Origin: Promethearchaeota archaeon
Lineage (GTDB): Archaea > Asgardarchaeota > Thorarchaeia > Thorarchaeales > Thorarchaeaceae
Length of the DNA: 64,000 nucleotides
Direction of reading: 5' to 3'
NCBI GenBank assembly: GCA_014728035.1
Contig: WJMJ01000062.1
Span: forward strand, 1-64,000
Both the position numbers and the translations under genes were made by a program. The notes under the pieces were generated by a model that was not told where the DNA came from, searched no databases, and saw only the letters and a list, made by a program, of their open reading frames with translations. Each line of letters starts with the position of its first letter. Position 1 is the first letter of the stretch. Below, one piece after another: positions 1 through 64,000 of this stretch.

Positions 1-146
1 CCACCCGTGATAACGAGAAGGGCAAGCATAAAGGCCCACTCCTTCCTTCGTATCACCGAGTGTGGAACCGTCTTGACATACACTATCACCAGTACCAGTA
101 CAAAGCCGAACACTAGTACAGATATCAGAGTCCACAGGTCGAACAT
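1..146 (-). CDS. Integral membrane protein, N-terminal part (runs off the window); candidate partner/immunity gene of the giant protein
   Basis: Not in the ORF track. ATG at 146-144 lies 1 nt after the TAA of the giant ORF. Manual translation is MFDLWTLISVLVFGFVLVLVIVYVKTVPHSVIRRKEWAFMLALLVITG..., i.e. TM helix, basic loop, start of a second TM helix; open to position 1. Confidence 0.75.
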   Translation of the reverse strand, partial: MFDLWTLISVLVFGFVLVLVIVYVKTVPHSVIRRKEWAFMLALLVITG

Positions 147-147
147 C

Positions 148-3100
148 TTATCCACTCCATCGTGCCTGCATGACAGGAATTCGCATGGCCACCATTGAGA
201 GCTGAAGTCCTGTTAAAACTATCTGCAATCCAATTCGTGTTTCTCGGGCTAAGTAATTAAGGCTGATGCCTTTTCCGATATACGAATTCATTCGGCCGAC
301 ACTTCTGAGGGCCGCAGAAGTTATAATGCTCATGGACATGACACCAGTAAAACCATATGCTCCACCTATCGGTCTCTGAGCTGGATCTACAGCCATCATG
401 GAATCAAAGGCCATCTCAAAGACTACTTCACCAACTAGGTCAGAGTACTTCACAAGCCCATCAACCAAGCTCGACAGTAGATTGACTCCCAAATAATGAA
501 TCCTTTGAGTAGCACTTCGCTGTAGTACACGAGAGGTTGTATCGGTCCAAGACAGCAAACGATTCCTAACTCTCTGACCAAGATTCATGTATGACTTGGT
601 ATTCATATCAAATGTGTGGATATTACGTCCAATACTACGTATTTTTGACACAACGCCAGTTAGTCCCATACTGATCAGATCAGCTAGGAGTTCCTGTAGA
701 AACAGATTCCAACCACGGTTGCTTGTTATCTGCCACAATGAGAAATTGCCCATAGTGCTATCAGAGAATACAGGACCATCACCAAACGTGTCTGTGTAGG
801 TATTGATGATATCCATTCCACCTAGTAATAGGTGATCAAACATGGACCTTCCTGTAGTCGCACTGATTATCAATTCTGAACCCCAAAGTGCAGTTATCCC
901 AGCAGTCACAGGAGCGAAACTCACCATGGTTGCTCCAAGAGTAATCATGGCTTTTCTCACCTCAACACTATCTGCTTCTTGTTGTTTCAAAATATCCAGA
1001 TATCGACCTATGTAATCATGGTCGTATTCCATCCGTAATGCATAGGAATCATAATACAGGAGATTTCTAGCAATATCTACCAAAGAGGTCACATTATCGG
1101 GATTCTTTCTACATACCATGACATCCATTTGGGGAACTGTGTTCACCAGCTCCGCATTGGAATTCCAAATTGGTGTCCCATTATTCATCCAATTAGAATG
1201 GTACTTTGTGATGTCGATGGTGATAGTAGTGTTTGTAGGAGTTAGAACAAAGGTCTCATTGTAGAGCTGTCCAAAGAGTGCGAAACGTAGTTTCATAAAG
1301 AATTCATCAGGTGTATCAGGACCCCACTCGAAATTGAATGTGACCTGTTTTCCTCTGACTACCTGATGTCTTGCGTATTGACTCTCCCCAGTCCACCAAT
1401 GAAGACCTGGCACATCAAGAATGTCCTTTGGTGTTTCGTCATCACCCCAAGATGAGGTCTCGTAGATAGTTGGACGTACTTGCAAGGTTTCATTCTGCAC
1501 ATTGAGAGATTGGACAAGGGGTTGTCGTTCTTCACCAACTTCTGTATAATTATACTGGCCATCACTAAACCAATCAGCCCCATCAATATCCAATACCCAA
1601 TTCTCTTCAATGTAGGAAGAAAGTTCGCCATCTCCACAACGAGGATGAATCATAGAGTCAATATCCACTACAGGACCATATCCAAGACTATTTGCAAAAT
1701 AATTGCTTCCTGCAACACCCATGTACAACGGCCCACCAACAATTGTAGCTAGAGATCCTCTTAGTGCTTGACCGTGAAGTTCATCAGCCCATCCTTCAGT
1801 ATTCCAGACATCGATTCTATCCTCAACACTGTAATCAAGAGATACCTCAGACACGCACTCATCAAGTAGTGAGTGTCCCCACATGTTCATGTGGTTGTAT
1901 CGCGATATAGTGTCAAGATAGGTCTGGCATAGAGTCGCATTTCTCCAGATGTGGTCCTGCGATATAACAGAGGATAGACCAAAACTAAGAACCCCTAGTC
2001 CTTGTCGATCAGCCTGAAATGTAATTGGGCTTGCAAAGCTAGATGGAGGGCCTTCGTTTATCGTTGCATAGTCCAGATATTTTCGATCTGCTTGTTTCAA
2101 ATAAGATGTGTCAATCGACCAGATTGGCCTATACTCTCTATCGATATCTCCTAGTATCATCTGACCTGTTGATGTTGGTGCAGAGCCAGCAGAACTATGA
2201 TGTACTGTTGATGTGATTCCGGGTATCCAGAAAGAGAAACCATCATCATGATCCAAATCTATGAGATATTGTCCATTTACGTTAAGCACTTGCCAATAGA
2301 ACTTTGTAGCACAGTGACTAGACACATCGTAATCTGGAGTTGGATTGAATGATAGCCGATAGTTCCATGGGTTGATACCATCAGAAGACTTGAAGTCAAC
2401 ACGACTTAGAAGCGGATTGGTCGGTGATGTCATATGAAGATTGGTAGAGTCTGAAGCTTCTAAGGTAGGCGATGAGATGGGAATATTGTTACTTCCATCC
2501 CAACCTAGAATAGAAGCTGAGATATGATCATTCCAGACATCCTCCGAAGACTCAACATAATAATCGAACTCCTGTTGATGGTGTGGTAGAACTACACGTT
2601 CCATCGAAATATCTTGAAGAAGGCCACCATCAGGAGTTGGAAGAAGCATTGGAAATTCGACCCCTTGATGAGTTCGGACTGAAAATTCTTTGATAATGCT
2701 GATCCTCGATATAGAGAACATTTTGTTGTTATAATGGAAATCAGTAGAGCCAACCACATAATCTCGTTCACATACTGCGACGTTTATAGTCACATCAGTG
2801 ATGAAGAAATCATATAGCATATCAAACCTACTAAGATCTATCTCAAATAGGACAGTCTTAGGGTCTCCAGTGTCAATGAGTGGAGAATGGATATACCATG
2901 TATAAGGTTCTACATCATTGATGAGCCTTGTTGAATTTGCACGAGTTGTATTGTAGACATAATATCCACCCATAGTTAGATAGATGCCTCCATAATGATT
3001 CTCAACCTCACCAGTGTAAGCTGGGTCAAAGGGTGGACATTCATCAGGGAATCTGCCTTCCACCCGAATCTTTGTGCTTCCAGGAGGAACAACAAACTTG

Positions 3101-6100
3101 TAGGCATCATCCGATGACTTATACGTATCCGTATTGTTATCAGCTGGGTCAGTAGAAACGGTCCACCACTCATATTCTAAACCTTGTTCATAATTATTAG
3201 TATCAACCGAACTCACAGTTACACTATGATACCTATCAGTGTGAGAGGGTAGGTCTATGTCATATGTGTAGGAATCAGCCCAGTACTCTGGATTCGAATA
3301 GCTTTGTGAAAACATTCCCTTGTATGGTATGTCCTTGGGTGTGAATTCCACTGTGGCATTGTCAGCATGATACCACGCACTGTCCATGTCAAGGTCTAGC
3401 ACTCGTTCTGGACCATCAGGCCATATGGAGGCACTACCGTCCTTGTGAGTAGTGTAGTAGAAGGGAGCCCAGCCATCCGTTGTCATATATCCACTTGCTT
3501 CTAGGAAGCGTTCTGCAAGACTACCATCATACTCTCCCTGAAAGATTGTATCAGGAACAGCATCACAGCTGAATATCACCGAGCCAGCGGTCTCCATCAA
3601 GGGTGTAAAGGCACGACCATCACTGAAATAGCCCATCGATGCCACATCTCGAATCATATACTGCATGAGGTCAGTAGCATCCAATGTGACTTTCATGCCA
3701 CCAATAGCATCCGTCTTCATCAGGATGTTGGTCTTGTCGAGCATTGCAGAGGGAGCTTCGTATAGACTGACAGAGCCACCCTCACGAATTCGCTCATAGT
3801 GGTCATAGTCATAATATACAGCCGTGTAACGTCCATGAGTTGGTAGATAGGTATTACAGTTCTCCACTGGTGAACCATCTTCATGCGTGAACTTGAACTT
3901 GAACCAGTTCTCTGATGCTCCACCATCCTGATAGAGGCGGAGATAGATCGTGTGAATTCCAGTACGAAGATAGGTCGATATTGTTGTCCCGGCCTCAGGC
4001 GTCATATCTATACCGTCTATCCAGACCTCAACATTGGTCATGGATGAGACTGTGAGGGAGAAGGTATACCAATCTGTCTGTGGGACCTCAAGCACAGTGA
4101 AATAGTGCTGGTACCACTTCTGACCCAGAGCCTCGGCATACTCACGAGGATAGCCACTGAGGTAGTTCGCATATGTAGGAGTCTCCTCATCATAATGCAT
4201 GGCTCGATACCATCCATTCATAAACTCAAGCTGAGCTTCTGGTCGGTCATAGACTGTGAGGAGTTCAGGGTCGATGTCCATCACGGACCAGCTGAAGCCC
4301 TGATTCCTACAGGTCTCGATGGAGAACTGGGTTGCTCCAATCTCAAGGTCCCATCCACTAACGGAGACCATCTCATTCAGGTCATAGTGACTAAAGTCTT
4401 CTCGATAGATCAGCATAGTGTAGTTGTTTGCCCATATCTGTAGGTCATCTAAGAAGTAGCTGATATTTCCTGAGTTGCCACCAAGACTCTCGACGATGGC
4501 AATTTGGGTGATTCCGCCTAAACCATGGGGAGAAGAGAATTCTTCATGATATACCACAGATGAAGGTTCACCAGTGATATCCATCTGGCGATACCGCACC
4601 TCGTCACTAGCAAAATCAAGGTCCCAATGCACCCATTGGTTATGAGCTACGCTTGTGGTCCACTCAGAGAGAATGGTAATAGGCTCAGTTGCGCCACCAT
4701 CTAGATCCCAGACATACTTACGAACACTGAAACGATACTGGTCACCATAGGCACGCGGGCTGTCAGTAACCCATAGATCTAACTCGCTATCATAGTGCCA
4801 ATCCCATGTTATCCATGTTTCGAAGCTGCCAAATAGTCCAACCGCTTCATCTGTAGTATATTCATGGATGACCTCAAGAATCTGAGATGTTCCACTACTA
4901 AGGACAGTTGTCTCTTGTCCAACAGGATCACTGACGGGTTGGGGGAGATAATCATTCCACCATAGCGGAGCTGAATCATCAACCCCATTTTCAAAGTCCA
5001 ACCATGTGTAGAACTGAATCGAACAATTGGGATTGTCGAGATTGACGGTCTTTTTGAGTCGAGACAAGTCAAAGTTATTATCGTAGATAAAGAGAGAGCC
5101 ATCCATCAGGTCTCGTGGGCTAGCAATCCAACTGGTAATGAAGCCATCTTCATCAATACCATCCGTATCTCCAGAGGGAGCTAGTCGTGACCCTTTGCGG
5201 TCTACAGTCTGATACATTGTAACGGGAACTATTGAATCAGGTGATGTCATGTAAACATCATAAACTCCGGTTGTTACATTAAACTGATACAGGTCAGGTA
5301 ACTCGCCCTCTGTGACATTCAGATGGAGAAACAGACTGACAATATCCAAGGATATAACAGTCTTGACGGTCTGATTCAGATAGATCGTATCTTGTGTGGA
5401 ATTGCCAGCTAACGAGGAAACTGTGATGGAATAGGGAGAAACTGTGTCATTTGCCCAGTAGTAGGAAACAGTGATATTGCTATCACCACTGGCAGGATCT
5501 ACCATCAATCGAAGGTCTCTCTGCTCATATATATCAAGACTGGTTGAGCCATCAACGTCAATTCCCTTCAAAGATTGTTTATGAGTAAGATACCCTGCAA
5601 AACAGGAGGAATTAGCTGAACTAGAGAAGACACTATCTTGTAGTAGGACATCACCATAGACTATCAGACCGTTATATGAGGTGAAACGGGAGATAGCCAA
5701 ACCAGAACTATCAAAATATAATTCTGAACTATTCATATATTCATAATTCGTTGAGTCGGATTCTCGTGTTACTTTCCAAAGATAATCATCTTGTGCAATA
5801 TCAAGTGTGTTGGTCAGATAGACATCATCAAGAGTCGCTCCAATGATAGCAGGTGAGAGGGAATTGTCATACATGATGAAGCTGATCTCTGTAATAGTTC
5901 GATTAGATATATCCCGGTCAAGGTTCTCCAGAGAGATGAACAGTTCATTGACTCCGTGATGAAGATCCTCTTGTAGTTCAAAGATCTCATCTCCATCTGA
6001 GGAGATTGCATAAGCCACGGACCCATTATCCAATACCATGCGAATTCTATACTCGTGTACAGCTTCAATAGTATATCCTGTATCCACATAGGGTTTGACC

Positions 6101-9100
6101 GATAGATGAAGATATGAGAAATCAGTCGCATTCAGAGTGGCATTGTCTACTAGAATAACAGATACATAGACTTTATTCTTATGAGTGAGAGCTCGTACAG
6201 AGTGTTTACCTTCTGTCAATGGTGCTAGGGGATAGGTAGATGCGGATGTTATTATATCACTCTCGCGCTCTACGGAATTCAGATACAATACAGGTGCCTG
6301 ATTGATGGCAGCCCATAATCGCACACTCTCCATAGTGAGCTCGTCAGCATAGACGGTTGTCCAATTGATAAGGCCAGTTTCGGTAATGGTATACGTTCTG
6401 TTGATAGACCGACCCTCGACCCAACCACACATCATAAATTCGATTCTATGTCTGGTCTGGTCCAGGATGATCACCTCATCCAGAAGAACTTGAGTGGTGT
6501 TCTCACCTATCTCGAATTCAATGGCATCTGTAGCAACATGTAGATTCAGGTCATATTCTGTGGTCCAGACCTCAAGATTCGAGTGTGGATGATAGTGGAC
6601 GGTCTCGGGAATACCGTTGATTAATGAACTGAACTTCGTATATACAGGCCCCTGGTCATAATACTCTGTGATACTAGCAAACATACTAAGAACTCCTGTT
6701 GTGGTCACATCAGTCGAGTTCTCACGAGTGGTCTGCAGGGTATTGACATCAAGGGACTGGAGGTTAAACAGGGTTAGACCAGAATATTTGCTTGTACCAA
6801 GTAGTTCAACATAGTCTGACCCAACATCAATCCTGCTCATTGGCCTATTGATAAGGGCAAATTCGGATATGGATAACCTTTGTCCTGGTGCATCCTGATA
6901 TATCCCAATTGACGTGATGACTTGAAGATGGCCAGCAATCGCGCTAATATTAAGGACAATTCTATCCCAAGTAGGCCAAGATAATTGGTGAGATACTGTC
7001 TGAGATACGGATTCATTTGTGAGTCCTTTGATGTTCAGCCAAGTAGCACCAGAGGACACAGATAGATCTCCATTAATGACCAGTTCACTCATAGAACTTA
7101 TTGGAAAGTCAAGATTGAGATATGACACATTGGTACACGAATTTGAGGTGGCAGAATATCCATATTTCGTAATTTCCAGCTCGGTCTGACCATCAACTTT
7201 TGGTAGGAGATACCCATTGCTACTGATACCACCAAAACCAAGAGTCATATGTTGAATGTGTATAGAGCCTGCTGCAACCCGAATGAACAGTCTGGTCAAT
7301 GTATCAAATCTTGAAACGATATTGCTTAGAGCAATTGTATAGACTCTCCAATCAGATATCCCAGACGAAACCGAAGCATGAAGCATGTTTCGCGTGATAT
7401 TCATTCCTTCATGTTCGAACATGACTTGTATCGAACTACTGTTCAACTGAATTGGTGAGTCGTATCGCCAGCGAATGATGAACCATTGGTCAGTTACAGA
7501 TAGGTCCGCAAAGTTCCATTCTATTTCAAGACTAGCGGTGTAATCTGCTGTATCAAATACACCGTAGGATATCCAGTCATCACAAGATAGAGTGCAGTCA
7601 AGTGGTCCTACGGTTGCCTCTGAACTCCATGTCCAATCAAATGAATACACCTCAGACTCTGCTTCTAAGGTATCGTTCGTTCTATCGTTGTCTCCATCTC
7701 TGGCATATACTTTCCAAAGAACAGAACCTGCTACTGACTCATGGTTATAGATGATGCAGGTCCAACTAGCACCATCTTGTGTTCCTGCTCTACTGGTCCA
7801 TTGACCGCCAATCTCAAACCAGAAGACCACTTCAGATAGAGGAGAATAGTCAGAGATAGTTATACTCAACAGAACATCACCGGATTCTGTACCTGTAATA
7901 GGACTCGGACTTGAAAAATCAGGAGATGCGGAATCATCATCAGATATGGTACCACCTATGAACTCTGATAACAGCAAAGTTGAATCTCCACTTCTATCAC
8001 TGTCAGCATCAACAGTCCTGACCCTCCAGATCAGTGTTGAGCCAGTCGCCTCATGCCAGACTGATGGAGCAATGGAGAAGCCATAAGTGCAGCTAGTGTT
8101 GGTATAATATGATTCATACGAAGACCAACTTTCCCCATTATCCAGAGAATAAGCAAACTCCACAGAAGACAGACCACTACTATCAGTCACATACACAGCG
8201 AGTTCATAATCACTGTTCCAACCATCATTTTGCGAACCACTATCAGATGGAGATTGGACCAATGGAACATCTGAATCATCATCTAATACTACAACAATGA
8301 GGGGATTCACCTCACTACCCTGTTGTGATGTTAGAGTATCACCAGTTCTGTCGACATCTCCGTCGGTGACAACAATAAAGTAGTCAAGGGTCTGTCCAAC
8401 ATCATAAGATAGTTCAACAGTCCATATTCCGTTTCCGTTGCCACCAGGCCCATTCATTTGATAGGAGATAGGTGAACCTGTAACATCGTATAATGTTATG
8501 GAGGATATGCCACTAGAATCAGCAACATCGACAGATATGGTCAGTATACCATTATCCCATTGTGAACTGGCATCATAGACTGTTCCTGACGTATAATAAC
8601 TGATAGCAGGTGCTGACGTGTCATCATCTGAAACCGAACCACCAATCTGTTCACTACTTGTCTGTGTGAGAGAGTCACCTGTTCTATCAGCATCACTATC
8701 GGTTGCTCGGACCTTCCACATAATACTACTATCAAGAGCAGATAACCATGTGGTCCTATCAATAGTGTAGGAATAGGTATTGCCATTTATGGAGGAGTAA
8801 CTAGTCCAAGAGCTCCATGTAGTACCGTCATCTAGGGAATATATAAACTCAACAGAGGATATTCCACTAGCATCAGTCACATCCACCCATAAGAGATAAC
8901 CATCAGATTTTGAATCGAGAATATTTCCATCATCACCAAGATTAGAGAGAGTAGGAACGGTTGTATCATCATCCGTTATCTGGCCACCAGTATAGTCAGA
9001 GCTTGTTGTCGTGAGGGAATCACTTGAACGATCTATATCGTTATCTGTCGTTCTGACTCTCCAGTAGATGGTGGAGTCAAGAGCGGTAAGCCAATCAGTT

Positions 9101-12100
9101 CGAGAGATGTAGTAGTGATAGGTGTCCGAACTGTTGGAATCGTAGGAATCCCAGGAGGTCCATGTTATTCCAGAGTCGAGAGAGTAGACGAACTCCACTG
9201 AGCTAATACCACTACTATCGGATATTGAGATCCAGATATGATATGAATCCAGTTTTGCGTCGGTCACCGAACCATCATCACCAGCACCTGAGAGAACAGG
9301 AGCTGAAGAATCATCATCTGTGACAGTTCCACCCGTTTGGGCAGTACTAGTCGTTTCTTCACTCTCAGTATCGATAGCCTTGAACCGATATTTGATAATG
9401 GAATCCAGCGCAGATAGCCATCCCCAAGTACCAGTTCTAGGTATCTCGTAAGAGAACAGATCCCCGGATTGAGAACTTGTTATGTCAAGCCATCCATTTG
9501 AAGAACTATACCATGTTGTTCCGCCATCAAGAGAATAGTCTGTGTAGACTGTATCAAGATTACTATCCGCATCGGTCACTTGGGCTTGTATGGTGTAGGT
9601 ATCGCTCTTTTCATCGAGTACTGAACCGTCACTTGAAAATGAATCAATGACCGGAGCCTCATTAGACGAATAGATCTGGTCGGTTGTGATCTGGATATCG
9701 TTCGTGTAACAGTGAAAGCCTTGATTATAGTTGTACTTTCGAGCCCATCCAATTGCGATATAGGTTGCAATACGGGATTTCGCGGTTGCAGAGGGAGAGG
9801 AAACAAGAGTAGAACTGCCCTTATTTTCAATGGATGCAATGATTGCATCTTGAGTTGAGTCGTAATAAATCTCGAAATCACCAAGATAGTTACCATAAGC
9901 CGCATCTTGATATTGCTCAGATCCTCCACCTTCCGCATCGGAGTAACAGTAATAGACATTCAGCATTCTATAGGACGAATACCAAGGGTCATGAACATTC
10001 AGCATGAACATAATCTCCTTATTTTCATCAAGGATAGCCACCTTCATCATTATTCCTGCACTATCTTGAATTCGTTCAAGCTCAGCTGTGAAACAAAGCC
10101 CTCCATCGAGTGTACTCTGAGTACTTAGCTCTCTCATCCACATTGGTCCGTGAGAATACTGAGAAGATGAAGGAATTGAACCACATGCATAACGACCATT
10201 ATTGATAGAGAGGGTAGAACTTTGAAGCTCACCCCAAAAGGTATCTCCATCCCAATTTGAGCTAGTGAGTAAGGTCCAACCGGATGTGGAGGTGCAAGCG
10301 TCAGAGTAGATTGAATATGTGGCACTCCGGGTCATCATGACCAGAGCTTCTAACGGATTAGCATCAGCACCATCAAGAATACCATCCGAGTCTGTATCGC
10401 TGTCTTGTGGGTCAGTATCAGCATTATACTCTCCGAGATTATCCAACCCATCTTTATCAGGGTCCTCCTTGTTATCCCTAGTTAAAGGATCAAGGGAGTT
10501 GTGATATTCCCAAGCATCGGGCATTTTGTCTTTATCTGAATCATCGCTTACTGGATTGGTTCTCAACGTGTAATACTCAAATCCATCAGTCAATAAGTCA
10601 AAGTCAGTGTCGTTATTCTTAGGGTCAGTTCCTATTTTTATTTCCAAATCATCCAAGAGACCGTCGTTATCAGAATCTATTCCTTCAGTACTGTATCGAG
10701 GTAAATCTAATGAAAGTGCTTGGTAACAGGGGGATACAGTATTCTGACTTTCAAAGGGAGAATCAGAAACTAATATGGGTTCTGAAAATACAATAGTACG
10801 AGTATCAGGAGCTGGATCACTAGGTATTGAACCATAAATAGAAACTTTCTCAATATTGAGCCAGAGTTCCTTTCCAATTGCACTGTCAGACCAATTGATA
10901 GAGAACCCAATAGCAGATATATTAGATGTTGAGAATTCATTCAATATATCTTGTAGAAATAGTGCCTTCTTTGTTGGTTCCGAGTTCTGTGGCAGTTTAG
11001 TAGAAAATTTTAGGCCATCCAGCAGGAAGAATACTTCAAGCCAGCAGTCCGCCTCAACACTTGACCGATATTCTACAACCATCGAGTTGATTCTTGTGAT
11101 GTTATAGGATAGCGGATGTTGGGCACCAAAGGAGCCTATACTTGCATGGGTCCAAGCTGTTAGGGATATGGTTTCAGAGGGGGCAAGTGTGTTGATATAT
11201 TGCTCATTATCATTTCCTATTCTTGTCCAAGACCCACTGACCTGTGATAAAGACACGCTATAGAATGTCAGATTATAAGCTTGACTTGGACTGTCTGTAA
11301 ATTCAATTCGATAGAATTTCTTCCCTGCAAGGGCATCAATAACAGATAGGTCAATATCTAATCGATGAGTAGTACCGTCAGCAATGAAGCCATAGTCAAT
11401 CCAGTCAGCATATACTATGACTCCATCCTCTCCATAAGCTGGATCTGAATTTACATTTATTCCTACAACTCGGAGTGACGGGCTATCATCACAATCGGTC
11501 ATTGAGTAGACAATACTTAGTGTGTTATAGGTCTCAAGTGGAACGGGTTCAGGAAGTCTATAGATAGCACTCCACGAAGGTGTTGTTGATATAATAGAGG
11601 TGTATCCGTTTTCAGCCTCGGTAACGTCTCCACTCCATCCAGCTGTTGTGTCCTGAACGACAGTTGCTCCTTCAGTTGGAGATATCTCAAGATGGTCAAC
11701 GGCCACATATCCACCGATATTGGAAACACCTACGAGTAGTTGTTTCACGTTTATAAAAGCATACTTGGAAAGGTCAATTGTGTACCATCCAGAATTAGAG
11801 GTTTCGAAAACATCAAGGACTGTATCGTTCTTCAAGACGAACGACAACCAGTAAGATGTAGCCCCATTATAAGAAACATCAAGTATCAGACAGCTATCAG
11901 GGAGAATGTAAAGATCTACATCTCTGGAGAAATTAGCTTTATTCTCACTGGCTACGAACTTCCCAGTATCGAAAATACTTTCTACACCACTTTGTTCAAT
12001 ATATCCAGAATCTATCGCATGCCATTCTGACACATCACCAAAACTCTCATGGAATTCATAATCGGTCTGGGAGATGTAGAGCAATTCTGGGTCTTTGACA

Positions 12101-15100
12101 ATAAGTAGGTCATCAACCCATAGAGTAAATGGAGCATTTCCAGAGTATGATATGAAGATAGATACTTTTGATACCCAATCAACACCATGATCAGCAGAGA
12201 GATTGGCCCAAATCAGACCTGTCTTGTCACAGTCATCATCGTAGCTTTTGGTATAAGTATCGAAAGTGTATCCACCATTAGCCTGTTGATAGTAGACTCT
12301 GACTCCGACAAAAATACACTCAGAACTCTTGATATGATAAGGCATATGAAGAATAGGATACTTGGCGGTATCAATGGAAACGTCCAATGATATCTCAGTT
12401 TCACCAGAGATAGAAGTGCCATCCACAATCAGACAGCCGGAATTTATTCCCAAATCAATCTCAGGTTCTGCAGTCCATCCGTCAATACTCAGAAAGTTTT
12501 CAGAAAGATAGGGGAAATGTACTCTTTGTGGATCAATACGTTGGTAGTCATTTTCGAAGACTACAGCTCGTTCGCGAAGCCCAAACCAATCAAGACGAAT
12601 CTTTGAGCCTGAAGTGGTCTTTTCTGCACCAATTCGAATCCTTTGAATATATGTTCCAGTAATTGAAAATGTCTGAACATATCTTCCAGATTTGTTGAAT
12701 CTGAAGAACTCTGTGGAGGTATCTGATGTGACAAGGACATAGGCATCACATTTGACAAGCTCCACGACATCCATCAAGAGATATTTGACCATAGCTGAAG
12801 GGATAGAGAGGCAGTCATACTCCACCCACATCTCACTTCTGTTTTCGAGAGGCATAAGTGTAAGCACGTCACCATCTGATCCGTAGACCGCATAGACAGA
12901 ATCGATTGAGTAAGGACGACTGAAATCAGTTGCAAAGTATTTATCTTCCACGTGTTCTTCTACTGGATCAATATCAAAGGTGGAAGTGTAACTTGGAACT
13001 GTGGTCGATTCCATATCTTCAAGAGAGAGTAGGGGCACATGGGTTCCATCTATCCTGTATTCACGAAGATGCTTCTGTACATCATACTCGAATGCAATCA
13101 TAACTTCATTTTGGTATAATGAACTATCAGAGAGTCTTCTGACTTCACGGTTAAAATTGATAAACCCAGATTCTAGTACCTCATAGAAATCAGTGATAAT
13201 AGCAAAAGTACTGAAGGCCTGCTGAATAACGAGTGTGCTATCATCCTGTTGTACGATTTCGAGTGAGATGGTCTCATACCATGATTTGTCAAGTGTGCAA
13301 TATTCTGTTCCGTTGAACTCCACTCGGTAATATGGAGTTGCTTCATGTAGAACATCTGCCATCGAGCTGACTGAGAATCCAAGAACTTCTGTATTCCATG
13401 AAAGAGACAAATCCCAATAGGGTAGGTAGACAGATTGAGTTTCAACAGAGAATAATTCACAACTGTCAATCCGAGTATAATCATCAGCATAGATATAGAT
13501 TGATGTCAGAATAGGATTTCTTTTCAAGCCTTGGCGAACAAGTAGTTTCTCAGCAAGTAAAGATATGTCAATCTCACATCGCAACCAGTCTGCGAATAAA
13601 GGAACATAACTTGCGCTTGAAGTAGAAATATTATACACATCTTCTTCAATGGCGATGGAAAATATGACTGTGGGGGTTGCATTTGCAACGAAGCTTAGTT
13701 TTAACCCATCACTGACCATTTGATATACAGGAATGGGCATCATAAGACAATCAGGACCAACTAGAGCTGCACGAGTTCCATGAAAGGCATTGTTGGTCCA
13801 ATTATACCCACTACCAGTATCAAAGTCATTCAATAGTGTGTGTGAGTTACTATTTCGTGGTGATAGCGAAATAATGTCTCCAGTTCTCGCCTTGAAAGCG
13901 GTCACCAGCTCGACCAGTTGATCATAGGCAATCTCTCCATCACCCGCAAGATCAGCAATATGTAATTCTAGTTCGAAAATCTTGTCAATATCTCCACTCG
14001 GTAATGCATACATCTTAGTTGCGAGAAAAGGTAGATCAATAGTCAACTCTTGTATGGATAATGGGTACCAATTGGTTTCCACCCACATAGTAGATCCATC
14101 AGCTGCAGAATGTAACAGAGCTCGATACTGAAGTAGAAGACCTGACGAATTAGAATCGAATGTGCTAACTAGGATGGGAACTCCCCGAATGTCTATCTCG
14201 GTGCTGTTTGTGAATGTCACATAGTCATTTGAAGTATCATCGTGATTATTCATAGCAAATTCGAAACTGCAGATAATATCAGGGGTATCTGGGTATATGA
14301 CTTGCATGTTAGCCATTCCAGTAACATTCCAATCCGAGGAGAAAATAGGAAGATAGGGAGTATGTGCCTCGCTTGTTAGAGCAAGAAGGCCACATGATTG
14401 TCCATATGATATAGCAGATGCGTCATGCAACTTGAAAGTCACAGGAACATTATGTGCAGAATTTGCTCGAACAAACACGACGAATGCATTTATCCCTTGG
14501 CTAAGAATTACAGGGATATCTGCATTAGTAGTAATGTTAGCTATCATATCTCCTCCATGATAGATCTCCATGAAAGTAATATCACCAGTCGATATATTGA
14601 GATAATGAAGCCCCTCTTGAGCATAGAACTCGCTATACGCAGCATAGTCCATTGTAACCCGTTCACCTTTGTCTTCTAAGAGGAAATGCGGACTGATATC
14701 TCCATGAGTGGAAACCGACCATTCATGCATCTTGACCTTGGTTCTTGAGAGTGCAATAGCATCTAGTTTCAAATGTGTGTTGTAAAGCATGTAACTATAG
14801 TTCTTGATTGCAATACGAACTCCAGTAAGAGAAAACTCAGGAAGGTCTATCTCATACCGAGTCCAGTCTGCTACTTGATAGAATCGAAATTCTCGCTTGG
14901 TTGTAAATCCTTCAGAGTGAGTTAGCTGAATCTCTATATCTGTGAATCCAGTGATATTTCTTTTTGCATAAAAGACGAGACCGGAAACGAGCTGCGAAGT
15001 GCCATAGTTGTATTCGATCCATCCAGGGGTGCCATCACCACCACACAGCACAACTGAATGAGAACTTCTGTATCCCTCCAATGAAAAGGCTGTTATGGAA

Positions 15101-18100
15101 TGATTCCATGCACCATATGAATAGTATGGATTGGTATCAGATTCGAAATCACCATCTATTGCATCCATGTCATCATAGGAATACGTTCCAAAATAGTCCA
15201 ACATGGATAGAATTCCAGTCATGGAGGCATCCTTGAGCTTCACTAGCCCCTTCACAGGACTTGGTGCTAACACATTCCAGTGGAGCAATCCACTGGTATC
15301 ATTGAGTTCAGCTTTCATATTATGAATCTGAAGACCCCATAATGCATCACTATCACCAGTTTCAACTCGCATCATCAGAATGTGTACAGATGGAGAGAGA
15401 ACAACTTGTGACCTTGAAGGAATTTCAGTACCATCCAACCAGAGAGTCACATTAGCAACTCCGCCGTTACAAATGGGAACAAATGAATATATTCCCTCAG
15501 CATCTACCGTGAACAAGCTTCTGAAGGTTCCAACTTTACTCGCATCATGAATGATATTCAAGAGGGAGAGATACGGCTCTACTGAATCGGGATAGGATTC
15601 CCATACCACAGTATGATAGAATATTGGAGTCTGTATATCGTTTCCAGCGTTATCGGTACAATAGAATGAGTATGAAAATACTGTGTTTTCCGGTAGAGCT
15701 GGAAGTGTCGATACCCATGTTGCTGTTTCAGAGTTGTAGGTCATTGTTAGGTTTCGAGCTTCTCCTTCAATGCTAAGCAGTGCCGTAACAGACTGTACTC
15801 CAGAAGAGGTGAATGGTTCAACAAATTTTGCTACAAGTGTACCGTTGAGATCAGGTTGTGCATCCATGACTCGTGTATACACAAGTTCTGGAGGTATTAA
15901 GTCACTAACAGAGGTCACGGTCCGTATTGAAGTACTATCTTCATTACCTGCATAGTCTGAGAAAATCGCGTAATATTGTATGGACGAACCGTAGAAGAGA
16001 GGAAGGTGAGCTACAAATAGCACATACGTCACACCATTTTCAATGTACTGGTTAAGCACACCCATTCTAACCGTCATCCATCCCAATCCGTAGGTATAAT
16101 TAAGATAAGCTTGTTCAGGAAGAGAAGCATCAGAGGATTCACATAGAACCAGTTGTACAGTAGACGATTCGTTGTACAGTTCATCTCCAACGGGACCATC
16201 AAAGGAATGAACCTGTGGAGAAGTTAGATCTTCTATGCAAGCTGATACTGTAGCGGTTTGAGTAGACATTCTATCCTCGGGATTCGAGAAGTCATAATCA
16301 TTATCAGTTACAGTAACATATGCACACAAAGGATATCCATATACGATGACGGATGCATCTATCGAGAACATGTACCGCCAGGATGTTGCATTGTATGAGT
16401 CATCGAGGACCATTGTGTCCGAATGAATACCTGTTTCATGCCAGTAGTAGACCGTTATTTCTAATACACCACTACAATCAGTAACATTAGCATATATGGT
16501 TGCATCTTCATCGCAGGTAGATGCTGAGATCCACACTTTGACTTCTGGACGGAGCACATCATCATCGTGTCCAGATATAATAGTCTCAATCGAGTCCCAA
16601 AGCCAATCAGATGTTACTGTTCCATCATTATCTCTGGTATAGACAGTAATAGTGTATTCACCTATTAGATTCGGAATTGCAACTTGGAATACTTGAGCAT
16701 CTCCCGCAGAGCCATCAACAAGAACATCATCAGTGTAGTTTACACCGTCAAGCTCAACTATAACCTCACCAATACCACTCTCTTCATCAATTGCAGTCAC
16801 ATAGAGATACGATTGCCCTCCATCCATGACAGCACTATCGTCAATGTCAGTTATAGTCGGGGCTAAGAGGTCATCGTCACTAATAGTATAGCATGTTGAA
16901 GCACCAGAAGCACTCTGGTCAATAATTCCTCTATCACGGTCCAAATCGTAGATTGAGAACTCGACTACGATAGTTCTCCCTTCATCAGCATCATCAAAGT
17001 TATCCGAGTATATTTGGAAGAAGAATGATACTATGGTGGATGTGTTGTCAGGCCCCGTCCAGATATCAACAGGGTGAGCATAGGACTCGTTTATAAATCT
17101 CCAAGATGCAGATGATAGGTTTAGGTCAATTTTGTTCTCATCAGATGCAGTAATATAGCCAGAAATTGTTCCGTCGGAGGGGATAGTCGCATCACCTGGG
17201 ACATCTAAAGTGGGACCATCTGTATTATCGTCATAGACAACTACATCCCACTCGGAATGAGTAGTACTTTCACAACTCGGAGTGTCATTATCATATGCAG
17301 TGATTGTGTAATCGAAGGCTTCCGTAACAGTAGGGTCATCAATGTAATGAAGTGGTAAATCGACCCAGTAGTGGCCTGAGCCCCCATTATGCATAATAAG
17401 AGTGTCATTAAGCCCAGAGATGACATACTCGTAGTGTAGTGACACATTAGCAATACCGGATTGTGAATCGTTCACAGTACAACTCACCCGAATCTGCCCT
17501 TGATTGTAGAGCCCACCTGGTTTGACATATGGACTGCTGTCCGTTGGGTCTGGGTCGCCAACTGGCCACACATCAAAAACCTGTGGATCTGTTGTGTCAG
17601 TGTCTTCGAGATAGAATGACCAATATGCACCATCATTATCCCAGGTATGGCCACCGTATTTGTCAGTAGTGAAGTAGAAGGAGATGGTGTTTTCTTCGTC
17701 AGCAACATCCAAGAACCCAGTAAAGGAATATGACGAATAATGATTGTACAATGAGTAATATGTACTACTTTGATTAGTAGCTTGAATGAAATCTCCTGAA
17801 CCAACACGATACCATAGTGACAAGTCATTCGAACTATACATATAATCAATCTCAATATGAACCTGTTCGGAATCAGCATATTGGGAAGTTGCAAAGTCTG
17901 GATTAGGACTTGAAGCACGTAATTTAGGAGCACGGATGTAGAAACCAATATAGTCGCAATAGACATGCCAACTATCAGAGGAATACCACTTCACACGATA
18001 GTATACAGTTTCGTCATCATCATATCCAGCACCTGCTTGACGAGGTGACGTGGTATATGAGTTTGAGATTGGTACCCACCCATACATGAATGATGGTTCT

Positions 18101-21100
18101 GTAGACTGGTCCCAAAGATATTCCATAATACCAAAACTACCTGAAGCGATTCCCGAAACATCTGCATGAAGACTATGGTATCCGTAAGTAGGAATATCAT
18201 CAGGATTTTCTTCAAGAATATTACCGTACGCATCAGTTCGTCTTGTCACAAGGGCAAGCTCAGTGTTTGATGCGGTGAATGTCACATTGTATTGAGTACC
18301 ATAGGTAACACCAGTGAAGGTGTATATGTTGCCATCAACAGTATAGGATAATGTTGGATACACACTAGAGAAAGTCCATGAACTATGTTTGGTCACCTTA
18401 AATTCCCCATCACTTGTTGATTGATGATCACCATAATCTTGTAACGCAAAATTATATGGAAGAACCCATGTAGTGATATCGCTAACAGGGTTGGATGAGA
18501 AGGACGCTGACACTGAGAGCGAACTTTGTCTATAATATGTCTTGACTTGGTCTATAGATAGTGAGATGACCGAAGTCTGTGCAGTGATCCATACGTCACT
18601 TGCTTCGGCATGACTAACGGTCTGACCATTCGCAGTCAATTGTTGTACATTGGAACCACCCGAGTCGGTCCAATGTACTTCAATCTGGTAGTTGAACATG
18701 GTTGAACCAGTGATTACAGTATCAACTCTGACTTTTACAAAAAAGTCATTAGTATCACTCCCTCCAGTACTCCAATATCGTTTACCTGTCGAACCAGAGT
18801 AGTCACCGTATTTCCAATACGGTTTTGAATACACGTAGTCATCACCCTGAATCGATGATTTTTCTTCCGGATCAGTAATGTAGAAGCTGCTACCTTGGAT
18901 AGATACCCAATACCACCCACTAGATAACGATGAAAATGTGAATGAGTACCACTCATGAGTAGAGGTCGAGGCATCAAAGGAACCGGAACGAAGAATCGAA
19001 TTATAGTTTGGTGCCGTTTCAGTCCCACCATATATGAACCAGTGTATGTTATTACCCACAAAACCCGTCTGTTCTTCAGCTTTTACATATACCTGTACTT
19101 CAGATACAGATGAACCAGATGCAATATTGAATGATTGTGCATAACAATTTCCAGAATTCCAGCCGCAATCTTCATCCTGTGGAGTACCAGATGGATCATG
19201 AAGATTTTCAATCACACGATTGGTAATAGAAGACAGATCCCAATAGGTATAGTCATATTCGATAGCATTATGTATGCTGAGATGTTCACCATTGGTGAAC
19301 GTGTCTGACGCCTGATAGCTTGCCCATCGATCTATTGAATGAGAGCCAATTGTTCCGGTATAAGGCTGGTCAATAGCATTGTTCAATCCCGTCATAGGAG
19401 GATAAGACATGAGAGTCATGATTCCATCCCATGAGTTCCAAGAGCCATCTGAATGGGAATCCCACTCAAATCTTGAGAGGAATGGTTCAATTATTCTGAG
19501 CCAATCGATTTGGCCCTCACCCTCAACCTCGCCAGCCTGAACTAGGATCTCTAACTCTGCAACATCCTCAAGGAATTCTACATCAGCAGTCACGATTGCC
19601 CAGATAATTGATTCTTCATCAAAAGAGTACGAAGTAGCGGTGGAATTGATAGCTGAGATGTTCATTTGTGAAGAGTAGCCAACTCGTTCTCTAAACTGGA
19701 ATACACTATAGATTGTTGTATCTATCTTCGGATCCTGAACGTGCTGCAGTTTTGTTTCCTTGAACGAATCACAAGTGATGGTAAGAATGCCTTGCTGGCT
19801 TTGGGCAACAGAAGCTATCGTAGAATTGTTCGTGTGAACATATTCCCAATTTCTGATTCTGTAGATATGAAGTTCGTCAAGAAGGATTGACTTGTTCAAC
19901 AAGACTGAGGACTGGGTTTCCTTAATGAGAAGTTCAATCGATGTGATGGACCAGTCGTGACGATTGGTAGATAGTAGTTGCTCGTAGATATTTCTGTTTT
20001 CCTCAACAGATTCTGAAGGGGTCATTGATAGAATATCAAGGGTCTCAGTTGTCAGTCCATCAGTCATCTCAAATCGTAGAGTCAGATGTAGATCTCCAAC
20101 ACCAGAGAGCTTGAAACGCATGAAGGGATACTCCTCAGGAACTGCATCGAGATGTTCTAGTCTAAGAATCACGTATTCCATAGATGATTGGTCAGTACAG
20201 TTCAGAGTGACGTTCATCTGCCCAGAATCGTAGGACAGTATGGTCTTTGAATATGCGTCAGAGGATGACTCTTCGGTGTCAATTATCCACCAACTGGTTG
20301 TCGAGAAGTCCTGAAATACAGCATATTCTTCTGCAAAAGTCCCATCATGAAATGCTGTGCTGACCTCCTCAATAGTACCAGTCCATCCATCTAACAGCCC
20401 TGATGGATGAATATCATGTGAGGAAACCACAAAGTTAGGATCGATTTCGATTCCGGATATCAACTCAAATCGTTCCTCAAGCAAGGGCAGGAGAACAAGG
20501 GACTGATCTGTATCTACACTGACTGAACTGGCGGGAAGAGTGGCAGTTACATACTGTCCATCAAGACCCATAAGACCAAATCCCAATCCAGATGAGTAGA
20601 TAGCTGCGAATTGCGGGTTCGAGATGATAGGTTCAGTGACGGATTGATTCAGAACACCAAAGGAATCGCTGTATCTGGTTGCCTGTTCTGACAGAATAAA
20701 GCGAATATCCATATCGGACTGTGTAGATACATCAATCGCTCCATTGAACCAGAAGGAGACCTCAACCGATTCTTTTGTTTCAACAAGTTCTTGGGACACA
20801 ACGACATAGCTCTGCGTCCAGTCAAGAATAGTGGTCTCAGCTCTGGTGAAGATATGTGTGTCATTCTCAAGAGCAATCTGACCAATAGACCATTCCATCA
20901 AGGAATCACCGAGTATGATGTTTGTAGATCCAATATCTGTGTCATACCGAAGTGTTACCTCAAGTCGCTCATTGAGTGCTTGGTCCGATGGAGAGAAAGC
21001 AATACAATCTACAGAGAGAGAACGGGCTTGTCCGTCAGTACCAAGGACAAATCCATATCCCAAGACAGTACTACCAAGAGAGGAAATGTCATAGACGGTG

Positions 21101-24100
21101 CTAACGTTGGTAAGACTGATGGTATGGTTACCAGAATCGGTAGTAAGAATGAGGTCGCAAAATGTTAGATTAAAGGTGGAATCCACATGAAGGAACGGTG
21201 AGGCTGATATATCAATCTCCAAGCTGTCAGGATAGTACACGGTCATGGTGCTATCAACCTGATAGACCAATGAGTCTTCACTCAATGTTGAGATGGATTC
21301 ATACTTTCTATCAAGTAGAGGGGTATCCATAGTGAGAGCCATGTCAGAGCCATCATGCATATTTATCCATGAAATAGACCAATTCAGAAATTCGGCACCA
21401 TCAATACTGAATTCGATAGAGCTGATATATCGTGGATAGGTCTGTATTCGCTGAATATTCTGTATAGTATCGGGGGTGATAGAGAAGGTTTCTGAGACAC
21501 CAGTCCGATTCATTCCGGACCATATTGTCAAAGACAGAGAGTCTACAGTTGAGTGATTGACTGTGCAAGCAATGTCTATCACAGACAGATGTTGTGTAGA
21601 ATCAAGATTTAGCCAGACATTGCTAGTGCCTTCACCAGGATGAAGGATATTGAGAGCGCCTGTATCAGTCGTTCCACCTTCTACCTCAAGGCCAAAGAAG
21701 TCAGGAATAGAATACTGACTCTCCGCCTCAATTGCAGGAGTATTACAGGTTCGTAGCCAGTCCAGACTGAGATAGGGCATGTTTCCAGACACAGAACAGT
21801 TGAATGTAAGATCTGTAAAAATGCCTTCAAAGTCCAAGAAGGTAAGACTGTCTGTGAGAAGTCCAATATACTCATCGTCACCATACACATAAACAGCACA
21901 ATCAACAAAGATTGAAGATATTCCAAGTATATGCATCTGTGAGGAGGAGATGTAGGTGTCCTCGATAGTCACTGAGAACCAATCAATGCTATTATTACCA
22001 ACAATCTCCAGTCTTCCGTCATTCCATTGCTCATCACCATTGATAACCGTAATCTGACTTGTATTTGTAAACGAGTTTGCATAAGCTCCATCCGATTGAA
22101 AATCATCATTCGGTTGAACAGACCGAGGTAATAGTGTTGAAGGCTCAATACTGCCAAACTCAGCTGCTAAGCCCATAAAGCCTGAGTCTGTATATGGATC
22201 AGTCTCAAGTAGAGAGGCGGGAGATAACAGATTATCCCAGTCCCAGCGTATACCTGTCAGGACATATCCTAGTTTTTCAATCCCTTCTGTGAGATAAGTC
22301 TCATCATCCATTGGGAACATATCAAGCATGGTAAGAAGTCCTGCTCCAACACGTACGGTACATTCTCCGAATTGACCAGATGAGTCCTTACTGTAGATAT
22401 TCTGAGGGTTGACTCTTGATAGATCAACCGCGTAAAGATTTGAGATCTGTGAATAGCCACCATTCTCGATCAGGGTGAAAGAGTCCAAGGAGAGAGCAGG
22501 AGCTAATTCTATCATGTCGTAACCCGATACTGCAAAGACACCAGCACCGAATCGTGGAATGCCATTCATATACGAGAGCAGGTCGTTGTAGATATTGGGT
22601 CGATATCGCGATTCCTCAGAGAGTAGCGAGTCGGAAGCATAGACTATCATTGAACCAGTCATCATATTCTCAGCTGAATCTCTCAAGGTTACTTGATGAT
22701 ACCCAATGGAGTAAGGCTCATAGCCAGTCAGGAAACAAAGATAGTGGTCATAGGACTCGGTTCTGTTTGTAACTGAGCCAAGAGAAATGAGGGTGAGTCG
22801 AAAGTCGTTCTCGTTGATAGATGCGGTTCTTGTGCCCTTTTCTATCTCATGTGCCAATGCGGTCATAGACACTCTGTCAAATATTACTTCATCATCAACT
22901 AGAATATCAAAGGTGTTGTTGAGGGTAATATAATCAGAGGGTATAGCGAGAGAGAAGGAGTACGAGTAAGATGCTTCTTTTGGAATATAGCTAGTCATTG
23001 CTACTTCATTTCCAGACCCATCAAGCACAAGCTCTGTTCCATTATAGTAGATCTGTTCTTTCATGTCATCAAATCGTACTATACTAGTATCAATCTGTGA
23101 TTGTAAAACGAGCTGAGAACTCAAGCTTCTCCCATGTGCGGAAGTACCAGACAGGTATAGGTATTCCTCTGAAGAGTACAGTTTTCCTTGAACAGAAACA
23201 TAGTCAAATGGAATCACTCCAGACGAAACAATCTGATTACCATCAGCTATCCAAGAATGAATATACGAGTCACCAGTACCATCTAGTTCCAATAGTTGAT
23301 ATGGAATACTATCGGAGAGAATCACCAGAATGCCGGGGATATGATTTTGAACTAAGAAAATCAATTGTTCATCATTTATTACCGCAATATTGGAATGACC
23401 ACTCATAATGAGGCTTGTGCAAATTCTTGCAGTATCCTCACCATACACATAGACTGGGATTGTATTGTACGAATCATCAGGAATTTGACTATAGACCTGA
23501 CTGTCGGATGTGACATAGTCTGCGATAGACACATGGGTTGTATTTGTGGTACTGTTGAATGTTACAGTAACTATCTCTGTCGAGGGTAGTTGTGATTCTG
23601 GGTGAAGAGCAAAGTAAGCTGAGAGATAGTTTTTAGCCTCGCCTAGAATGGTCTCATGAGATTGGTCTATAGCAGTCTCAAAATAGATTCCTGTCTTCTG
23701 GTATCCAATGCTATTCTCTTGTGAAGCGTCATGGATCCCAAAGATCAATCGGGTGTCATCTAGCGAGTCGCCTGAAACAGATGAATCACCATCATACACA
23801 AATGCTTGCGAATCAGAAAATGCTGAATAGCTCAGTCCAAAACCGGTGGTGATATCCTGAGAGGGGATTCTTATGCTGAATGAATCTCCAGCAGAGAGGG
23901 AAATGGACCTATCAAATTCAAACAAGAACACTCCTTCAGTATCAACAGTTTCTTTGGATTCGTAGCGATGTCCATTGTGGACCAGCTCTATAGAGACTTC
24001 CTGGGAAGTAATATCCACATCACTAAGAGAGAGATAGATACCAGACGCCTGTATATCTTCCTTTACCTGTGCTTGTTGTTCGATCGCTCCAGCTATGGAG

Positions 24101-27100
24101 GGGATGGTAGCCGTGATAGGAATGGATGACAGCTTGGTGACTGTATCTTGTTCACCAAGTCCACGATATCTCCATTCTCCCAACTGATACGGAGGATAGT
24201 CCCAATCATCACACAGAGGTGAACTGTCCATCAGCTCGTATCCAACCATCTGAAGTGCAATAGTCTTCAGCGAACTGGAGACCGATGTGTTGAGTAAGAG
24301 GTGATGAATCCAATCGTTTTCAACTGGATTTGTCAGCAAGTCAGATGTGACAATTGACGGTAACATTTCCTTAACATTGTCGAAGTTGCCAAGTGACCAG
24401 CTGAGATACTCTGATACTAGGTCTAGGTCAATATCACCAATGAGTGGGCCTGGATCTAATCTTAGGAGAAATTCAAGGCGTCTCATTCGTTCGGGTGATC
24501 GAGTGATACCGACTAACGTAAGTATTTGTGTAGCGAGTGAATTGATTCCAGTATCAAATGCCATTCCGGTCTTCTTGTAGACATCTTCAGCTTCTGATAG
24601 AAGTGCATCTATCTCTGGGAGTAGATCATCTGGAAGAATTGCTGCGATGATCTTTCTGGCACTACTTCGTGCACCATTGAGGTATGCGGATTTTGTACAA
24701 CCATCCTTGCCGAGTTTATGATCCGACCTATCAAAATATTTCTCTGCTTTGCCATTTTCGTTGATAGCTAGAGCGATTGTTTCAAACGGATGAATAGCAT
24801 CCCCCTTTACTGATGATGTTCGGACGACATATACACCTTCTTTGTAGGGATGGGTATGAACGAAGGTTTGAATATTCCCTGTAGATTTGACCCCTGTCAT
24901 TTTGATGGATGTTTCACCCTCGATTACATTGATAGAGGTTAGATACTTTGCACCGATATCCAGAATGAATCCCGATGAGAACCACATATGTCCCTCACTA
25001 TCTTTTTGAGCAAGGAGCATCAACGTTCGACTATCAGAAGCATGCTGGGCATCAAGATAGGAACCTCCAACAGGATGTTCGATGTCAATAGGAATCCAGA
25101 TACCGTCGCCTTCATCACTCTTCCAACCATCAGCTGCGTTAAAGGTTGTGTCGGAGGATATCAATCCTCTATCTAGTAATTCATTATAGCGAGTTCTGTC
25201 AATCGAAGCAATTGCTGCAAAGGAACCATACCTTCTGTTATCAGGCCACTTCTCACCAGTATAGATATCTCCGGTACGATAGATATCACTTTTAGTATCA
25301 TGTGTGTTGTGTGATCCTTCATCAACCTCAGCAATAAGTGATTCAAATCGCCATCTACTACGTTGCAGCAGATGATATACAGGCGAAAATAAGATAACAT
25401 CGATCATATTACAGAGCTTCCTGAACTCAATTCGGAATTTTTGAGGAGCTGGTGTTCCATCTATGACCAGATTCTCTTTATATGCAGGTATCGTATAGAT
25501 TTCTTCATAGACACTACTGAGAGATTCCTCAACCTGTTTTAGTTCAGAATAACTCTGAGAGTTTGGTTCGGTCCTATATTTCTCTAGAGCTATTTTATAG
25601 TCGGTTATTGTTTTTATCAAAGCGCGTAACTTATCGGCGACACCCCCCTCACCCTCTTTGCCTCCCCAGAATTCGCGATTACTACTTGTCTGTATCTTTG
25701 AAGACCCTCTAAGAGGTGAAACAATGGTATCTTTATTTTCTATTTTGTTAACGATACTCGTTAATAGAGCTTTACTAAACTCTGTAATAATGGGAACATC
25801 AGCCCTACAAAGACTGCTAAGACGACCGCCAATAAATGGAGACCCTTCATGGGTATAGCAGATCACGTAATCATCTAGACCATCTAAGGGTAATTTCGAG
25901 ATTTCTATGACAATATCGTCGTATTGTCCGGATATTTCTGGTACGGTGAACAGTGTAGGAATCTCAAAATCGTTATCAATAAAAAAAGAATGTAGGACTT
26001 TCCCCGGATTACGAGAACCTAGAAGTGGAGTTTGGACAGGATTATTGGAATTGCTTCCTTTTTGCGGATAGATTTGACCAACGGGCAATTCAATCTGGAT
26101 AGAAATTTCAGAAAATTTCTCCCATGACTTAAACAGAGAAAGATATCTTTCAACGAGTCGACCTGTTCTATCTTCATATTTTATCTTTTTTTTACCATAT
26201 TCCGTATCGGTAAATCCAAGTGGATGAATAGTTGTACTTATTTTTTCAGTTTCTCTTTTATTCTCTTTCAGGATTCTAGACATGAAATTTTGAGCAATGT
26301 CGGCCTCATCGAGATAGATTTTTCCAAGTAGCTTGCCAGAGTCTATCCGAACCCATGAACTCCTAGTTTCAGATACTATTTTTGCACCACTCATAGGAAT
26401 CTTATATTTATCGGAGTCTTCATAGCGTGCTGCCCAATAGAACAGTTTCTCAAAGGTATCAATATTCTTAGAAGGGTTAGGACCCGATTCTGTTTTTCCT
26501 TCACATAGAGCACTAGGAAAACCTATTTCTCCAAGAATAGAATTAGAAATGCCACTCGTTTTAGATATATCAATGGCATGTTTCATCAATGCATCGGGGT
26601 CTATAGTAATAGCACCTTCTTCGATTCGCAGGATACCAGTTACCTCTGCATCTTTGAACAAGTCGAGCTCCTTTGGTTCCAGATCGGATTCTTTTCGTCC
26701 AAGTAGTTTATGATATTCCTGCTTAAGATAGACTATCTTCTGGGGACGGATCTCTCCTGATTCATCTCTGGAATATAGAGCTACAAATATTGGAGGAATA
26801 TCGCTTCCCACTAGACCATGCCGTTCAGATTGAGCGCTTGTGGTCTTCAGTATTTCTACTTTCTCTGATTCTTTATTGATTCGTCTGTATTCTACCATAT
26901 CACGAAGATGCTTTCCCGAAGAAGGCTTTGCAAAGTAGTGAAGTAGTGCAATCCGGGTATTCTTAACATCATCTAGCTCACCCATCTTTATTGCAAGAGT
27001 TTCAACTGCACCTCGCACCGTACCAATGAGATGAGTAAGAACCTTGTCAACATCTTCAGATATTTCAAATTCCTGTAGGATTTGTTGCGAGATAGCTATG

Positions 27101-30075
27101 ACCACATCAGGAACACTGAGTAGACCTCTTTCACTTGAGACTGAGAGCAATCCACCCTCATGAACTTCAAAAGACGATAGTGAACTGTGAAGATGTGCCA
27201 AAGCGAGATAGAAGATATCGGTGGGTGATAATTCTAATGATTTCAGCTCCTCTGGAGAAATGCCCTTATCAATACATAGTTTGGCCAGAGCCAACCGACC
27301 AAGTTCTTGACCCAAGGTAATACCTCTCTGTCTACAGGATAATTGCCGCATCAATGATGCGGCTCTTATGGGGGAGATGATGCTACGAGACTCAAAAGCA
27401 CCGCCAATCTCGTAAGAGAGGATCTTGTCAAGAATACCATAGTCTCTATTGTCAGTATTATCTGGAACTAGTTGAGACATGAATATGATCTCAGCAAGAA
27501 TCATTGCAAATCTTACAGCTTCATCTTTAGCTGGTGTTATTAGGTCTGAGTCCTCAGACTTACCATCTTTCTCCACTAGAGCTCGGTATGCCTTGTTCAA
27601 TCTATCAATTTCAGTAGGGTCAGTAAGAAGATTCTCTATTTCTCGATGTAGACTAGTAGGCATTAATGTGACCCTAGCATATCTTCTTCCTTGAATCACC
27701 TTGTATAATTTGTCCAATCGGCCTTTCAGATCTGTGGGATTCATGTTATTAGATATCTTGATATTTGTTTCATATTCTACATCGATAATAGGATGCCCCC
27801 TTCGTTGGTATACCTCGATTGCACGAACTGCAACAGGATGCATTAGTAGAGGTAGCAGAGAGTCCATTCCCGGAGTGAAACGCGCTACAGTCAAGAAGCC
27901 TTCAATAATAAGTAGTGCATCTCTAAACGAAACTTCATCCTTCATGCGGCCCATATTAAACTCACGTAGAAGACTTGCAATCTCCGCATCCAGACGCATC
28001 GTTTGAATCTCTTGTTTGCTATGCAGAAGAACAAGATTGCGAGACAAATATTGAAATCCAAGATTATCAAGGCTGTATTCCCCAATACTTTTTGTAGTAG
28101 TCGAGAGCATTTTTTCAACATTGATCATTTCCGAGTGAAACTGGTCTGTAAGGTCGATTGTGACCCTAATTTCAGGGTTGTTTCCTAGAAGATTTTGGAG
28201 TAGCGGTGTCTTCAAAGTCTTCGTGAATTCTGAGGAGGTAAAATCAGGAGAAAATTGATTCAAAAAGCTTGGAGTAAATGGGGATGATTTGTCAGCTCTA
28301 CTAACGGATATGGAGAAATTCTTCAGAGTGACCTGGCCATTATATCCGGCCTCTGTAGCACGAACCTGAATGATGACCTCATTGGAGAATACCTGAGTAT
28401 CTATGGGTATTGTGCTGGTCCACCGTTTTTGATCTCTTTGGGTCTCGATACATTCACAGGTATGTCTACGAGTGGTATTGTCATAGTATAGGAGAATATC
28501 AACAGAGGAAACATCAACAGTGTCAACAGTAAGACATTCAATATCAAGTTCGGGTCTTTGTGTCATCGAATCAATGACCAGTCTTTGTTGAAAAGGCTTG
28601 ACCAGCTCGATGTGGGTCTTATGGATGAAGACATTCTCATATGAGGTCCAAGGAGCATATTCCAGACTTCCAATGGAAGATTCCCATTTTCCAAATAGCT
28701 CCTGAATCTTCCCAAATGGCAGTCCCAAGGACACAGTTGGAGATAGTTCCATCAGGAACATGAATAGAAATACCAAAGATAGTACCATCATCGTTCTTTT
28801 AGGAGAGACAAAACTAATTCCAATCCCAACCAATGTTAATGAGAGAAACAGAAAGACCAAATCATTGTCAGGAGTCTCAGACGTGGAAGGTTCGGAAAGA
28901 AGTTCTGCAACCGGATAGTTATATCGATCTTTTAGATTCCAACATATTGAACTATCATTCTGTTCTGAGATTACATACGGGGTATAAGTCTGGTATATTT
29001 CTGAGGTCAGATTCAATAGGGTATCGCGAAGTAGAAGTAAAGAAAGCCCTTCTGATAGTGAAGTGGTCCGTTTTGTTTGACCAGAATACCAAGAAGATAG
29101 ATCTAGCTTTACTCGTTTTAGGAGGTCTGCAATCTCCTTTGGTCCAGACTCTGTTGAAAATAAGGAGTCTAATGCATCAAGTCGTATGAGTGTGTTGATC
29201 GATTTGTAAGTAGCTTGGTGAGAGGTCATAGTGGAAGTTGGAGGGAATGAATTCGAATCATAATCATAGAGTGACACAATTCGTTCTGCTATTGATTCAG
29301 TATCGATAAGATGAGAGATGATTGCCGAGTCATAAGAGTGAGTACCGACCATAAAGTGAAGTAGTTCCGTATATTGAACAATCGAATCCAGACCAGAATT
29401 CGCAAGTTCCTCACTCAGATCATTGAACAATACCAAATCCAAGACTAACATGTTATCTTTGCGAGCAGGCTCATAGTCCGACCACGTGAGTTTCACGTCA
29501 GAGATTTGAAAAGGAGATAGTCCTAGTTCAGAGTAGAAACCTGTTGTGTGAGCTATTCTCAATACCCAATAGTAGACAGCGAGGTTATCGAGGTTGCTTA
29601 GACTCCGTAAAGATACAGACCGTCTAAAAGAGGAATGGAGATAACGACGTACATCTTCCAAGACTTCTCTTGGAATACCACCTATATGATTCAAGATTTC
29701 GAGACTAAATGCAGTTGTTTCAAAATCAGGTCCAGCAGATGCATCAGTCTGAAAACCACCCTGAATAGGCTCATGCTGGGCTAGTACATCATCCCGAACC
29801 CTATCCAATATCTCTGACAGTCTTGCATCCCATTCAGAATCGGATGCTAATTCCAATAGCTGTAGAGCTGATAATGTGGATGATAATGTTGCATTACTCC
29901 CAGGTGTATCTCCAAATCCGTGATTCAGAGGATCGTAACAATCGACAAGATACGAGGGGATATCGATGTGTTGTTCTGAGACTTGATTCGTTGACGCGGT
30001 CATAACAACAGAACTGGATAGAATCAAGACCATCACAAGTATGTATTGACTTAGTAACTTCGCATTGAACTGCAT
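148..30075 (-). CDS. Giant (9,975 aa) membrane-anchored multidomain surface protein
   Basis: Single stop-free 29.9-kb ORF. N-terminal signal peptide, prenyltransferase/alpha-alpha-toroid-like region (GGFQ...PDFETTAFSLEIL), TM hairpin at aa ~406-446, charged region aa ~630-1950, then an acidic S/T/D-rich body with many N-x-S/T sequons, CBM-like jelly-rolls, DDD-linked Ig-like repeats, TSP3-like repeats, PA14-like modules and a hydrophobic C-terminus. GGGAG SD-like sequence upstream of the ATG. Confidence 0.9.
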   Translation of the reverse strand: MQFNAKLLSQYILVMVLILSSSVVMTASTNQVSEQHIDIPSYLVDCYDPLNHGFGDTPGSNATLSSTLSALQLLELASDSEWDARLSEILDRVRDDVLAQHEPIQGGFQTDASAGPDFETTAFSLEILNHIGGIPREVLEDVRRYLHSSFRRSVSLRSLSNLDNLAVYYWVLRIAHTTGFYSELGLSPFQISDVKLTWSDYEPARKDNMLVLDLVLFNDLSEELANSGLDSIVQYTELLHFMVGTHSYDSAIISHLIDTESIAERIVSLYDYDSNSFPPTSTMTSHQATYKSINTLIRLDALDSLFSTESGPKEIADLLKRVKLDLSSWYSGQTKRTTSLSEGLSLLLLRDTLLNLTSEIYQTYTPYVISEQNDSSICWNLKDRYNYPVAELLSEPSTSETPDNDLVFLFLSLTLVGIGISFVSPKRTMMVLSLVFLFMFLMELSPTVSLGLPFGKIQELFGKWESSIGSLEYAPWTSYENVFIHKTHIELVKPFQQRLVIDSMTQRPELDIECLTVDTVDVSSVDILLYYDNTTRRHTCECIETQRDQKRWTSTIPIDTQVFSNEVIIQVRATEAGYNGQVTLKNFSISVSRADKSSPFTPSFLNQFSPDFTSSEFTKTLKTPLLQNLLGNNPEIRVTIDLTDQFHSEMINVEKMLSTTTKSIGEYSLDNLGFQYLSRNLVLLHSKQEIQTMRLDAEIASLLREFNMGRMKDEVSFRDALLIIEGFLTVARFTPGMDSLLPLLMHPVAVRAIEVYQRRGHPIIDVEYETNIKISNNMNPTDLKGRLDKLYKVIQGRRYARVTLMPTSLHREIENLLTDPTEIDRLNKAYRALVEKDGKSEDSDLITPAKDEAVRFAMILAEIIFMSQLVPDNTDNRDYGILDKILSYEIGGAFESRSIISPIRAASLMRQLSCRQRGITLGQELGRLALAKLCIDKGISPEELKSLELSPTDIFYLALAHLHSSLSSFEVHEGGLLSVSSERGLLSVPDVVIAISQQILQEFEISEDVDKVLTHLIGTVRGAVETLAIKMGELDDVKNTRIALLHYFAKPSSGKHLRDMVEYRRINKESEKVEILKTTSAQSERHGLVGSDIPPIFVALYSRDESGEIRPQKIVYLKQEYHKLLGRKESDLEPKELDLFKDAEVTGILRIEEGAITIDPDALMKHAIDISKTSGISNSILGEIGFPSALCEGKTESGPNPSKNIDTFEKLFYWAARYEDSDKYKIPMSGAKIVSETRSSWVRIDSGKLLGKIYLDEADIAQNFMSRILKENKRETEKISTTIHPLGFTDTEYGKKKIKYEDRTGRLVERYLSLFKSWEKFSEISIQIELPVGQIYPQKGSNSNNPVQTPLLGSRNPGKVLHSFFIDNDFEIPTLFTVPEISGQYDDIVIEISKLPLDGLDDYVICYTHEGSPFIGGRLSSLCRADVPIITEFSKALLTSIVNKIENKDTIVSPLRGSSKIQTSSNREFWGGKEGEGGVADKLRALIKTITDYKIALEKYRTEPNSQSYSELKQVEESLSSVYEEIYTIPAYKENLVIDGTPAPQKFRIEFRKLCNMIDVILFSPVYHLLQRSRWRFESLIAEVDEGSHNTHDTKSDIYRTGDIYTGEKWPDNRRYGSFAAIASIDRTRYNELLDRGLISSDTTFNAADGWKSDEGDGIWIPIDIEHPVGGSYLDAQHASDSRTLMLLAQKDSEGHMWFSSGFILDIGAKYLTSINVIEGETSIKMTGVKSTGNIQTFVHTHPYKEGVYVVRTSSVKGDAIHPFETIALAINENGKAEKYFDRSDHKLGKDGCTKSAYLNGARSSARKIIAAILPDDLLPEIDALLSEAEDVYKKTGMAFDTGINSLATQILTLVGITRSPERMRRLEFLLRLDPGPLIGDIDLDLVSEYLSWSLGNFDNVKEMLPSIVTSDLLTNPVENDWIHHLLLNTSVSSSLKTIALQMVGYELMDSSPLCDDWDYPPYQLGEWRYRGLGEQDTVTKLSSIPITATIPSIAGAIEQQAQVKEDIQASGIYLSLSDVDITSQEVSIELVHNGHRYESKETVDTEGVFLFEFDRSISLSAGDSFSIRIPSQDITTGFGLSYSAFSDSQAFVYDGDSSVSGDSLDDTRLIFGIHDASQENSIGYQKTGIYFETAIDQSHETILGEAKNYLSAYFALHPESQLPSTEIVTVTFNSTTNTTHVSIADYVTSDSQVYSQIPDDSYNTIPVYVYGEDTARICTSLIMSGHSNIAVINDEQLIFLVQNHIPGILVILSDSIPYQLLELDGTGDSYIHSWIADGNQIVSSGVIPFDYVSVQGKLYSSEEYLYLSGTSAHGRSLSSQLVLQSQIDTSIVRFDDMKEQIYYNGTELVLDGSGNEVAMTSYIPKEASYSYSFSLAIPSDYITLNNTFDILVDDEVIFDRVSMTALAHEIEKGTRTASINENDFRLTLISLGSVTNRTESYDHYLCFLTGYEPYSIGYHQVTLRDSAENMMTGSMIVYASDSLLSEESRYRPNIYNDLLSYMNGIPRFGAGVFAVSGYDMIELAPALSLDSFTLIENGGYSQISNLYAVDLSRVNPQNIYSKDSSGQFGECTVRVGAGLLTMLDMFPMDDETYLTEGIEKLGYVLTGIRWDWDNLLSPASLLETDPYTDSGFMGLAAEFGSIEPSTLLPRSVQPNDDFQSDGAYANSFTNTSQITVINGDEQWNDGRLEIVGNNSIDWFSVTIEDTYISSSQMHILGISSIFVDCAVYVYGDDEYIGLLTDSLTFLDFEGIFTDLTFNCSVSGNMPYLSLDWLRTCNTPAIEAESQYSIPDFFGLEVEGGTTDTGALNILHPGEGTSNVWLNLDSTQHLSVIDIACTVNHSTVDSLSLTIWSGMNRTGVSETFSITPDTIQNIQRIQTYPRYISSIEFSIDGAEFLNWSISWINMHDGSDMALTMDTPLLDRKYESISTLSEDSLVYQVDSTMTVYYPDSLEIDISASPFLHVDSTFNLTFCDLILTTDSGNHTISLTNVSTVYDISSLGSTVLGYGFVLGTDGQARSLSVDCIAFSPSDQALNERLEVTLRYDTDIGSTNIILGDSLMEWSIGQIALENDTHIFTRAETTILDWTQSYVVVSQELVETKESVEVSFWFNGAIDVSTQSDMDIRFILSEQATRYSDSFGVLNQSVTEPIISNPQFAAIYSSGLGFGLMGLDGQYVTATLPASSVSVDTDQSLVLLPLLEERFELISGIEIDPNFVVSSHDIHPSGLLDGWTGTIEEVSTAFHDGTFAEEYAVFQDFSTTSWWIIDTEESSSDAYSKTILSYDSGQMNVTLNCTDQSSMEYVILRLEHLDAVPEEYPFMRFKLSGVGDLHLTLRFEMTDGLTTETLDILSMTPSESVEENRNIYEQLLSTNRHDWSITSIELLIKETQSSVLLNKSILLDELHIYRIRNWEYVHTNNSTIASVAQSQQGILTITCDSFKETKLQHVQDPKIDTTIYSVFQFRERVGYSSQMNISAINSTATSYSFDEESIIWAIVTADVEFLEDVAELEILVQAGEVEGEGQIDWLRIIEPFLSRFEWDSHSDGSWNSWDGIMTLMSYPPMTGLNNAIDQPYTGTIGSHSIDRWASYQASDTFTNGEHLSIHNAIEYDYTYWDLSSITNRVIENLHDPSGTPQDEDCGWNSGNCYAQSFNIASGSSVSEVQVYVKAEEQTGFVGNNIHWFIYGGTETAPNYNSILRSGSFDASTSTHEWYSFTFSSLSSGWYWVSIQGSSFYITDPEEKSSIQGDDYVYSKPYWKYGDYSGSTGKRYWSTGGSDTNDFFVKVRVDTVITGSTMFNYQIEVHWTDSGGSNVQQLTANGQTVSHAEASDVWITAQTSVISLSIDQVKTYYRQSSLSVSASFSSNPVSDITTWVLPYNFALQDYGDHQSTSDGEFKVTKHSSWTFSSVYPTLSYTVDGNIYTFTGVTYGTQYNVTFTASNTELALVTRRTDAYGNILEENPDDIPTYGYHSLHADVSGIASGSFGIMEYLWDQSTEPSFMYGWVPISNSYTTSPRQAGAGYDDDETVYYRVKWYSSDSWHVYCDYIGFYIRAPKLRASSPNPDFATSQYADSEQVHIEIDYMYSSNDLSLWYRVGSGDFIQATNQSSTYYSLYNHYSSYSFTGFLDVADEENTISFYFTTDKYGGHTWDNDGAYWSFYLEDTDTTDPQVFDVWPVGDPDPTDSSPYVKPGGLYNQGQIRVSCTVNDSQSGIANVSLHYEYVISGLNDTLIMHNGGSGHYWVDLPLHYIDDPTVTEAFDYTITAYDNDTPSCESTTHSEWDVVVYDDNTDGPTLDVPGDATIPSDGTISGYITASDENKIDLNLSSASWRFINESYAHPVDIWTGPDNTSTIVSFFFQIYSDNFDDADEGRTIVVEFSIYDLDRDRGIIDQSASGASTCYTISDDDLLAPTITDIDDSAVMDGGQSYLYVTAIDEESGIGEVIVELDGVNYTDDVLVDGSAGDAQVFQVAIPNLIGEYTITVYTRDNDGTVTSDWLWDSIETIISGHDDDVLRPEVKVWISASTCDEDATIYANVTDCSGVLEITVYYWHETGIHSDTMVLDDSYNATSWRYMFSIDASVIVYGYPLCAYVTVTDNDYDFSNPEDRMSTQTATVSACIEDLTSPQVHSFDGPVGDELYNESSTVQLVLCESSDASLPEQAYLNYTYGLGWMTVRMGVLNQYIENGVTYVLFVAHLPLFYGSSIQYYAIFSDYAGNEDSTSIRTVTSVSDLIPPELVYTRVMDAQPDLNGTLVAKFVEPFTSSGVQSVTALLSIEGEARNLTMTYNSETATWVSTLPALPENTVFSYSFYCTDNAGNDIQTPIFYHTVVWESYPDSVEPYLSLLNIIHDASKVGTFRSLFTVDAEGIYSFVPICNGGVANVTLWLDGTEIPSRSQVVLSPSVHILMMRVETGDSDALWGLQIHNMKAELNDTSGLLHWNVLAPSPVKGLVKLKDASMTGILSMLDYFGTYSYDDMDAIDGDFESDTNPYYSYGAWNHSITAFSLEGYRSSHSVVLCGGDGTPGWIEYNYGTSQLVSGLVFYAKRNITGFTDIEIQLTHSEGFTTKREFRFYQVADWTRYEIDLPEFSLTGVRIAIKNYSYMLYNTHLKLDAIALSRTKVKMHEWSVSTHGDISPHFLLEDKGERVTMDYAAYSEFYAQEGLHYLNISTGDITFMEIYHGGDMIANITTNADIPVILSQGINAFVVFVRANSAHNVPVTFKLHDASAISYGQSCGLLALTSEAHTPYLPIFSSDWNVTGMANMQVIYPDTPDIICSFEFAMNNHDDTSNDYVTFTNSTEIDIRGVPILVSTFDSNSSGLLLQYRALLHSAADGSTMWVETNWYPLSIQELTIDLPFLATKMYALPSGDIDKIFELELHIADLAGDGEIAYDQLVELVTAFKARTGDIISLSPRNSNSHTLLNDFDTGSGYNWTNNAFHGTRAALVGPDCLMMPIPVYQMVSDGLKLSFVANATPTVIFSIAIEEDVYNISTSSASYVPLFADWLRCEIDISLLAEKLLVRQGLKRNPILTSIYIYADDYTRIDSCELFSVETQSVYLPYWDLSLSWNTEVLGFSVSSMADVLHEATPYYRVEFNGTEYCTLDKSWYETISLEIVQQDDSTLVIQQAFSTFAIITDFYEVLESGFINFNREVRRLSDSSLYQNEVMIAFEYDVQKHLREYRIDGTHVPLLSLEDMESTTVPSYTSTFDIDPVEEHVEDKYFATDFSRPYSIDSVYAVYGSDGDVLTLMPLENRSEMWVEYDCLSIPSAMVKYLLMDVVELVKCDAYVLVTSDTSTEFFRFNKSGRYVQTFSITGTYIQRIRIGAEKTTSGSKIRLDWFGLRERAVVFENDYQRIDPQRVHFPYLSENFLSIDGWTAEPEIDLGINSGCLIVDGTSISGETEISLDVSIDTAKYPILHMPYHIKSSECIFVGVRVYYQQANGGYTFDTYTKSYDDDCDKTGLIWANLSADHGVDWVSKVSIFISYSGNAPFTLWVDDLLIVKDPELLYISQTDYEFHESFGDVSEWHAIDSGYIEQSGVESIFDTGKFVASENKANFSRDVDLYILPDSCLILDVSYNGATSYWLSFVLKNDTVLDVFETSNSGWYTIDLSKYAFINVKQLLVGVSNIGGYVAVDHLEISPTEGATVVQDTTAGWSGDVTEAENGYTSIISTTPSWSAIYRLPEPVPLETYNTLSIVYSMTDCDDSPSLRVVGINVNSDPAYGEDGVIVYADWIDYGFIADGTTHRLDIDLSVIDALAGKKFYRIEFTDSPSQAYNLTFYSVSLSQVSGSWTRIGNDNEQYINTLAPSETISLTAWTHASIGSFGAQHPLSYNITRINSMVVEYRSSVEADCWLEVFFLLDGLKFSTKLPQNSEPTKKALFLQDILNEFSTSNISAIGFSINWSDSAIGKELWLNIEKVSIYGSIPSDPAPDTRTIVFSEPILVSDSPFESQNTVSPCYQALSLDLPRYSTEGIDSDNDGLLDDLEIKIGTDPKNNDTDFDLLTDGFEYYTLRTNPVSDDSDKDKMPDAWEYHNSLDPLTRDNKEDPDKDGLDNLGEYNADTDPQDSDTDSDGILDGADANPLEALVMMTRSATYSIYSDACTSTSGWTLLTSSNWDGDTFWGELQSSTLSINNGRYACGSIPSSSQYSHGPMWMRELSTQSTLDGGLCFTAELERIQDSAGIMMKVAILDENKEIMFMLNVHDPWYSSYRMLNVYYCYSDAEGGGSEQYQDAAYGNYLGDFEIYYDSTQDAIIASIENKGSSTLVSSPSATAKSRIATYIAIGWARKYNYNQGFHCYTNDIQITTDQIYSSNEAPVIDSFSSDGSVLDEKSDTYTIQAQVTDADSNLDTVYTDYSLDGGTTWYSSSNGWLDITSSQSGDLFSYEIPRTGTWGWLSALDSIIKYRFKAIDTESEETTSTAQTGGTVTDDDSSAPVLSGAGDDGSVTDAKLDSYHIWISISDSSGISSVEFVYSLDSGITWTSWDSYDSNSSDTYHYYISRTDWLTALDSTIYWRVRTTDNDIDRSSDSLTTTSSDYTGGQITDDDTTVPTLSNLGDDGNILDSKSDGYLLWVDVTDASGISSVEFIYSLDDGTTWSSWTSYSSINGNTYSYTIDRTTWLSALDSSIMWKVRATDSDADRTGDSLTQTSSEQIGGSVSDDDTSAPAISYYTSGTVYDASSQWDNGILTISVDVADSSGISSITLYDVTGSPISYQMNGPGGNGNGIWTVELSYDVGQTLDYFIVVTDGDVDRTGDTLTSQQGSEVNPLIVVVLDDDSDVPLVQSPSDSGSQNDGWNSDYELAVYVTDSSGLSSVEFAYSLDNGESWSSYESYYTNTSCTYGFSIAPSVWHEATGSTLIWRVRTVDADSDRSGDSTLLLSEFIGGTISDDDSASPDFSSPSPITGTESGDVLLSITISDYSPLSEVVFWFEIGGQWTSRAGTQDGASWTCIIYNHESVAGSVLWKVYARDGDNDRTNDTLEAESEVYSFDWTWSSEATVGPLDCTLSCDDWISYGVFDTADYTASLEIEWNFADLSVTDQWFIIRWRYDSPIQLNSSSIQVMFEHEGMNITRNMLHASVSSGISDWRVYTIALSNIVSRFDTLTRLFIRVAAGSIHIQHMTLGFGGISSNGYLLPKVDGQTELEITKYGYSATSNSCTNVSYLNLDFPISSMSELVINGDLSVSSGATWLNIKGLTNESVSQTVSHQLSWPTWDRIVLNISAIAGHLQVITSIGIYQDAPGQRLSISEFALINRPMSRIDVGSDYVELLGTSKYSGLTLFNLQSLDVNTLQTTRENSTDVTTTGVLSMFASITEYYDQGPVYTKFSSLINGIPETVHYHPHSNLEVWTTEYDLNLHVATDAIEFEIGENTTQVLLDEVIILDQTRHRIEFMMCGWVEGRSINRTYTITETGLINWTTVYADELTMESVRLWAAINQAPVLYLNSVERESDIITSASTYPLAPLTEGKHSVRALTHKNKVYVSVILVDNATLNATDFSYLHLSVKPYVDTGYTIEAVHEYRIRMVLDNGSVAYAISSDGDEIFELQEDLHHGVNELFISLENLDRDISNRTITEISFIMYDNSLSPAIIGATLDDVYLTNTLDIAQDDYLWKVTRESDSTNYEYMNSSELYFDSSGLAISRFTSYNGLIVYGDVLLQDSVFSSSANSSCFAGYLTHKQSLKGIDVDGSTSLDIYEQRDLRLMVDPASGDSNITVSYYWANDTVSPYSITVSSLAGNSTQDTIYLNQTVKTVISLDIVSLFLHLNVTEGELPDLYQFNVTTGVYDVYMTSPDSIVPVTMYQTVDRKGSRLAPSGDTDGIDEDGFITSWIASPRDLMDGSLFIYDNNFDLSRLKKTVNLDNPNCSIQFYTWLDFENGVDDSAPLWWNDYLPQPVSDPVGQETTVLSSGTSQILEVIHEYTTDEAVGLFGSFETWITWDWHYDSELDLWVTDSPRAYGDQYRFSVRKYVWDLDGGATEPITILSEWTTSVAHNQWVHWDLDFASDEVRYRQMDITGEPSSVVYHEEFSSPHGLGGITQIAIVESLGGNSGNISYFLDDLQIWANNYTMLIYREDFSHYDLNEMVSVSGWDLEIGATQFSIETCRNQGFSWSVMDIDPELLTVYDRPEAQLEFMNGWYRAMHYDEETPTYANYLSGYPREYAEALGQKWYQHYFTVLEVPQTDWYTFSLTVSSMTNVEVWIDGIDMTPEAGTTISTYLRTGIHTIYLRLYQDGGASENWFKFKFTHEDGSPVENCNTYLPTHGRYTAVYYDYDHYERIREGGSVSLYEAPSAMLDKTNILMKTDAIGGMKVTLDATDLMQYMIRDVASMGYFSDGRAFTPLMETAGSVIFSCDAVPDTIFQGEYDGSLAERFLEASGYMTTDGWAPFYYTTHKDGSASIWPDGPERVLDLDMDSAWYHADNATVEFTPKDIPYKGMFSQSYSNPEYWADSYTYDIDLPSHTDRYHSVTVSSVDTNNYEQGLEYEWWTVSTDPADNNTDTYKSSDDAYKFVVPPGSTKIRVEGRFPDECPPFDPAYTGEVENHYGGIYLTMGGYYVYNTTRANSTRLINDVEPYTWYIHSPLIDTGDPKTVLFEIDLSRFDMLYDFFITDVTINVAVCERDYVVGSTDFHYNNKMFSISRISIIKEFSVRTHQGVEFPMLLPTPDGGLLQDISMERVVLPHHQQEFDYYVESSEDVWNDHISASILGWDGSNNIPISSPTLEASDSTNLHMTSPTNPLLSRVDFKSSDGINPWNYRLSFNPTPDYDVSSHCATKFYWQVLNVNGQYLIDLDHDDGFSFWIPGITSTVHHSSAGSAPTSTGQMILGDIDREYRPIWSIDTSYLKQADRKYLDYATINEGPPSSFASPITFQADRQGLGVLSFGLSSVISQDHIWRNATLCQTYLDTISRYNHMNMWGHSLLDECVSEVSLDYSVEDRIDVWNTEGWADELHGQALRGSLATIVGGPLYMGVAGSNYFANSLGYGPVVDIDSMIHPRCGDGELSSYIEENWVLDIDGADWFSDGQYNYTEVGEERQPLVQSLNVQNETLQVRPTIYETSSWGDDETPKDILDVPGLHWWTGESQYARHQVVRGKQVTFNFEWGPDTPDEFFMKLRFALFGQLYNETFVLTPTNTTITIDITKYHSNWMNNGTPIWNSNAELVNTVPQMDVMVCRKNPDNVTSLVDIARNLLYYDSYALRMEYDHDYIGRYLDILKQQEADSVEVRKAMITLGATMVSFAPVTAGITALWGSELIISATTGRSMFDHLLLGGMDIINTYTDTFGDGPVFSDSTMGNFSLWQITSNRGWNLFLQELLADLISMGLTGVVSKIRSIGRNIHTFDMNTKSYMNLGQRVRNRLLSWTDTTSRVLQRSATQRIHYLGVNLLSSLVDGLVKYSDLVGEVVFEMAFDSMMAVDPAQRPIGGAYGFTGVMSMSIITSAALRSVGRMNSYIGKGISLNYLARETRIGLQIVLTGLQLSMVAMRIPVMQARWSG
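7620..9660 (-). repeat. Six tandem ~115-aa Ig/cadherin-like repeats within the giant ORF
   Basis: DDD linker codons at 9310, 8965, 8620, 8275 and 7933 (spacing 345, 345, 345, 342 nt). Recurring DxSG[IL]SS[VI], YSLDxGx[TS]W (Asp-box) and DxDxDRxxD motifs. Confidence 0.85.
10360..10690 (-). repeat. Thrombospondin type-3-like (bacterial TSP3) Ca2+-binding repeats within the giant ORF
   Basis: DSDNDGLLDDLE...GTDPKNNDTDFDLLTDGFE...DDSDKDKMPDAWE...DPDKDGLDNLGE...DTDSDGILDGAD. Confidence 0.85.
15610..17610 (-). repeat. Second, more diverged array of ~6 Ig-like repeats within the giant ORF
   Basis: Linkers DTDTTDP, DDNTDGP, DDDLLAP, DDDVLRP, EDLTSP, SDLIPP, with DxxSG[IV] and [TS]Dx[AD]G?N motifs. 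Confidence 0.7.
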
Positions 30076-30449
30076 AGGAATTCTACTCCCAACCCGAACA
30101 CCAATAGACAGCTATGATGGATTGATATGACATACTCCTTCATATGGACCTACTTTACGGTGTTGCTTGAAATTTCGTTGTGACGCAATAATATAAACCA
30201 CTATCGATAACTTATCATCCATAATATAATACCTCTATTCAATGTACGGAGTTGTTATAGAACCCCACTAATGTAGATATGTTATAATAACCCGTAGAAA
30301 GAATAAACGAACGCTATTTACTCCAGTATCCTGTTTTGTTTGCTGATTCTTTTCACCCCAAGAGGCAAGATTAGAAAGAAAATGCCTCATTAGTCATCTT
30401 CTACGAGCTTAAAAGGGAAGGATATCAAGAGAGTATTGGTGGAGTCCGT

Positions 30450-37901: not shown

Positions 37902-40529
37902 CTATACTAGTGGTTGATAACCCAAATAATCATCAATATCTACCGAGGTCTCAGTATGTTCTAGTATTCTCTTTATACTATCTAAAGCACCATATCTGAA
38001 CAGAGGACTATTATTATTTCCACAATAATACGAGTAGGTGCATAAAGGACATCCATCAACCGTCTTGCAGTCACACTCTTTGAGTATTGTTTTTGTTCTT
38101 CTTAGAGCTTCATCGAACCTTTTGAATAGCAGCTTTGAAGCACCATTTCCCCCAGGGCTTCCGTCGTACACAAAGATGATACCAGAATCCCCCATTGAAA
38201 CACCCCCAATCTCTCTAGTTCCACCACCAGTTAACATGTCACTTGATTCGATTATCACATGTTCTAAAGCATGAAAAGAACCACCATAAAGCTCAGCTGG
38301 ACCCATAACAGGACCTTCTAACTGATTCAACTTTCCGGCAATGTATTCATTGATAGGTTTGACTGGCTCAGGTGCACGAAAAGCGAATCCACGAGTACTG
38401 AATTTGTACTCGATAGGGAGAGGAAGATCTAATCGTTCTAAAACCTTACCAGATCGTGTTTCTCTTTTCATATATCCATAAACGGTTTGTGTCATCTCTA
38501 GAGTACAATAGAGCATTTTCAACCCAAGAATAGTTTCTTCTTCATTAACACTGATAATTTCTGGAAAAGTTTGATAAAGTGGTCGAGTATGAAAAGAACG
38601 GTCTTCAAGAGGAACTACTTTTGCTCTCCCAAGACCTGGAGTATATTTGAAATCAACAGACATGAAATTCTGTCCTCCATGCAAATACACAGCTCCAGGA
38701 TGCAGTTCTTGAGCAGCCATTGGCATTGACCTCTCACCAAGAGTTTTCTTATCTAGCTTGATTTGAACGGTATCCCCGATACCGCGAATGCTATAACTGC
38801 GCCATTTTTTCTGAGCGGTTTCATAGTTTGCAACTCTAACATTGCCATCAGAGTCGATACGTAATAATCCTTCATCAACCAGTTTGTCGAGAATCTTTCC
38901 CTGTTTCGGAAATGTTGAAACATGCAGTTTGTTACTGAAAGCAGCAGCAATGAGTTGATAATAACTCACCACTTCGTTATCAGGTTCCATATACGCCGCG
39001 TCAACATCTGTGAAATATTTGTCTGGCTTGTGTTTGTAGAAAGAAGAAATCGGATCCTTTTCACGAAGAGCTAACACTGCAACACTTTCTTGCCCTTTTC
39101 TTCCAGCTCTGCCAATTCGCTGTGTCAGTCGTGTTATTGAAACAATCATACTCACAACACTGTCTAAATCACCAATATCTATCCCAAGTTCCAAGGTTGG
39201 TGTAGAAACCAAGACTTGAAGCTTACCAGATTTGAACTGATTCTCAACTCTATTACGATACTTCTTTGGCAACCCAGCACGATGAACCATGGAACGAATA
39301 CCAATATCGCGAAGAAGCATGTTGAGAACTTCGGCTTCCGAATGAGTGTTTCCAAATACGAGAGTCTTAAATCCACCAGCACGAAGCATGCGGACTAAGT
39401 TTACAATCATACCATACTTACTTCTGACCTCTGGATAAAACATCATAAAATGGATAGGCCCTCGTTTTGCAGAGGTTGATTCAATGAGTTGACAATCCGT
39501 ATCAAAAAGCAAATCTGCAAACTCTTTCGGGTTTGATATAGTTGCAGAAGCACCTATCTTCTGAAACTCGCCAGATTCCAACTCTAATCGTTTTAAGATA
39601 TAGTAGACATTTGAACCCATTGACCCAGTATAGAGATGAATCTCATCAAGTACTACGTATTTGACTGTTCGAAGAAGGGGAATAAGCTGAGACCTCGTAT
39701 ATCCAAGATGGTAATGAAGTACATCAGGATTAGTAAGAAGTAGGTCAGGTGGTTGATCATAGATTTTTCGTCTATCAGTCTGAGCTACATCTCCATCGAA
39801 AATACTTACTGTTAAACTGGATTTTTCGCACATCTGTTTGATTTTCTCAAATTGGTCTCGTGCAAGAGCTTTAGTTGGATATATTAGTAGAGCTCTAACT
39901 CCAGGATTCATAAAACTCTCTTGAATGGTCTCGGTTAGTTTTTGTATAATAGGAAGAATAAAACCCTCAGTTTTCCCTTGTGCAGTAGGAGCAGCTATAA
40001 CCGCATTCTTTCCAGACTGTATGGCATCGAATGCTTCTTCCTGAAACCGATAGAGGTTCCCGATTCCTTTTTTCTTTAGAAAACTTTTGAGTTGGCGAGA
40101 AATCACCAATTCATCGATAGTGCAACCATATTCAGCATCGGTTGCAGGCATGTATTCATATTTTACAAGGTAATCTACACCTGCATCAAGGATAGAGGAT
40201 ATTTCTATTGGAATCTTGGAGAAGGAAGTACCTCCTTTTTCGATTATTTCTCGTATCTCTGTTTCAGATTGTACTTTGCTGTGCTTTCGTGTTTTTCTAG
40301 TTTTTCTTCCTGTTGAAGCAGGCTTAGATGGAAAATACTTTGATGATTCGGATGGAATCTTTCCAGATTGAATAGCCTTTGTGTAGGCATCATATGCATC
40401 AAATAAATCGGTATTCTTTCCACCAATAGATAATTCAGCACCACACCCTGTGCAGAGAACAGTCCAAACTGGGCCACCCTGTTTGATATCCAGTTTTGAA
40501 CCACACTTTGCACAATGTAGGACAGGCAT
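37902..40529 (-). CDS. DEAH-box SF2 helicase with C-terminal DUF1998 Zn domain (Hrq1/MrfA/SftH family) and N-terminal Zn ribbon
   Basis: APTAQGKT, YPTKALARDQ, DEIH, SAT, TLELGIDIG, QRIGRAGR, C-terminal CDC...GCPLC; N-terminal CAKC...CTGC; GGTGA SD before ATG 40529. Confidence 0.9.
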   Translation of the reverse strand: MPVLHCAKCGSKLDIKQGGPVWTVLCTGCGAELSIGGKNTDLFDAYDAYTKAIQSGKIPSESSKYFPSKPASTGRKTRKTRKHSKVQSETEIREIIEKGGTSFSKIPIEISSILDAGVDYLVKYEYMPATDAEYGCTIDELVISRQLKSFLKKKGIGNLYRFQEEAFDAIQSGKNAVIAAPTAQGKTEGFILPIIQKLTETIQESFMNPGVRALLIYPTKALARDQFEKIKQMCEKSSLTVSIFDGDVAQTDRRKIYDQPPDLLLTNPDVLHYHLGYTRSQLIPLLRTVKYVVLDEIHLYTGSMGSNVYYILKRLELESGEFQKIGASATISNPKEFADLLFDTDCQLIESTSAKRGPIHFMMFYPEVRSKYGMIVNLVRMLRAGGFKTLVFGNTHSEAEVLNMLLRDIGIRSMVHRAGLPKKYRNRVENQFKSGKLQVLVSTPTLELGIDIGDLDSVVSMIVSITRLTQRIGRAGRKGQESVAVLALREKDPISSFYKHKPDKYFTDVDAAYMEPDNEVVSYYQLIAAAFSNKLHVSTFPKQGKILDKLVDEGLLRIDSDGNVRVANYETAQKKWRSYSIRGIGDTVQIKLDKKTLGERSMPMAAQELHPGAVYLHGGQNFMSVDFKYTPGLGRAKVVPLEDRSFHTRPLYQTFPEIISVNEEETILGLKMLYCTLEMTQTVYGYMKRETRSGKVLERLDLPLPIEYKFSTRGFAFRAPEPVKPINEYIAGKLNQLEGPVMGPAELYGGSFHALEHVIIESSDMLTGGGTREIGGVSMGDSGIIFVYDGSPGGNGASKLLFKRFDEALRRTKTILKECDCKTVDGCPLCTYSYYCGNNNSPLFRYGALDSIKRILEHTETSVDIDDYLGYQPLV

Positions 40530-40678
40530 TTTAATCACCGATTAGCAAAGGTTTGCAGGATACAAATCTTATCAAAGTTTGGCACTAACACTGATTCTCA
40601 TTATGAATGAGAGTTTCTGAAAACTAAATCAATCTACATTTAGTTTAAGCTACACTAGTAACATTTAATCAGACTAAA

Positions 40679-41776
40679 ATGGATATACGAATATTATTTT
40701 GTGAGGGACCGCAAGTGGAAAAGCATCGAATGGTAAGTCAGATAATATCCGATAATATGGACCAATTAGTTGAGGAACTTATCTCATGTCAATGGGAAAT
40801 AGATACAGAAATAGCAGATCGATATTCTGAACCGCTCATTGAAAAATGCAAAGAGGATATTGCATATCACCTGGAATTTTTAGCAACAGCAGTTCGAGTT
40901 CAGAGTACTGCAATCTTCAACTCGTATTTGAGATGGACAAAAGTGCTATTCTCAAATCTTGGAGTTCCAGAAAAGGAATTTTTAGATAATCTTGAGTGTA
41001 TTAAGAAAATTTTACCTGCATATCTTTCAGATGAGATTCAAAATATACCAATTGAGTATATAGATATAGGAATCAAAGAGCTCGCTTTGGCTAGCTCAGA
41101 CCTTCCCACATTGATGGGAGAAGATATCCCTATGGCTGCTATAGCAACACAGTATCTCGACGCACTCCTGAAGGGGAATCGCCGTGCTGCAAGTGCACTG
41201 ATTATGGATACAGTGAATGAAGGTAGAGAGATAAAAGAGATATATCTGAATATTTTCGAAAGAACTCAATACGAAATTGGTAGACTTTGGCAAACAAATC
41301 AAATCAATGTCGCTCAGGAACACTATTGTACTGCAGCAACACAACTCATTATGGCACAATTATATCCATATCTCTTTAGTTCGAAAAAGAAGAATCTCAA
41401 TATGGTAGCAACTTGTATCTCAGGAGAATTGCATGAGATTGGAATCAGAATGGTGGCTGACTTGTTTGAGATTGACGGATGGAATACATTCTACTTGGGT
41501 GCAAGTACACCGAGAAAAGACATTATTCAAACAATAATAGATAGAGATGTTCAATTAGTTGCAATCTCAGCCACTTTGCCAACCAATATACCTGAAGTAC
41601 AGGAATTGATAGAAGAAATTCGAGCTCAGGACAATCTCACACATGTTAAAATTATTGTTGGAGGACGTCCATTCGGAATGGACCCAAATCTTTGGAAAAC
41701 TGTTGGAGCAGACGGAACAGCACGAAATGCTGAAGATGCAGTTAAAGTAGGAAACATGCTTGTTCAAGGAGATTGA
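40679..41776 (+). CDS. Globin-like + cobalamin-binding sensor protein (photocobilin-like)
   Basis: N-terminal KCKEDIAYHL globin segment; W204-x9-EH215; E250-x-H252-x2-G B12 motif; Rossmann domain (VGGRP, GADG). True start may be GTG 40715. Confidence 0.85.
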   Translation: MDIRILFCEGPQVEKHRMVSQIISDNMDQLVEELISCQWEIDTEIADRYSEPLIEKCKEDIAYHLEFLATAVRVQSTAIFNSYLRWTKVLFSNLGVPEKEFLDNLECIKKILPAYLSDEIQNIPIEYIDIGIKELALASSDLPTLMGEDIPMAAIATQYLDALLKGNRRAASALIMDTVNEGREIKEIYLNIFERTQYEIGRLWQTNQINVAQEHYCTAATQLIMAQLYPYLFSSKKKNLNMVATCISGELHEIGIRMVADLFEIDGWNTFYLGASTPRKDIIQTIIDRDVQLVAISATLPTNIPEVQELIEEIRAQDNLTHVKIIVGGRPFGMDPNLWKTVGADGTARNAEDAVKVGNMLVQGD

Positions 41777-41779
41777 TTC

Positions 41780-42979
41780 ATGAGTAGGGTGAAGGCTTCA
41801 AGAGGATTCGTAATAATTACGGATAATCATGGACAAATCTCCGATGTACTCCGAGATGACCTAGAACTCTTTGATTCAGAAAAAGACTTTCCCAAACTAA
41901 TTGACATAATGGATAACGAGAGTAAATCAAAAGCAGAATCCTTTCTCTCAGCACTACGAACTGAGCAAGCAATCTACGGATGGGAGATGAACATCTTACT
42001 TCATGGCGAGATAACTTTAGTATATTTTGTTGGAGCAAGACATCAAAACAATCTACTTCTAATTGGCTCAACAGACCCTTACGGAACCCATAGTTATTTT
42101 GATGAACTCGTTCAAATAAATAATGAACAGGTGAATGCGTTTAGAAGAGCCCTAAAAGATGTCTTCATGGCAACTTTGAGTGAAACTCAACAGATTGAAG
42201 AAATTTATACTCGATTTATGGAGCTCAATAACGAATTAGCTTCCATGCAGAGAAATCTAGCTAGAAAAAACAGAGAATTGGAAAAATTAAATGAACAGAA
42301 AAACAAATTCATTGGAATGATGGCTCACGATCTAAGAAGCCCATTAGGATCAATCTACTTGTTAAGTGAATTCATTCTCATGAGCGGAAAAGAAAGACTG
42401 AGTGAGGATGAAAAAGAAGCTCTGGAACAAATTGTACAGATGAGCGAGTATATGTCAAATATTATCAGTGATTTGCTCGACATTTCCGTCATCGAATCTG
42501 GCAACTTATCATTAGACCTTCAAAAAGCTGATATCTCAGAATCAATTCAACGTTGTATAAAATTGAATCAGTTGTTTGCAGATGAAAAGTCCATCTCAAT
42601 CATCTCATCACAAAAAGGAGGAGATATTCCGGTGACGATGATGGATATCTCCAAAGTAGACCAAGTAATAAATAACTTACTCAGCAATGCAATAAAATAT
42701 TCACCAAGATCTACAACAATACGGATAGTAACACAGGTTGTGGATAAGACAATTGTCATAGATGTTTCTGATGAAGGACAGGGAATTCCAAAGAGAGAGT
42801 TAGGACGTCTGTTCAAACCATATGGAAAAACTAGTATCGAAACAACTGGAGGCGAAAAAAGCACAGGTCTTGGGCTAATGATTGTAAAACGGATTGTAGA
42901 AGAACATGGCGGCAATATTTGGGTAGAAAGTGTTTATGGCAAAGGCTCAACTTTTTCCTTTTCCATTCCAATTACCTAA
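41780..42979 (+). CDS. Soluble sensor histidine kinase (PAS-like N-terminus, coiled coil, HisKA, HATPase)
   Basis: AHDLRSPL H-box, NLLSNAIKYS N-box, DEGQGI G1, GLGL G2; starts 3 nt after the B12 protein. Confidence 0.92.
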   Translation: MSRVKASRGFVIITDNHGQISDVLRDDLELFDSEKDFPKLIDIMDNESKSKAESFLSALRTEQAIYGWEMNILLHGEITLVYFVGARHQNNLLLIGSTDPYGTHSYFDELVQINNEQVNAFRRALKDVFMATLSETQQIEEIYTRFMELNNELASMQRNLARKNRELEKLNEQKNKFIGMMAHDLRSPLGSIYLLSEFILMSGKERLSEDEKEALEQIVQMSEYMSNIISDLLDISVIESGNLSLDLQKADISESIQRCIKLNQLFADEKSISIISSQKGGDIPVTMMDISKVDQVINNLLSNAIKYSPRSTTIRIVTQVVDKTIVIDVSDEGQGIPKRELGRLFKPYGKTSIETTGGEKSTGLGLMIVKRIVEEHGGNIWVESVYGKGSTFSFSIPIT

Positions 42980-43055
42980 GACGTTATGCAAAGTATTTTA
43001 AGCATTTGTGCAATTGTCATGCACATACGACCCGTGCCACGGGAGATTGAATAAT

Positions 43056-43409
43056 ATGGTAGAAGAGATTAAAGCAGATGAACTTGAGAAAATTGTTTCA
43101 GAAAACAAGGTTGTCTTTCTAGACTGTCACGCGACATGGTGCGGGCCTTGTAAAACACTAAGTCCTATACTCGAAGAGTTAGATGATAAGTTTTCAGAAA
43201 AAGGACTGAAAGTTGTCAAGCTAGATGTTGATCAGAATCGAGAGTTTAGCACGACCCATCAAGTCACAGGAGTGCCTAGTGTCTTTGTATACAGTGAAGG
43301 GAAACAAGTAGTTTTTGATGATGGAAAAGGCAAGAAGATGGATAGATTAGTTGGAGTAATGCCTCCAGAAATCTACTCGCAGATTGCAGAAGAATTACTC
43401 GCAGCGTAA
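43056..43409 (+). CDS. trxA: Thioredoxin
   Basis: WCGPC, cis-Pro GVP; GGGAG SD before ATG 43056. Confidence 0.9.
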   Translation: MVEEIKADELEKIVSENKVVFLDCHATWCGPCKTLSPILEELDDKFSEKGLKVVKLDVDQNREFSTTHQVTGVPSVFVYSEGKQVVFDDGKGKKMDRLVGVMPPEIYSQIAEELLAA

Positions 43410-43419
43410 AAAACTCGAT

Positions 43420-43454
43420 CCAAAGAGGTATCCTCTTTGGCAATTTCTCTTTTT
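43420..43454 (+). terminator. Hairpin plus U-tract after thioredoxin 1
   Basis: Perfect 9-bp stem CCAAAGAGG-TAT-CCTCTTTGG followed by CAATTTCTCTTTTT. Confidence 0.6.
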
Positions 43455-43505
43455 AGCCACTAGTAACATTCATAGGTCTTAGCGTATTCTTTGTTCATGG
43501 TTATC

Positions 43506-43865
43506 ATGGTAAAAGATGTAGGTCCAAAAGAAATAGAAGAAACAATCGGAAAAACAAGACTAGTCTTTGTTGACTGTTGGGCACCTTGGTGTGGACCCTG
43601 TAGAGCACTTGCACCAATTTTGGAAGAATTAGAAAAGGAATATGAAGATGATCCAGATATTGAATTTTTGAAATTGAATACAGAGGATCATCGTGAATAT
43701 GCTGTGGATAAAAGGATCACTGCAATTCCATGTGTGCTAGTATTTCTTGATGGCAACCCAGCAAGTTTTGTGGATCCTGCAGGTAAAAAAGAGGAAAAAA
43801 CAGATAGATTGATTGGTCTCTCCGGACCTGAAAGGTACAAAAAAGTAATTACGGATTTACTATAA
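43506..43865 (+). CDS. trxA: Thioredoxin (tandem paralogue)
   Basis: WAPWCGPC, AIP; start codon uncertain (43491/43497/43506). Confidence 0.9.
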   Translation: MVKDVGPKEIEETIGKTRLVFVDCWAPWCGPCRALAPILEELEKEYEDDPDIEFLKLNTEDHREYAVDKRITAIPCVLVFLDGNPASFVDPAGKKEEKTDRLIGLSGPERYKKVITDLL

Positions 43866-43946
43866 GGTGATTCCCTAGTTGGAGTCCACCTATACATTTT
43901 ATTAACCAGATAGTACACATTATCTAAAAGCTAAGAGGTTTGATTC

Positions 43947-44471
43947 ATGCCGATTCTACCATATGGGGATAAAACACCAAAAATTAGTGAAGATGCATAT
44001 ATTAGTCCACAAGCTACTATTGTGGGAGATGTAGAGATATCCAAGGGAGCAAACGTATGGCCCGGTGCTGTCATAAGAGGTGATTTAGCGTCCGTCAGAA
44101 TCGGTGAGAATAGCTGTGTTCAAGATAGCGTAGTAATCCATGCCCACTCAGAAGACAATCCAGCAATAATCGGGAATTATTCGGTAATTAGTACTGCCAG
44201 TGTTCTGCATGGTGTATATGTAGGAGACTCTACAGTAATCGGTGAAGGATGTGTCATTTTTGATGGTGCTACTCTTGGAGAAGGTGTGATGATTGCACCA
44301 GGAAGTATTATCCCTGCAAATATTGTCATTCCACCGAGGAGTTTGAATTCCGGAGTTCCAGCATCACAAATCAGAGAGATTTCAAAGGAAGAAGTCGAAA
44401 AGCAGCAAATGAAGGCTGAAACAATATCTCAAGTATTCAAGAAAATGAAACATTGGCAACGTTCAATATGA
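43947..44471 (+). CDS. Gamma carbonic anhydrase family / left-handed beta-helix protein
   Basis: VIRGD, VQDSVVIH, hexapeptide repeats, LHG, GVPA; one of the usual His ligands (T[IV]GH) appears to be replaced (VIST). Confidence 0.85.
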   Translation: MPILPYGDKTPKISEDAYISPQATIVGDVEISKGANVWPGAVIRGDLASVRIGENSCVQDSVVIHAHSEDNPAIIGNYSVISTASVLHGVYVGDSTVIGEGCVIFDGATLGEGVMIAPGSIIPANIVIPPRSLNSGVPASQIREISKEEVEKQQMKAETISQVFKKMKHWQRSI

Positions 44472-44472
44472 T

Positions 44473-45633
44473 TCAAAAAGTTTCACGAGCAATCCCACTA
44501 ATATTTCTGCATCCATCCTTTGTGACCTGTATCATCTCAGCGATTTTTACTCCACCGACATCAGCACGATAGATAGAAGGATGTAGAGAGAAGACCATTC
44601 CCTCTCTGAAAGACAGATTATTCTCTATGGATAGTTGAGGTGGTTCTCGTAAATCTAGACCAATTGAACAGCCAATCGATTGTACATTATTCTGAATAGT
44701 AGATTCTTGATAGATTTTCGCAACAAAATCAGAAATACGTGTTTCTGGTGCTATTAGGTGCTCCGCTTGTTCACACACTTTTATCGCACTTTCAAATAAC
44801 TTTCGCTGGGAGCTAGTAGGAGTCCCAAGATGAAGTGTTCGGGCAAGTTCAGCAAAATATCCTTTATGACTTACTGTGATATCAATCACAATAGGGTCAT
44901 CCATAGTTAAACGGTTCCCAGATGATTTTGTATACGGGCAAGTAATTGAAGATCCAGTTAGTACTGCTGCTCTTATTCCACGAAGTTGCCCTCCCACATT
45001 TCTTATTGCAGATTCAATTTCTATAGCCGCTTCACCCTCAGATTTTCCGGGTGCAATAATCTCGAATGCGGTTCGGAGACCTATTTCTGCAATCTTTACC
45101 GCCTCGATAATGGCATCCAATTCTGAATTATCCTTGATCTGTCTTAGACGCCAGAAGATATGTGAATAGTCTGCAAATCCGGCTTCAGGAAGTATCTTTT
45201 TCACATAATTAAACTCGTTTACAGAGAGGAAGTCTTGCTGCAATCCAATCATACCGGAGGTTGTTTCGAGTTCCTCAATTATATCGTGAATCTTATCCCA
45301 TAGCTTTGGTGTGTGTGTGCCAAGCCACTCTTCAAGATTTGTAACAGGAATGCTTTCAATACTTGCCATAACAGATTCGATTCCGACTGATTCCATCTGG
45401 TTCTCGGATATTATTAATCGTGGTTTGTATCCTTCGACTATGACACAAGCTACAGGAAGTCGCGAGTCTGGAATATCATAACCAGTCAAATAGTGGACAT
45501 CACGCGCATAAGTTACCACAATGGCATCTATCTTCTCATGACGCATAATTTGATGTACTCTCTCAAGGCGTTGTGGCGTAAATTGCATATTATGATTAGT
45601 CTCCAGTAGTGATGCCATATAGCGACTGTGCAC
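44473..45633 (-). CDS. M24 Xaa-Pro aminopeptidase/creatinase-fold protein with degenerate metal site
   Basis: Creatinase N-domain (DVHYLTGY), LRQIKDxxE, GYFAELART; GCSIGL and FSLHPSIY in place of GHGxGL and ExG. Confidence 0.85.
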   Translation of the reverse strand: MHSRYMASLLETNHNMQFTPQRLERVHQIMRHEKIDAIVVTYARDVHYLTGYDIPDSRLPVACVIVEGYKPRLIISENQMESVGIESVMASIESIPVTNLEEWLGTHTPKLWDKIHDIIEELETTSGMIGLQQDFLSVNEFNYVKKILPEAGFADYSHIFWRLRQIKDNSELDAIIEAVKIAEIGLRTAFEIIAPGKSEGEAAIEIESAIRNVGGQLRGIRAAVLTGSSITCPYTKSSGNRLTMDDPIVIDITVSHKGYFAELARTLHLGTPTSSQRKLFESAIKVCEQAEHLIAPETRISDFVAKIYQESTIQNNVQSIGCSIGLDLREPPQLSIENNLSFREGMVFSLHPSIYRADVGGVKIAEMIQVTKDGCRNISGIARETF

Positions 45634-45698
45634 TGCTCGTATTGTCGAATTAATTCAACATTTAAGCTTCACGAACATGTCAATTCTGAAAAGAAAGA

Positions 45699-45776
45699 TG
45701 GCGGGACCGTCCGGATTCGAACCGGAGATACCCAACTCCGCAGGCTGGTGCCTTATCCAGGCTAGACTACGGCCCC
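45699..45776 (-). tRNA. tRNA-Arg(GCG), intronless, CCA encoded
   Basis: GGGGCCG/CGGTCCC acceptor, CCAGC-CTGCGGA-GTTGG anticodon arm, TTCGAAT T-loop; TATAAG box about 25 nt upstream. Confidence 0.97.
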
Positions 45777-45832
45777 ATTTCCTGCGAGTTCAAATCAACT
45801 TATAGACTCTTCGCTGTGGAATAGATGTTACA

Positions 45833-46051
45833 CTATTTCGATTGAACAAGTTCAACCGATGCGCGACCATTCAATTTGGTTATTCGTAGAACATGCTCTG
45901 ATGTTTGAAGAACAAAACTCTCACCATCTTCTAAGTTCTCTAAAACTGGTCGTCCAAGCGGTCCATTCAAATATCTCTCGAAACGAGACACAACGCTATG
46001 CCGCGGAACGGTTTCTTCGATTACGCTCAACTTCAATGACCTCATGGTCAT
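45833..46051 (-). CDS. Small hypothetical protein between the two tRNA-Arg genes
   Basis: 72-aa ORF with globular composition that fills the inter-tRNA gap on the same strand. Confidence 0.65.
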   Translation of the reverse strand: MTMRSLKLSVIEETVPRHSVVSRFERYLNGPLGRPVLENLEDGESFVLQTSEHVLRITKLNGRASVELVQSK

Positions 46052-46166
46052 AGCGATACCTATGACCTACTATTGAGTCGGTTTGAGATTATTTAAGGTC
46101 CACATAGTTTCAGATTTGAAACGCCATTAATTTTCATAGTGTGAGAGAGTATATCTCAAATATCAG

Positions 46167-46244
46167 TGGCGGGACCGCCCGGATTCGAACCGGGGATACC
46201 CAACTCCGGAGGCTGGTGCCTTATCCATGCTAGACTACGGCCCC
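46167..46244 (-). tRNA. tRNA-Arg(CCG), intronless, CCA encoded
   Basis: Same scaffold as the GCG tRNA with anticodon loop CTCCGGA; TTTAAA box about 25 nt upstream. Confidence 0.97.
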
Positions 46245-46314
46245 AATCAGATTGGCTCCGAATCATCTTTAAAGAATTCCTATTGAATCTCAATGAGTGG
46301 TAGGCTAACATATC

Positions 46315-46860
46315 CTAGTCCGAGATTAATTCTGGCTCTTCGATCCACCAAGCCCCACGCTTCCCCTTGAACACACCCTGTTTAAATTGGAGAACTTCAT
46401 GGCCGATTTCCTCCTCAAAACGAGAGTTCAGTCGGTTTAGTCTATCCAATATGGTTCTACGTTTGGTATCACTTCCAAGGAGGCGTTCTGCTAGCTCAGG
46501 AGTGGTAGCACCTTCATACTGTAGAAGATATGCAAGAATCCGTCGATCCAACTCATCTCTACATACCTTAGAATATGTCACATCATTAAGCCCTGCAAGA
46601 TAGACGCTACTAGAACGTTCCTGTTCAAGAAATGATACACGTTCTCTTAGACTTATTATATCTTCAAGCATTTGTGTAATAATAGGAGGGACATCATCAT
46701 CCAATTTCCAAAGTAGTCGCCATCTAACTGCTTCTTCGATGAAACGTTGTCTGCTATTATCTCCTGCGAGTAAATCTATCTTCTCAAGAATTTCCTTTGG
46801 CAGACGCAATCTGATACTTATTCTATCATCACTTTCTGTATCTGTCAAGGAATATCTCAT
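46315..46860 (-). CDS. Transcription regulator: RHH + coiled coil + winged HTH
   Basis: ISIRLRLPKEILEKIDLLAGDNSRQRFIEEAV (RHH); LDRRILAYL...ATTPELAERL...RRTILDRL (wHTH). Confidence 0.75.
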   Translation of the reverse strand: MRYSLTDTESDDRISIRLRLPKEILEKIDLLAGDNSRQRFIEEAVRWRLLWKLDDDVPPIITQMLEDIISLRERVSFLEQERSSSVYLAGLNDVTYSKVCRDELDRRILAYLLQYEGATTPELAERLLGSDTKRRTILDRLNRLNSRFEEEIGHEVLQFKQGVFKGKRGAWWIEEPELISD

Positions 46861-46972
46861 CCTACTAAATCAAAGAAATCTGGTACATGAAAAGCATTGC
46901 TCTTCGTTCACGTTCCGACACAGTTATAAAAAGAATCGAGTGCATTGTGCTGACAAGGCAACGGTGAAGGAA

Positions 46973-47260
46973 ATGGTAAACAAATTCAAAGCCATCAAAA
47001 GAGAAAGGGCTCGCTTGAGAAATGTACAGAACCCTCAACAAGTTGATTATAGACGGATGCGAAAAGCTCGTAAGATAAGAACTGCATATTGGAGACACAA
47101 AAAGAAGGCCGTTGCAGCTGAAGTATCAATCATTGAAGAGAAAACAGCACCAAAGAGCAAAAAACCAGCTAAAGAGCCAGAACTTGAAGAAATCGATGAA
47201 GAGCTAGAAGAGATCTATTCAATCGATGAAGATGAGTTAGAAGATTTCGATGATGAATAG
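46973..47260 (+). CDS. Small bipolar protein (basic N-half, acidic tail)
   Basis: TTATAAA box at ~46924, GGTGA SD, ATG 46973; the ORF-track 5' extension is antisense to the upstream gene. Confidence 0.7.
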   Translation: MVNKFKAIKRERARLRNVQNPQQVDYRRMRKARKIRTAYWRHKKKAVAAEVSIIEEKTAPKSKKPAKEPELEEIDEELEEIYSIDEDELEDFDDE

Positions 47261-47363
47261 ATTTGAGAGCCAAATTTCAAATCAACTAATAATACGACTA
47301 ACTCATAAGAGCAGAATGCAAGAGTAGTTTAGAAGTTTTTTTACTTCTCATTCAATCTTCAAG

Positions 47364-48188
47364 GTGTTTAGTATGACCAATCTAAGAAATGTAGTGAAAT
47401 ATTTGGAATCTGTCGCTCCACAAAGTCTTACGATAGGTGATCATGATAGCCGAATTGAGATTGGACCCCAAGCTGAACAAGAGCAGATCAATACAACGAT
47501 TAAGCGTATTCTTATTGCAACCTACCCATCTGGAAGAGTCGTGACAAGAAGCACACAAGACAAAGCAAACCTATTGATTACCCATTTCCCAATTTTCCAG
47601 TTTCCAGTATCTCAAATTTCCGGTTTGGACTTGGTCAGAATTCGGTTACTTGCAAAAAATTACATTTCATCATATGTACTAGGCAGTGCAATCATTGGTG
47701 CTAGAAACGGGTTATCAGATGCACTTGTAGAAACATTGGGTTTGCAGCAAGTGCAGGAATTCTATACAATTGGAAAATATTCCGAAACTGTGTCATTTGG
47801 TCGTATATGTAAGATGAATGGAGAGATGAATCATTCACGATTTGCTGATTACATCGCAATGAAACTAGGACAAGATTCAGTTACGTTCACTGGTGATTTA
47901 GACCAACAGGTTAGTTCAATTTTAGTTTGTCCAGGACATCACATGGACATCCCAAATATTATAGCAGCAAATCACATGAATATCAACACGATTGTCACTG
48001 GAAGAATTGCTCCCGAGTGCAGACTTATCGCATCTGAACAGGGACTAAATGTAATCGAAGTAAGAGAGTTTGTTATGGAAGAGATTGGGATGAAACGCCT
48101 TCGTCACCGAATGAGTTTGGAGTTTCCAGAACTGAAAATCGAATTCACTGAATCTGAACCAATATCCAAAACATTAAGGTCTCGTTAG
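47364..48188 (+). CDS. Nif3/DUF34-family protein, degenerate metal site
   Basis: YLESVAP, LLITHFP, FGRI, VCPG, IVTG; several canonical His/Asp ligands missing. Confidence 0.75.
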   Translation: MFSMTNLRNVVKYLESVAPQSLTIGDHDSRIEIGPQAEQEQINTTIKRILIATYPSGRVVTRSTQDKANLLITHFPIFQFPVSQISGLDLVRIRLLAKNYISSYVLGSAIIGARNGLSDALVETLGLQQVQEFYTIGKYSETVSFGRICKMNGEMNHSRFADYIAMKLGQDSVTFTGDLDQQVSSILVCPGHHMDIPNIIAANHMNINTIVTGRIAPECRLIASEQGLNVIEVREFVMEEIGMKRLRHRMSLEFPELKIEFTESEPISKTLRSR

Positions 48189-48192
48189 TCAA

Positions 48193-49074
48193 TCAGGGCC
48201 GACGGATTAGAATCACGTTCTTGTTCTTCTCAACACCAATATGTTCAGCAACGGGAATACACTTTGTGCGAAGTATATGTACAGTTGGACATGTTGGCTC
48301 GAATTCCGTCATTGATTCATAATTCCCCATTCCTTTTGCAACAATTACTTCTGCAGTATTCAATAACTCCTTGAATTCATCAGATGCACGGTCTAAGTTG
48401 ACTCCAATAGCAGCAGCACCAGTTTCTTTCACCTCATCAGCACAATCACCTAATGCAACCTGCTCAGCATCAATGACAGTAGCATCATTCAAAATAGGTC
48501 CAGACTTTACTACTGCAATAACACGAGGACCAAGTTTTTTGATTTCGTGGATAAGAATCATATCCAGAACAACCTCACCTGCATTATCCATGAGGTAAAC
48601 AACTTCATTCGCTTTTTGTACTAAAGTTCTAAATTCGGGAATCATATCTACAGCAAGGTCAGACTCAACATGGTCGATTATACCACGAAGTTCCTCAAGG
48701 TCAAAATCTCTTCCAGACACATCAAACTCGATTGCGTTTGCTGCTGCAGCTATCAAAGTGGCCTTTCTGAATCTTACACGGTCTTCACCAGCCTCTTCAA
48801 CAATTTGCTTCAATTCATGAAGAATATCTAAAGCCATTTTATTAGATTGGATTTTCAATTCTTCGTATGGATCCTTCCCGGTCATTTGTTGAACAAGCAA
48901 ATCACGGTCAGTCCCTATATGAGAGGGTACTGAATTTTCAGTCAGATTTCTTGCCAAAAAATCCAACATCTTTGCTGCTACCTGCATCTGCAAATCAGGG
49001 TCATCTGTTGCAAGTTTTGTCTGATTAATCGCTCGTTCAAGAAGACAATGCACACAGTGAAGTCTGACTTTCAT
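48193..49074 (-). CDS. DUF89/ARMT1-like damage-control metal-dependent phosphatase
   Basis: N-terminal CxxC, DPYEELK, DNAGE, ILNDAT, KGMGNYE, RTKC. Confidence 0.9.
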   Translation of the reverse strand: MKVRLHCVHCLLERAINQTKLATDDPDLQMQVAAKMLDFLARNLTENSVPSHIGTDRDLLVQQMTGKDPYEELKIQSNKMALDILHELKQIVEEAGEDRVRFRKATLIAAAANAIEFDVSGRDFDLEELRGIIDHVESDLAVDMIPEFRTLVQKANEVVYLMDNAGEVVLDMILIHEIKKLGPRVIAVVKSGPILNDATVIDAEQVALGDCADEVKETGAAAIGVNLDRASDEFKELLNTAEVIVAKGMGNYESMTEFEPTCPTVHILRTKCIPVAEHIGVEKNKNVILIRRP

Positions 49075-49127
49075 GATATTTCAACAGGTTCTAGACAAAA
49101 CAAGCTATTGAAAAATGGAACGGAAGG

Positions 49128-49151
49128 TACTAGGAGCCGAAGCTCCCAGTA
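49128..49151 (-). terminator. C(UUCG)G tetraloop hairpin immediately after the tpiA stop
   Basis: Minus strand TACTGGGAGC-TTCG-GCTCCTAGTA followed by CCTTCCGTTCCATTTTT. Confidence 0.6.
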
Positions 49152-49152
49152 A

Positions 49153-49885
<733 letters not shown>

Positions 49886-49922
49886 CGAACAGTGCTGGTT
49901 AATAAGTTACTATGATACCAAA

Positions 49923-50531
49923 CTATCTAACAGTACCCACAAGGAGCTTCAGAATAGGAACTCGTGCGTAGCCATTTCGATTAAGTTGGCCGATGGGCTT
50001 CCTTAACTCAATTTTAACAAATTTTCCAGGTTCTGAATTCTTGTAGTACTGCATGTAAATATCCGAGAACTCGGAAAATGTTGCAGCACTCAAAAGTTCT
50101 TTCACAACATCATTTGAAATTCTGATAAAGACATCCTCATCCGAAATAGCACCAGAGCCAAATTTCACTTCATCATTGGCAGGTTTGCTAACATTGAAAC
50201 GTTCACCCATTGCCATGAATTCGATTCGAAACTCATCTGGACCTTCAAGACAATCACATATCGTGGAATCAGCAAACATGTATTTCAAACGATCAGTAAT
50301 AGAATCATGATAGGGAATTGTTCCTCCCCTTTCTGCTATAGGTGTTGAATCAACTTCTGCAGCAGCAGATTCTTCTTCAGATGGAACCGCTTCAGATTTT
50401 TCAGTTTCCTCTATGGCGTCTTCTTGTTCCTTAGCCTCAGATTCCACCTCTTCTACTTCTTCGGCAGCTTCTTCTTTCTTTTCCTTCTCATCTTCGTCTT
50501 CTTTGCCTCGTCCCAGCAATCTTCTTAGCAT
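49923..50531 (-). CDS. Hypothetical protein: amphipathic N-terminus, acidic linker, SCP2-like C-terminal domain
   Basis: MLRRLLGR, then an E-rich linker, then GERFNV...KFGSG...DVFIRIS (SCP2-like pattern, weak). Confidence 0.6.
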   Translation of the reverse strand: MLRRLLGRGKEDEDEKEKKEEAAEEVEEVESEAKEQEDAIEETEKSEAVPSEEESAAAEVDSTPIAERGGTIPYHDSITDRLKYMFADSTICDCLEGPDEFRIEFMAMGERFNVSKPANDEVKFGSGAISDEDVFIRISNDVVKELLSAATFSEFSDIYMQYYKNSEPGKFVKIELRKPIGQLNRNGYARVPILKLLVGTVR

Positions 50532-50657
50532 TTTAAGCGGTCTCCGTATATTGAATTCATAAAACAAAAGTCGGTTTCCAACTTGTCCTATGAATTCATA
50601 TTTTCTATGTATTGTATAAGTATGTCTTCCTTGAAAAACATAATTAGAGTGTACACA

Positions 50658-50930
50658 TTAACTGGTAGGAGATACCTGAGAAGACTGAGAGCCATTCTCA
50701 ATAGCCGCTTGTTCTAGCTGTGCAACCAGAGGAAGACCACCGGATTTCGTCTTTGTCCCCCACAACTCGTCAACCAGAAGGTCGCGTATTGCAATCCTAA
50801 TTACCTCTGAACGATTGGGGTACATTCCTGCATTAATTAGTTTGTCCACACCTTCAACATAAGATTCAGGCATGCATATTGTGACTACTTTCAAAGTGTC
50901 TAGCACCACGGGCATTGTAGAATCTATCAC
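50658..50930 (-). CDS. Ribbon-helix-helix (CopG/Arc/MetJ) regulator
   Basis: VVTICMPESYVEGVDKLINAGMYPNRSEVIRIAIRDLL. Confidence 0.88.
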   Translation of the reverse strand: MIDSTMPVVLDTLKVVTICMPESYVEGVDKLINAGMYPNRSEVIRIAIRDLLVDELWGTKTKSGGLPLVAQLEQAAIENGSQSSQVSPTS

Positions 50931-51042
50931 TAATTAAATAGAGTCACATGCCAGTATACATCCACGTAACACTAGGTCGTTATTCGGGAGAATTTAAGAG
51001 AGCTTGGTCCTATGAATTCCTAAACAAAGGAGTAGCAAGTAA

Positions 51043-51339
51043 ATGGGAAAGAAAACAAGCAACAAAGGAAAAGTCCGAGCTAGTCATATCCTAGTAGAGA
51101 AACACAGCCAAGCATTGGATCTCATTCGTCGCATTCAGGAAGGAGAAGATTTCGGAGCACTAGCACGTGAACATAGTAGTTGTAGTTCAGCCAAGAAGGG
51201 CGGAGACCTCGGGTTTTTCACTAGAGGGCAAATGGTCAAAGAGTTTGAAAGGGCAGCTTATGGACTTAGTGTTGGAGCAATAACAACAGACCCAGTGAAG
51301 ACTCAATTCGGATATCATGTCATTAAAAGAACAGGCTAG
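51043..51339 (+). CDS. ppiC: Parvulin-type peptidyl-prolyl isomerase
   Basis: VRASHILV, GGDLGFFTRGQMVKEFE, TQFGYHVI. Confidence 0.95.
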   Translation: MGKKTSNKGKVRASHILVEKHSQALDLIRRIQEGEDFGALAREHSSCSSAKKGGDLGFFTRGQMVKEFERAAYGLSVGAITTDPVKTQFGYHVIKRTG

Positions 51340-51394
51340 AACAACTAATAGATGGATGAACCACTCTTTTCCGAGTTATAATAGATAAAAGAAA

Positions 51395-51424
51395 ATTGCT
51401 TGCGAGCAGTAAAGCTCGCAGCAA
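51395..51424. terminator. Hairpin between convergent ppiC and fbp
   Basis: TTGC(T)TGCGAGC-AGTAAA-GCTCGCA-GCAA. Confidence 0.5.
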
Positions 51425-51446
51425 ATCAATTTGTTTCGCAATTGAA

Positions 51447-52595
51447 TTATTCTGCAGAGTCTGAATCGTCTCTAGCTTCGCCTTTAACCACAATCTCTTC
51501 TTCAGAGAAGCGAGGTTCGCACTTTTTGAGGACACCAGGAAGTGTTGTGTACTCCATTGCTTCTTGCTCAAGACGATGTGGTTGGAATGGTCCAGTTCGG
51601 CGGAGATAGTCAGCAATCTCCATTGCTCTCTGACGAGTGATGTCAAATGCAACATCCTTGAAGAGGTCAATTGGACCAACTAGTTGACCATTGCATATCT
51701 GGAACCCTAGACCTATGACTCGAGGAGGCCCATCGAATCGAGTACAGACCGAATTCTCTAAGTCAACTGGCATGAGGGGGCCGGTATGTGAACCTCTCAT
51801 CCAACCAGATACAAGATGTGGTAGCGTGAAAGCTTCAAGAACTTCACCCATGGCGGGGAGTCCTGAATGAGCTCGAACAATTGCCACGGGGTCATCTTTT
51901 CCAACATATTTGCCAGCAATATTGTGCAGTTTGTCAGTGCTTACTGCAGCTGCGATAAGGCCATCCTTCCGGTATATCTTCTTGATTGTGTATTGACCTG
52001 TACTACCGAGTAATGCGAGTAAATCGTACATGTCTTCCGGACATTTCATTTCCACGTAACATGGAATTTCTTTCTTGATGTCCTGTACAATGAAACTGAA
52101 TCCTTGGTGAAGATTTGGGTCAATTACAAGTCCCGCTGTGTTGAAAGGGTCGGCGAACATTTTGAATAGCGGGAAGTTGAAAGCGCCGGGTTCGGTCTTG
52201 TCAGCCATGAAAATACCAAATGGCTCAGATTTTCTTTCGGTGATAGTCATTTCAGCAGATCCCGGACCCATCCCCTTTATGTTACCACTGAAGGTATCAG
52301 AGAGAATGTCTTGGCCTGCTGCGTATATCTTCATCTCACGGGCTTTCTCGGTACCTTTCATGAAGGTATCCCAAGCAAGACGGTGAACATCTTCATTTTC
52401 TTCACCTTTATCGTGGGTCATGATAAGCTCGAGGTCGTCACCGGCATGGGCAACATAGAAGTCATTGATGATTTTCTTCTCAACTCCTTCTTTCAAGGAT
52501 TTCCTAGCAAGTTCGAGAATAAAATCTGGAACAACAACATGGCCAGCAAGTGAACCGATATCAGCCTTGATCACGGTGATGGTAGTTTCAACCAT
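51447..52595 (-). CDS. fbp: Bifunctional fructose-1,6-bisphosphate aldolase/phosphatase (class V)
   Basis: KADIG, GDD, DKTEPGAFN, YVGKDDP, GWMRGSH, RFDGPPR, MEYTTL. Confidence 0.97.
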   Translation of the reverse strand: MVETTITVIKADIGSLAGHVVVPDFILELARKSLKEGVEKKIINDFYVAHAGDDLELIMTHDKGEENEDVHRLAWDTFMKGTEKAREMKIYAAGQDILSDTFSGNIKGMGPGSAEMTITERKSEPFGIFMADKTEPGAFNFPLFKMFADPFNTAGLVIDPNLHQGFSFIVQDIKKEIPCYVEMKCPEDMYDLLALLGSTGQYTIKKIYRKDGLIAAAVSTDKLHNIAGKYVGKDDPVAIVRAHSGLPAMGEVLEAFTLPHLVSGWMRGSHTGPLMPVDLENSVCTRFDGPPRVIGLGFQICNGQLVGPIDLFKDVAFDITRQRAMEIADYLRRTGPFQPHRLEQEAMEYTTLPGVLKKCEPRFSEEEIVVKGEARDDSDSAE

Positions 52596-52625
52596 TCATA
52601 TTAACTCCTAATGCAACATCTAATT

Positions 52626-52702
52626 GAGCGAATCCGCTCTGAGAGGGATGAACAAGCCGAAGATGACGGTGTAATAGACGTTTCGGAAGCATCGCCCTCT
52701 GC
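52626..52702 (-). promoter_or_regulatory. Structured GC-rich 5' leader of fbp
   Basis: Nested pairings AGAGGG(C)GATG/CATCCCTCT, CCGAA/TTCGG and ACG/CGT, plus a GAGCG-GATT-CGCTC hairpin; TTATAT box at 52731-52726. Confidence 0.5.
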
Positions 52703-52833
52703 GTGATGATAACTATTCTACATACATATAACTGTAGCTGCTTGTCAAAATAGTGAATGTACATAAGAGGGTAGAAATGTACCATATTTGACAAGATATG
52801 CTTTCAGGCTGAAAGTAACAAGGGAGTGAAAAA

Positions 52834-53664
52834 ATGTCAGAAGATACAGTTTCAGCTAAGAGACCTGAAACACCAGATAGAAAACAATACCATATTGAAG
52901 TCGAAAGAGGAAAAGTTGCACCCACCGTTTTGTTGCCAGGGGATCCAAAACGGGTTAAGAAAATCAGCTCGGAATGGGATGCTTTTGAGGAGGTAGGCAA
53001 TCACAGACAGTATGTAACTCATACTGGCACTTACATGAAGACGCCAATATCCGCATGCTCAACAGGAATTGGTGGGCCGGGAGCTGCTATTGCAGTAGAA
53101 GAGCTTGCTAATGTAGGAGTACAGAATTTCATCAGGGTGGGATCATGTGCTACGTTGAAAAAAGATATTGAAATTGGAAACCTTATAATCTCAACAGGTG
53201 CGGTGCGATTAGAGGGAACGAGTAAACAATATATTAGAAATGAATATCCAGCCATTGCGTCATACGAGGTCATACTTGCATTGGTCGAGGCTGCGGAAAA
53301 TATTGGAGTCACATATCATTTGGGGCTCTCAGCATCGACGGATTCGTTCTATCTCGGACAATCTAGACCGGGTTTTGGGGGATATGAGCAACAATGGAGT
53401 AAAGAATTGATAGAGGAACTCACCAGAGCAAATGTATACAACTTTGAGATGGAAGCTGCAACTATCTTTACTTTGGCTAACCTTTACGGATTCCGCGCGG
53501 GGGCTGTATGTGCCGTATATGCAAATCGTCCAAGAGATGAATTTGCTGTAAAAGGAGAAAATGATGTAATAAGATGTGGAAATGAAGCCGCGAAGATTCT
53601 TGCAGAAATCGATGAGCAAAAAGAAAGTAGAAAGAAAAGATATTGGTCAAGACTTACTAGTTGA
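52834..53664 (+). CDS. udp: Uridine/nucleoside phosphorylase
   Basis: PGDPKR, STGIGGP, IRVGSC, RLEGTS, NFEMEAA. Confidence 0.9.
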   Translation: MSEDTVSAKRPETPDRKQYHIEVERGKVAPTVLLPGDPKRVKKISSEWDAFEEVGNHRQYVTHTGTYMKTPISACSTGIGGPGAAIAVEELANVGVQNFIRVGSCATLKKDIEIGNLIISTGAVRLEGTSKQYIRNEYPAIASYEVILALVEAAENIGVTYHLGLSASTDSFYLGQSRPGFGGYEQQWSKELIEELTRANVYNFEMEAATIFTLANLYGFRAGAVCAVYANRPRDEFAVKGENDVIRCGNEAAKILAEIDEQKESRKKRYWSRLTS

Positions 53665-53689
53665 CTTGACTCAATATCTATCTTTGATG

Positions 53690-55504
53690 CTATTTTCCAA
53701 CGTAGTAGTATTCACCTTCAGCTTTTTGCTGTTGGTCCAATCGGGACCCCGTCTTATTAACACGAGGGCGTCCTGTCTGTGGATCTCTACGAAATGTAAC
53801 GCCCATCTGTTTTAGAAATGCGTTCATTCCCCTACGAAGAGTGGTAACACTGTGTGCAACACCTTTCTTTCCAGGGGTGCCATCGAAGACCACCATGCTG
53901 TCACTCAAATAATCTGCCATGAGAATACTGTGTTCAACTACAAAAGCAGTCTTCATTTTAAGTTGCATCATATGACGTATTGCTCGTGAGCTAGCTAATC
54001 TCTGCTCAATATCGAGAAAAGCAGATGGTTCGTCAAAGAGATAGATATCTGCATCCTTTGCAAGACAAGTAGCAATAGCAGCTCGTTGGAGTTCACCACC
54101 ACTAAGATCTCCAACACCATGATCCAGTAGGTGTTCAAGCTCTAATTTCCGTATCACAGATGTCTTGAAATCAGATGTATCAGCAGTGGAACCTCCTGCT
54201 TCGCGTAAGAGCATACGTACAGTACCAGGATAGGAATCCTCAATGTATTGTGGTTTGTAAGCGACTTTTAGGTCTAATCCAGTTGCAGTCTTAGATGGAA
54301 CTTCACCTGCATCGGGTTCCAACAGTCCTGCTAGCATCTTCACAAAGGTTGTCTTTCCGATTCCATTAGGACCCAAAATTCCAATAATTTGTCCCTTAGC
54401 AACTCGCCCACCTTTGACATGGAGTTCAAAGTCCTCAAACTCCTTTTTCATATCACCATATTCAAGCAAAGTTTCTCCATGAGAAAAATCACTATCTTCT
54501 GCTGACATCCCCTTGAAGGATATCGAAGTGTCACGAAATCGCATGTTTTCATCTGGAATATATCCATCAAGAAAGATGTTCACCCCAACACGAGTCCCGT
54601 GAGGATGTGATACGATACCATAGACTCCAGGATCTCCATAGAACATACAGACAAGATCTGAAACGTAATCGAGAATTGAGAGGTCATGTTCAACCACTAC
54701 TACAGTCTTACCTAATTCTGAGAGTTGACGAATAGCCCTTCCAACTCGTAATCGTTCACGGACATCTAGGTAAGCGGTAGGTTCGTCAAAAAAGTAGATA
54801 TCTCCGTCTCGAACTATAGCCGCGGTTATTGCAGTACGTTGAAGTTCTCCGCCACTAAGAAACTTGATGGGACGGTCCCAAATGCTTTCTAGGTTCATAT
54901 CATTCTTCAATTCTTTAAGACGGCCAGAAGTGTCAGCTCCTTCTAAAAGATCACTTATCGGTTTATCCGCAATCGACGATATTTTTGGTAAATCGGTTAT
55001 GTTCTGTGGTTTCAGAATTGGAGTGATTTCACCAGCCTGAATACGTTCAAAGAAGGGTTGTAGTTCAGACCCACGATATTGGGTGATGATCTCATCCCAT
55101 TCTGGAGGATTATCGAATCTTCCTAGATTTGGTTTCAGTTCACCAGCAAGTATTCGTAGTGCTGTGGTCTTGCCAACTCCATTGGGCCCAATTAGACCTA
55201 ACACCCGGCCTTCCTTTGGAATAGGCATCCGAAAGAGTTTGAAGCCATTTGCACTATATCTGTGACTTGTATCGGTTTCAAGCTGTTCTGGTAGATTCAC
55301 AATTGTGATTGCATTATAGGGGCACTTCTTCACACATATTGCTTCTCCTGAGCATAATGACTCAACAATAGTAGGGGGTTTATCAGGACCCTCGGTAAAG
55401 ACAACGGTCTCATCTCCAGTACGTACCCGTGGACAGAACCTTCTACATTCATGGGTGCAGTCCTTTGGTCTACAGCGAAATTTATCTAGAACAGCAATAC
55501 GCAT
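53690..55504 (-). CDS. rli1: Ribosome recycling ATPase ABCE1/Rli1
   Basis: N-terminal Fe-S domain, two ABC NBDs (GPNGVGKT, GPNGIGKT, LSGGELQR x2), hinge TFRRDPQTGRPRVNK. Confidence 0.97.
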   Translation of the reverse strand: MRIAVLDKFRCRPKDCTHECRRFCPRVRTGDETVVFTEGPDKPPTIVESLCSGEAICVKKCPYNAITIVNLPEQLETDTSHRYSANGFKLFRMPIPKEGRVLGLIGPNGVGKTTALRILAGELKPNLGRFDNPPEWDEIITQYRGSELQPFFERIQAGEITPILKPQNITDLPKISSIADKPISDLLEGADTSGRLKELKNDMNLESIWDRPIKFLSGGELQRTAITAAIVRDGDIYFFDEPTAYLDVRERLRVGRAIRQLSELGKTVVVVEHDLSILDYVSDLVCMFYGDPGVYGIVSHPHGTRVGVNIFLDGYIPDENMRFRDTSISFKGMSAEDSDFSHGETLLEYGDMKKEFEDFELHVKGGRVAKGQIIGILGPNGIGKTTFVKMLAGLLEPDAGEVPSKTATGLDLKVAYKPQYIEDSYPGTVRMLLREAGGSTADTSDFKTSVIRKLELEHLLDHGVGDLSGGELQRAAIATCLAKDADIYLFDEPSAFLDIEQRLASSRAIRHMMQLKMKTAFVVEHSILMADYLSDSMVVFDGTPGKKGVAHSVTTLRRGMNAFLKQMGVTFRRDPQTGRPRVNKTGSRLDQQQKAEGEYYYVGK

Positions 55505-55627
55505 TAATATGCCACCTTTGAAGTATAATTTCGGTGAACTGGATTGCTATTTAGGACTTTGGCTCTATTCGCCTTTTTGCAAAACCTTTTCAATATAGAT
55601 AAGAAACAGAATATCGGAGTGCAATAA

Positions 55628-55858
55628 ATGCGTCTTCTCGATAAGATTCTAGACATTTTTAACAGACAATCAAGTCTACAAATTGGTGCGATGAATCATC
55701 CAAATGATCTGATGAAGTATATCCAAGCAATAAGAGCTCATGCATTCCAAAAAATAACTGGAAAAAGATTGATATTTCCAGATTTGACCTCCAATAAACC
55801 AAAGAATGTATCCGAGTCACTCTCACCGTTAAGAAGATTCGTAAGAAGAGGTTTATAG
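55628..55858 (+). CDS. Small hypothetical protein
   Basis: GGAGTG SD before ATG; 76 aa; no recognisable motif. Confidence 0.5.
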   Translation: MRLLDKILDIFNRQSSLQIGAMNHPNDLMKYIQAIRAHAFQKITGKRLIFPDLTSNKPKNVSESLSPLRRFVRRGL

Positions 55859-55876
55859 AGTTCCGATAATTGTTCT

Positions 55877-55953
55877 ATGCGGGATGATGATATATTAAGG
55901 AAGGTGAGCGTCCATCAAGCGCTATGATCCGATAAACCGCAATCTGACCGCAT
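55877..55953 (+). ncRNA. Box C/D 2'-O-methylation guide sRNA
   Basis: Terminal stem ATGCGG/CCGCAT; box C ATGATGA 55884-90; D' GTGA 55904-07; C' ATGATCC 55924-30; box D CTGA 55944-47; two 13-nt guides; TTTATA box at 55852-57. Confidence 0.85.
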
Positions 55954-56000
55954 CTTTCCAAGAATATTGAGTTCGACACTAGATTTTGGAGTGAAGAATC

Positions 56001-56417
56001 TTGCCACCGTTCAAATGTAATCATGATGGTACTTGTACAGAAATTAGATTATGTTGCACAGATACAGAGATGACACTTACAAAAAAAGATGCAAAACGAA
56101 TAGATGCACTCGGTTATAACCGAGAAGACTATCTAATCAGGATGGATGACGGTTTCTGTCAGATACGAAACATTGAAGGACGATGTTATTTTTACAATCC
56201 CGACCAGCTAACTTGTAGGATTTATAGCCACAGACCAGAAGGATGTAAATACTATCCAATTGTATACAATGTGGAAAAAGGGAAATGTGTTGTGGATTAT
56301 GATTGCCCATCCGGAAAAACGGTGACCGAAGAGGACATCGAAGAGATTTGCGATAAAGTCAAGTTTCTTGTGACTGTTTTGATGAAAGAGGCGGACTGCC
56401 GTGATGGACCGTGCTGA
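56001..56417 (+). CDS. YkgJ/CxxCxxCC family cysteine-cluster protein
   Basis: C...C...CC, CYF, CRIYSHRPEGCKYYP. Confidence 0.85.
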   Translation: MPPFKCNHDGTCTEIRLCCTDTEMTLTKKDAKRIDALGYNREDYLIRMDDGFCQIRNIEGRCYFYNPDQLTCRIYSHRPEGCKYYPIVYNVEKGKCVVDYDCPSGKTVTEEDIEEICDKVKFLVTVLMKEADCRDGPC

Positions 56418-57243
56418 TTTACATATCCATTCAACTTTTTCGGATGGGAAACTCACCCCTTCAAAGATTGTGAGAGTTGCGGAAGCAAAAGGTCTTGGTG
56501 CTATTGCACTTACAGATCATGATACATTGAATGGGATTCCTGAGTTCATTCACGCCGAATCAAAATCCAATTTGTTGCGTATTCCTGGTGTAGAAATAAG
56601 TACAGAATATAAAAACCAAAGATTCCATCTACTTGGGTATTATCCCCCTTTGGATTCAAAACCAGTGATAAACGCGCTCGAAAGATTAGAACGGTCAAGA
56701 AAAGAAAGGATTCCAAAAATGTGTGAAAAACTAGAGGAGTTAGGAATAGGGATTTCTAAGGAAGACGTCGTTGCAATCGCTAATATTGCAAGTCCCGGGA
56801 GACCTCATGTAGGTAGAGCTCTTGTTAAGATTGGAGCAGTTGATACCGTCCAAGAAGCATTTGACAAATATCTCGGAAGGGGAAAGCCAGCATATGTTGA
56901 GAAGGAGAGAATGAATACAATAGAGACAATCAAGCTGCTTAGAAGAGAACATTCGATTCCAGTACTAGCACATCCATTACTTGAAAAAGTTCAGAATCTT
57001 GAACAGATTCTATTACGATTTAAACAAGCTGGGCTGATTGGTGTTGAGCTGGGATACAAATATGGAAAACATGAATCGTGGAGAGATTTGCAGAATCTGG
57101 AATCTATAGCGACAAGATTAGGGTTAATTTTGACCGGAGGTAGTGATTCACATGGAGATTCATCGCATAGTCCAATAGGCGGTATTACAGTTTCAATCAG
57201 AATTGCAAATATAATACAACAGATTCATGAAGAAGGTTATTGA
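56404..57243 (+). CDS. PHP domain phosphoesterase (YciV/TrpH-like)
   Basis: DLHIHSTFSDG, LTDHD, GVEIS, GRPH, AHP, GGSDSHG. Confidence 0.92.
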   Translation: MDRADLHIHSTFSDGKLTPSKIVRVAEAKGLGAIALTDHDTLNGIPEFIHAESKSNLLRIPGVEISTEYKNQRFHLLGYYPPLDSKPVINALERLERSRKERIPKMCEKLEELGIGISKEDVVAIANIASPGRPHVGRALVKIGAVDTVQEAFDKYLGRGKPAYVEKERMNTIETIKLLRREHSIPVLAHPLLEKVQNLEQILLRFKQAGLIGVELGYKYGKHESWRDLQNLESIATRLGLILTGGSDSHGDSSHSPIGGITVSIRIANIIQQIHEEGY

Positions 57244-57294
57244 CATCCCAAAACCTAATCAACACCATAGTTGCTCTTAAAGAGGGATTAACCA

Positions 57295-58200
57295 ATGCGA
57301 GTGATTGATGCACACGTTCATACATGGTCGCGAGAAATAATTTCCAAGAAAGACCTTGATGCGCGAAGAATCTCTGCAAAAAGTTCTGGGATACAGCCTC
57401 AGCTTGATTCACCAGTAACGAATCTAGTAACAGCAATGAAACGTGCTCAAATTGAACGTGCGGTTATTCTTCCTATAGATAGTGGTCTCAACCAAGATAT
57501 GCCACTTTCATTACAAGAAAAGACGGACTGGCATGCTGACGAGGTCAAAGATGACGACTCGTTGATTTCATTTGTTGGATTGGATCCGAGAAGAGGAAAA
57601 GAGGGTCTCGAGGAGCTTGAACGTGCAGTAAGAGTGAAAAACTGCAAAGGTTGGAAAATGTATCCACCTAATGGATTCTATCCGGACAATGAAGATTTCT
57701 TCCCGTATTATGAACTTGCAGCTGAATTGAATATCCCAATTGTTATCCATCAAGGCTTTACTTCAAGATTCAAACATGTCAAATATGCAAGACCAGTCTA
57801 TGTGGACAAAATTGCAGCTGAATTCCCACAACTGAAAATCGTGCTTGCACATGTTGGAATGCCATGGGTTTCTGAGGCACTTATGGTTTCAGCTAAGAAT
57901 CCAAATGTTTCAGTTGATATATCTGGTTGGCAGATATTTGCCTCAAAGACTCCACATAAGTTGTATGAGATGATTGCAGAAGCCAAGCTCTGGCATGTGT
58001 TTCCAAATCGAGTGATTTGGGGAAGCGACTTTCCCCTATTTGAATACGCAATGCGTTTAGAAAAATGGGTGAAGTATTTTGCAAACTTGAAAATGCCTGA
58101 TTCATTCCTAGACCGCGGATATCAACAGATAACATCCGAGGAAATTGAGATTGTGATGTGGAAAAATGCTGCAAGATTATTCTTTGGTGAAAATATATGA
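57295..58200 (+). CDS. Amidohydrolase_2 family metallohydrolase
   Basis: IDAHVH, GWKMYP, VIHQG, LAHVG, WGSDFP. Confidence 0.9.
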   Translation: MRVIDAHVHTWSREIISKKDLDARRISAKSSGIQPQLDSPVTNLVTAMKRAQIERAVILPIDSGLNQDMPLSLQEKTDWHADEVKDDDSLISFVGLDPRRGKEGLEELERAVRVKNCKGWKMYPPNGFYPDNEDFFPYYELAAELNIPIVIHQGFTSRFKHVKYARPVYVDKIAAEFPQLKIVLAHVGMPWVSEALMVSAKNPNVSVDISGWQIFASKTPHKLYEMIAEAKLWHVFPNRVIWGSDFPLFEYAMRLEKWVKYFANLKMPDSFLDRGYQQITSEEIEIVMWKNAARLFFGENI

Positions 58201-58697
58201 AACGATTCTTTGTTGACGCAATGCTTGGAAAAGTTGCAATCTGGCTAAGATTGACCGGACATGATACGAGATTTAATCCAGACATTCACGATGATGAAAT
58301 TCTTGAGATTGCAAGTGTAAAAGACCGGATTATCCTTACAAGCGATGAGGAATTAGTTTCAAGAGCGGATGCCAGAAACATAAGATCACATTTAGTGCGA
58401 GGAAGTGTTGATTCAAGAGTAGCTGAAATATTTCGAAAGTTCAATATTTCTACCAACATAGACCCTGAAATCTCCCGATGCACAAAATGCAATGGTGAAC
58501 TTAGGAAGATTGATTCAGAAAAGAAAGCCCAAATCAAAGATATGGTCAAACGTGGAACTTATGAGAATCATGAACTCTTTTGGTTATGCAAACAATGCGG
58601 TTCCATATTCTGGGAAGGAAGTCACTGGAAAAACATGGTGCAATACATGAAAAGGATTACCAAATTACTTGCAATCGAATTTAATCATGATAGTTAA
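58197..58697 (+). CDS. Mut7-C PIN-like RNase domain protein
   Basis: FFVDAMLGK, WLRLTG, ILTSD, RCTKCNG, CKQC..FWEGSH. Confidence 0.9.
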   Translation: MKRFFVDAMLGKVAIWLRLTGHDTRFNPDIHDDEILEIASVKDRIILTSDEELVSRADARNIRSHLVRGSVDSRVAEIFRKFNISTNIDPEISRCTKCNGELRKIDSEKKAQIKDMVKRGTYENHELFWLCKQCGSIFWEGSHWKNMVQYMKRITKLLAIEFNHDS

Positions 58698-59147
58698 TTA
58701 TTCTGCTTCAACCTTGATGTCATAACTAATAGGAATACAATCCTTTGTTGACCGTGTAAGTGGACAATACTTCTTTGCCTGTTCAATACATCTTTCAGCG
58801 AGATACAAGTCATCTTCTGGAACAACCAGCTTTCCAGACACCTCAAATTGTGATACCGAGTAACCAGCGCCGTCAAATTGTACTAAGAGTTTTCCTTCAA
58901 GATTGAATGTAATAATTTCTAAATTTGACATTCGTTGGATGTCTAAAAATGTATTATTAATACAACCCAAGATTCCAGCAATGAACAACCGATACGGACA
59001 TAATCCCTGTCCCCGTCCACCATAAACTTCAGGGGTGTCAAAAACGAGTTCACCGTTTTTGAGAAACGCAATGCCGCCAGTCTTACCATCCCATTCCGTA
59101 CGAGCCTTATACTCCATTTTCTCAGGATACCTAGACTTGACTTTCAT
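58698..59147 (-). CDS. OsmC/Ohr family protein
   Basis: DTPEVYGG, ILGC...F, AKKYCP. Confidence 0.85.
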   Translation of the reverse strand: MKVKSRYPEKMEYKARTEWDGKTGGIAFLKNGELVFDTPEVYGGRGQGLCPYRLFIAGILGCINNTFLDIQRMSNLEIITFNLEGKLLVQFDGAGYSVSQFEVSGKLVVPEDDLYLAERCIEQAKKYCPLTRSTKDCIPISYDIKVEAE

Positions 59148-59258
59148 GATACGATCCTCAAATGACGGTTGGTTATTTGAACCATAAGCATTTTGGTAAA
59201 GAAAATAATCAGCAAGTCATTTAAACCATTCAGAAAGAACAAAGTTGGATGTGGTTTA

Positions 59259-60302
59259 ATGTCTCGCAAAATGATGGCTGCTATGTTTCATGACATAGGT
59301 GATGTTAGATATGAAGAAACGGACATCCCTGAAATAGGTCCACGAGAAATCTTAGTGAAGATCAAAAAAGCACTGACCTGTGGAACAGATGTCAAGACTT
59401 ACAAGAGAGGACATCCACTTTTACTCAGAAATCCTCCAGCTCTATTTGGACATGAATATGCTGGAATTATCGAAGAGATTGGAAAAGAGGTCAAGAACTT
59501 TGAACCTGGAATGAGAGTTGTTGCAACCAACTCAGCACCATGTGGAAGTTGCTTTTTTTGCAAAAGAAATAGACCAAATCTTTGTCAGCAGTTAAAAAAC
59601 ACATTTGTGAATGGCGCATTTGCAGAGTACATTCGTGTCCCTGAAGCCGTAGTAAAATGGAACACACATCAGATTCCCGACTCGCTTGCATTTGAGGAGG
59701 CTGCATTGACCGAACCACTTGCTTGTGTTGTTCACGGAATAGAAGAAGCAAATATAGAACTTGGAGATACGGTAGTAGTTATTGGTGCAGGCCCCATAGG
59801 ACAGATGTTGATGATGCTTGCAAAGAAGAGTGGGGCATCAACAGTCATAGCATCAGATCTAGCAGAATTACGACGCAACATGGCAAAGAAGGCCGGAGCA
59901 GATATTGTAATAGACCCTGCTGAAGAAGACCCTATTGAGCGAGTAAAGGAAGAAACTTCAGGATATGGAGCTGATGTTGTCATAGAAGCAGTAGGACTTC
60001 CCACTACATGGGAACAAGCTGTTAAGATGACTCGCAATGCGGGAATGACGGTTTTATTTGGAGGTGCAGCATCAGGCACAAAATTTGAAATAGACACGGT
60101 TAGATTTCATTATGGGCAGCTGACGATAAAGGGTGTATTCCATCTTACTCCAAAACATGTTGAACAAGCTCTAAATCTAATAATTTCTGGATCTATAAAG
60201 CCAGAGATATTGATTACTCATGAGATGCCGCTCCAGAAGATAACTGAAGCAATAGAAATGATGGGTTCTGGAAAAAGTATGAAGGTGGCAATCAAACCGT
60301 GA
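59259..60302 (+). CDS. Zn-dependent medium-chain alcohol dehydrogenase (threonine/sorbitol DH-like)
   Basis: CGTD, GHEYAG, CGSCFFC...C, EPLAC, GAGPIG. Confidence 0.92.
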   Translation: MSRKMMAAMFHDIGDVRYEETDIPEIGPREILVKIKKALTCGTDVKTYKRGHPLLLRNPPALFGHEYAGIIEEIGKEVKNFEPGMRVVATNSAPCGSCFFCKRNRPNLCQQLKNTFVNGAFAEYIRVPEAVVKWNTHQIPDSLAFEEAALTEPLACVVHGIEEANIELGDTVVVIGAGPIGQMLMMLAKKSGASTVIASDLAELRRNMAKKAGADIVIDPAEEDPIERVKEETSGYGADVVIEAVGLPTTWEQAVKMTRNAGMTVLFGGAASGTKFEIDTVRFHYGQLTIKGVFHLTPKHVEQALNLIISGSIKPEILITHEMPLQKITEAIEMMGSGKSMKVAIKP

Positions 60303-60718
60303 TTTTTCACGGAGGAAGAAAGCTTAGAGATAATGAGAGAAAATTGATTGACCTTCTTTCTGAAATAGATAAGAAATACAACAAGCCATTGATTATCGTT
60401 GAAGGAAAAAGGGACAAGAGAGTATTGAGAGATTTTGGGATTAAAAGTCCGATTTTTCGCACTCAAGGGCCTCTTGCCAGACCGGAACTTGTTGATGAAA
60501 TTGTAGAACATTCGCAGGGAAGACCAATACTCATTCTTACAGACTTTGATGATGAAGGGGTAGAGATATGCCACTTTCTTGAGAGAGAGCTTGAAATTAG
60601 AAAGATCAAGATACTAAGGAAACTTCGACGGACAATTCGGAAGCTGATGAGAGATCTTAGATGTATAGAAGAACTGGTATTTCTCTTTAAACATAAAGAC
60701 TCACCAACACCAGAATAG
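60299..60718 (+). CDS. Small toprim domain protein (RNase M5/UPF0292-like)
   Basis: IIVEGKRD, LTDFDDEG. Confidence 0.88.
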   Translation: MIFHGGRKLRDNERKLIDLLSEIDKKYNKPLIIVEGKRDKRVLRDFGIKSPIFRTQGPLARPELVDEIVEHSQGRPILILTDFDDEGVEICHFLERELEIRKIKILRKLRRTIRKLMRDLRCIEELVFLFKHKDSPTPE

Positions 60719-60722
60719 ACTA

Positions 60723-62540
60723 TCACAGTTCATCATTTTTCTCCAATCTGTTTGGGACTGCAATATCGTATATCCGAAAGGCACGTTCAATCAAAAGCAT
60801 GGCAGGTAATGAGAAAAGCAATAGATATGTCCCGACCCCAATATCAATGCCAAGATTGGCTCCAAAAATCACAAAGTAGCTGTAGAAAAGTGTGAGCAGT
60901 CCCACAAAAATCAAGATTAATGGAACCCAAATTAGAACTGTTAATTTCATTGGTAAGTTATGCCTGAATGCAGAAAGTGCGTAAATGAAAGATATTGCAA
61001 TAATCATGCTGGGAATGAACCATCCGTCCAATCCAAAAAGAATTCCATACTGTTCGATGAACTCTAACATAGCAACTTCTGTTCGCTCTGATATGCTAAA
61101 GAAAGGTAAAACAAAACCACCAATTATCATAATTAAACCAAAATGGATAGGAATCTCTCGGATAATTCGTTTCTTTGTTGGACGCCAGGAATCATTGGCA
61201 ATAATGACGGATAATAGCCCAATCGAAAGGAGTAATGCTACAGGAATGTAAATAGAACCAGCAAGTCCAGAAACAACGGAAGAGGTGTATAGAATACTGT
61301 CTGCCTCATCAATAGAAACAAAGAATGATACCCTACCAACCTGAAAGGGTAAAATTTCTGTACTGTATCCATCATTTGTCTTCTCCATTTTTTGTCTGTT
61401 CCACACCGAACCAGGAGTACTAGCTCTCCACCAAACAGTCAGATTGGTCTCAATATTCGTTTCAACGTGTACATCTAAAATAACACCATAAAGAGTTAGA
61501 TTCTGAGTGAAAGACACTTCTACCGAAATTTGGGGAGTATCATCAACGAACTCTCTATTTAGCCAGTCAATAATTGTAGGTGTCCAGAGGTCAGTGACCG
61601 TGTGAGTCCAGCCAGGTTGAATTCGTAAAGATAATGGTGCTGATATTTTTTGTATAGTATCAATAAATGATGCTAACGGAAAGTACTGATCATCTGTTCC
61701 ACACATGAAGAGAACAGGTTCGGATAGTTGAGTAACATAAGCAATCGGGTCGAACCATTGAATTATTTTATCGATGTTTTCAGAGGGAAGTTCATAGTCG
61801 GGTACGATTACAGTGTTAAGAACAGAACCAGCAATGAGGCTGTTTTTGAAGTTTCCAGCTGCAATCATTGGTATCGAGCCATCTACACGTTCATCGATAG
61901 CCGAGAGAATCATGGTTTCAATAGAGCCCATTGATACGCCTCCAACAACAGTTGAACTAGAATCAACGTAAGGTAAAGATTCGATAAACGTCATTGCACG
62001 GGCGGCTGCCCAAACAGAACGGTAAAGATGAGTGTTTTCAGGCCCATCTGTAATATTGAAAAAAGTAAAGGGGTTAAGAGGTGGGCCTGTTGAATCTCCT
62101 GAACCAGGTGCGTCAGTTCCAAGTACCACAAATCCAGCTGACGCAATTTTCCGCATAATATTCAGGTAATCAGAATATCTACCATGATATCCATGTAGAA
62201 AGAGCAAGCAAGGTAATGGATTTGATATACTAGCGGGTCGTATCAGTATCGAGTTGATACGAATAGAATCACCCGAGTAATTTTCGCTGAAATATGTGAA
62301 CCGCCATTCAATCAAAGAAGTATCATTTTCTATTGAAGACGAATTGGATATCTCTTCAATATGTAACGGATCTGAAATTGCATCTGACAAGTCCCAATAA
62401 TTCGTATAGAATTCATCAGGTGGTGGTGGTTCTGATAGGGAAGTGGGGAATTGATAAAATACTGCTAGTAATACCGAGGTCAGACTACTTGTAAGAATTG
62501 TGATCAATAGAATGACTAGGAGAGCAATCTGACGATTCAT
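60723..62540 (-). CDS. Membrane-anchored alpha/beta hydrolase (acetyl-xylan-esterase-like) with C-terminal multi-TM region
   Basis: N-terminal TM, LHGY, GVSMG nucleophile elbow, GTDDQYF, WTH; about 5 C-terminal hydrophobic helices. Confidence 0.8.
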   Translation of the reverse strand: MNRQIALLVILLITILTSSLTSVLLAVFYQFPTSLSEPPPPDEFYTNYWDLSDAISDPLHIEEISNSSSIENDTSLIEWRFTYFSENYSGDSIRINSILIRPASISNPLPCLLFLHGYHGRYSDYLNIMRKIASAGFVVLGTDAPGSGDSTGPPLNPFTFFNITDGPENTHLYRSVWAAARAMTFIESLPYVDSSSTVVGGVSMGSIETMILSAIDERVDGSIPMIAAGNFKNSLIAGSVLNTVIVPDYELPSENIDKIIQWFDPIAYVTQLSEPVLFMCGTDDQYFPLASFIDTIQKISAPLSLRIQPGWTHTVTDLWTPTIIDWLNREFVDDTPQISVEVSFTQNLTLYGVILDVHVETNIETNLTVWWRASTPGSVWNRQKMEKTNDGYSTEILPFQVGRVSFFVSIDEADSILYTSSVVSGLAGSIYIPVALLLSIGLLSVIIANDSWRPTKKRIIREIPIHFGLIMIIGGFVLPFFSISERTEVAMLEFIEQYGILFGLDGWFIPSMIIAISFIYALSAFRHNLPMKLTVLIWVPLILIFVGLLTLFYSYFVIFGANLGIDIGVGTYLLLFSLPAMLLIERAFRIYDIAVPNRLEKNDEL

Positions 62541-62565
62541 ATGTTATGCTCCAGTTATGGTTATA

Positions 62566-63588
62566 CTAGATAGTACTACCACAGTTGGAGCAAATGAACT
62601 TACCTGCTGGAATTTCTTTTCCACATACACGACATGTACGCGATTTCTTAGATACCGCAATTTCGGTCTCATCGCCTTTTCGAGGTATCAAGATGAAGCG
62701 GTCATCTTCCCAACTTATCTTGAATTCTTCAGGATTTCCAGCTAACTCAAGTAAATCTGTTGGCATAGGTAATCGATAATTGTTATCTAGTTTGATGATA
62801 CGAGTCGTATCCAACGTATCAAGATCGATACCCGTTTGGTGAAATCCAGATATGATTCCATCTCGAATCTCAACTGTTACATCTGCTTTTGATGCAACTT
62901 GTTGACTATGTGTGACAATAAAGAATGAAGTACCAAGAGTTTCGTTCAATTCTTTGAAAAGTTCAAGAATTCGTTCTGCTGTTTCAGGATCTAAGTCGCC
63001 TGTAGGCTCATCACAAAGGACCAGACCCTTGCTTTCTGTATCGATTAAATTCACAAGAGCACTAGCAATTGCGATTCTAGAACGTTCTCCACCACTGAGA
63101 GTTGTGACTTTGTTTCGTTTTCTCTCTTCCAGTCCAACAAGTTTGATAAGCCGATCAACTCGTTCTTGTCGAACTTTTCTGGGCACCCCTGCTATCCGAG
63201 CAGCTAGTTCCACATTCTGCCACGCATTTAGGTGGGGAAGAAGATTAGCAACTTGAAAAATGAAACCAATGAAGTTTCTCCTAGCCTCAGTTAGAACACG
63301 TTCACTAATCTTAGTAATGTCTGATCGGAGATTAGCCCAGTAGACTTTTCCAACGGTTGCTTTTGTGATACCACCAATGATGTTTGTAAGTGTTGTTTTG
63401 CCTGAACCAGATGGGCCAACCACACACATGATTTTCCCTTCTTGAATTTGGATAGATACACCACTCAATGCAACCGTTTCCAGTTCAGCGGTCTTGTAGA
63501 TCTTATAGACGTTATCACAACTGACTACAATATCATCAGCGTAATCAGAATATAGGTCTAGTTCATCACTTACGGTCATAGGAGGCAC
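62566..63588 (-). CDS. LolD/MacB-type ABC ATPase with C-terminal AbrB-like and Zn-ribbon extension
   Basis: GPSGSGKT, LSGGE, DEPTGDLD, VTHS; LDNNYRLPMP; CRVC...CSNC. Confidence 0.9.
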   Translation of the reverse strand: MPPMTVSDELDLYSDYADDIVVSCDNVYKIYKTAELETVALSGVSIQIQEGKIMCVVGPSGSGKTTLTNIIGGITKATVGKVYWANLRSDITKISERVLTEARRNFIGFIFQVANLLPHLNAWQNVELAARIAGVPRKVRQERVDRLIKLVGLEERKRNKVTTLSGGERSRIAIASALVNLIDTESKGLVLCDEPTGDLDPETAERILELFKELNETLGTSFFIVTHSQQVASKADVTVEIRDGIISGFHQTGIDLDTLDTTRIIKLDNNYRLPMPTDLLELAGNPEEFKISWEDDRFILIPRKGDETEIAVSKKSRTCRVCGKEIPAGKFICSNCGSTI

Positions 63589-63693
63589 GATATTTCTTCC
63601 AGTGGATTCATCAGATAAGGGTTTTGAACTGCGCTAAAGATTGGCTTTGTAATAATGTAGTGAAAAACACAGCATGAAAGAAAAAGGATAGGT

Positions 63694-63718
63694 CTGAGAG
63701 GAGTAAGATTCCTCTCAG
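63694..63718 (-). terminator. Hairpin plus U-tract after the permease gene
   Basis: CTGAGAGGA...TCCTCTCAG 9-bp stem followed on the minus strand by CCTTTTTCTTTC. Confidence 0.6.
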
Positions 63719-63728
63719 CACAAGTTAA

Positions 63729-64000
63729 CTAGAGATTTCGCAATGCTGTGGCAGGATTGACTTGTCCGGCTCTACGAGCTGGTATGTAACAACTAGCAAT
63801 CATGACGAAACTTTCCAAAGATAATGTTACAATCATCATGCTTAGAGGGAATGAAAGTACTTCTCCAAGGATTGGTGAGAATGGAGATACTCCTAGAGTC
63901 AGAATAGCCATCACATATCCGAAAACCAAACCAAGAATTGCACTAATGGCAATAGCTGCAATCACGATACCAGAGAACTCTCCAAAGACCATTGATACAA
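63729..64000 (-). CDS. FtsX-like ABC permease, C-terminal fragment (starts outside the window)
   Basis: ...GE...TM helices...YIPARRAGQVNPATALR. Confidence 0.85.
   Translation of the reverse strand, partial: VSMVFGEFSGIVIAAIAISAILGLVFGYVMAILTLGVSPFSPILGEVLSFPLSMMIVTLSLESFVMIASCYIPARRAGQVNPATALRNL

Follow-up and report, generated by a model that had tools for sequence, protein, structure and literature searches.

The C-terminal end of a 9,975-aa protein encoded by a Thorarchaeota (Asgard) MAG belongs to a conserved, undescribed Thorarchaeota domain family. We favor, at a probability of roughly 0.6, the interpretation that residues ~9686-9975 form an integral-membrane anchor of three hairpins that is embedded in the membrane of the cell itself and would leave the giant tethered at both ends. 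The Asgard archaea are more closely related to eukaryotes than any other known organisms, and the architecture and anchoring of their cell surface are poorly understood. In this case the far end of a giant would be fixed by a multi-helix membrane module, where a single helix or a lipid-type anchor would be usual, and two subfamilies of the module go with different dedicated partners, an outward-facing Toastrack protein in one and a soluble, apparently cytoplasmic protein in the other. Double tethering, together with the link to an envelope-stress scaffold of bacteria, suggests a surface structure that bears load or relays signals. The value of these data lies in annotation and testable hypotheses, a smaller surprise than a novel toxin or a device that bridges cells.

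The giant protein and its change in composition

The window, the whole 64,000-nt stretch of DNA analyzed here, encodes the giant on its minus strand (148..30075; 9,975 aa plus stop). The product is a membrane-anchored, acidic, sequon-bearing surface protein with 108 N-x-S/T sequons, and no Pfam family scored above cut-off anywhere along its whole length. An acidic body of ~9,200 aa changes sharply to a near-neutral, all-helical tail at about residue 9686 (Table 1). The sequence-only reading had proposed such a switch in composition, and the last 300 residues are indeed extreme for the protein: they have a net charge of +1, where the median 300-aa stretch has -26, and their content of Met (18 per 300 aa, median 5) and of Gly, Ala and Met together (65, median 39) are whole-protein maxima. 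Stretches with a net charge of zero or above occur only in the tail and in the Lys/Arg-rich residues 532-1522. Sequons thin out from ~2 to ~0.3 per 100 aa on passing from the region ahead of the helices into the helices.

The five segments on which that reading was based lie at residues 9709-9732, 9796-9812, 9861-9875, 9904-9923 and 9948-9964, and its description of them as moderately hydrophobic is accurate. Kyte-Doolittle 19-mer peaks reach ~1.5 in the tail versus 2.0-2.4 in the N-terminal membrane helices. On approximate versions of two further scales, the tail segments have a summed Hessa-type dG of 3.7-5.4 kcal/mol (N-terminal helices, -1.3 to 2.2) and TopPred-type GES peaks of 1.85, 1.80 and 1.0 (body maximum, 1.35; N-terminal helices, 1.99-2.16). 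Describing the segments as amphipathic was correct for two of the five (hydrophobic moment 0.30-0.34), the other three being uniformly hydrophobic (0.05-0.16). Since the two highest tail peaks exceed every peak of the body, and the same three segments return in nearly every homolog (membrane-grade on the TopPred-type profile for HP1 in 17/17, H4 in 16/17 and H5 in 17/17), the hydrophobic signal of the tail exceeds chance. Across the family these three segments carry 0.1-0.6 K/R per sequence, and the net charges of loops 1-4 alternate (-2.7, +4.7, about 0 and +1.1).

Table 1. Positions of the membrane segments, the C-terminal domain and the downstream gene in the window, with the side of the membrane to which parts of the domain are assigned.
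Feature	Residues	Position (nt)	Strand	Evidence	Read as
N-terminal signal or anchor helix	9-29	29989..30051	-	TopPred-type peak 1.99; KD 2.14	
N-proximal transmembrane hairpin	405-447	28735..28863	-	TopPred-type 2.16 + 2.02; summed dG -1.3 + 2.2	
Conserved C-terminal domain region (361 aa): short beta segment, then helical module	9615-9975	151..1233	-	Own-genome match; AF2 mean pLDDT 79.5	
Polar first half of first long helix	9686-9708	952..1020	-	AF2 helix 72-105 (domain numbering); family mean 3.5 K/R, 4.0 D/E	Extracellular
HP1, charge-free 33-aa helix-turn-helix	9709-9741	853..951	-	TopPred-type 1.85; homologs 1.33-2.19 (17/17 covering HP1)	Membrane hairpin or re-entrant knob
Loop 1	9742-9789	709..852	-	Best-conserved stretch, net charge -2.7, invariant Asp	Extracellular
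H2	9790-9809	649..708	-	Amphipathic here, conserved Glu/Asp pair	
Loop 2, variable Arg-rich linker	9810-9864	484..648	-	10 K/R vs 2 D/E; family net +4.7; block pLDDT 44-66	Cytoplasmic
H3, long helix	9865-9894	394..483	-	Acidic residues conserved as a stripe at i, i+4 and i+8	
Loop 3, conserved Arg-Pro-x-Gly-Gly turn	9895-9904	364..393	-	Alignment; subfamily B turn: 0 K/R, 1 D/E	Extracellular
H4, charge-free, small-residue-rich, membrane-grade	9905-9923	307..363	-	TopPred-type 1.80; 1.0-2.19 in 16/17 homologs; hydrophobic moment 0.05	
Loop 4, basic helical tip of H4-H5 hairpin	9924-9947	235..306	-	5 K/R vs 1 D/E; family net +1.1	Cytoplasmic
H5, last hydrophobic helix	9948-9964	184..234	-	TopPred-type 1.0; homologs 0.97-2.03	
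Tail, conserved Pro-Val kink motif at protein end	9965-9975	151..183	-	Alignment	
Start of coupled downstream gene (stop, 1 nt, ATG)		1..146	-	Contig end cuts it after 48 codons	

Conservation of the C-terminal domain

Among 1.84 billion representative proteins, 49 homologs of the domain were found, nine of them below E 1e-30, and in all of them the domain is C-terminal. It was matched in 18 of the 87 genomes of the order; a search with a single protein returned four loci, all named Candidatus Thorarchaeota. The recorded relatives of the giant are fragments or shorter forms, and no near-length homolog was found when the tail region was compared with proteins of 5,486-17,457 aa. Upstream of the tail, long homologs stay collinear with the giant for as many as ~2,400 residues, with 31-37% identity in body and tail alike, and in the genomes of the order the preceding module is followed by the domain wherever that module continues on its contig. 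Because the domain is always the C-terminus of collinear relatives of the giant, it is not a swappable tip. The domain is without a match in Pfam, NCBIfam or the PDB.

The AF2 model of the domain is an all-helical module of long hairpins in which 143 residues have a pLDDT of at least 90. The tips of the H2-H3 and H4-H5 hairpins are basic and that of the first is hydrophobic, with modeled helices 291-318 and 323-350 (domain numbering) around the H4-H5 hairpin. HP1 contains a near-invariant Trp-Gly pair and averages 0.1 K/R per sequence. Loop 1 contains an N-F-S sequon (nt 739-747), the sole sequon of the giant's own helical part, which is present in most homologs.

A sister group, here called subfamily B, is divergent yet homologous (hhalign probability 99.8%, E 2.5e-28, 265 columns). 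Its members have five to six membrane-grade segments (scores 1.05-2.2): the aligned equivalent of H2 is membrane-grade (1.36-1.88), and that of H3 is an uncharged membrane helix. Their loops run acidic, acidic, basic, acidic and basic, the loop that matches loop 4 having 6-11 K/R versus 1-5 D/E, which is the alternation expected of an N-out, C-out polytopic domain. The partner protein of subfamily B has no signal or membrane helix and is apparently soluble and cytoplasmic.

The downstream gene and the Toastrack partner

At all 11 assessable loci, a Toastrack gene lies downstream of the domain on the same strand. The partner proteins of the relatives consist of one N-terminal helix and a beta domain (model pLDDT 84.4). 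The modeled beta domain matches 4QRK (4qrk_A) with Z 20.6 over 199 of 212 residues (rmsd 2.7; Foldseek E 4.6e-10), and six more chains match at Z 8.3-9.8, their entries being labeled as putative adhesins, pectinases or lipid-binding proteins. As 4QRK and 4OPW are named Toastrack exemplars (PMC11237479), the fold of the partner, as modeled, is Toastrack (DUF4097/DUF2154/DUF2807). Members of the partner family have no Pfam match; a C126 paralog in the genome of the giant, which aligns with the partner family, matches LiaF-like_C at E 1.5e-5, below cut-off. The signal-anchor-like N-terminus of the partner and its conserved sequons indicate that the Toastrack domain points outward.

The gene cut by the contig end is probably the Toastrack partner as well. 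Its first 48 residues contain two hydrophobic stretches with a basic loop between them, and a start at an internal GTG would give a basic N-terminus and then a TM segment, as is typical of the family. These 48 residues gave no significant match to the partner HMM, and a search of the assembly with one protein and the HMM found only two C126 paralogs and not the remainder of the gene. Many close Toastrack paralogs are intact with no domain nearby and are interleaved in the tree with the domain-adjacent ones, implying that the partner has a function independent of the tail domain. A complex prediction for the tail and its Toastrack partner from another locus (G084, each with an alignment) scored 0.00 with no verdict from the tool and is neutral on binding.

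Topology of the proposed anchor and alternative readings

We infer membrane insertion, the exact topology (chiefly the embedding of H2 and H3 in the giant's own subfamily) and contact with the partner from these data. In the proposed anchor, the acidic ectodomain would end in the polar helix and lead into the short, charge-free HP1, which would dip into or cross the membrane and return to the outside, where loop 1 with its recurrent sequon would remain. H2 would then run inward to the floppy, Arg-rich loop 2 in the cytoplasm, H3 outward to the Pro/Gly turn of loop 3, H4 inward to the basic helical tip and H5 outward again, placing the C-terminus of the protein outside. The giant would be tethered at both ends, by this module and by the N-terminal signal helix plus the hairpin of residues 405-447, and the co-transcribed single-pass protein would display its Toastrack beta-helix domain next to the module on the outer face, probably as a docking or scaffold partner. 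Two claims of the sequence-only reading agree with this interpretation: the tail is a conserved module of several helices and not one stop-transfer anchor, and it provides a second membrane-grade end on a protein already anchored near its N-terminus. No result supports its further suggestion of bridging into another membrane.

Several observations count against the anchor. The giant's own subfamily has only three membrane-grade segments, which are marginal on the Hessa-type sum when compared with the N-terminal helices. H2 and H3 bear ~2 and ~4 acidic residues, costly within a membrane, and the arms of HP1 are only ~11-15 residues long. The intact Toastrack paralogs that lack a neighboring domain, and a partner gene represented in the window by 48 residues only, weigh in the same direction.

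An alternative is a soluble extracellular helical cap, in which the hydrophobic helices would be buried in a closed bundle or oligomer and held at the membrane indirectly, through docking to the Toastrack protein. The AF2 helices, at 28-39 residues, exceed a membrane span, hydrophobicity is marginal on the Kyte-Doolittle and Hessa-type scales, H2 and H3 carry conserved acidic stripes, conservation is highest in a polar loop, and the partner brings its own anchor. We nevertheless consider a cap unlikely: only about four amphipathic helices would be available to shield four helical arms that are free of charge, the hydrophobic segments are charge-free in every homolog, and the basic loops sit exactly at the hairpin tips. 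Subfamily B also argues against it, having five to six clearly membrane-grade helices in a positive-inside alternation and a partner with no signal or membrane helix. A single-pass anchor, with HP1 as one crossing and the remaining ~235 aa as a cytoplasmic helical domain whose H4-H5 hairpin lies against the inner leaflet, would account for HP1 being the highest hydrophobic peak, for the near absence of sequons beyond it and for the cytoplasmic appearance of the subfamily B partner. This arrangement appears quite improbable, as the turn halfway along HP1 has many indels and much Gly/Pro, the AF2 helix is interrupted at this point, and subfamily B has two full-length arms. Furthermore, the flank after HP1 is acidic and the basic residues precede it, while the loop between H4 and H5 is basic and its flanks are not, which places loop 3 outside after an even number of crossings.

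The sequence-only reading had likened the segments to colicin-type pore-forming or toxin-translocation helices. In the corresponding scenario, a latent membrane-insertion or pore-forming end would be water-exposed on the producer and insert into another cell, with the downstream protein as holder or immunity factor. Marginal hydrophobicity of this kind lets pore-former helices escape stop-transfer, and the C-terminal site on a giant surface protein next to a tightly coupled gene for a small membrane protein fits such a device. Truncated 3' remnants adjoin partner genes that are intact, and in other genomes the partner gene also occurs as an orphan or in tandem; these arrangements also fit ordinary loss of a giant gene and a partner with its own function, and some remnants decay as well (G052), as in ordinary gene loss. 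Searches with the tail gave no sequence match with a pore-former or toxin and, among the entries listed, no fold match. The last 700 aa and five homologs had no Pfam match at E <= 0.1 apart from unrelated sub-threshold ones, colicin PF01024 being absent; an SseC translocator match in one homolog (E 0.073) is far below cut-off and was dismissed as noise. NCBIfam gave no match for the tail or its homologs, a PDB sequence profile search with the tail found nothing better than E 0.3, and Foldseek of the tail model against the PDB found nothing below E 1e-3. The wide VIA fold search listed only generic helical hairpins (Z <= 7.7), and families beyond those listed may still match; its ESCRT-III, flagellin and YaxB entries match nothing but the last helical hairpin, at Z ~7, a level generic for helices. 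In the ESM Atlas, shape comparison reached TM <= 0.22 by query, and comparison by features reached at best 0.89 with low recognition; its weak leads to clusters named Rhs, pre-toxin and T6SS-lipase all fall below the 0.9 mark.

The polymorphic-toxin logic of Rhs- or CdiA-like proteins, with unrelated C-terminal domains on one conserved body, was not found either, as a single domain family occurs throughout on a single body with which it is collinear over thousands of residues. Subfamily B, with its ordinary charge alternation, is too hydrophobic to escape the producer's membrane, and its partner is soluble and not a membrane protein. To our knowledge, Toastrack is not among the immunity folds for pore-forming toxins. 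A pore-forming end is thus very unlikely, and slightly less probable still is the variant in which the tail is a conditional insertion device, restrained by the Toastrack protein, that enters a neighboring (syntrophic partner) cell so that the giant bridges two cells. The sequence-only reading had itself named canonical polytopic topology with homology to ordinary anchors, together with a lack of membrane activity, as the outcome that would speak against it; the topology of subfamily B comes close to this, and no known anchor family was matched.

Comparison with known systems

Surface glycoproteins of archaea are anchored at their C-termini by a single helix or by a PGF-CTERM that is processed by the archaeosortase ArtA. 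As in the proposed anchor, the attachment of a large glycosylated ectodomain to the membrane depends on a hydrophobic C-terminus. Those anchors have one helix, whereas the tail described here has ~290 aa and three to six helices, is conserved as a folded domain, has a partner gene of its own and belongs to a protein that has N-terminal membrane helices in addition. The PGF-CTERM arrangement of sorting motif, helix and basic tail is absent; a Pro-Val kink motif follows the last helix, and there is no NCBIfam match.

The pore-forming domain of colicins (PF01024) is a ten-helix bundle with one buried hydrophobic hairpin and is encoded next to a small polytopic immunity protein. An all-helical C-terminal domain, a moderately hydrophobic hairpin near the end and an adjacent gene for a small membrane protein are common to both systems. 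In contrast to colicins, however, the tail has more hydrophobic elements than one hairpin, has no colicin match by sequence and none listed by fold, and is not a variable tip, and its partner is a single-pass Toastrack protein. An analogy with 5:2 motor stators (MotA/ExbB with a single-pass partner) was also considered and rejected, as acidic residues are not conserved in the partner helix and the fold is not among the listed matches.

Wu et al. 2022 (PMC8813620, Extended Data Fig. 7) describe giant proteins of Asgard archaea in passages on aloposon-borne tandem giants, which mention neither a C-terminal module nor a partner. Toastrack domains recur beside multi-TM modules (PMC11237479), for instance in the envelope-stress systems LiaI/LiaG/LiaF of Bacillus subtilis and PspC-Toastrack (Ravi et al. 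2024, PMC11237479). These pairings resemble the present one in linking, at the level of the genes, a helical membrane module with a protein that combines one membrane helix and a Toastrack beta-helix. They differ in that HMMER-level searches of Pfam and NCBIfam matched neither the tail nor its homologs to LiaI-LiaF-TM or PspC, and in that no PspA, kinase or regulator adjoins the tail gene. Moreover, the LiaI and PspC systems are small stress proteins, whereas the module described here ends a 9,975-aa surface protein, and Toastrack has been argued to be intracellular (PMC11237479), whereas the N-terminus and sequons of the present partner point to the outer face.

Conservation and position of the tail

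When the last 361 aa of the giant were searched exhaustively with HMMER against 1.84 billion representatives, 49 relatives of the tail were found, 9 of them with E < 1e-30, and in every one the match is the C-terminal end of the protein. Relatives occur in Candidatus Thorarchaeota, and a six-frame search of the order's 87 genomes found matches in 18; the giant gene family is patchily spread, and the other genome of the genus has no copy. Long relatives are collinear with the giant up to ~2,400 residues upstream (31-37% identity), and the tail comes after the preceding module wherever the contig goes on. The tail is thus the constant ending of a single family of giant proteins and no swappable tip. 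The tail alignment displays a near-invariant Trp-Gly pair, an invariant Asp within a Phe-Asp-His motif, a recurrent N-F-S sequon, a Thr-Ser-Asp motif, one helix with an acidic stripe, an Arg-Pro-x-Gly-Gly turn and a Pro-Val kink at the terminus. Searches of NCBIfam and of PDB sequences with the tail gave no matches, and the family matches none that has been described.

Locations of the giant gene, its relatives and neighbouring features (G, C and L denote genomes of the order, contigs and loci; G000 is the genome of the window)
Feature	Location	Strand	Remarks
Giant gene (29.9 kb, 9,975 aa)	window 148..30075	minus	stop side 147 nt from window start
3' remnant, L023	G037:C57		partner intact
3' remnant, L024	G073:C4		partner intact
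3' remnant, L022	G028:C20		partner intact
3' remnant, L029	G084:C139		partner intact
3' remnant, L025	G016:C78		partner frameshifted
Subfamily B, L013	G060:C66
Subfamily B, L014	G030:C27
Subfamily B, L017	G042:C111
Subfamily B, L018	G071:C56
Repeated gene of unknown family	G084, L029:3226-4050 and 11401-11757
Tandem Toastrack genes, L021	G000 C126:8773-10292		outside window
Partner paralog array, L030	G074:C13
Partner paralog array, L031	G023:C96		no tail-bearing gene upstream
Partner paralog array, L032	G072:C11
Partner paralog array, L041	G074:C24
Partner paralog after permeases, L040	G073:C44:10000-20335
LRR and DUF11-type genes	window 30450-34401
Phycobilisome-like/B12-binding protein	window 40679-42979
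Two tRNA-Arg genes (GCG, CCG)	window 45699-46244	minus	spaced 390 nt

Composition and predicted membrane segments

The five segments quoted in the sequence-only reading are all present in the giant, and the switch that it described from an acidic body to a Gly-Ala-Met-rich end is borne out: the last 300 residues carry a net charge of +1 (median -26 per 300 aa in the giant), 18 Met (median 5) and 65 Gly+Ala+Met (median 39), the last two values being maxima for the giant. Its description of the helices as moderately hydrophobic holds on the Kyte-Doolittle and summed Hessa-type scales, whereas "amphipathic" fits only two of the five segments, since the hydrophobic moment of the other three is near nil. 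On the TopPred-type GES scale, two tail helices peak at 1.85 and 1.80 against a maximum of 1.35 in the 9,200-aa body, and come near the N-terminal helices at 1.99-2.16. These values come from our own implementation of the scales. The strongest hydrophobic helices of the giant are residues 9-29 and 405-447, so the premise of an N-terminal anchor stands.

Within the giant's own subfamily, HP1 (33 aa), H4 (19 aa) and H5 (17 aa) have practically no charged residues across 19 homologs, and each counts as a certain membrane segment in the TopPred-type GES analysis, in 17/17, 16/17 and 17/17 sequences, respectively. Indels and Gly/Pro are frequent midway along HP1, in a turn at which the AlphaFold2 helix is also interrupted; HP1 is thus a hairpin and not a single span. 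H2 and H3 have gained acidic residues in this subfamily, where they may still be embedded. Loops 1-4, which join the successive elements, alternate in charge (-2.7, +4.7, about 0 and +1.1); in the model, the H2-H3 and H4-H5 hairpins have the basic loops at their tips. Sequon density falls from ~2 per 100 aa ahead of the helices to ~0.3 per 100 aa inside the helical part, where the sole recurrent sequon sits in a loop read as external.

What we consider the strongest argument for membrane insertion of the tail comes from its divergent sister, subfamily B (alignment A5), which is homologous through H4 (265 columns, hhalign probability 99.8%, E 2.5e-28). Its members have five or six membrane-grade segments (scores 1.05-2.2), with HP1 as two full arms and with counterparts of H2 and H3 that lack charge, and their loops are in turn acidic, acidic, basic, acidic and basic, as in an N-out, C-out polytopic domain. 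At all four subfamily B loci the next protein is not the Toastrack partner but a different, conserved one of ~290 aa, which has no signal, membrane helix or Pfam family; a Thr-Asp-Arg-Arg motif in it recalls bacterial PH-like domains.

Predicted fold

The AlphaFold2 model of the tail (48-row alignment; mean pLDDT 79.5, pTM 0.65, 143 residues with pLDDT >= 90) consists of long helices paired as hairpins. Foldseek gave no PDB match below E 1e-3, in an exhaustive VIA comparison the only matches among 48,161 chains were generic helical hairpins (Z <= 7.7) spanning the last 80 residues, and the ESM Atlas gave TM <= 0.22. No pore-former is prominent among these matches, which lends no support to the colicin-type or toxin-translocation helices of the sequence-only reading; the model is helical, so this is no proof of a new fold either.

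The Toastrack partner

In relatives, a ~245-aa protein family is encoded by the next same-strand gene at 11 of the 11 loci with sequence downstream of the tail, after a gap of ~10-45 nt; this partner gene is intact at most of them and decayed or frameshifted at three. Its model (pLDDT 84.4) has a single N-terminal helix and a beta domain that matches 4QRK (Z 20.6, 199 aa aligned, rmsd 2.7; Foldseek E 4.6e-10), followed at Z 8-10 by structural-genomics entries mostly deposited as "putative adhesin". The Toastrack domain, for which 4QRK and 4OPW are named as exemplars, recurs beside multi-TM modules including LiaI-LiaF-TM and PspC (PMC11237479). The domain is argued in that study to be intracellular, whereas here we infer that it faces outward, because the partner has a short basic N-terminus ahead of its helix and conserved sequons.

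The partner family is small (12 matches in the word-indexed database), and a profile including the G000 paralog detects single-pass Toastrack genes in 80 of the 87 genomes. Many have no adjoining tail gene, some are tandem, one follows FtsX-like permeases, and tail-adjacent and orphan copies interleave in the tree; at loci that can be judged, the tail thus always comes with this partner, but the partner not always with a tail. In the window, an ORF begins 1 base past the giant's stop and is truncated after 48 codons; it looks like a partner gene but is too short for assignment, and its remainder was not found elsewhere in the assembly.

Several other arrangements were observed. Two tandem single-pass Toastrack genes in G000, one with a sub-threshold LiaF-like_C match (E 1.5e-5), precede a 1,134-aa ORF. 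Four arrays hold two or three close partner paralogs, three of them running to the contig end. This Toastrack family has a different setting at L040, where a close paralog immediately follows two FtsX/MacB-like permease genes (~970 aa).

Possible roles of the tail

We favor, with a probability of roughly 60%, the view that the tail is an integral-membrane end module of three hairpins, embedded in the membrane of the cell that makes it. The giant would then be held at both ends, by its N-terminal helices and the tail, with the Toastrack protein adjoining the module at the outer face. A C-terminal membrane anchor is a known kind of ending for an archaeal surface protein; what is new here is the multi-helix variant and the subfamily-specific partner genes.

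Alternatively, the tail could be a soluble cap docked on the partner, which seems unlikely, or it could cross the membrane once at HP1 and continue as a cytoplasmic helical tail, for which we see a slimmer chance. The pore or insertion into a foreign membrane envisaged in the sequence-only reading is the least probable: the marginal hydrophobicity of the tail, the coupled gene for a small membrane protein and the orphan partner genes favor it circumstantially, but it finds no homology or fold support and is hard to square with a non-polymorphic tail and a very hydrophobic sister subfamily.

Remnants and genomic surroundings

In several genomes, only the last 235-930 codons of a giant-gene relative persist as an open frame without a signal sequence, adjoining the partner gene, in long contigs amid housekeeping genes; one copy (G052) contains stop codons. 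We interpret these remnants as what deletion has left of a costly accessory gene. The region in G084 is flanked on both sides by copies of one gene, of unknown family, which may point to a mobile element. G074 has an ortholog of similar size, a 9,749-codon open frame running to the edge of contig C25, with its tail in frameshifted pieces on small contig C26, adjoining a partner gene.

No Pfam family scored above cut-off in either half of the giant. Genes near it are archaeal, including an archaeosine tRNA-ribosyltransferase-type protein (DUF5591 + PUA) and an RLI/ABCE1-type ATPase. The window also holds two tRNA-Arg genes and, divergent from the giant gene, an LRR protein gene with a gene for a DUF11-type surface protein after it. 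Immediately upstream of a histidine kinase gene lies the gene for a protein with B12-binding domains and a phycobilisome-like N-terminal region, the two possibly forming a cobalamin- or light-sensing pair.
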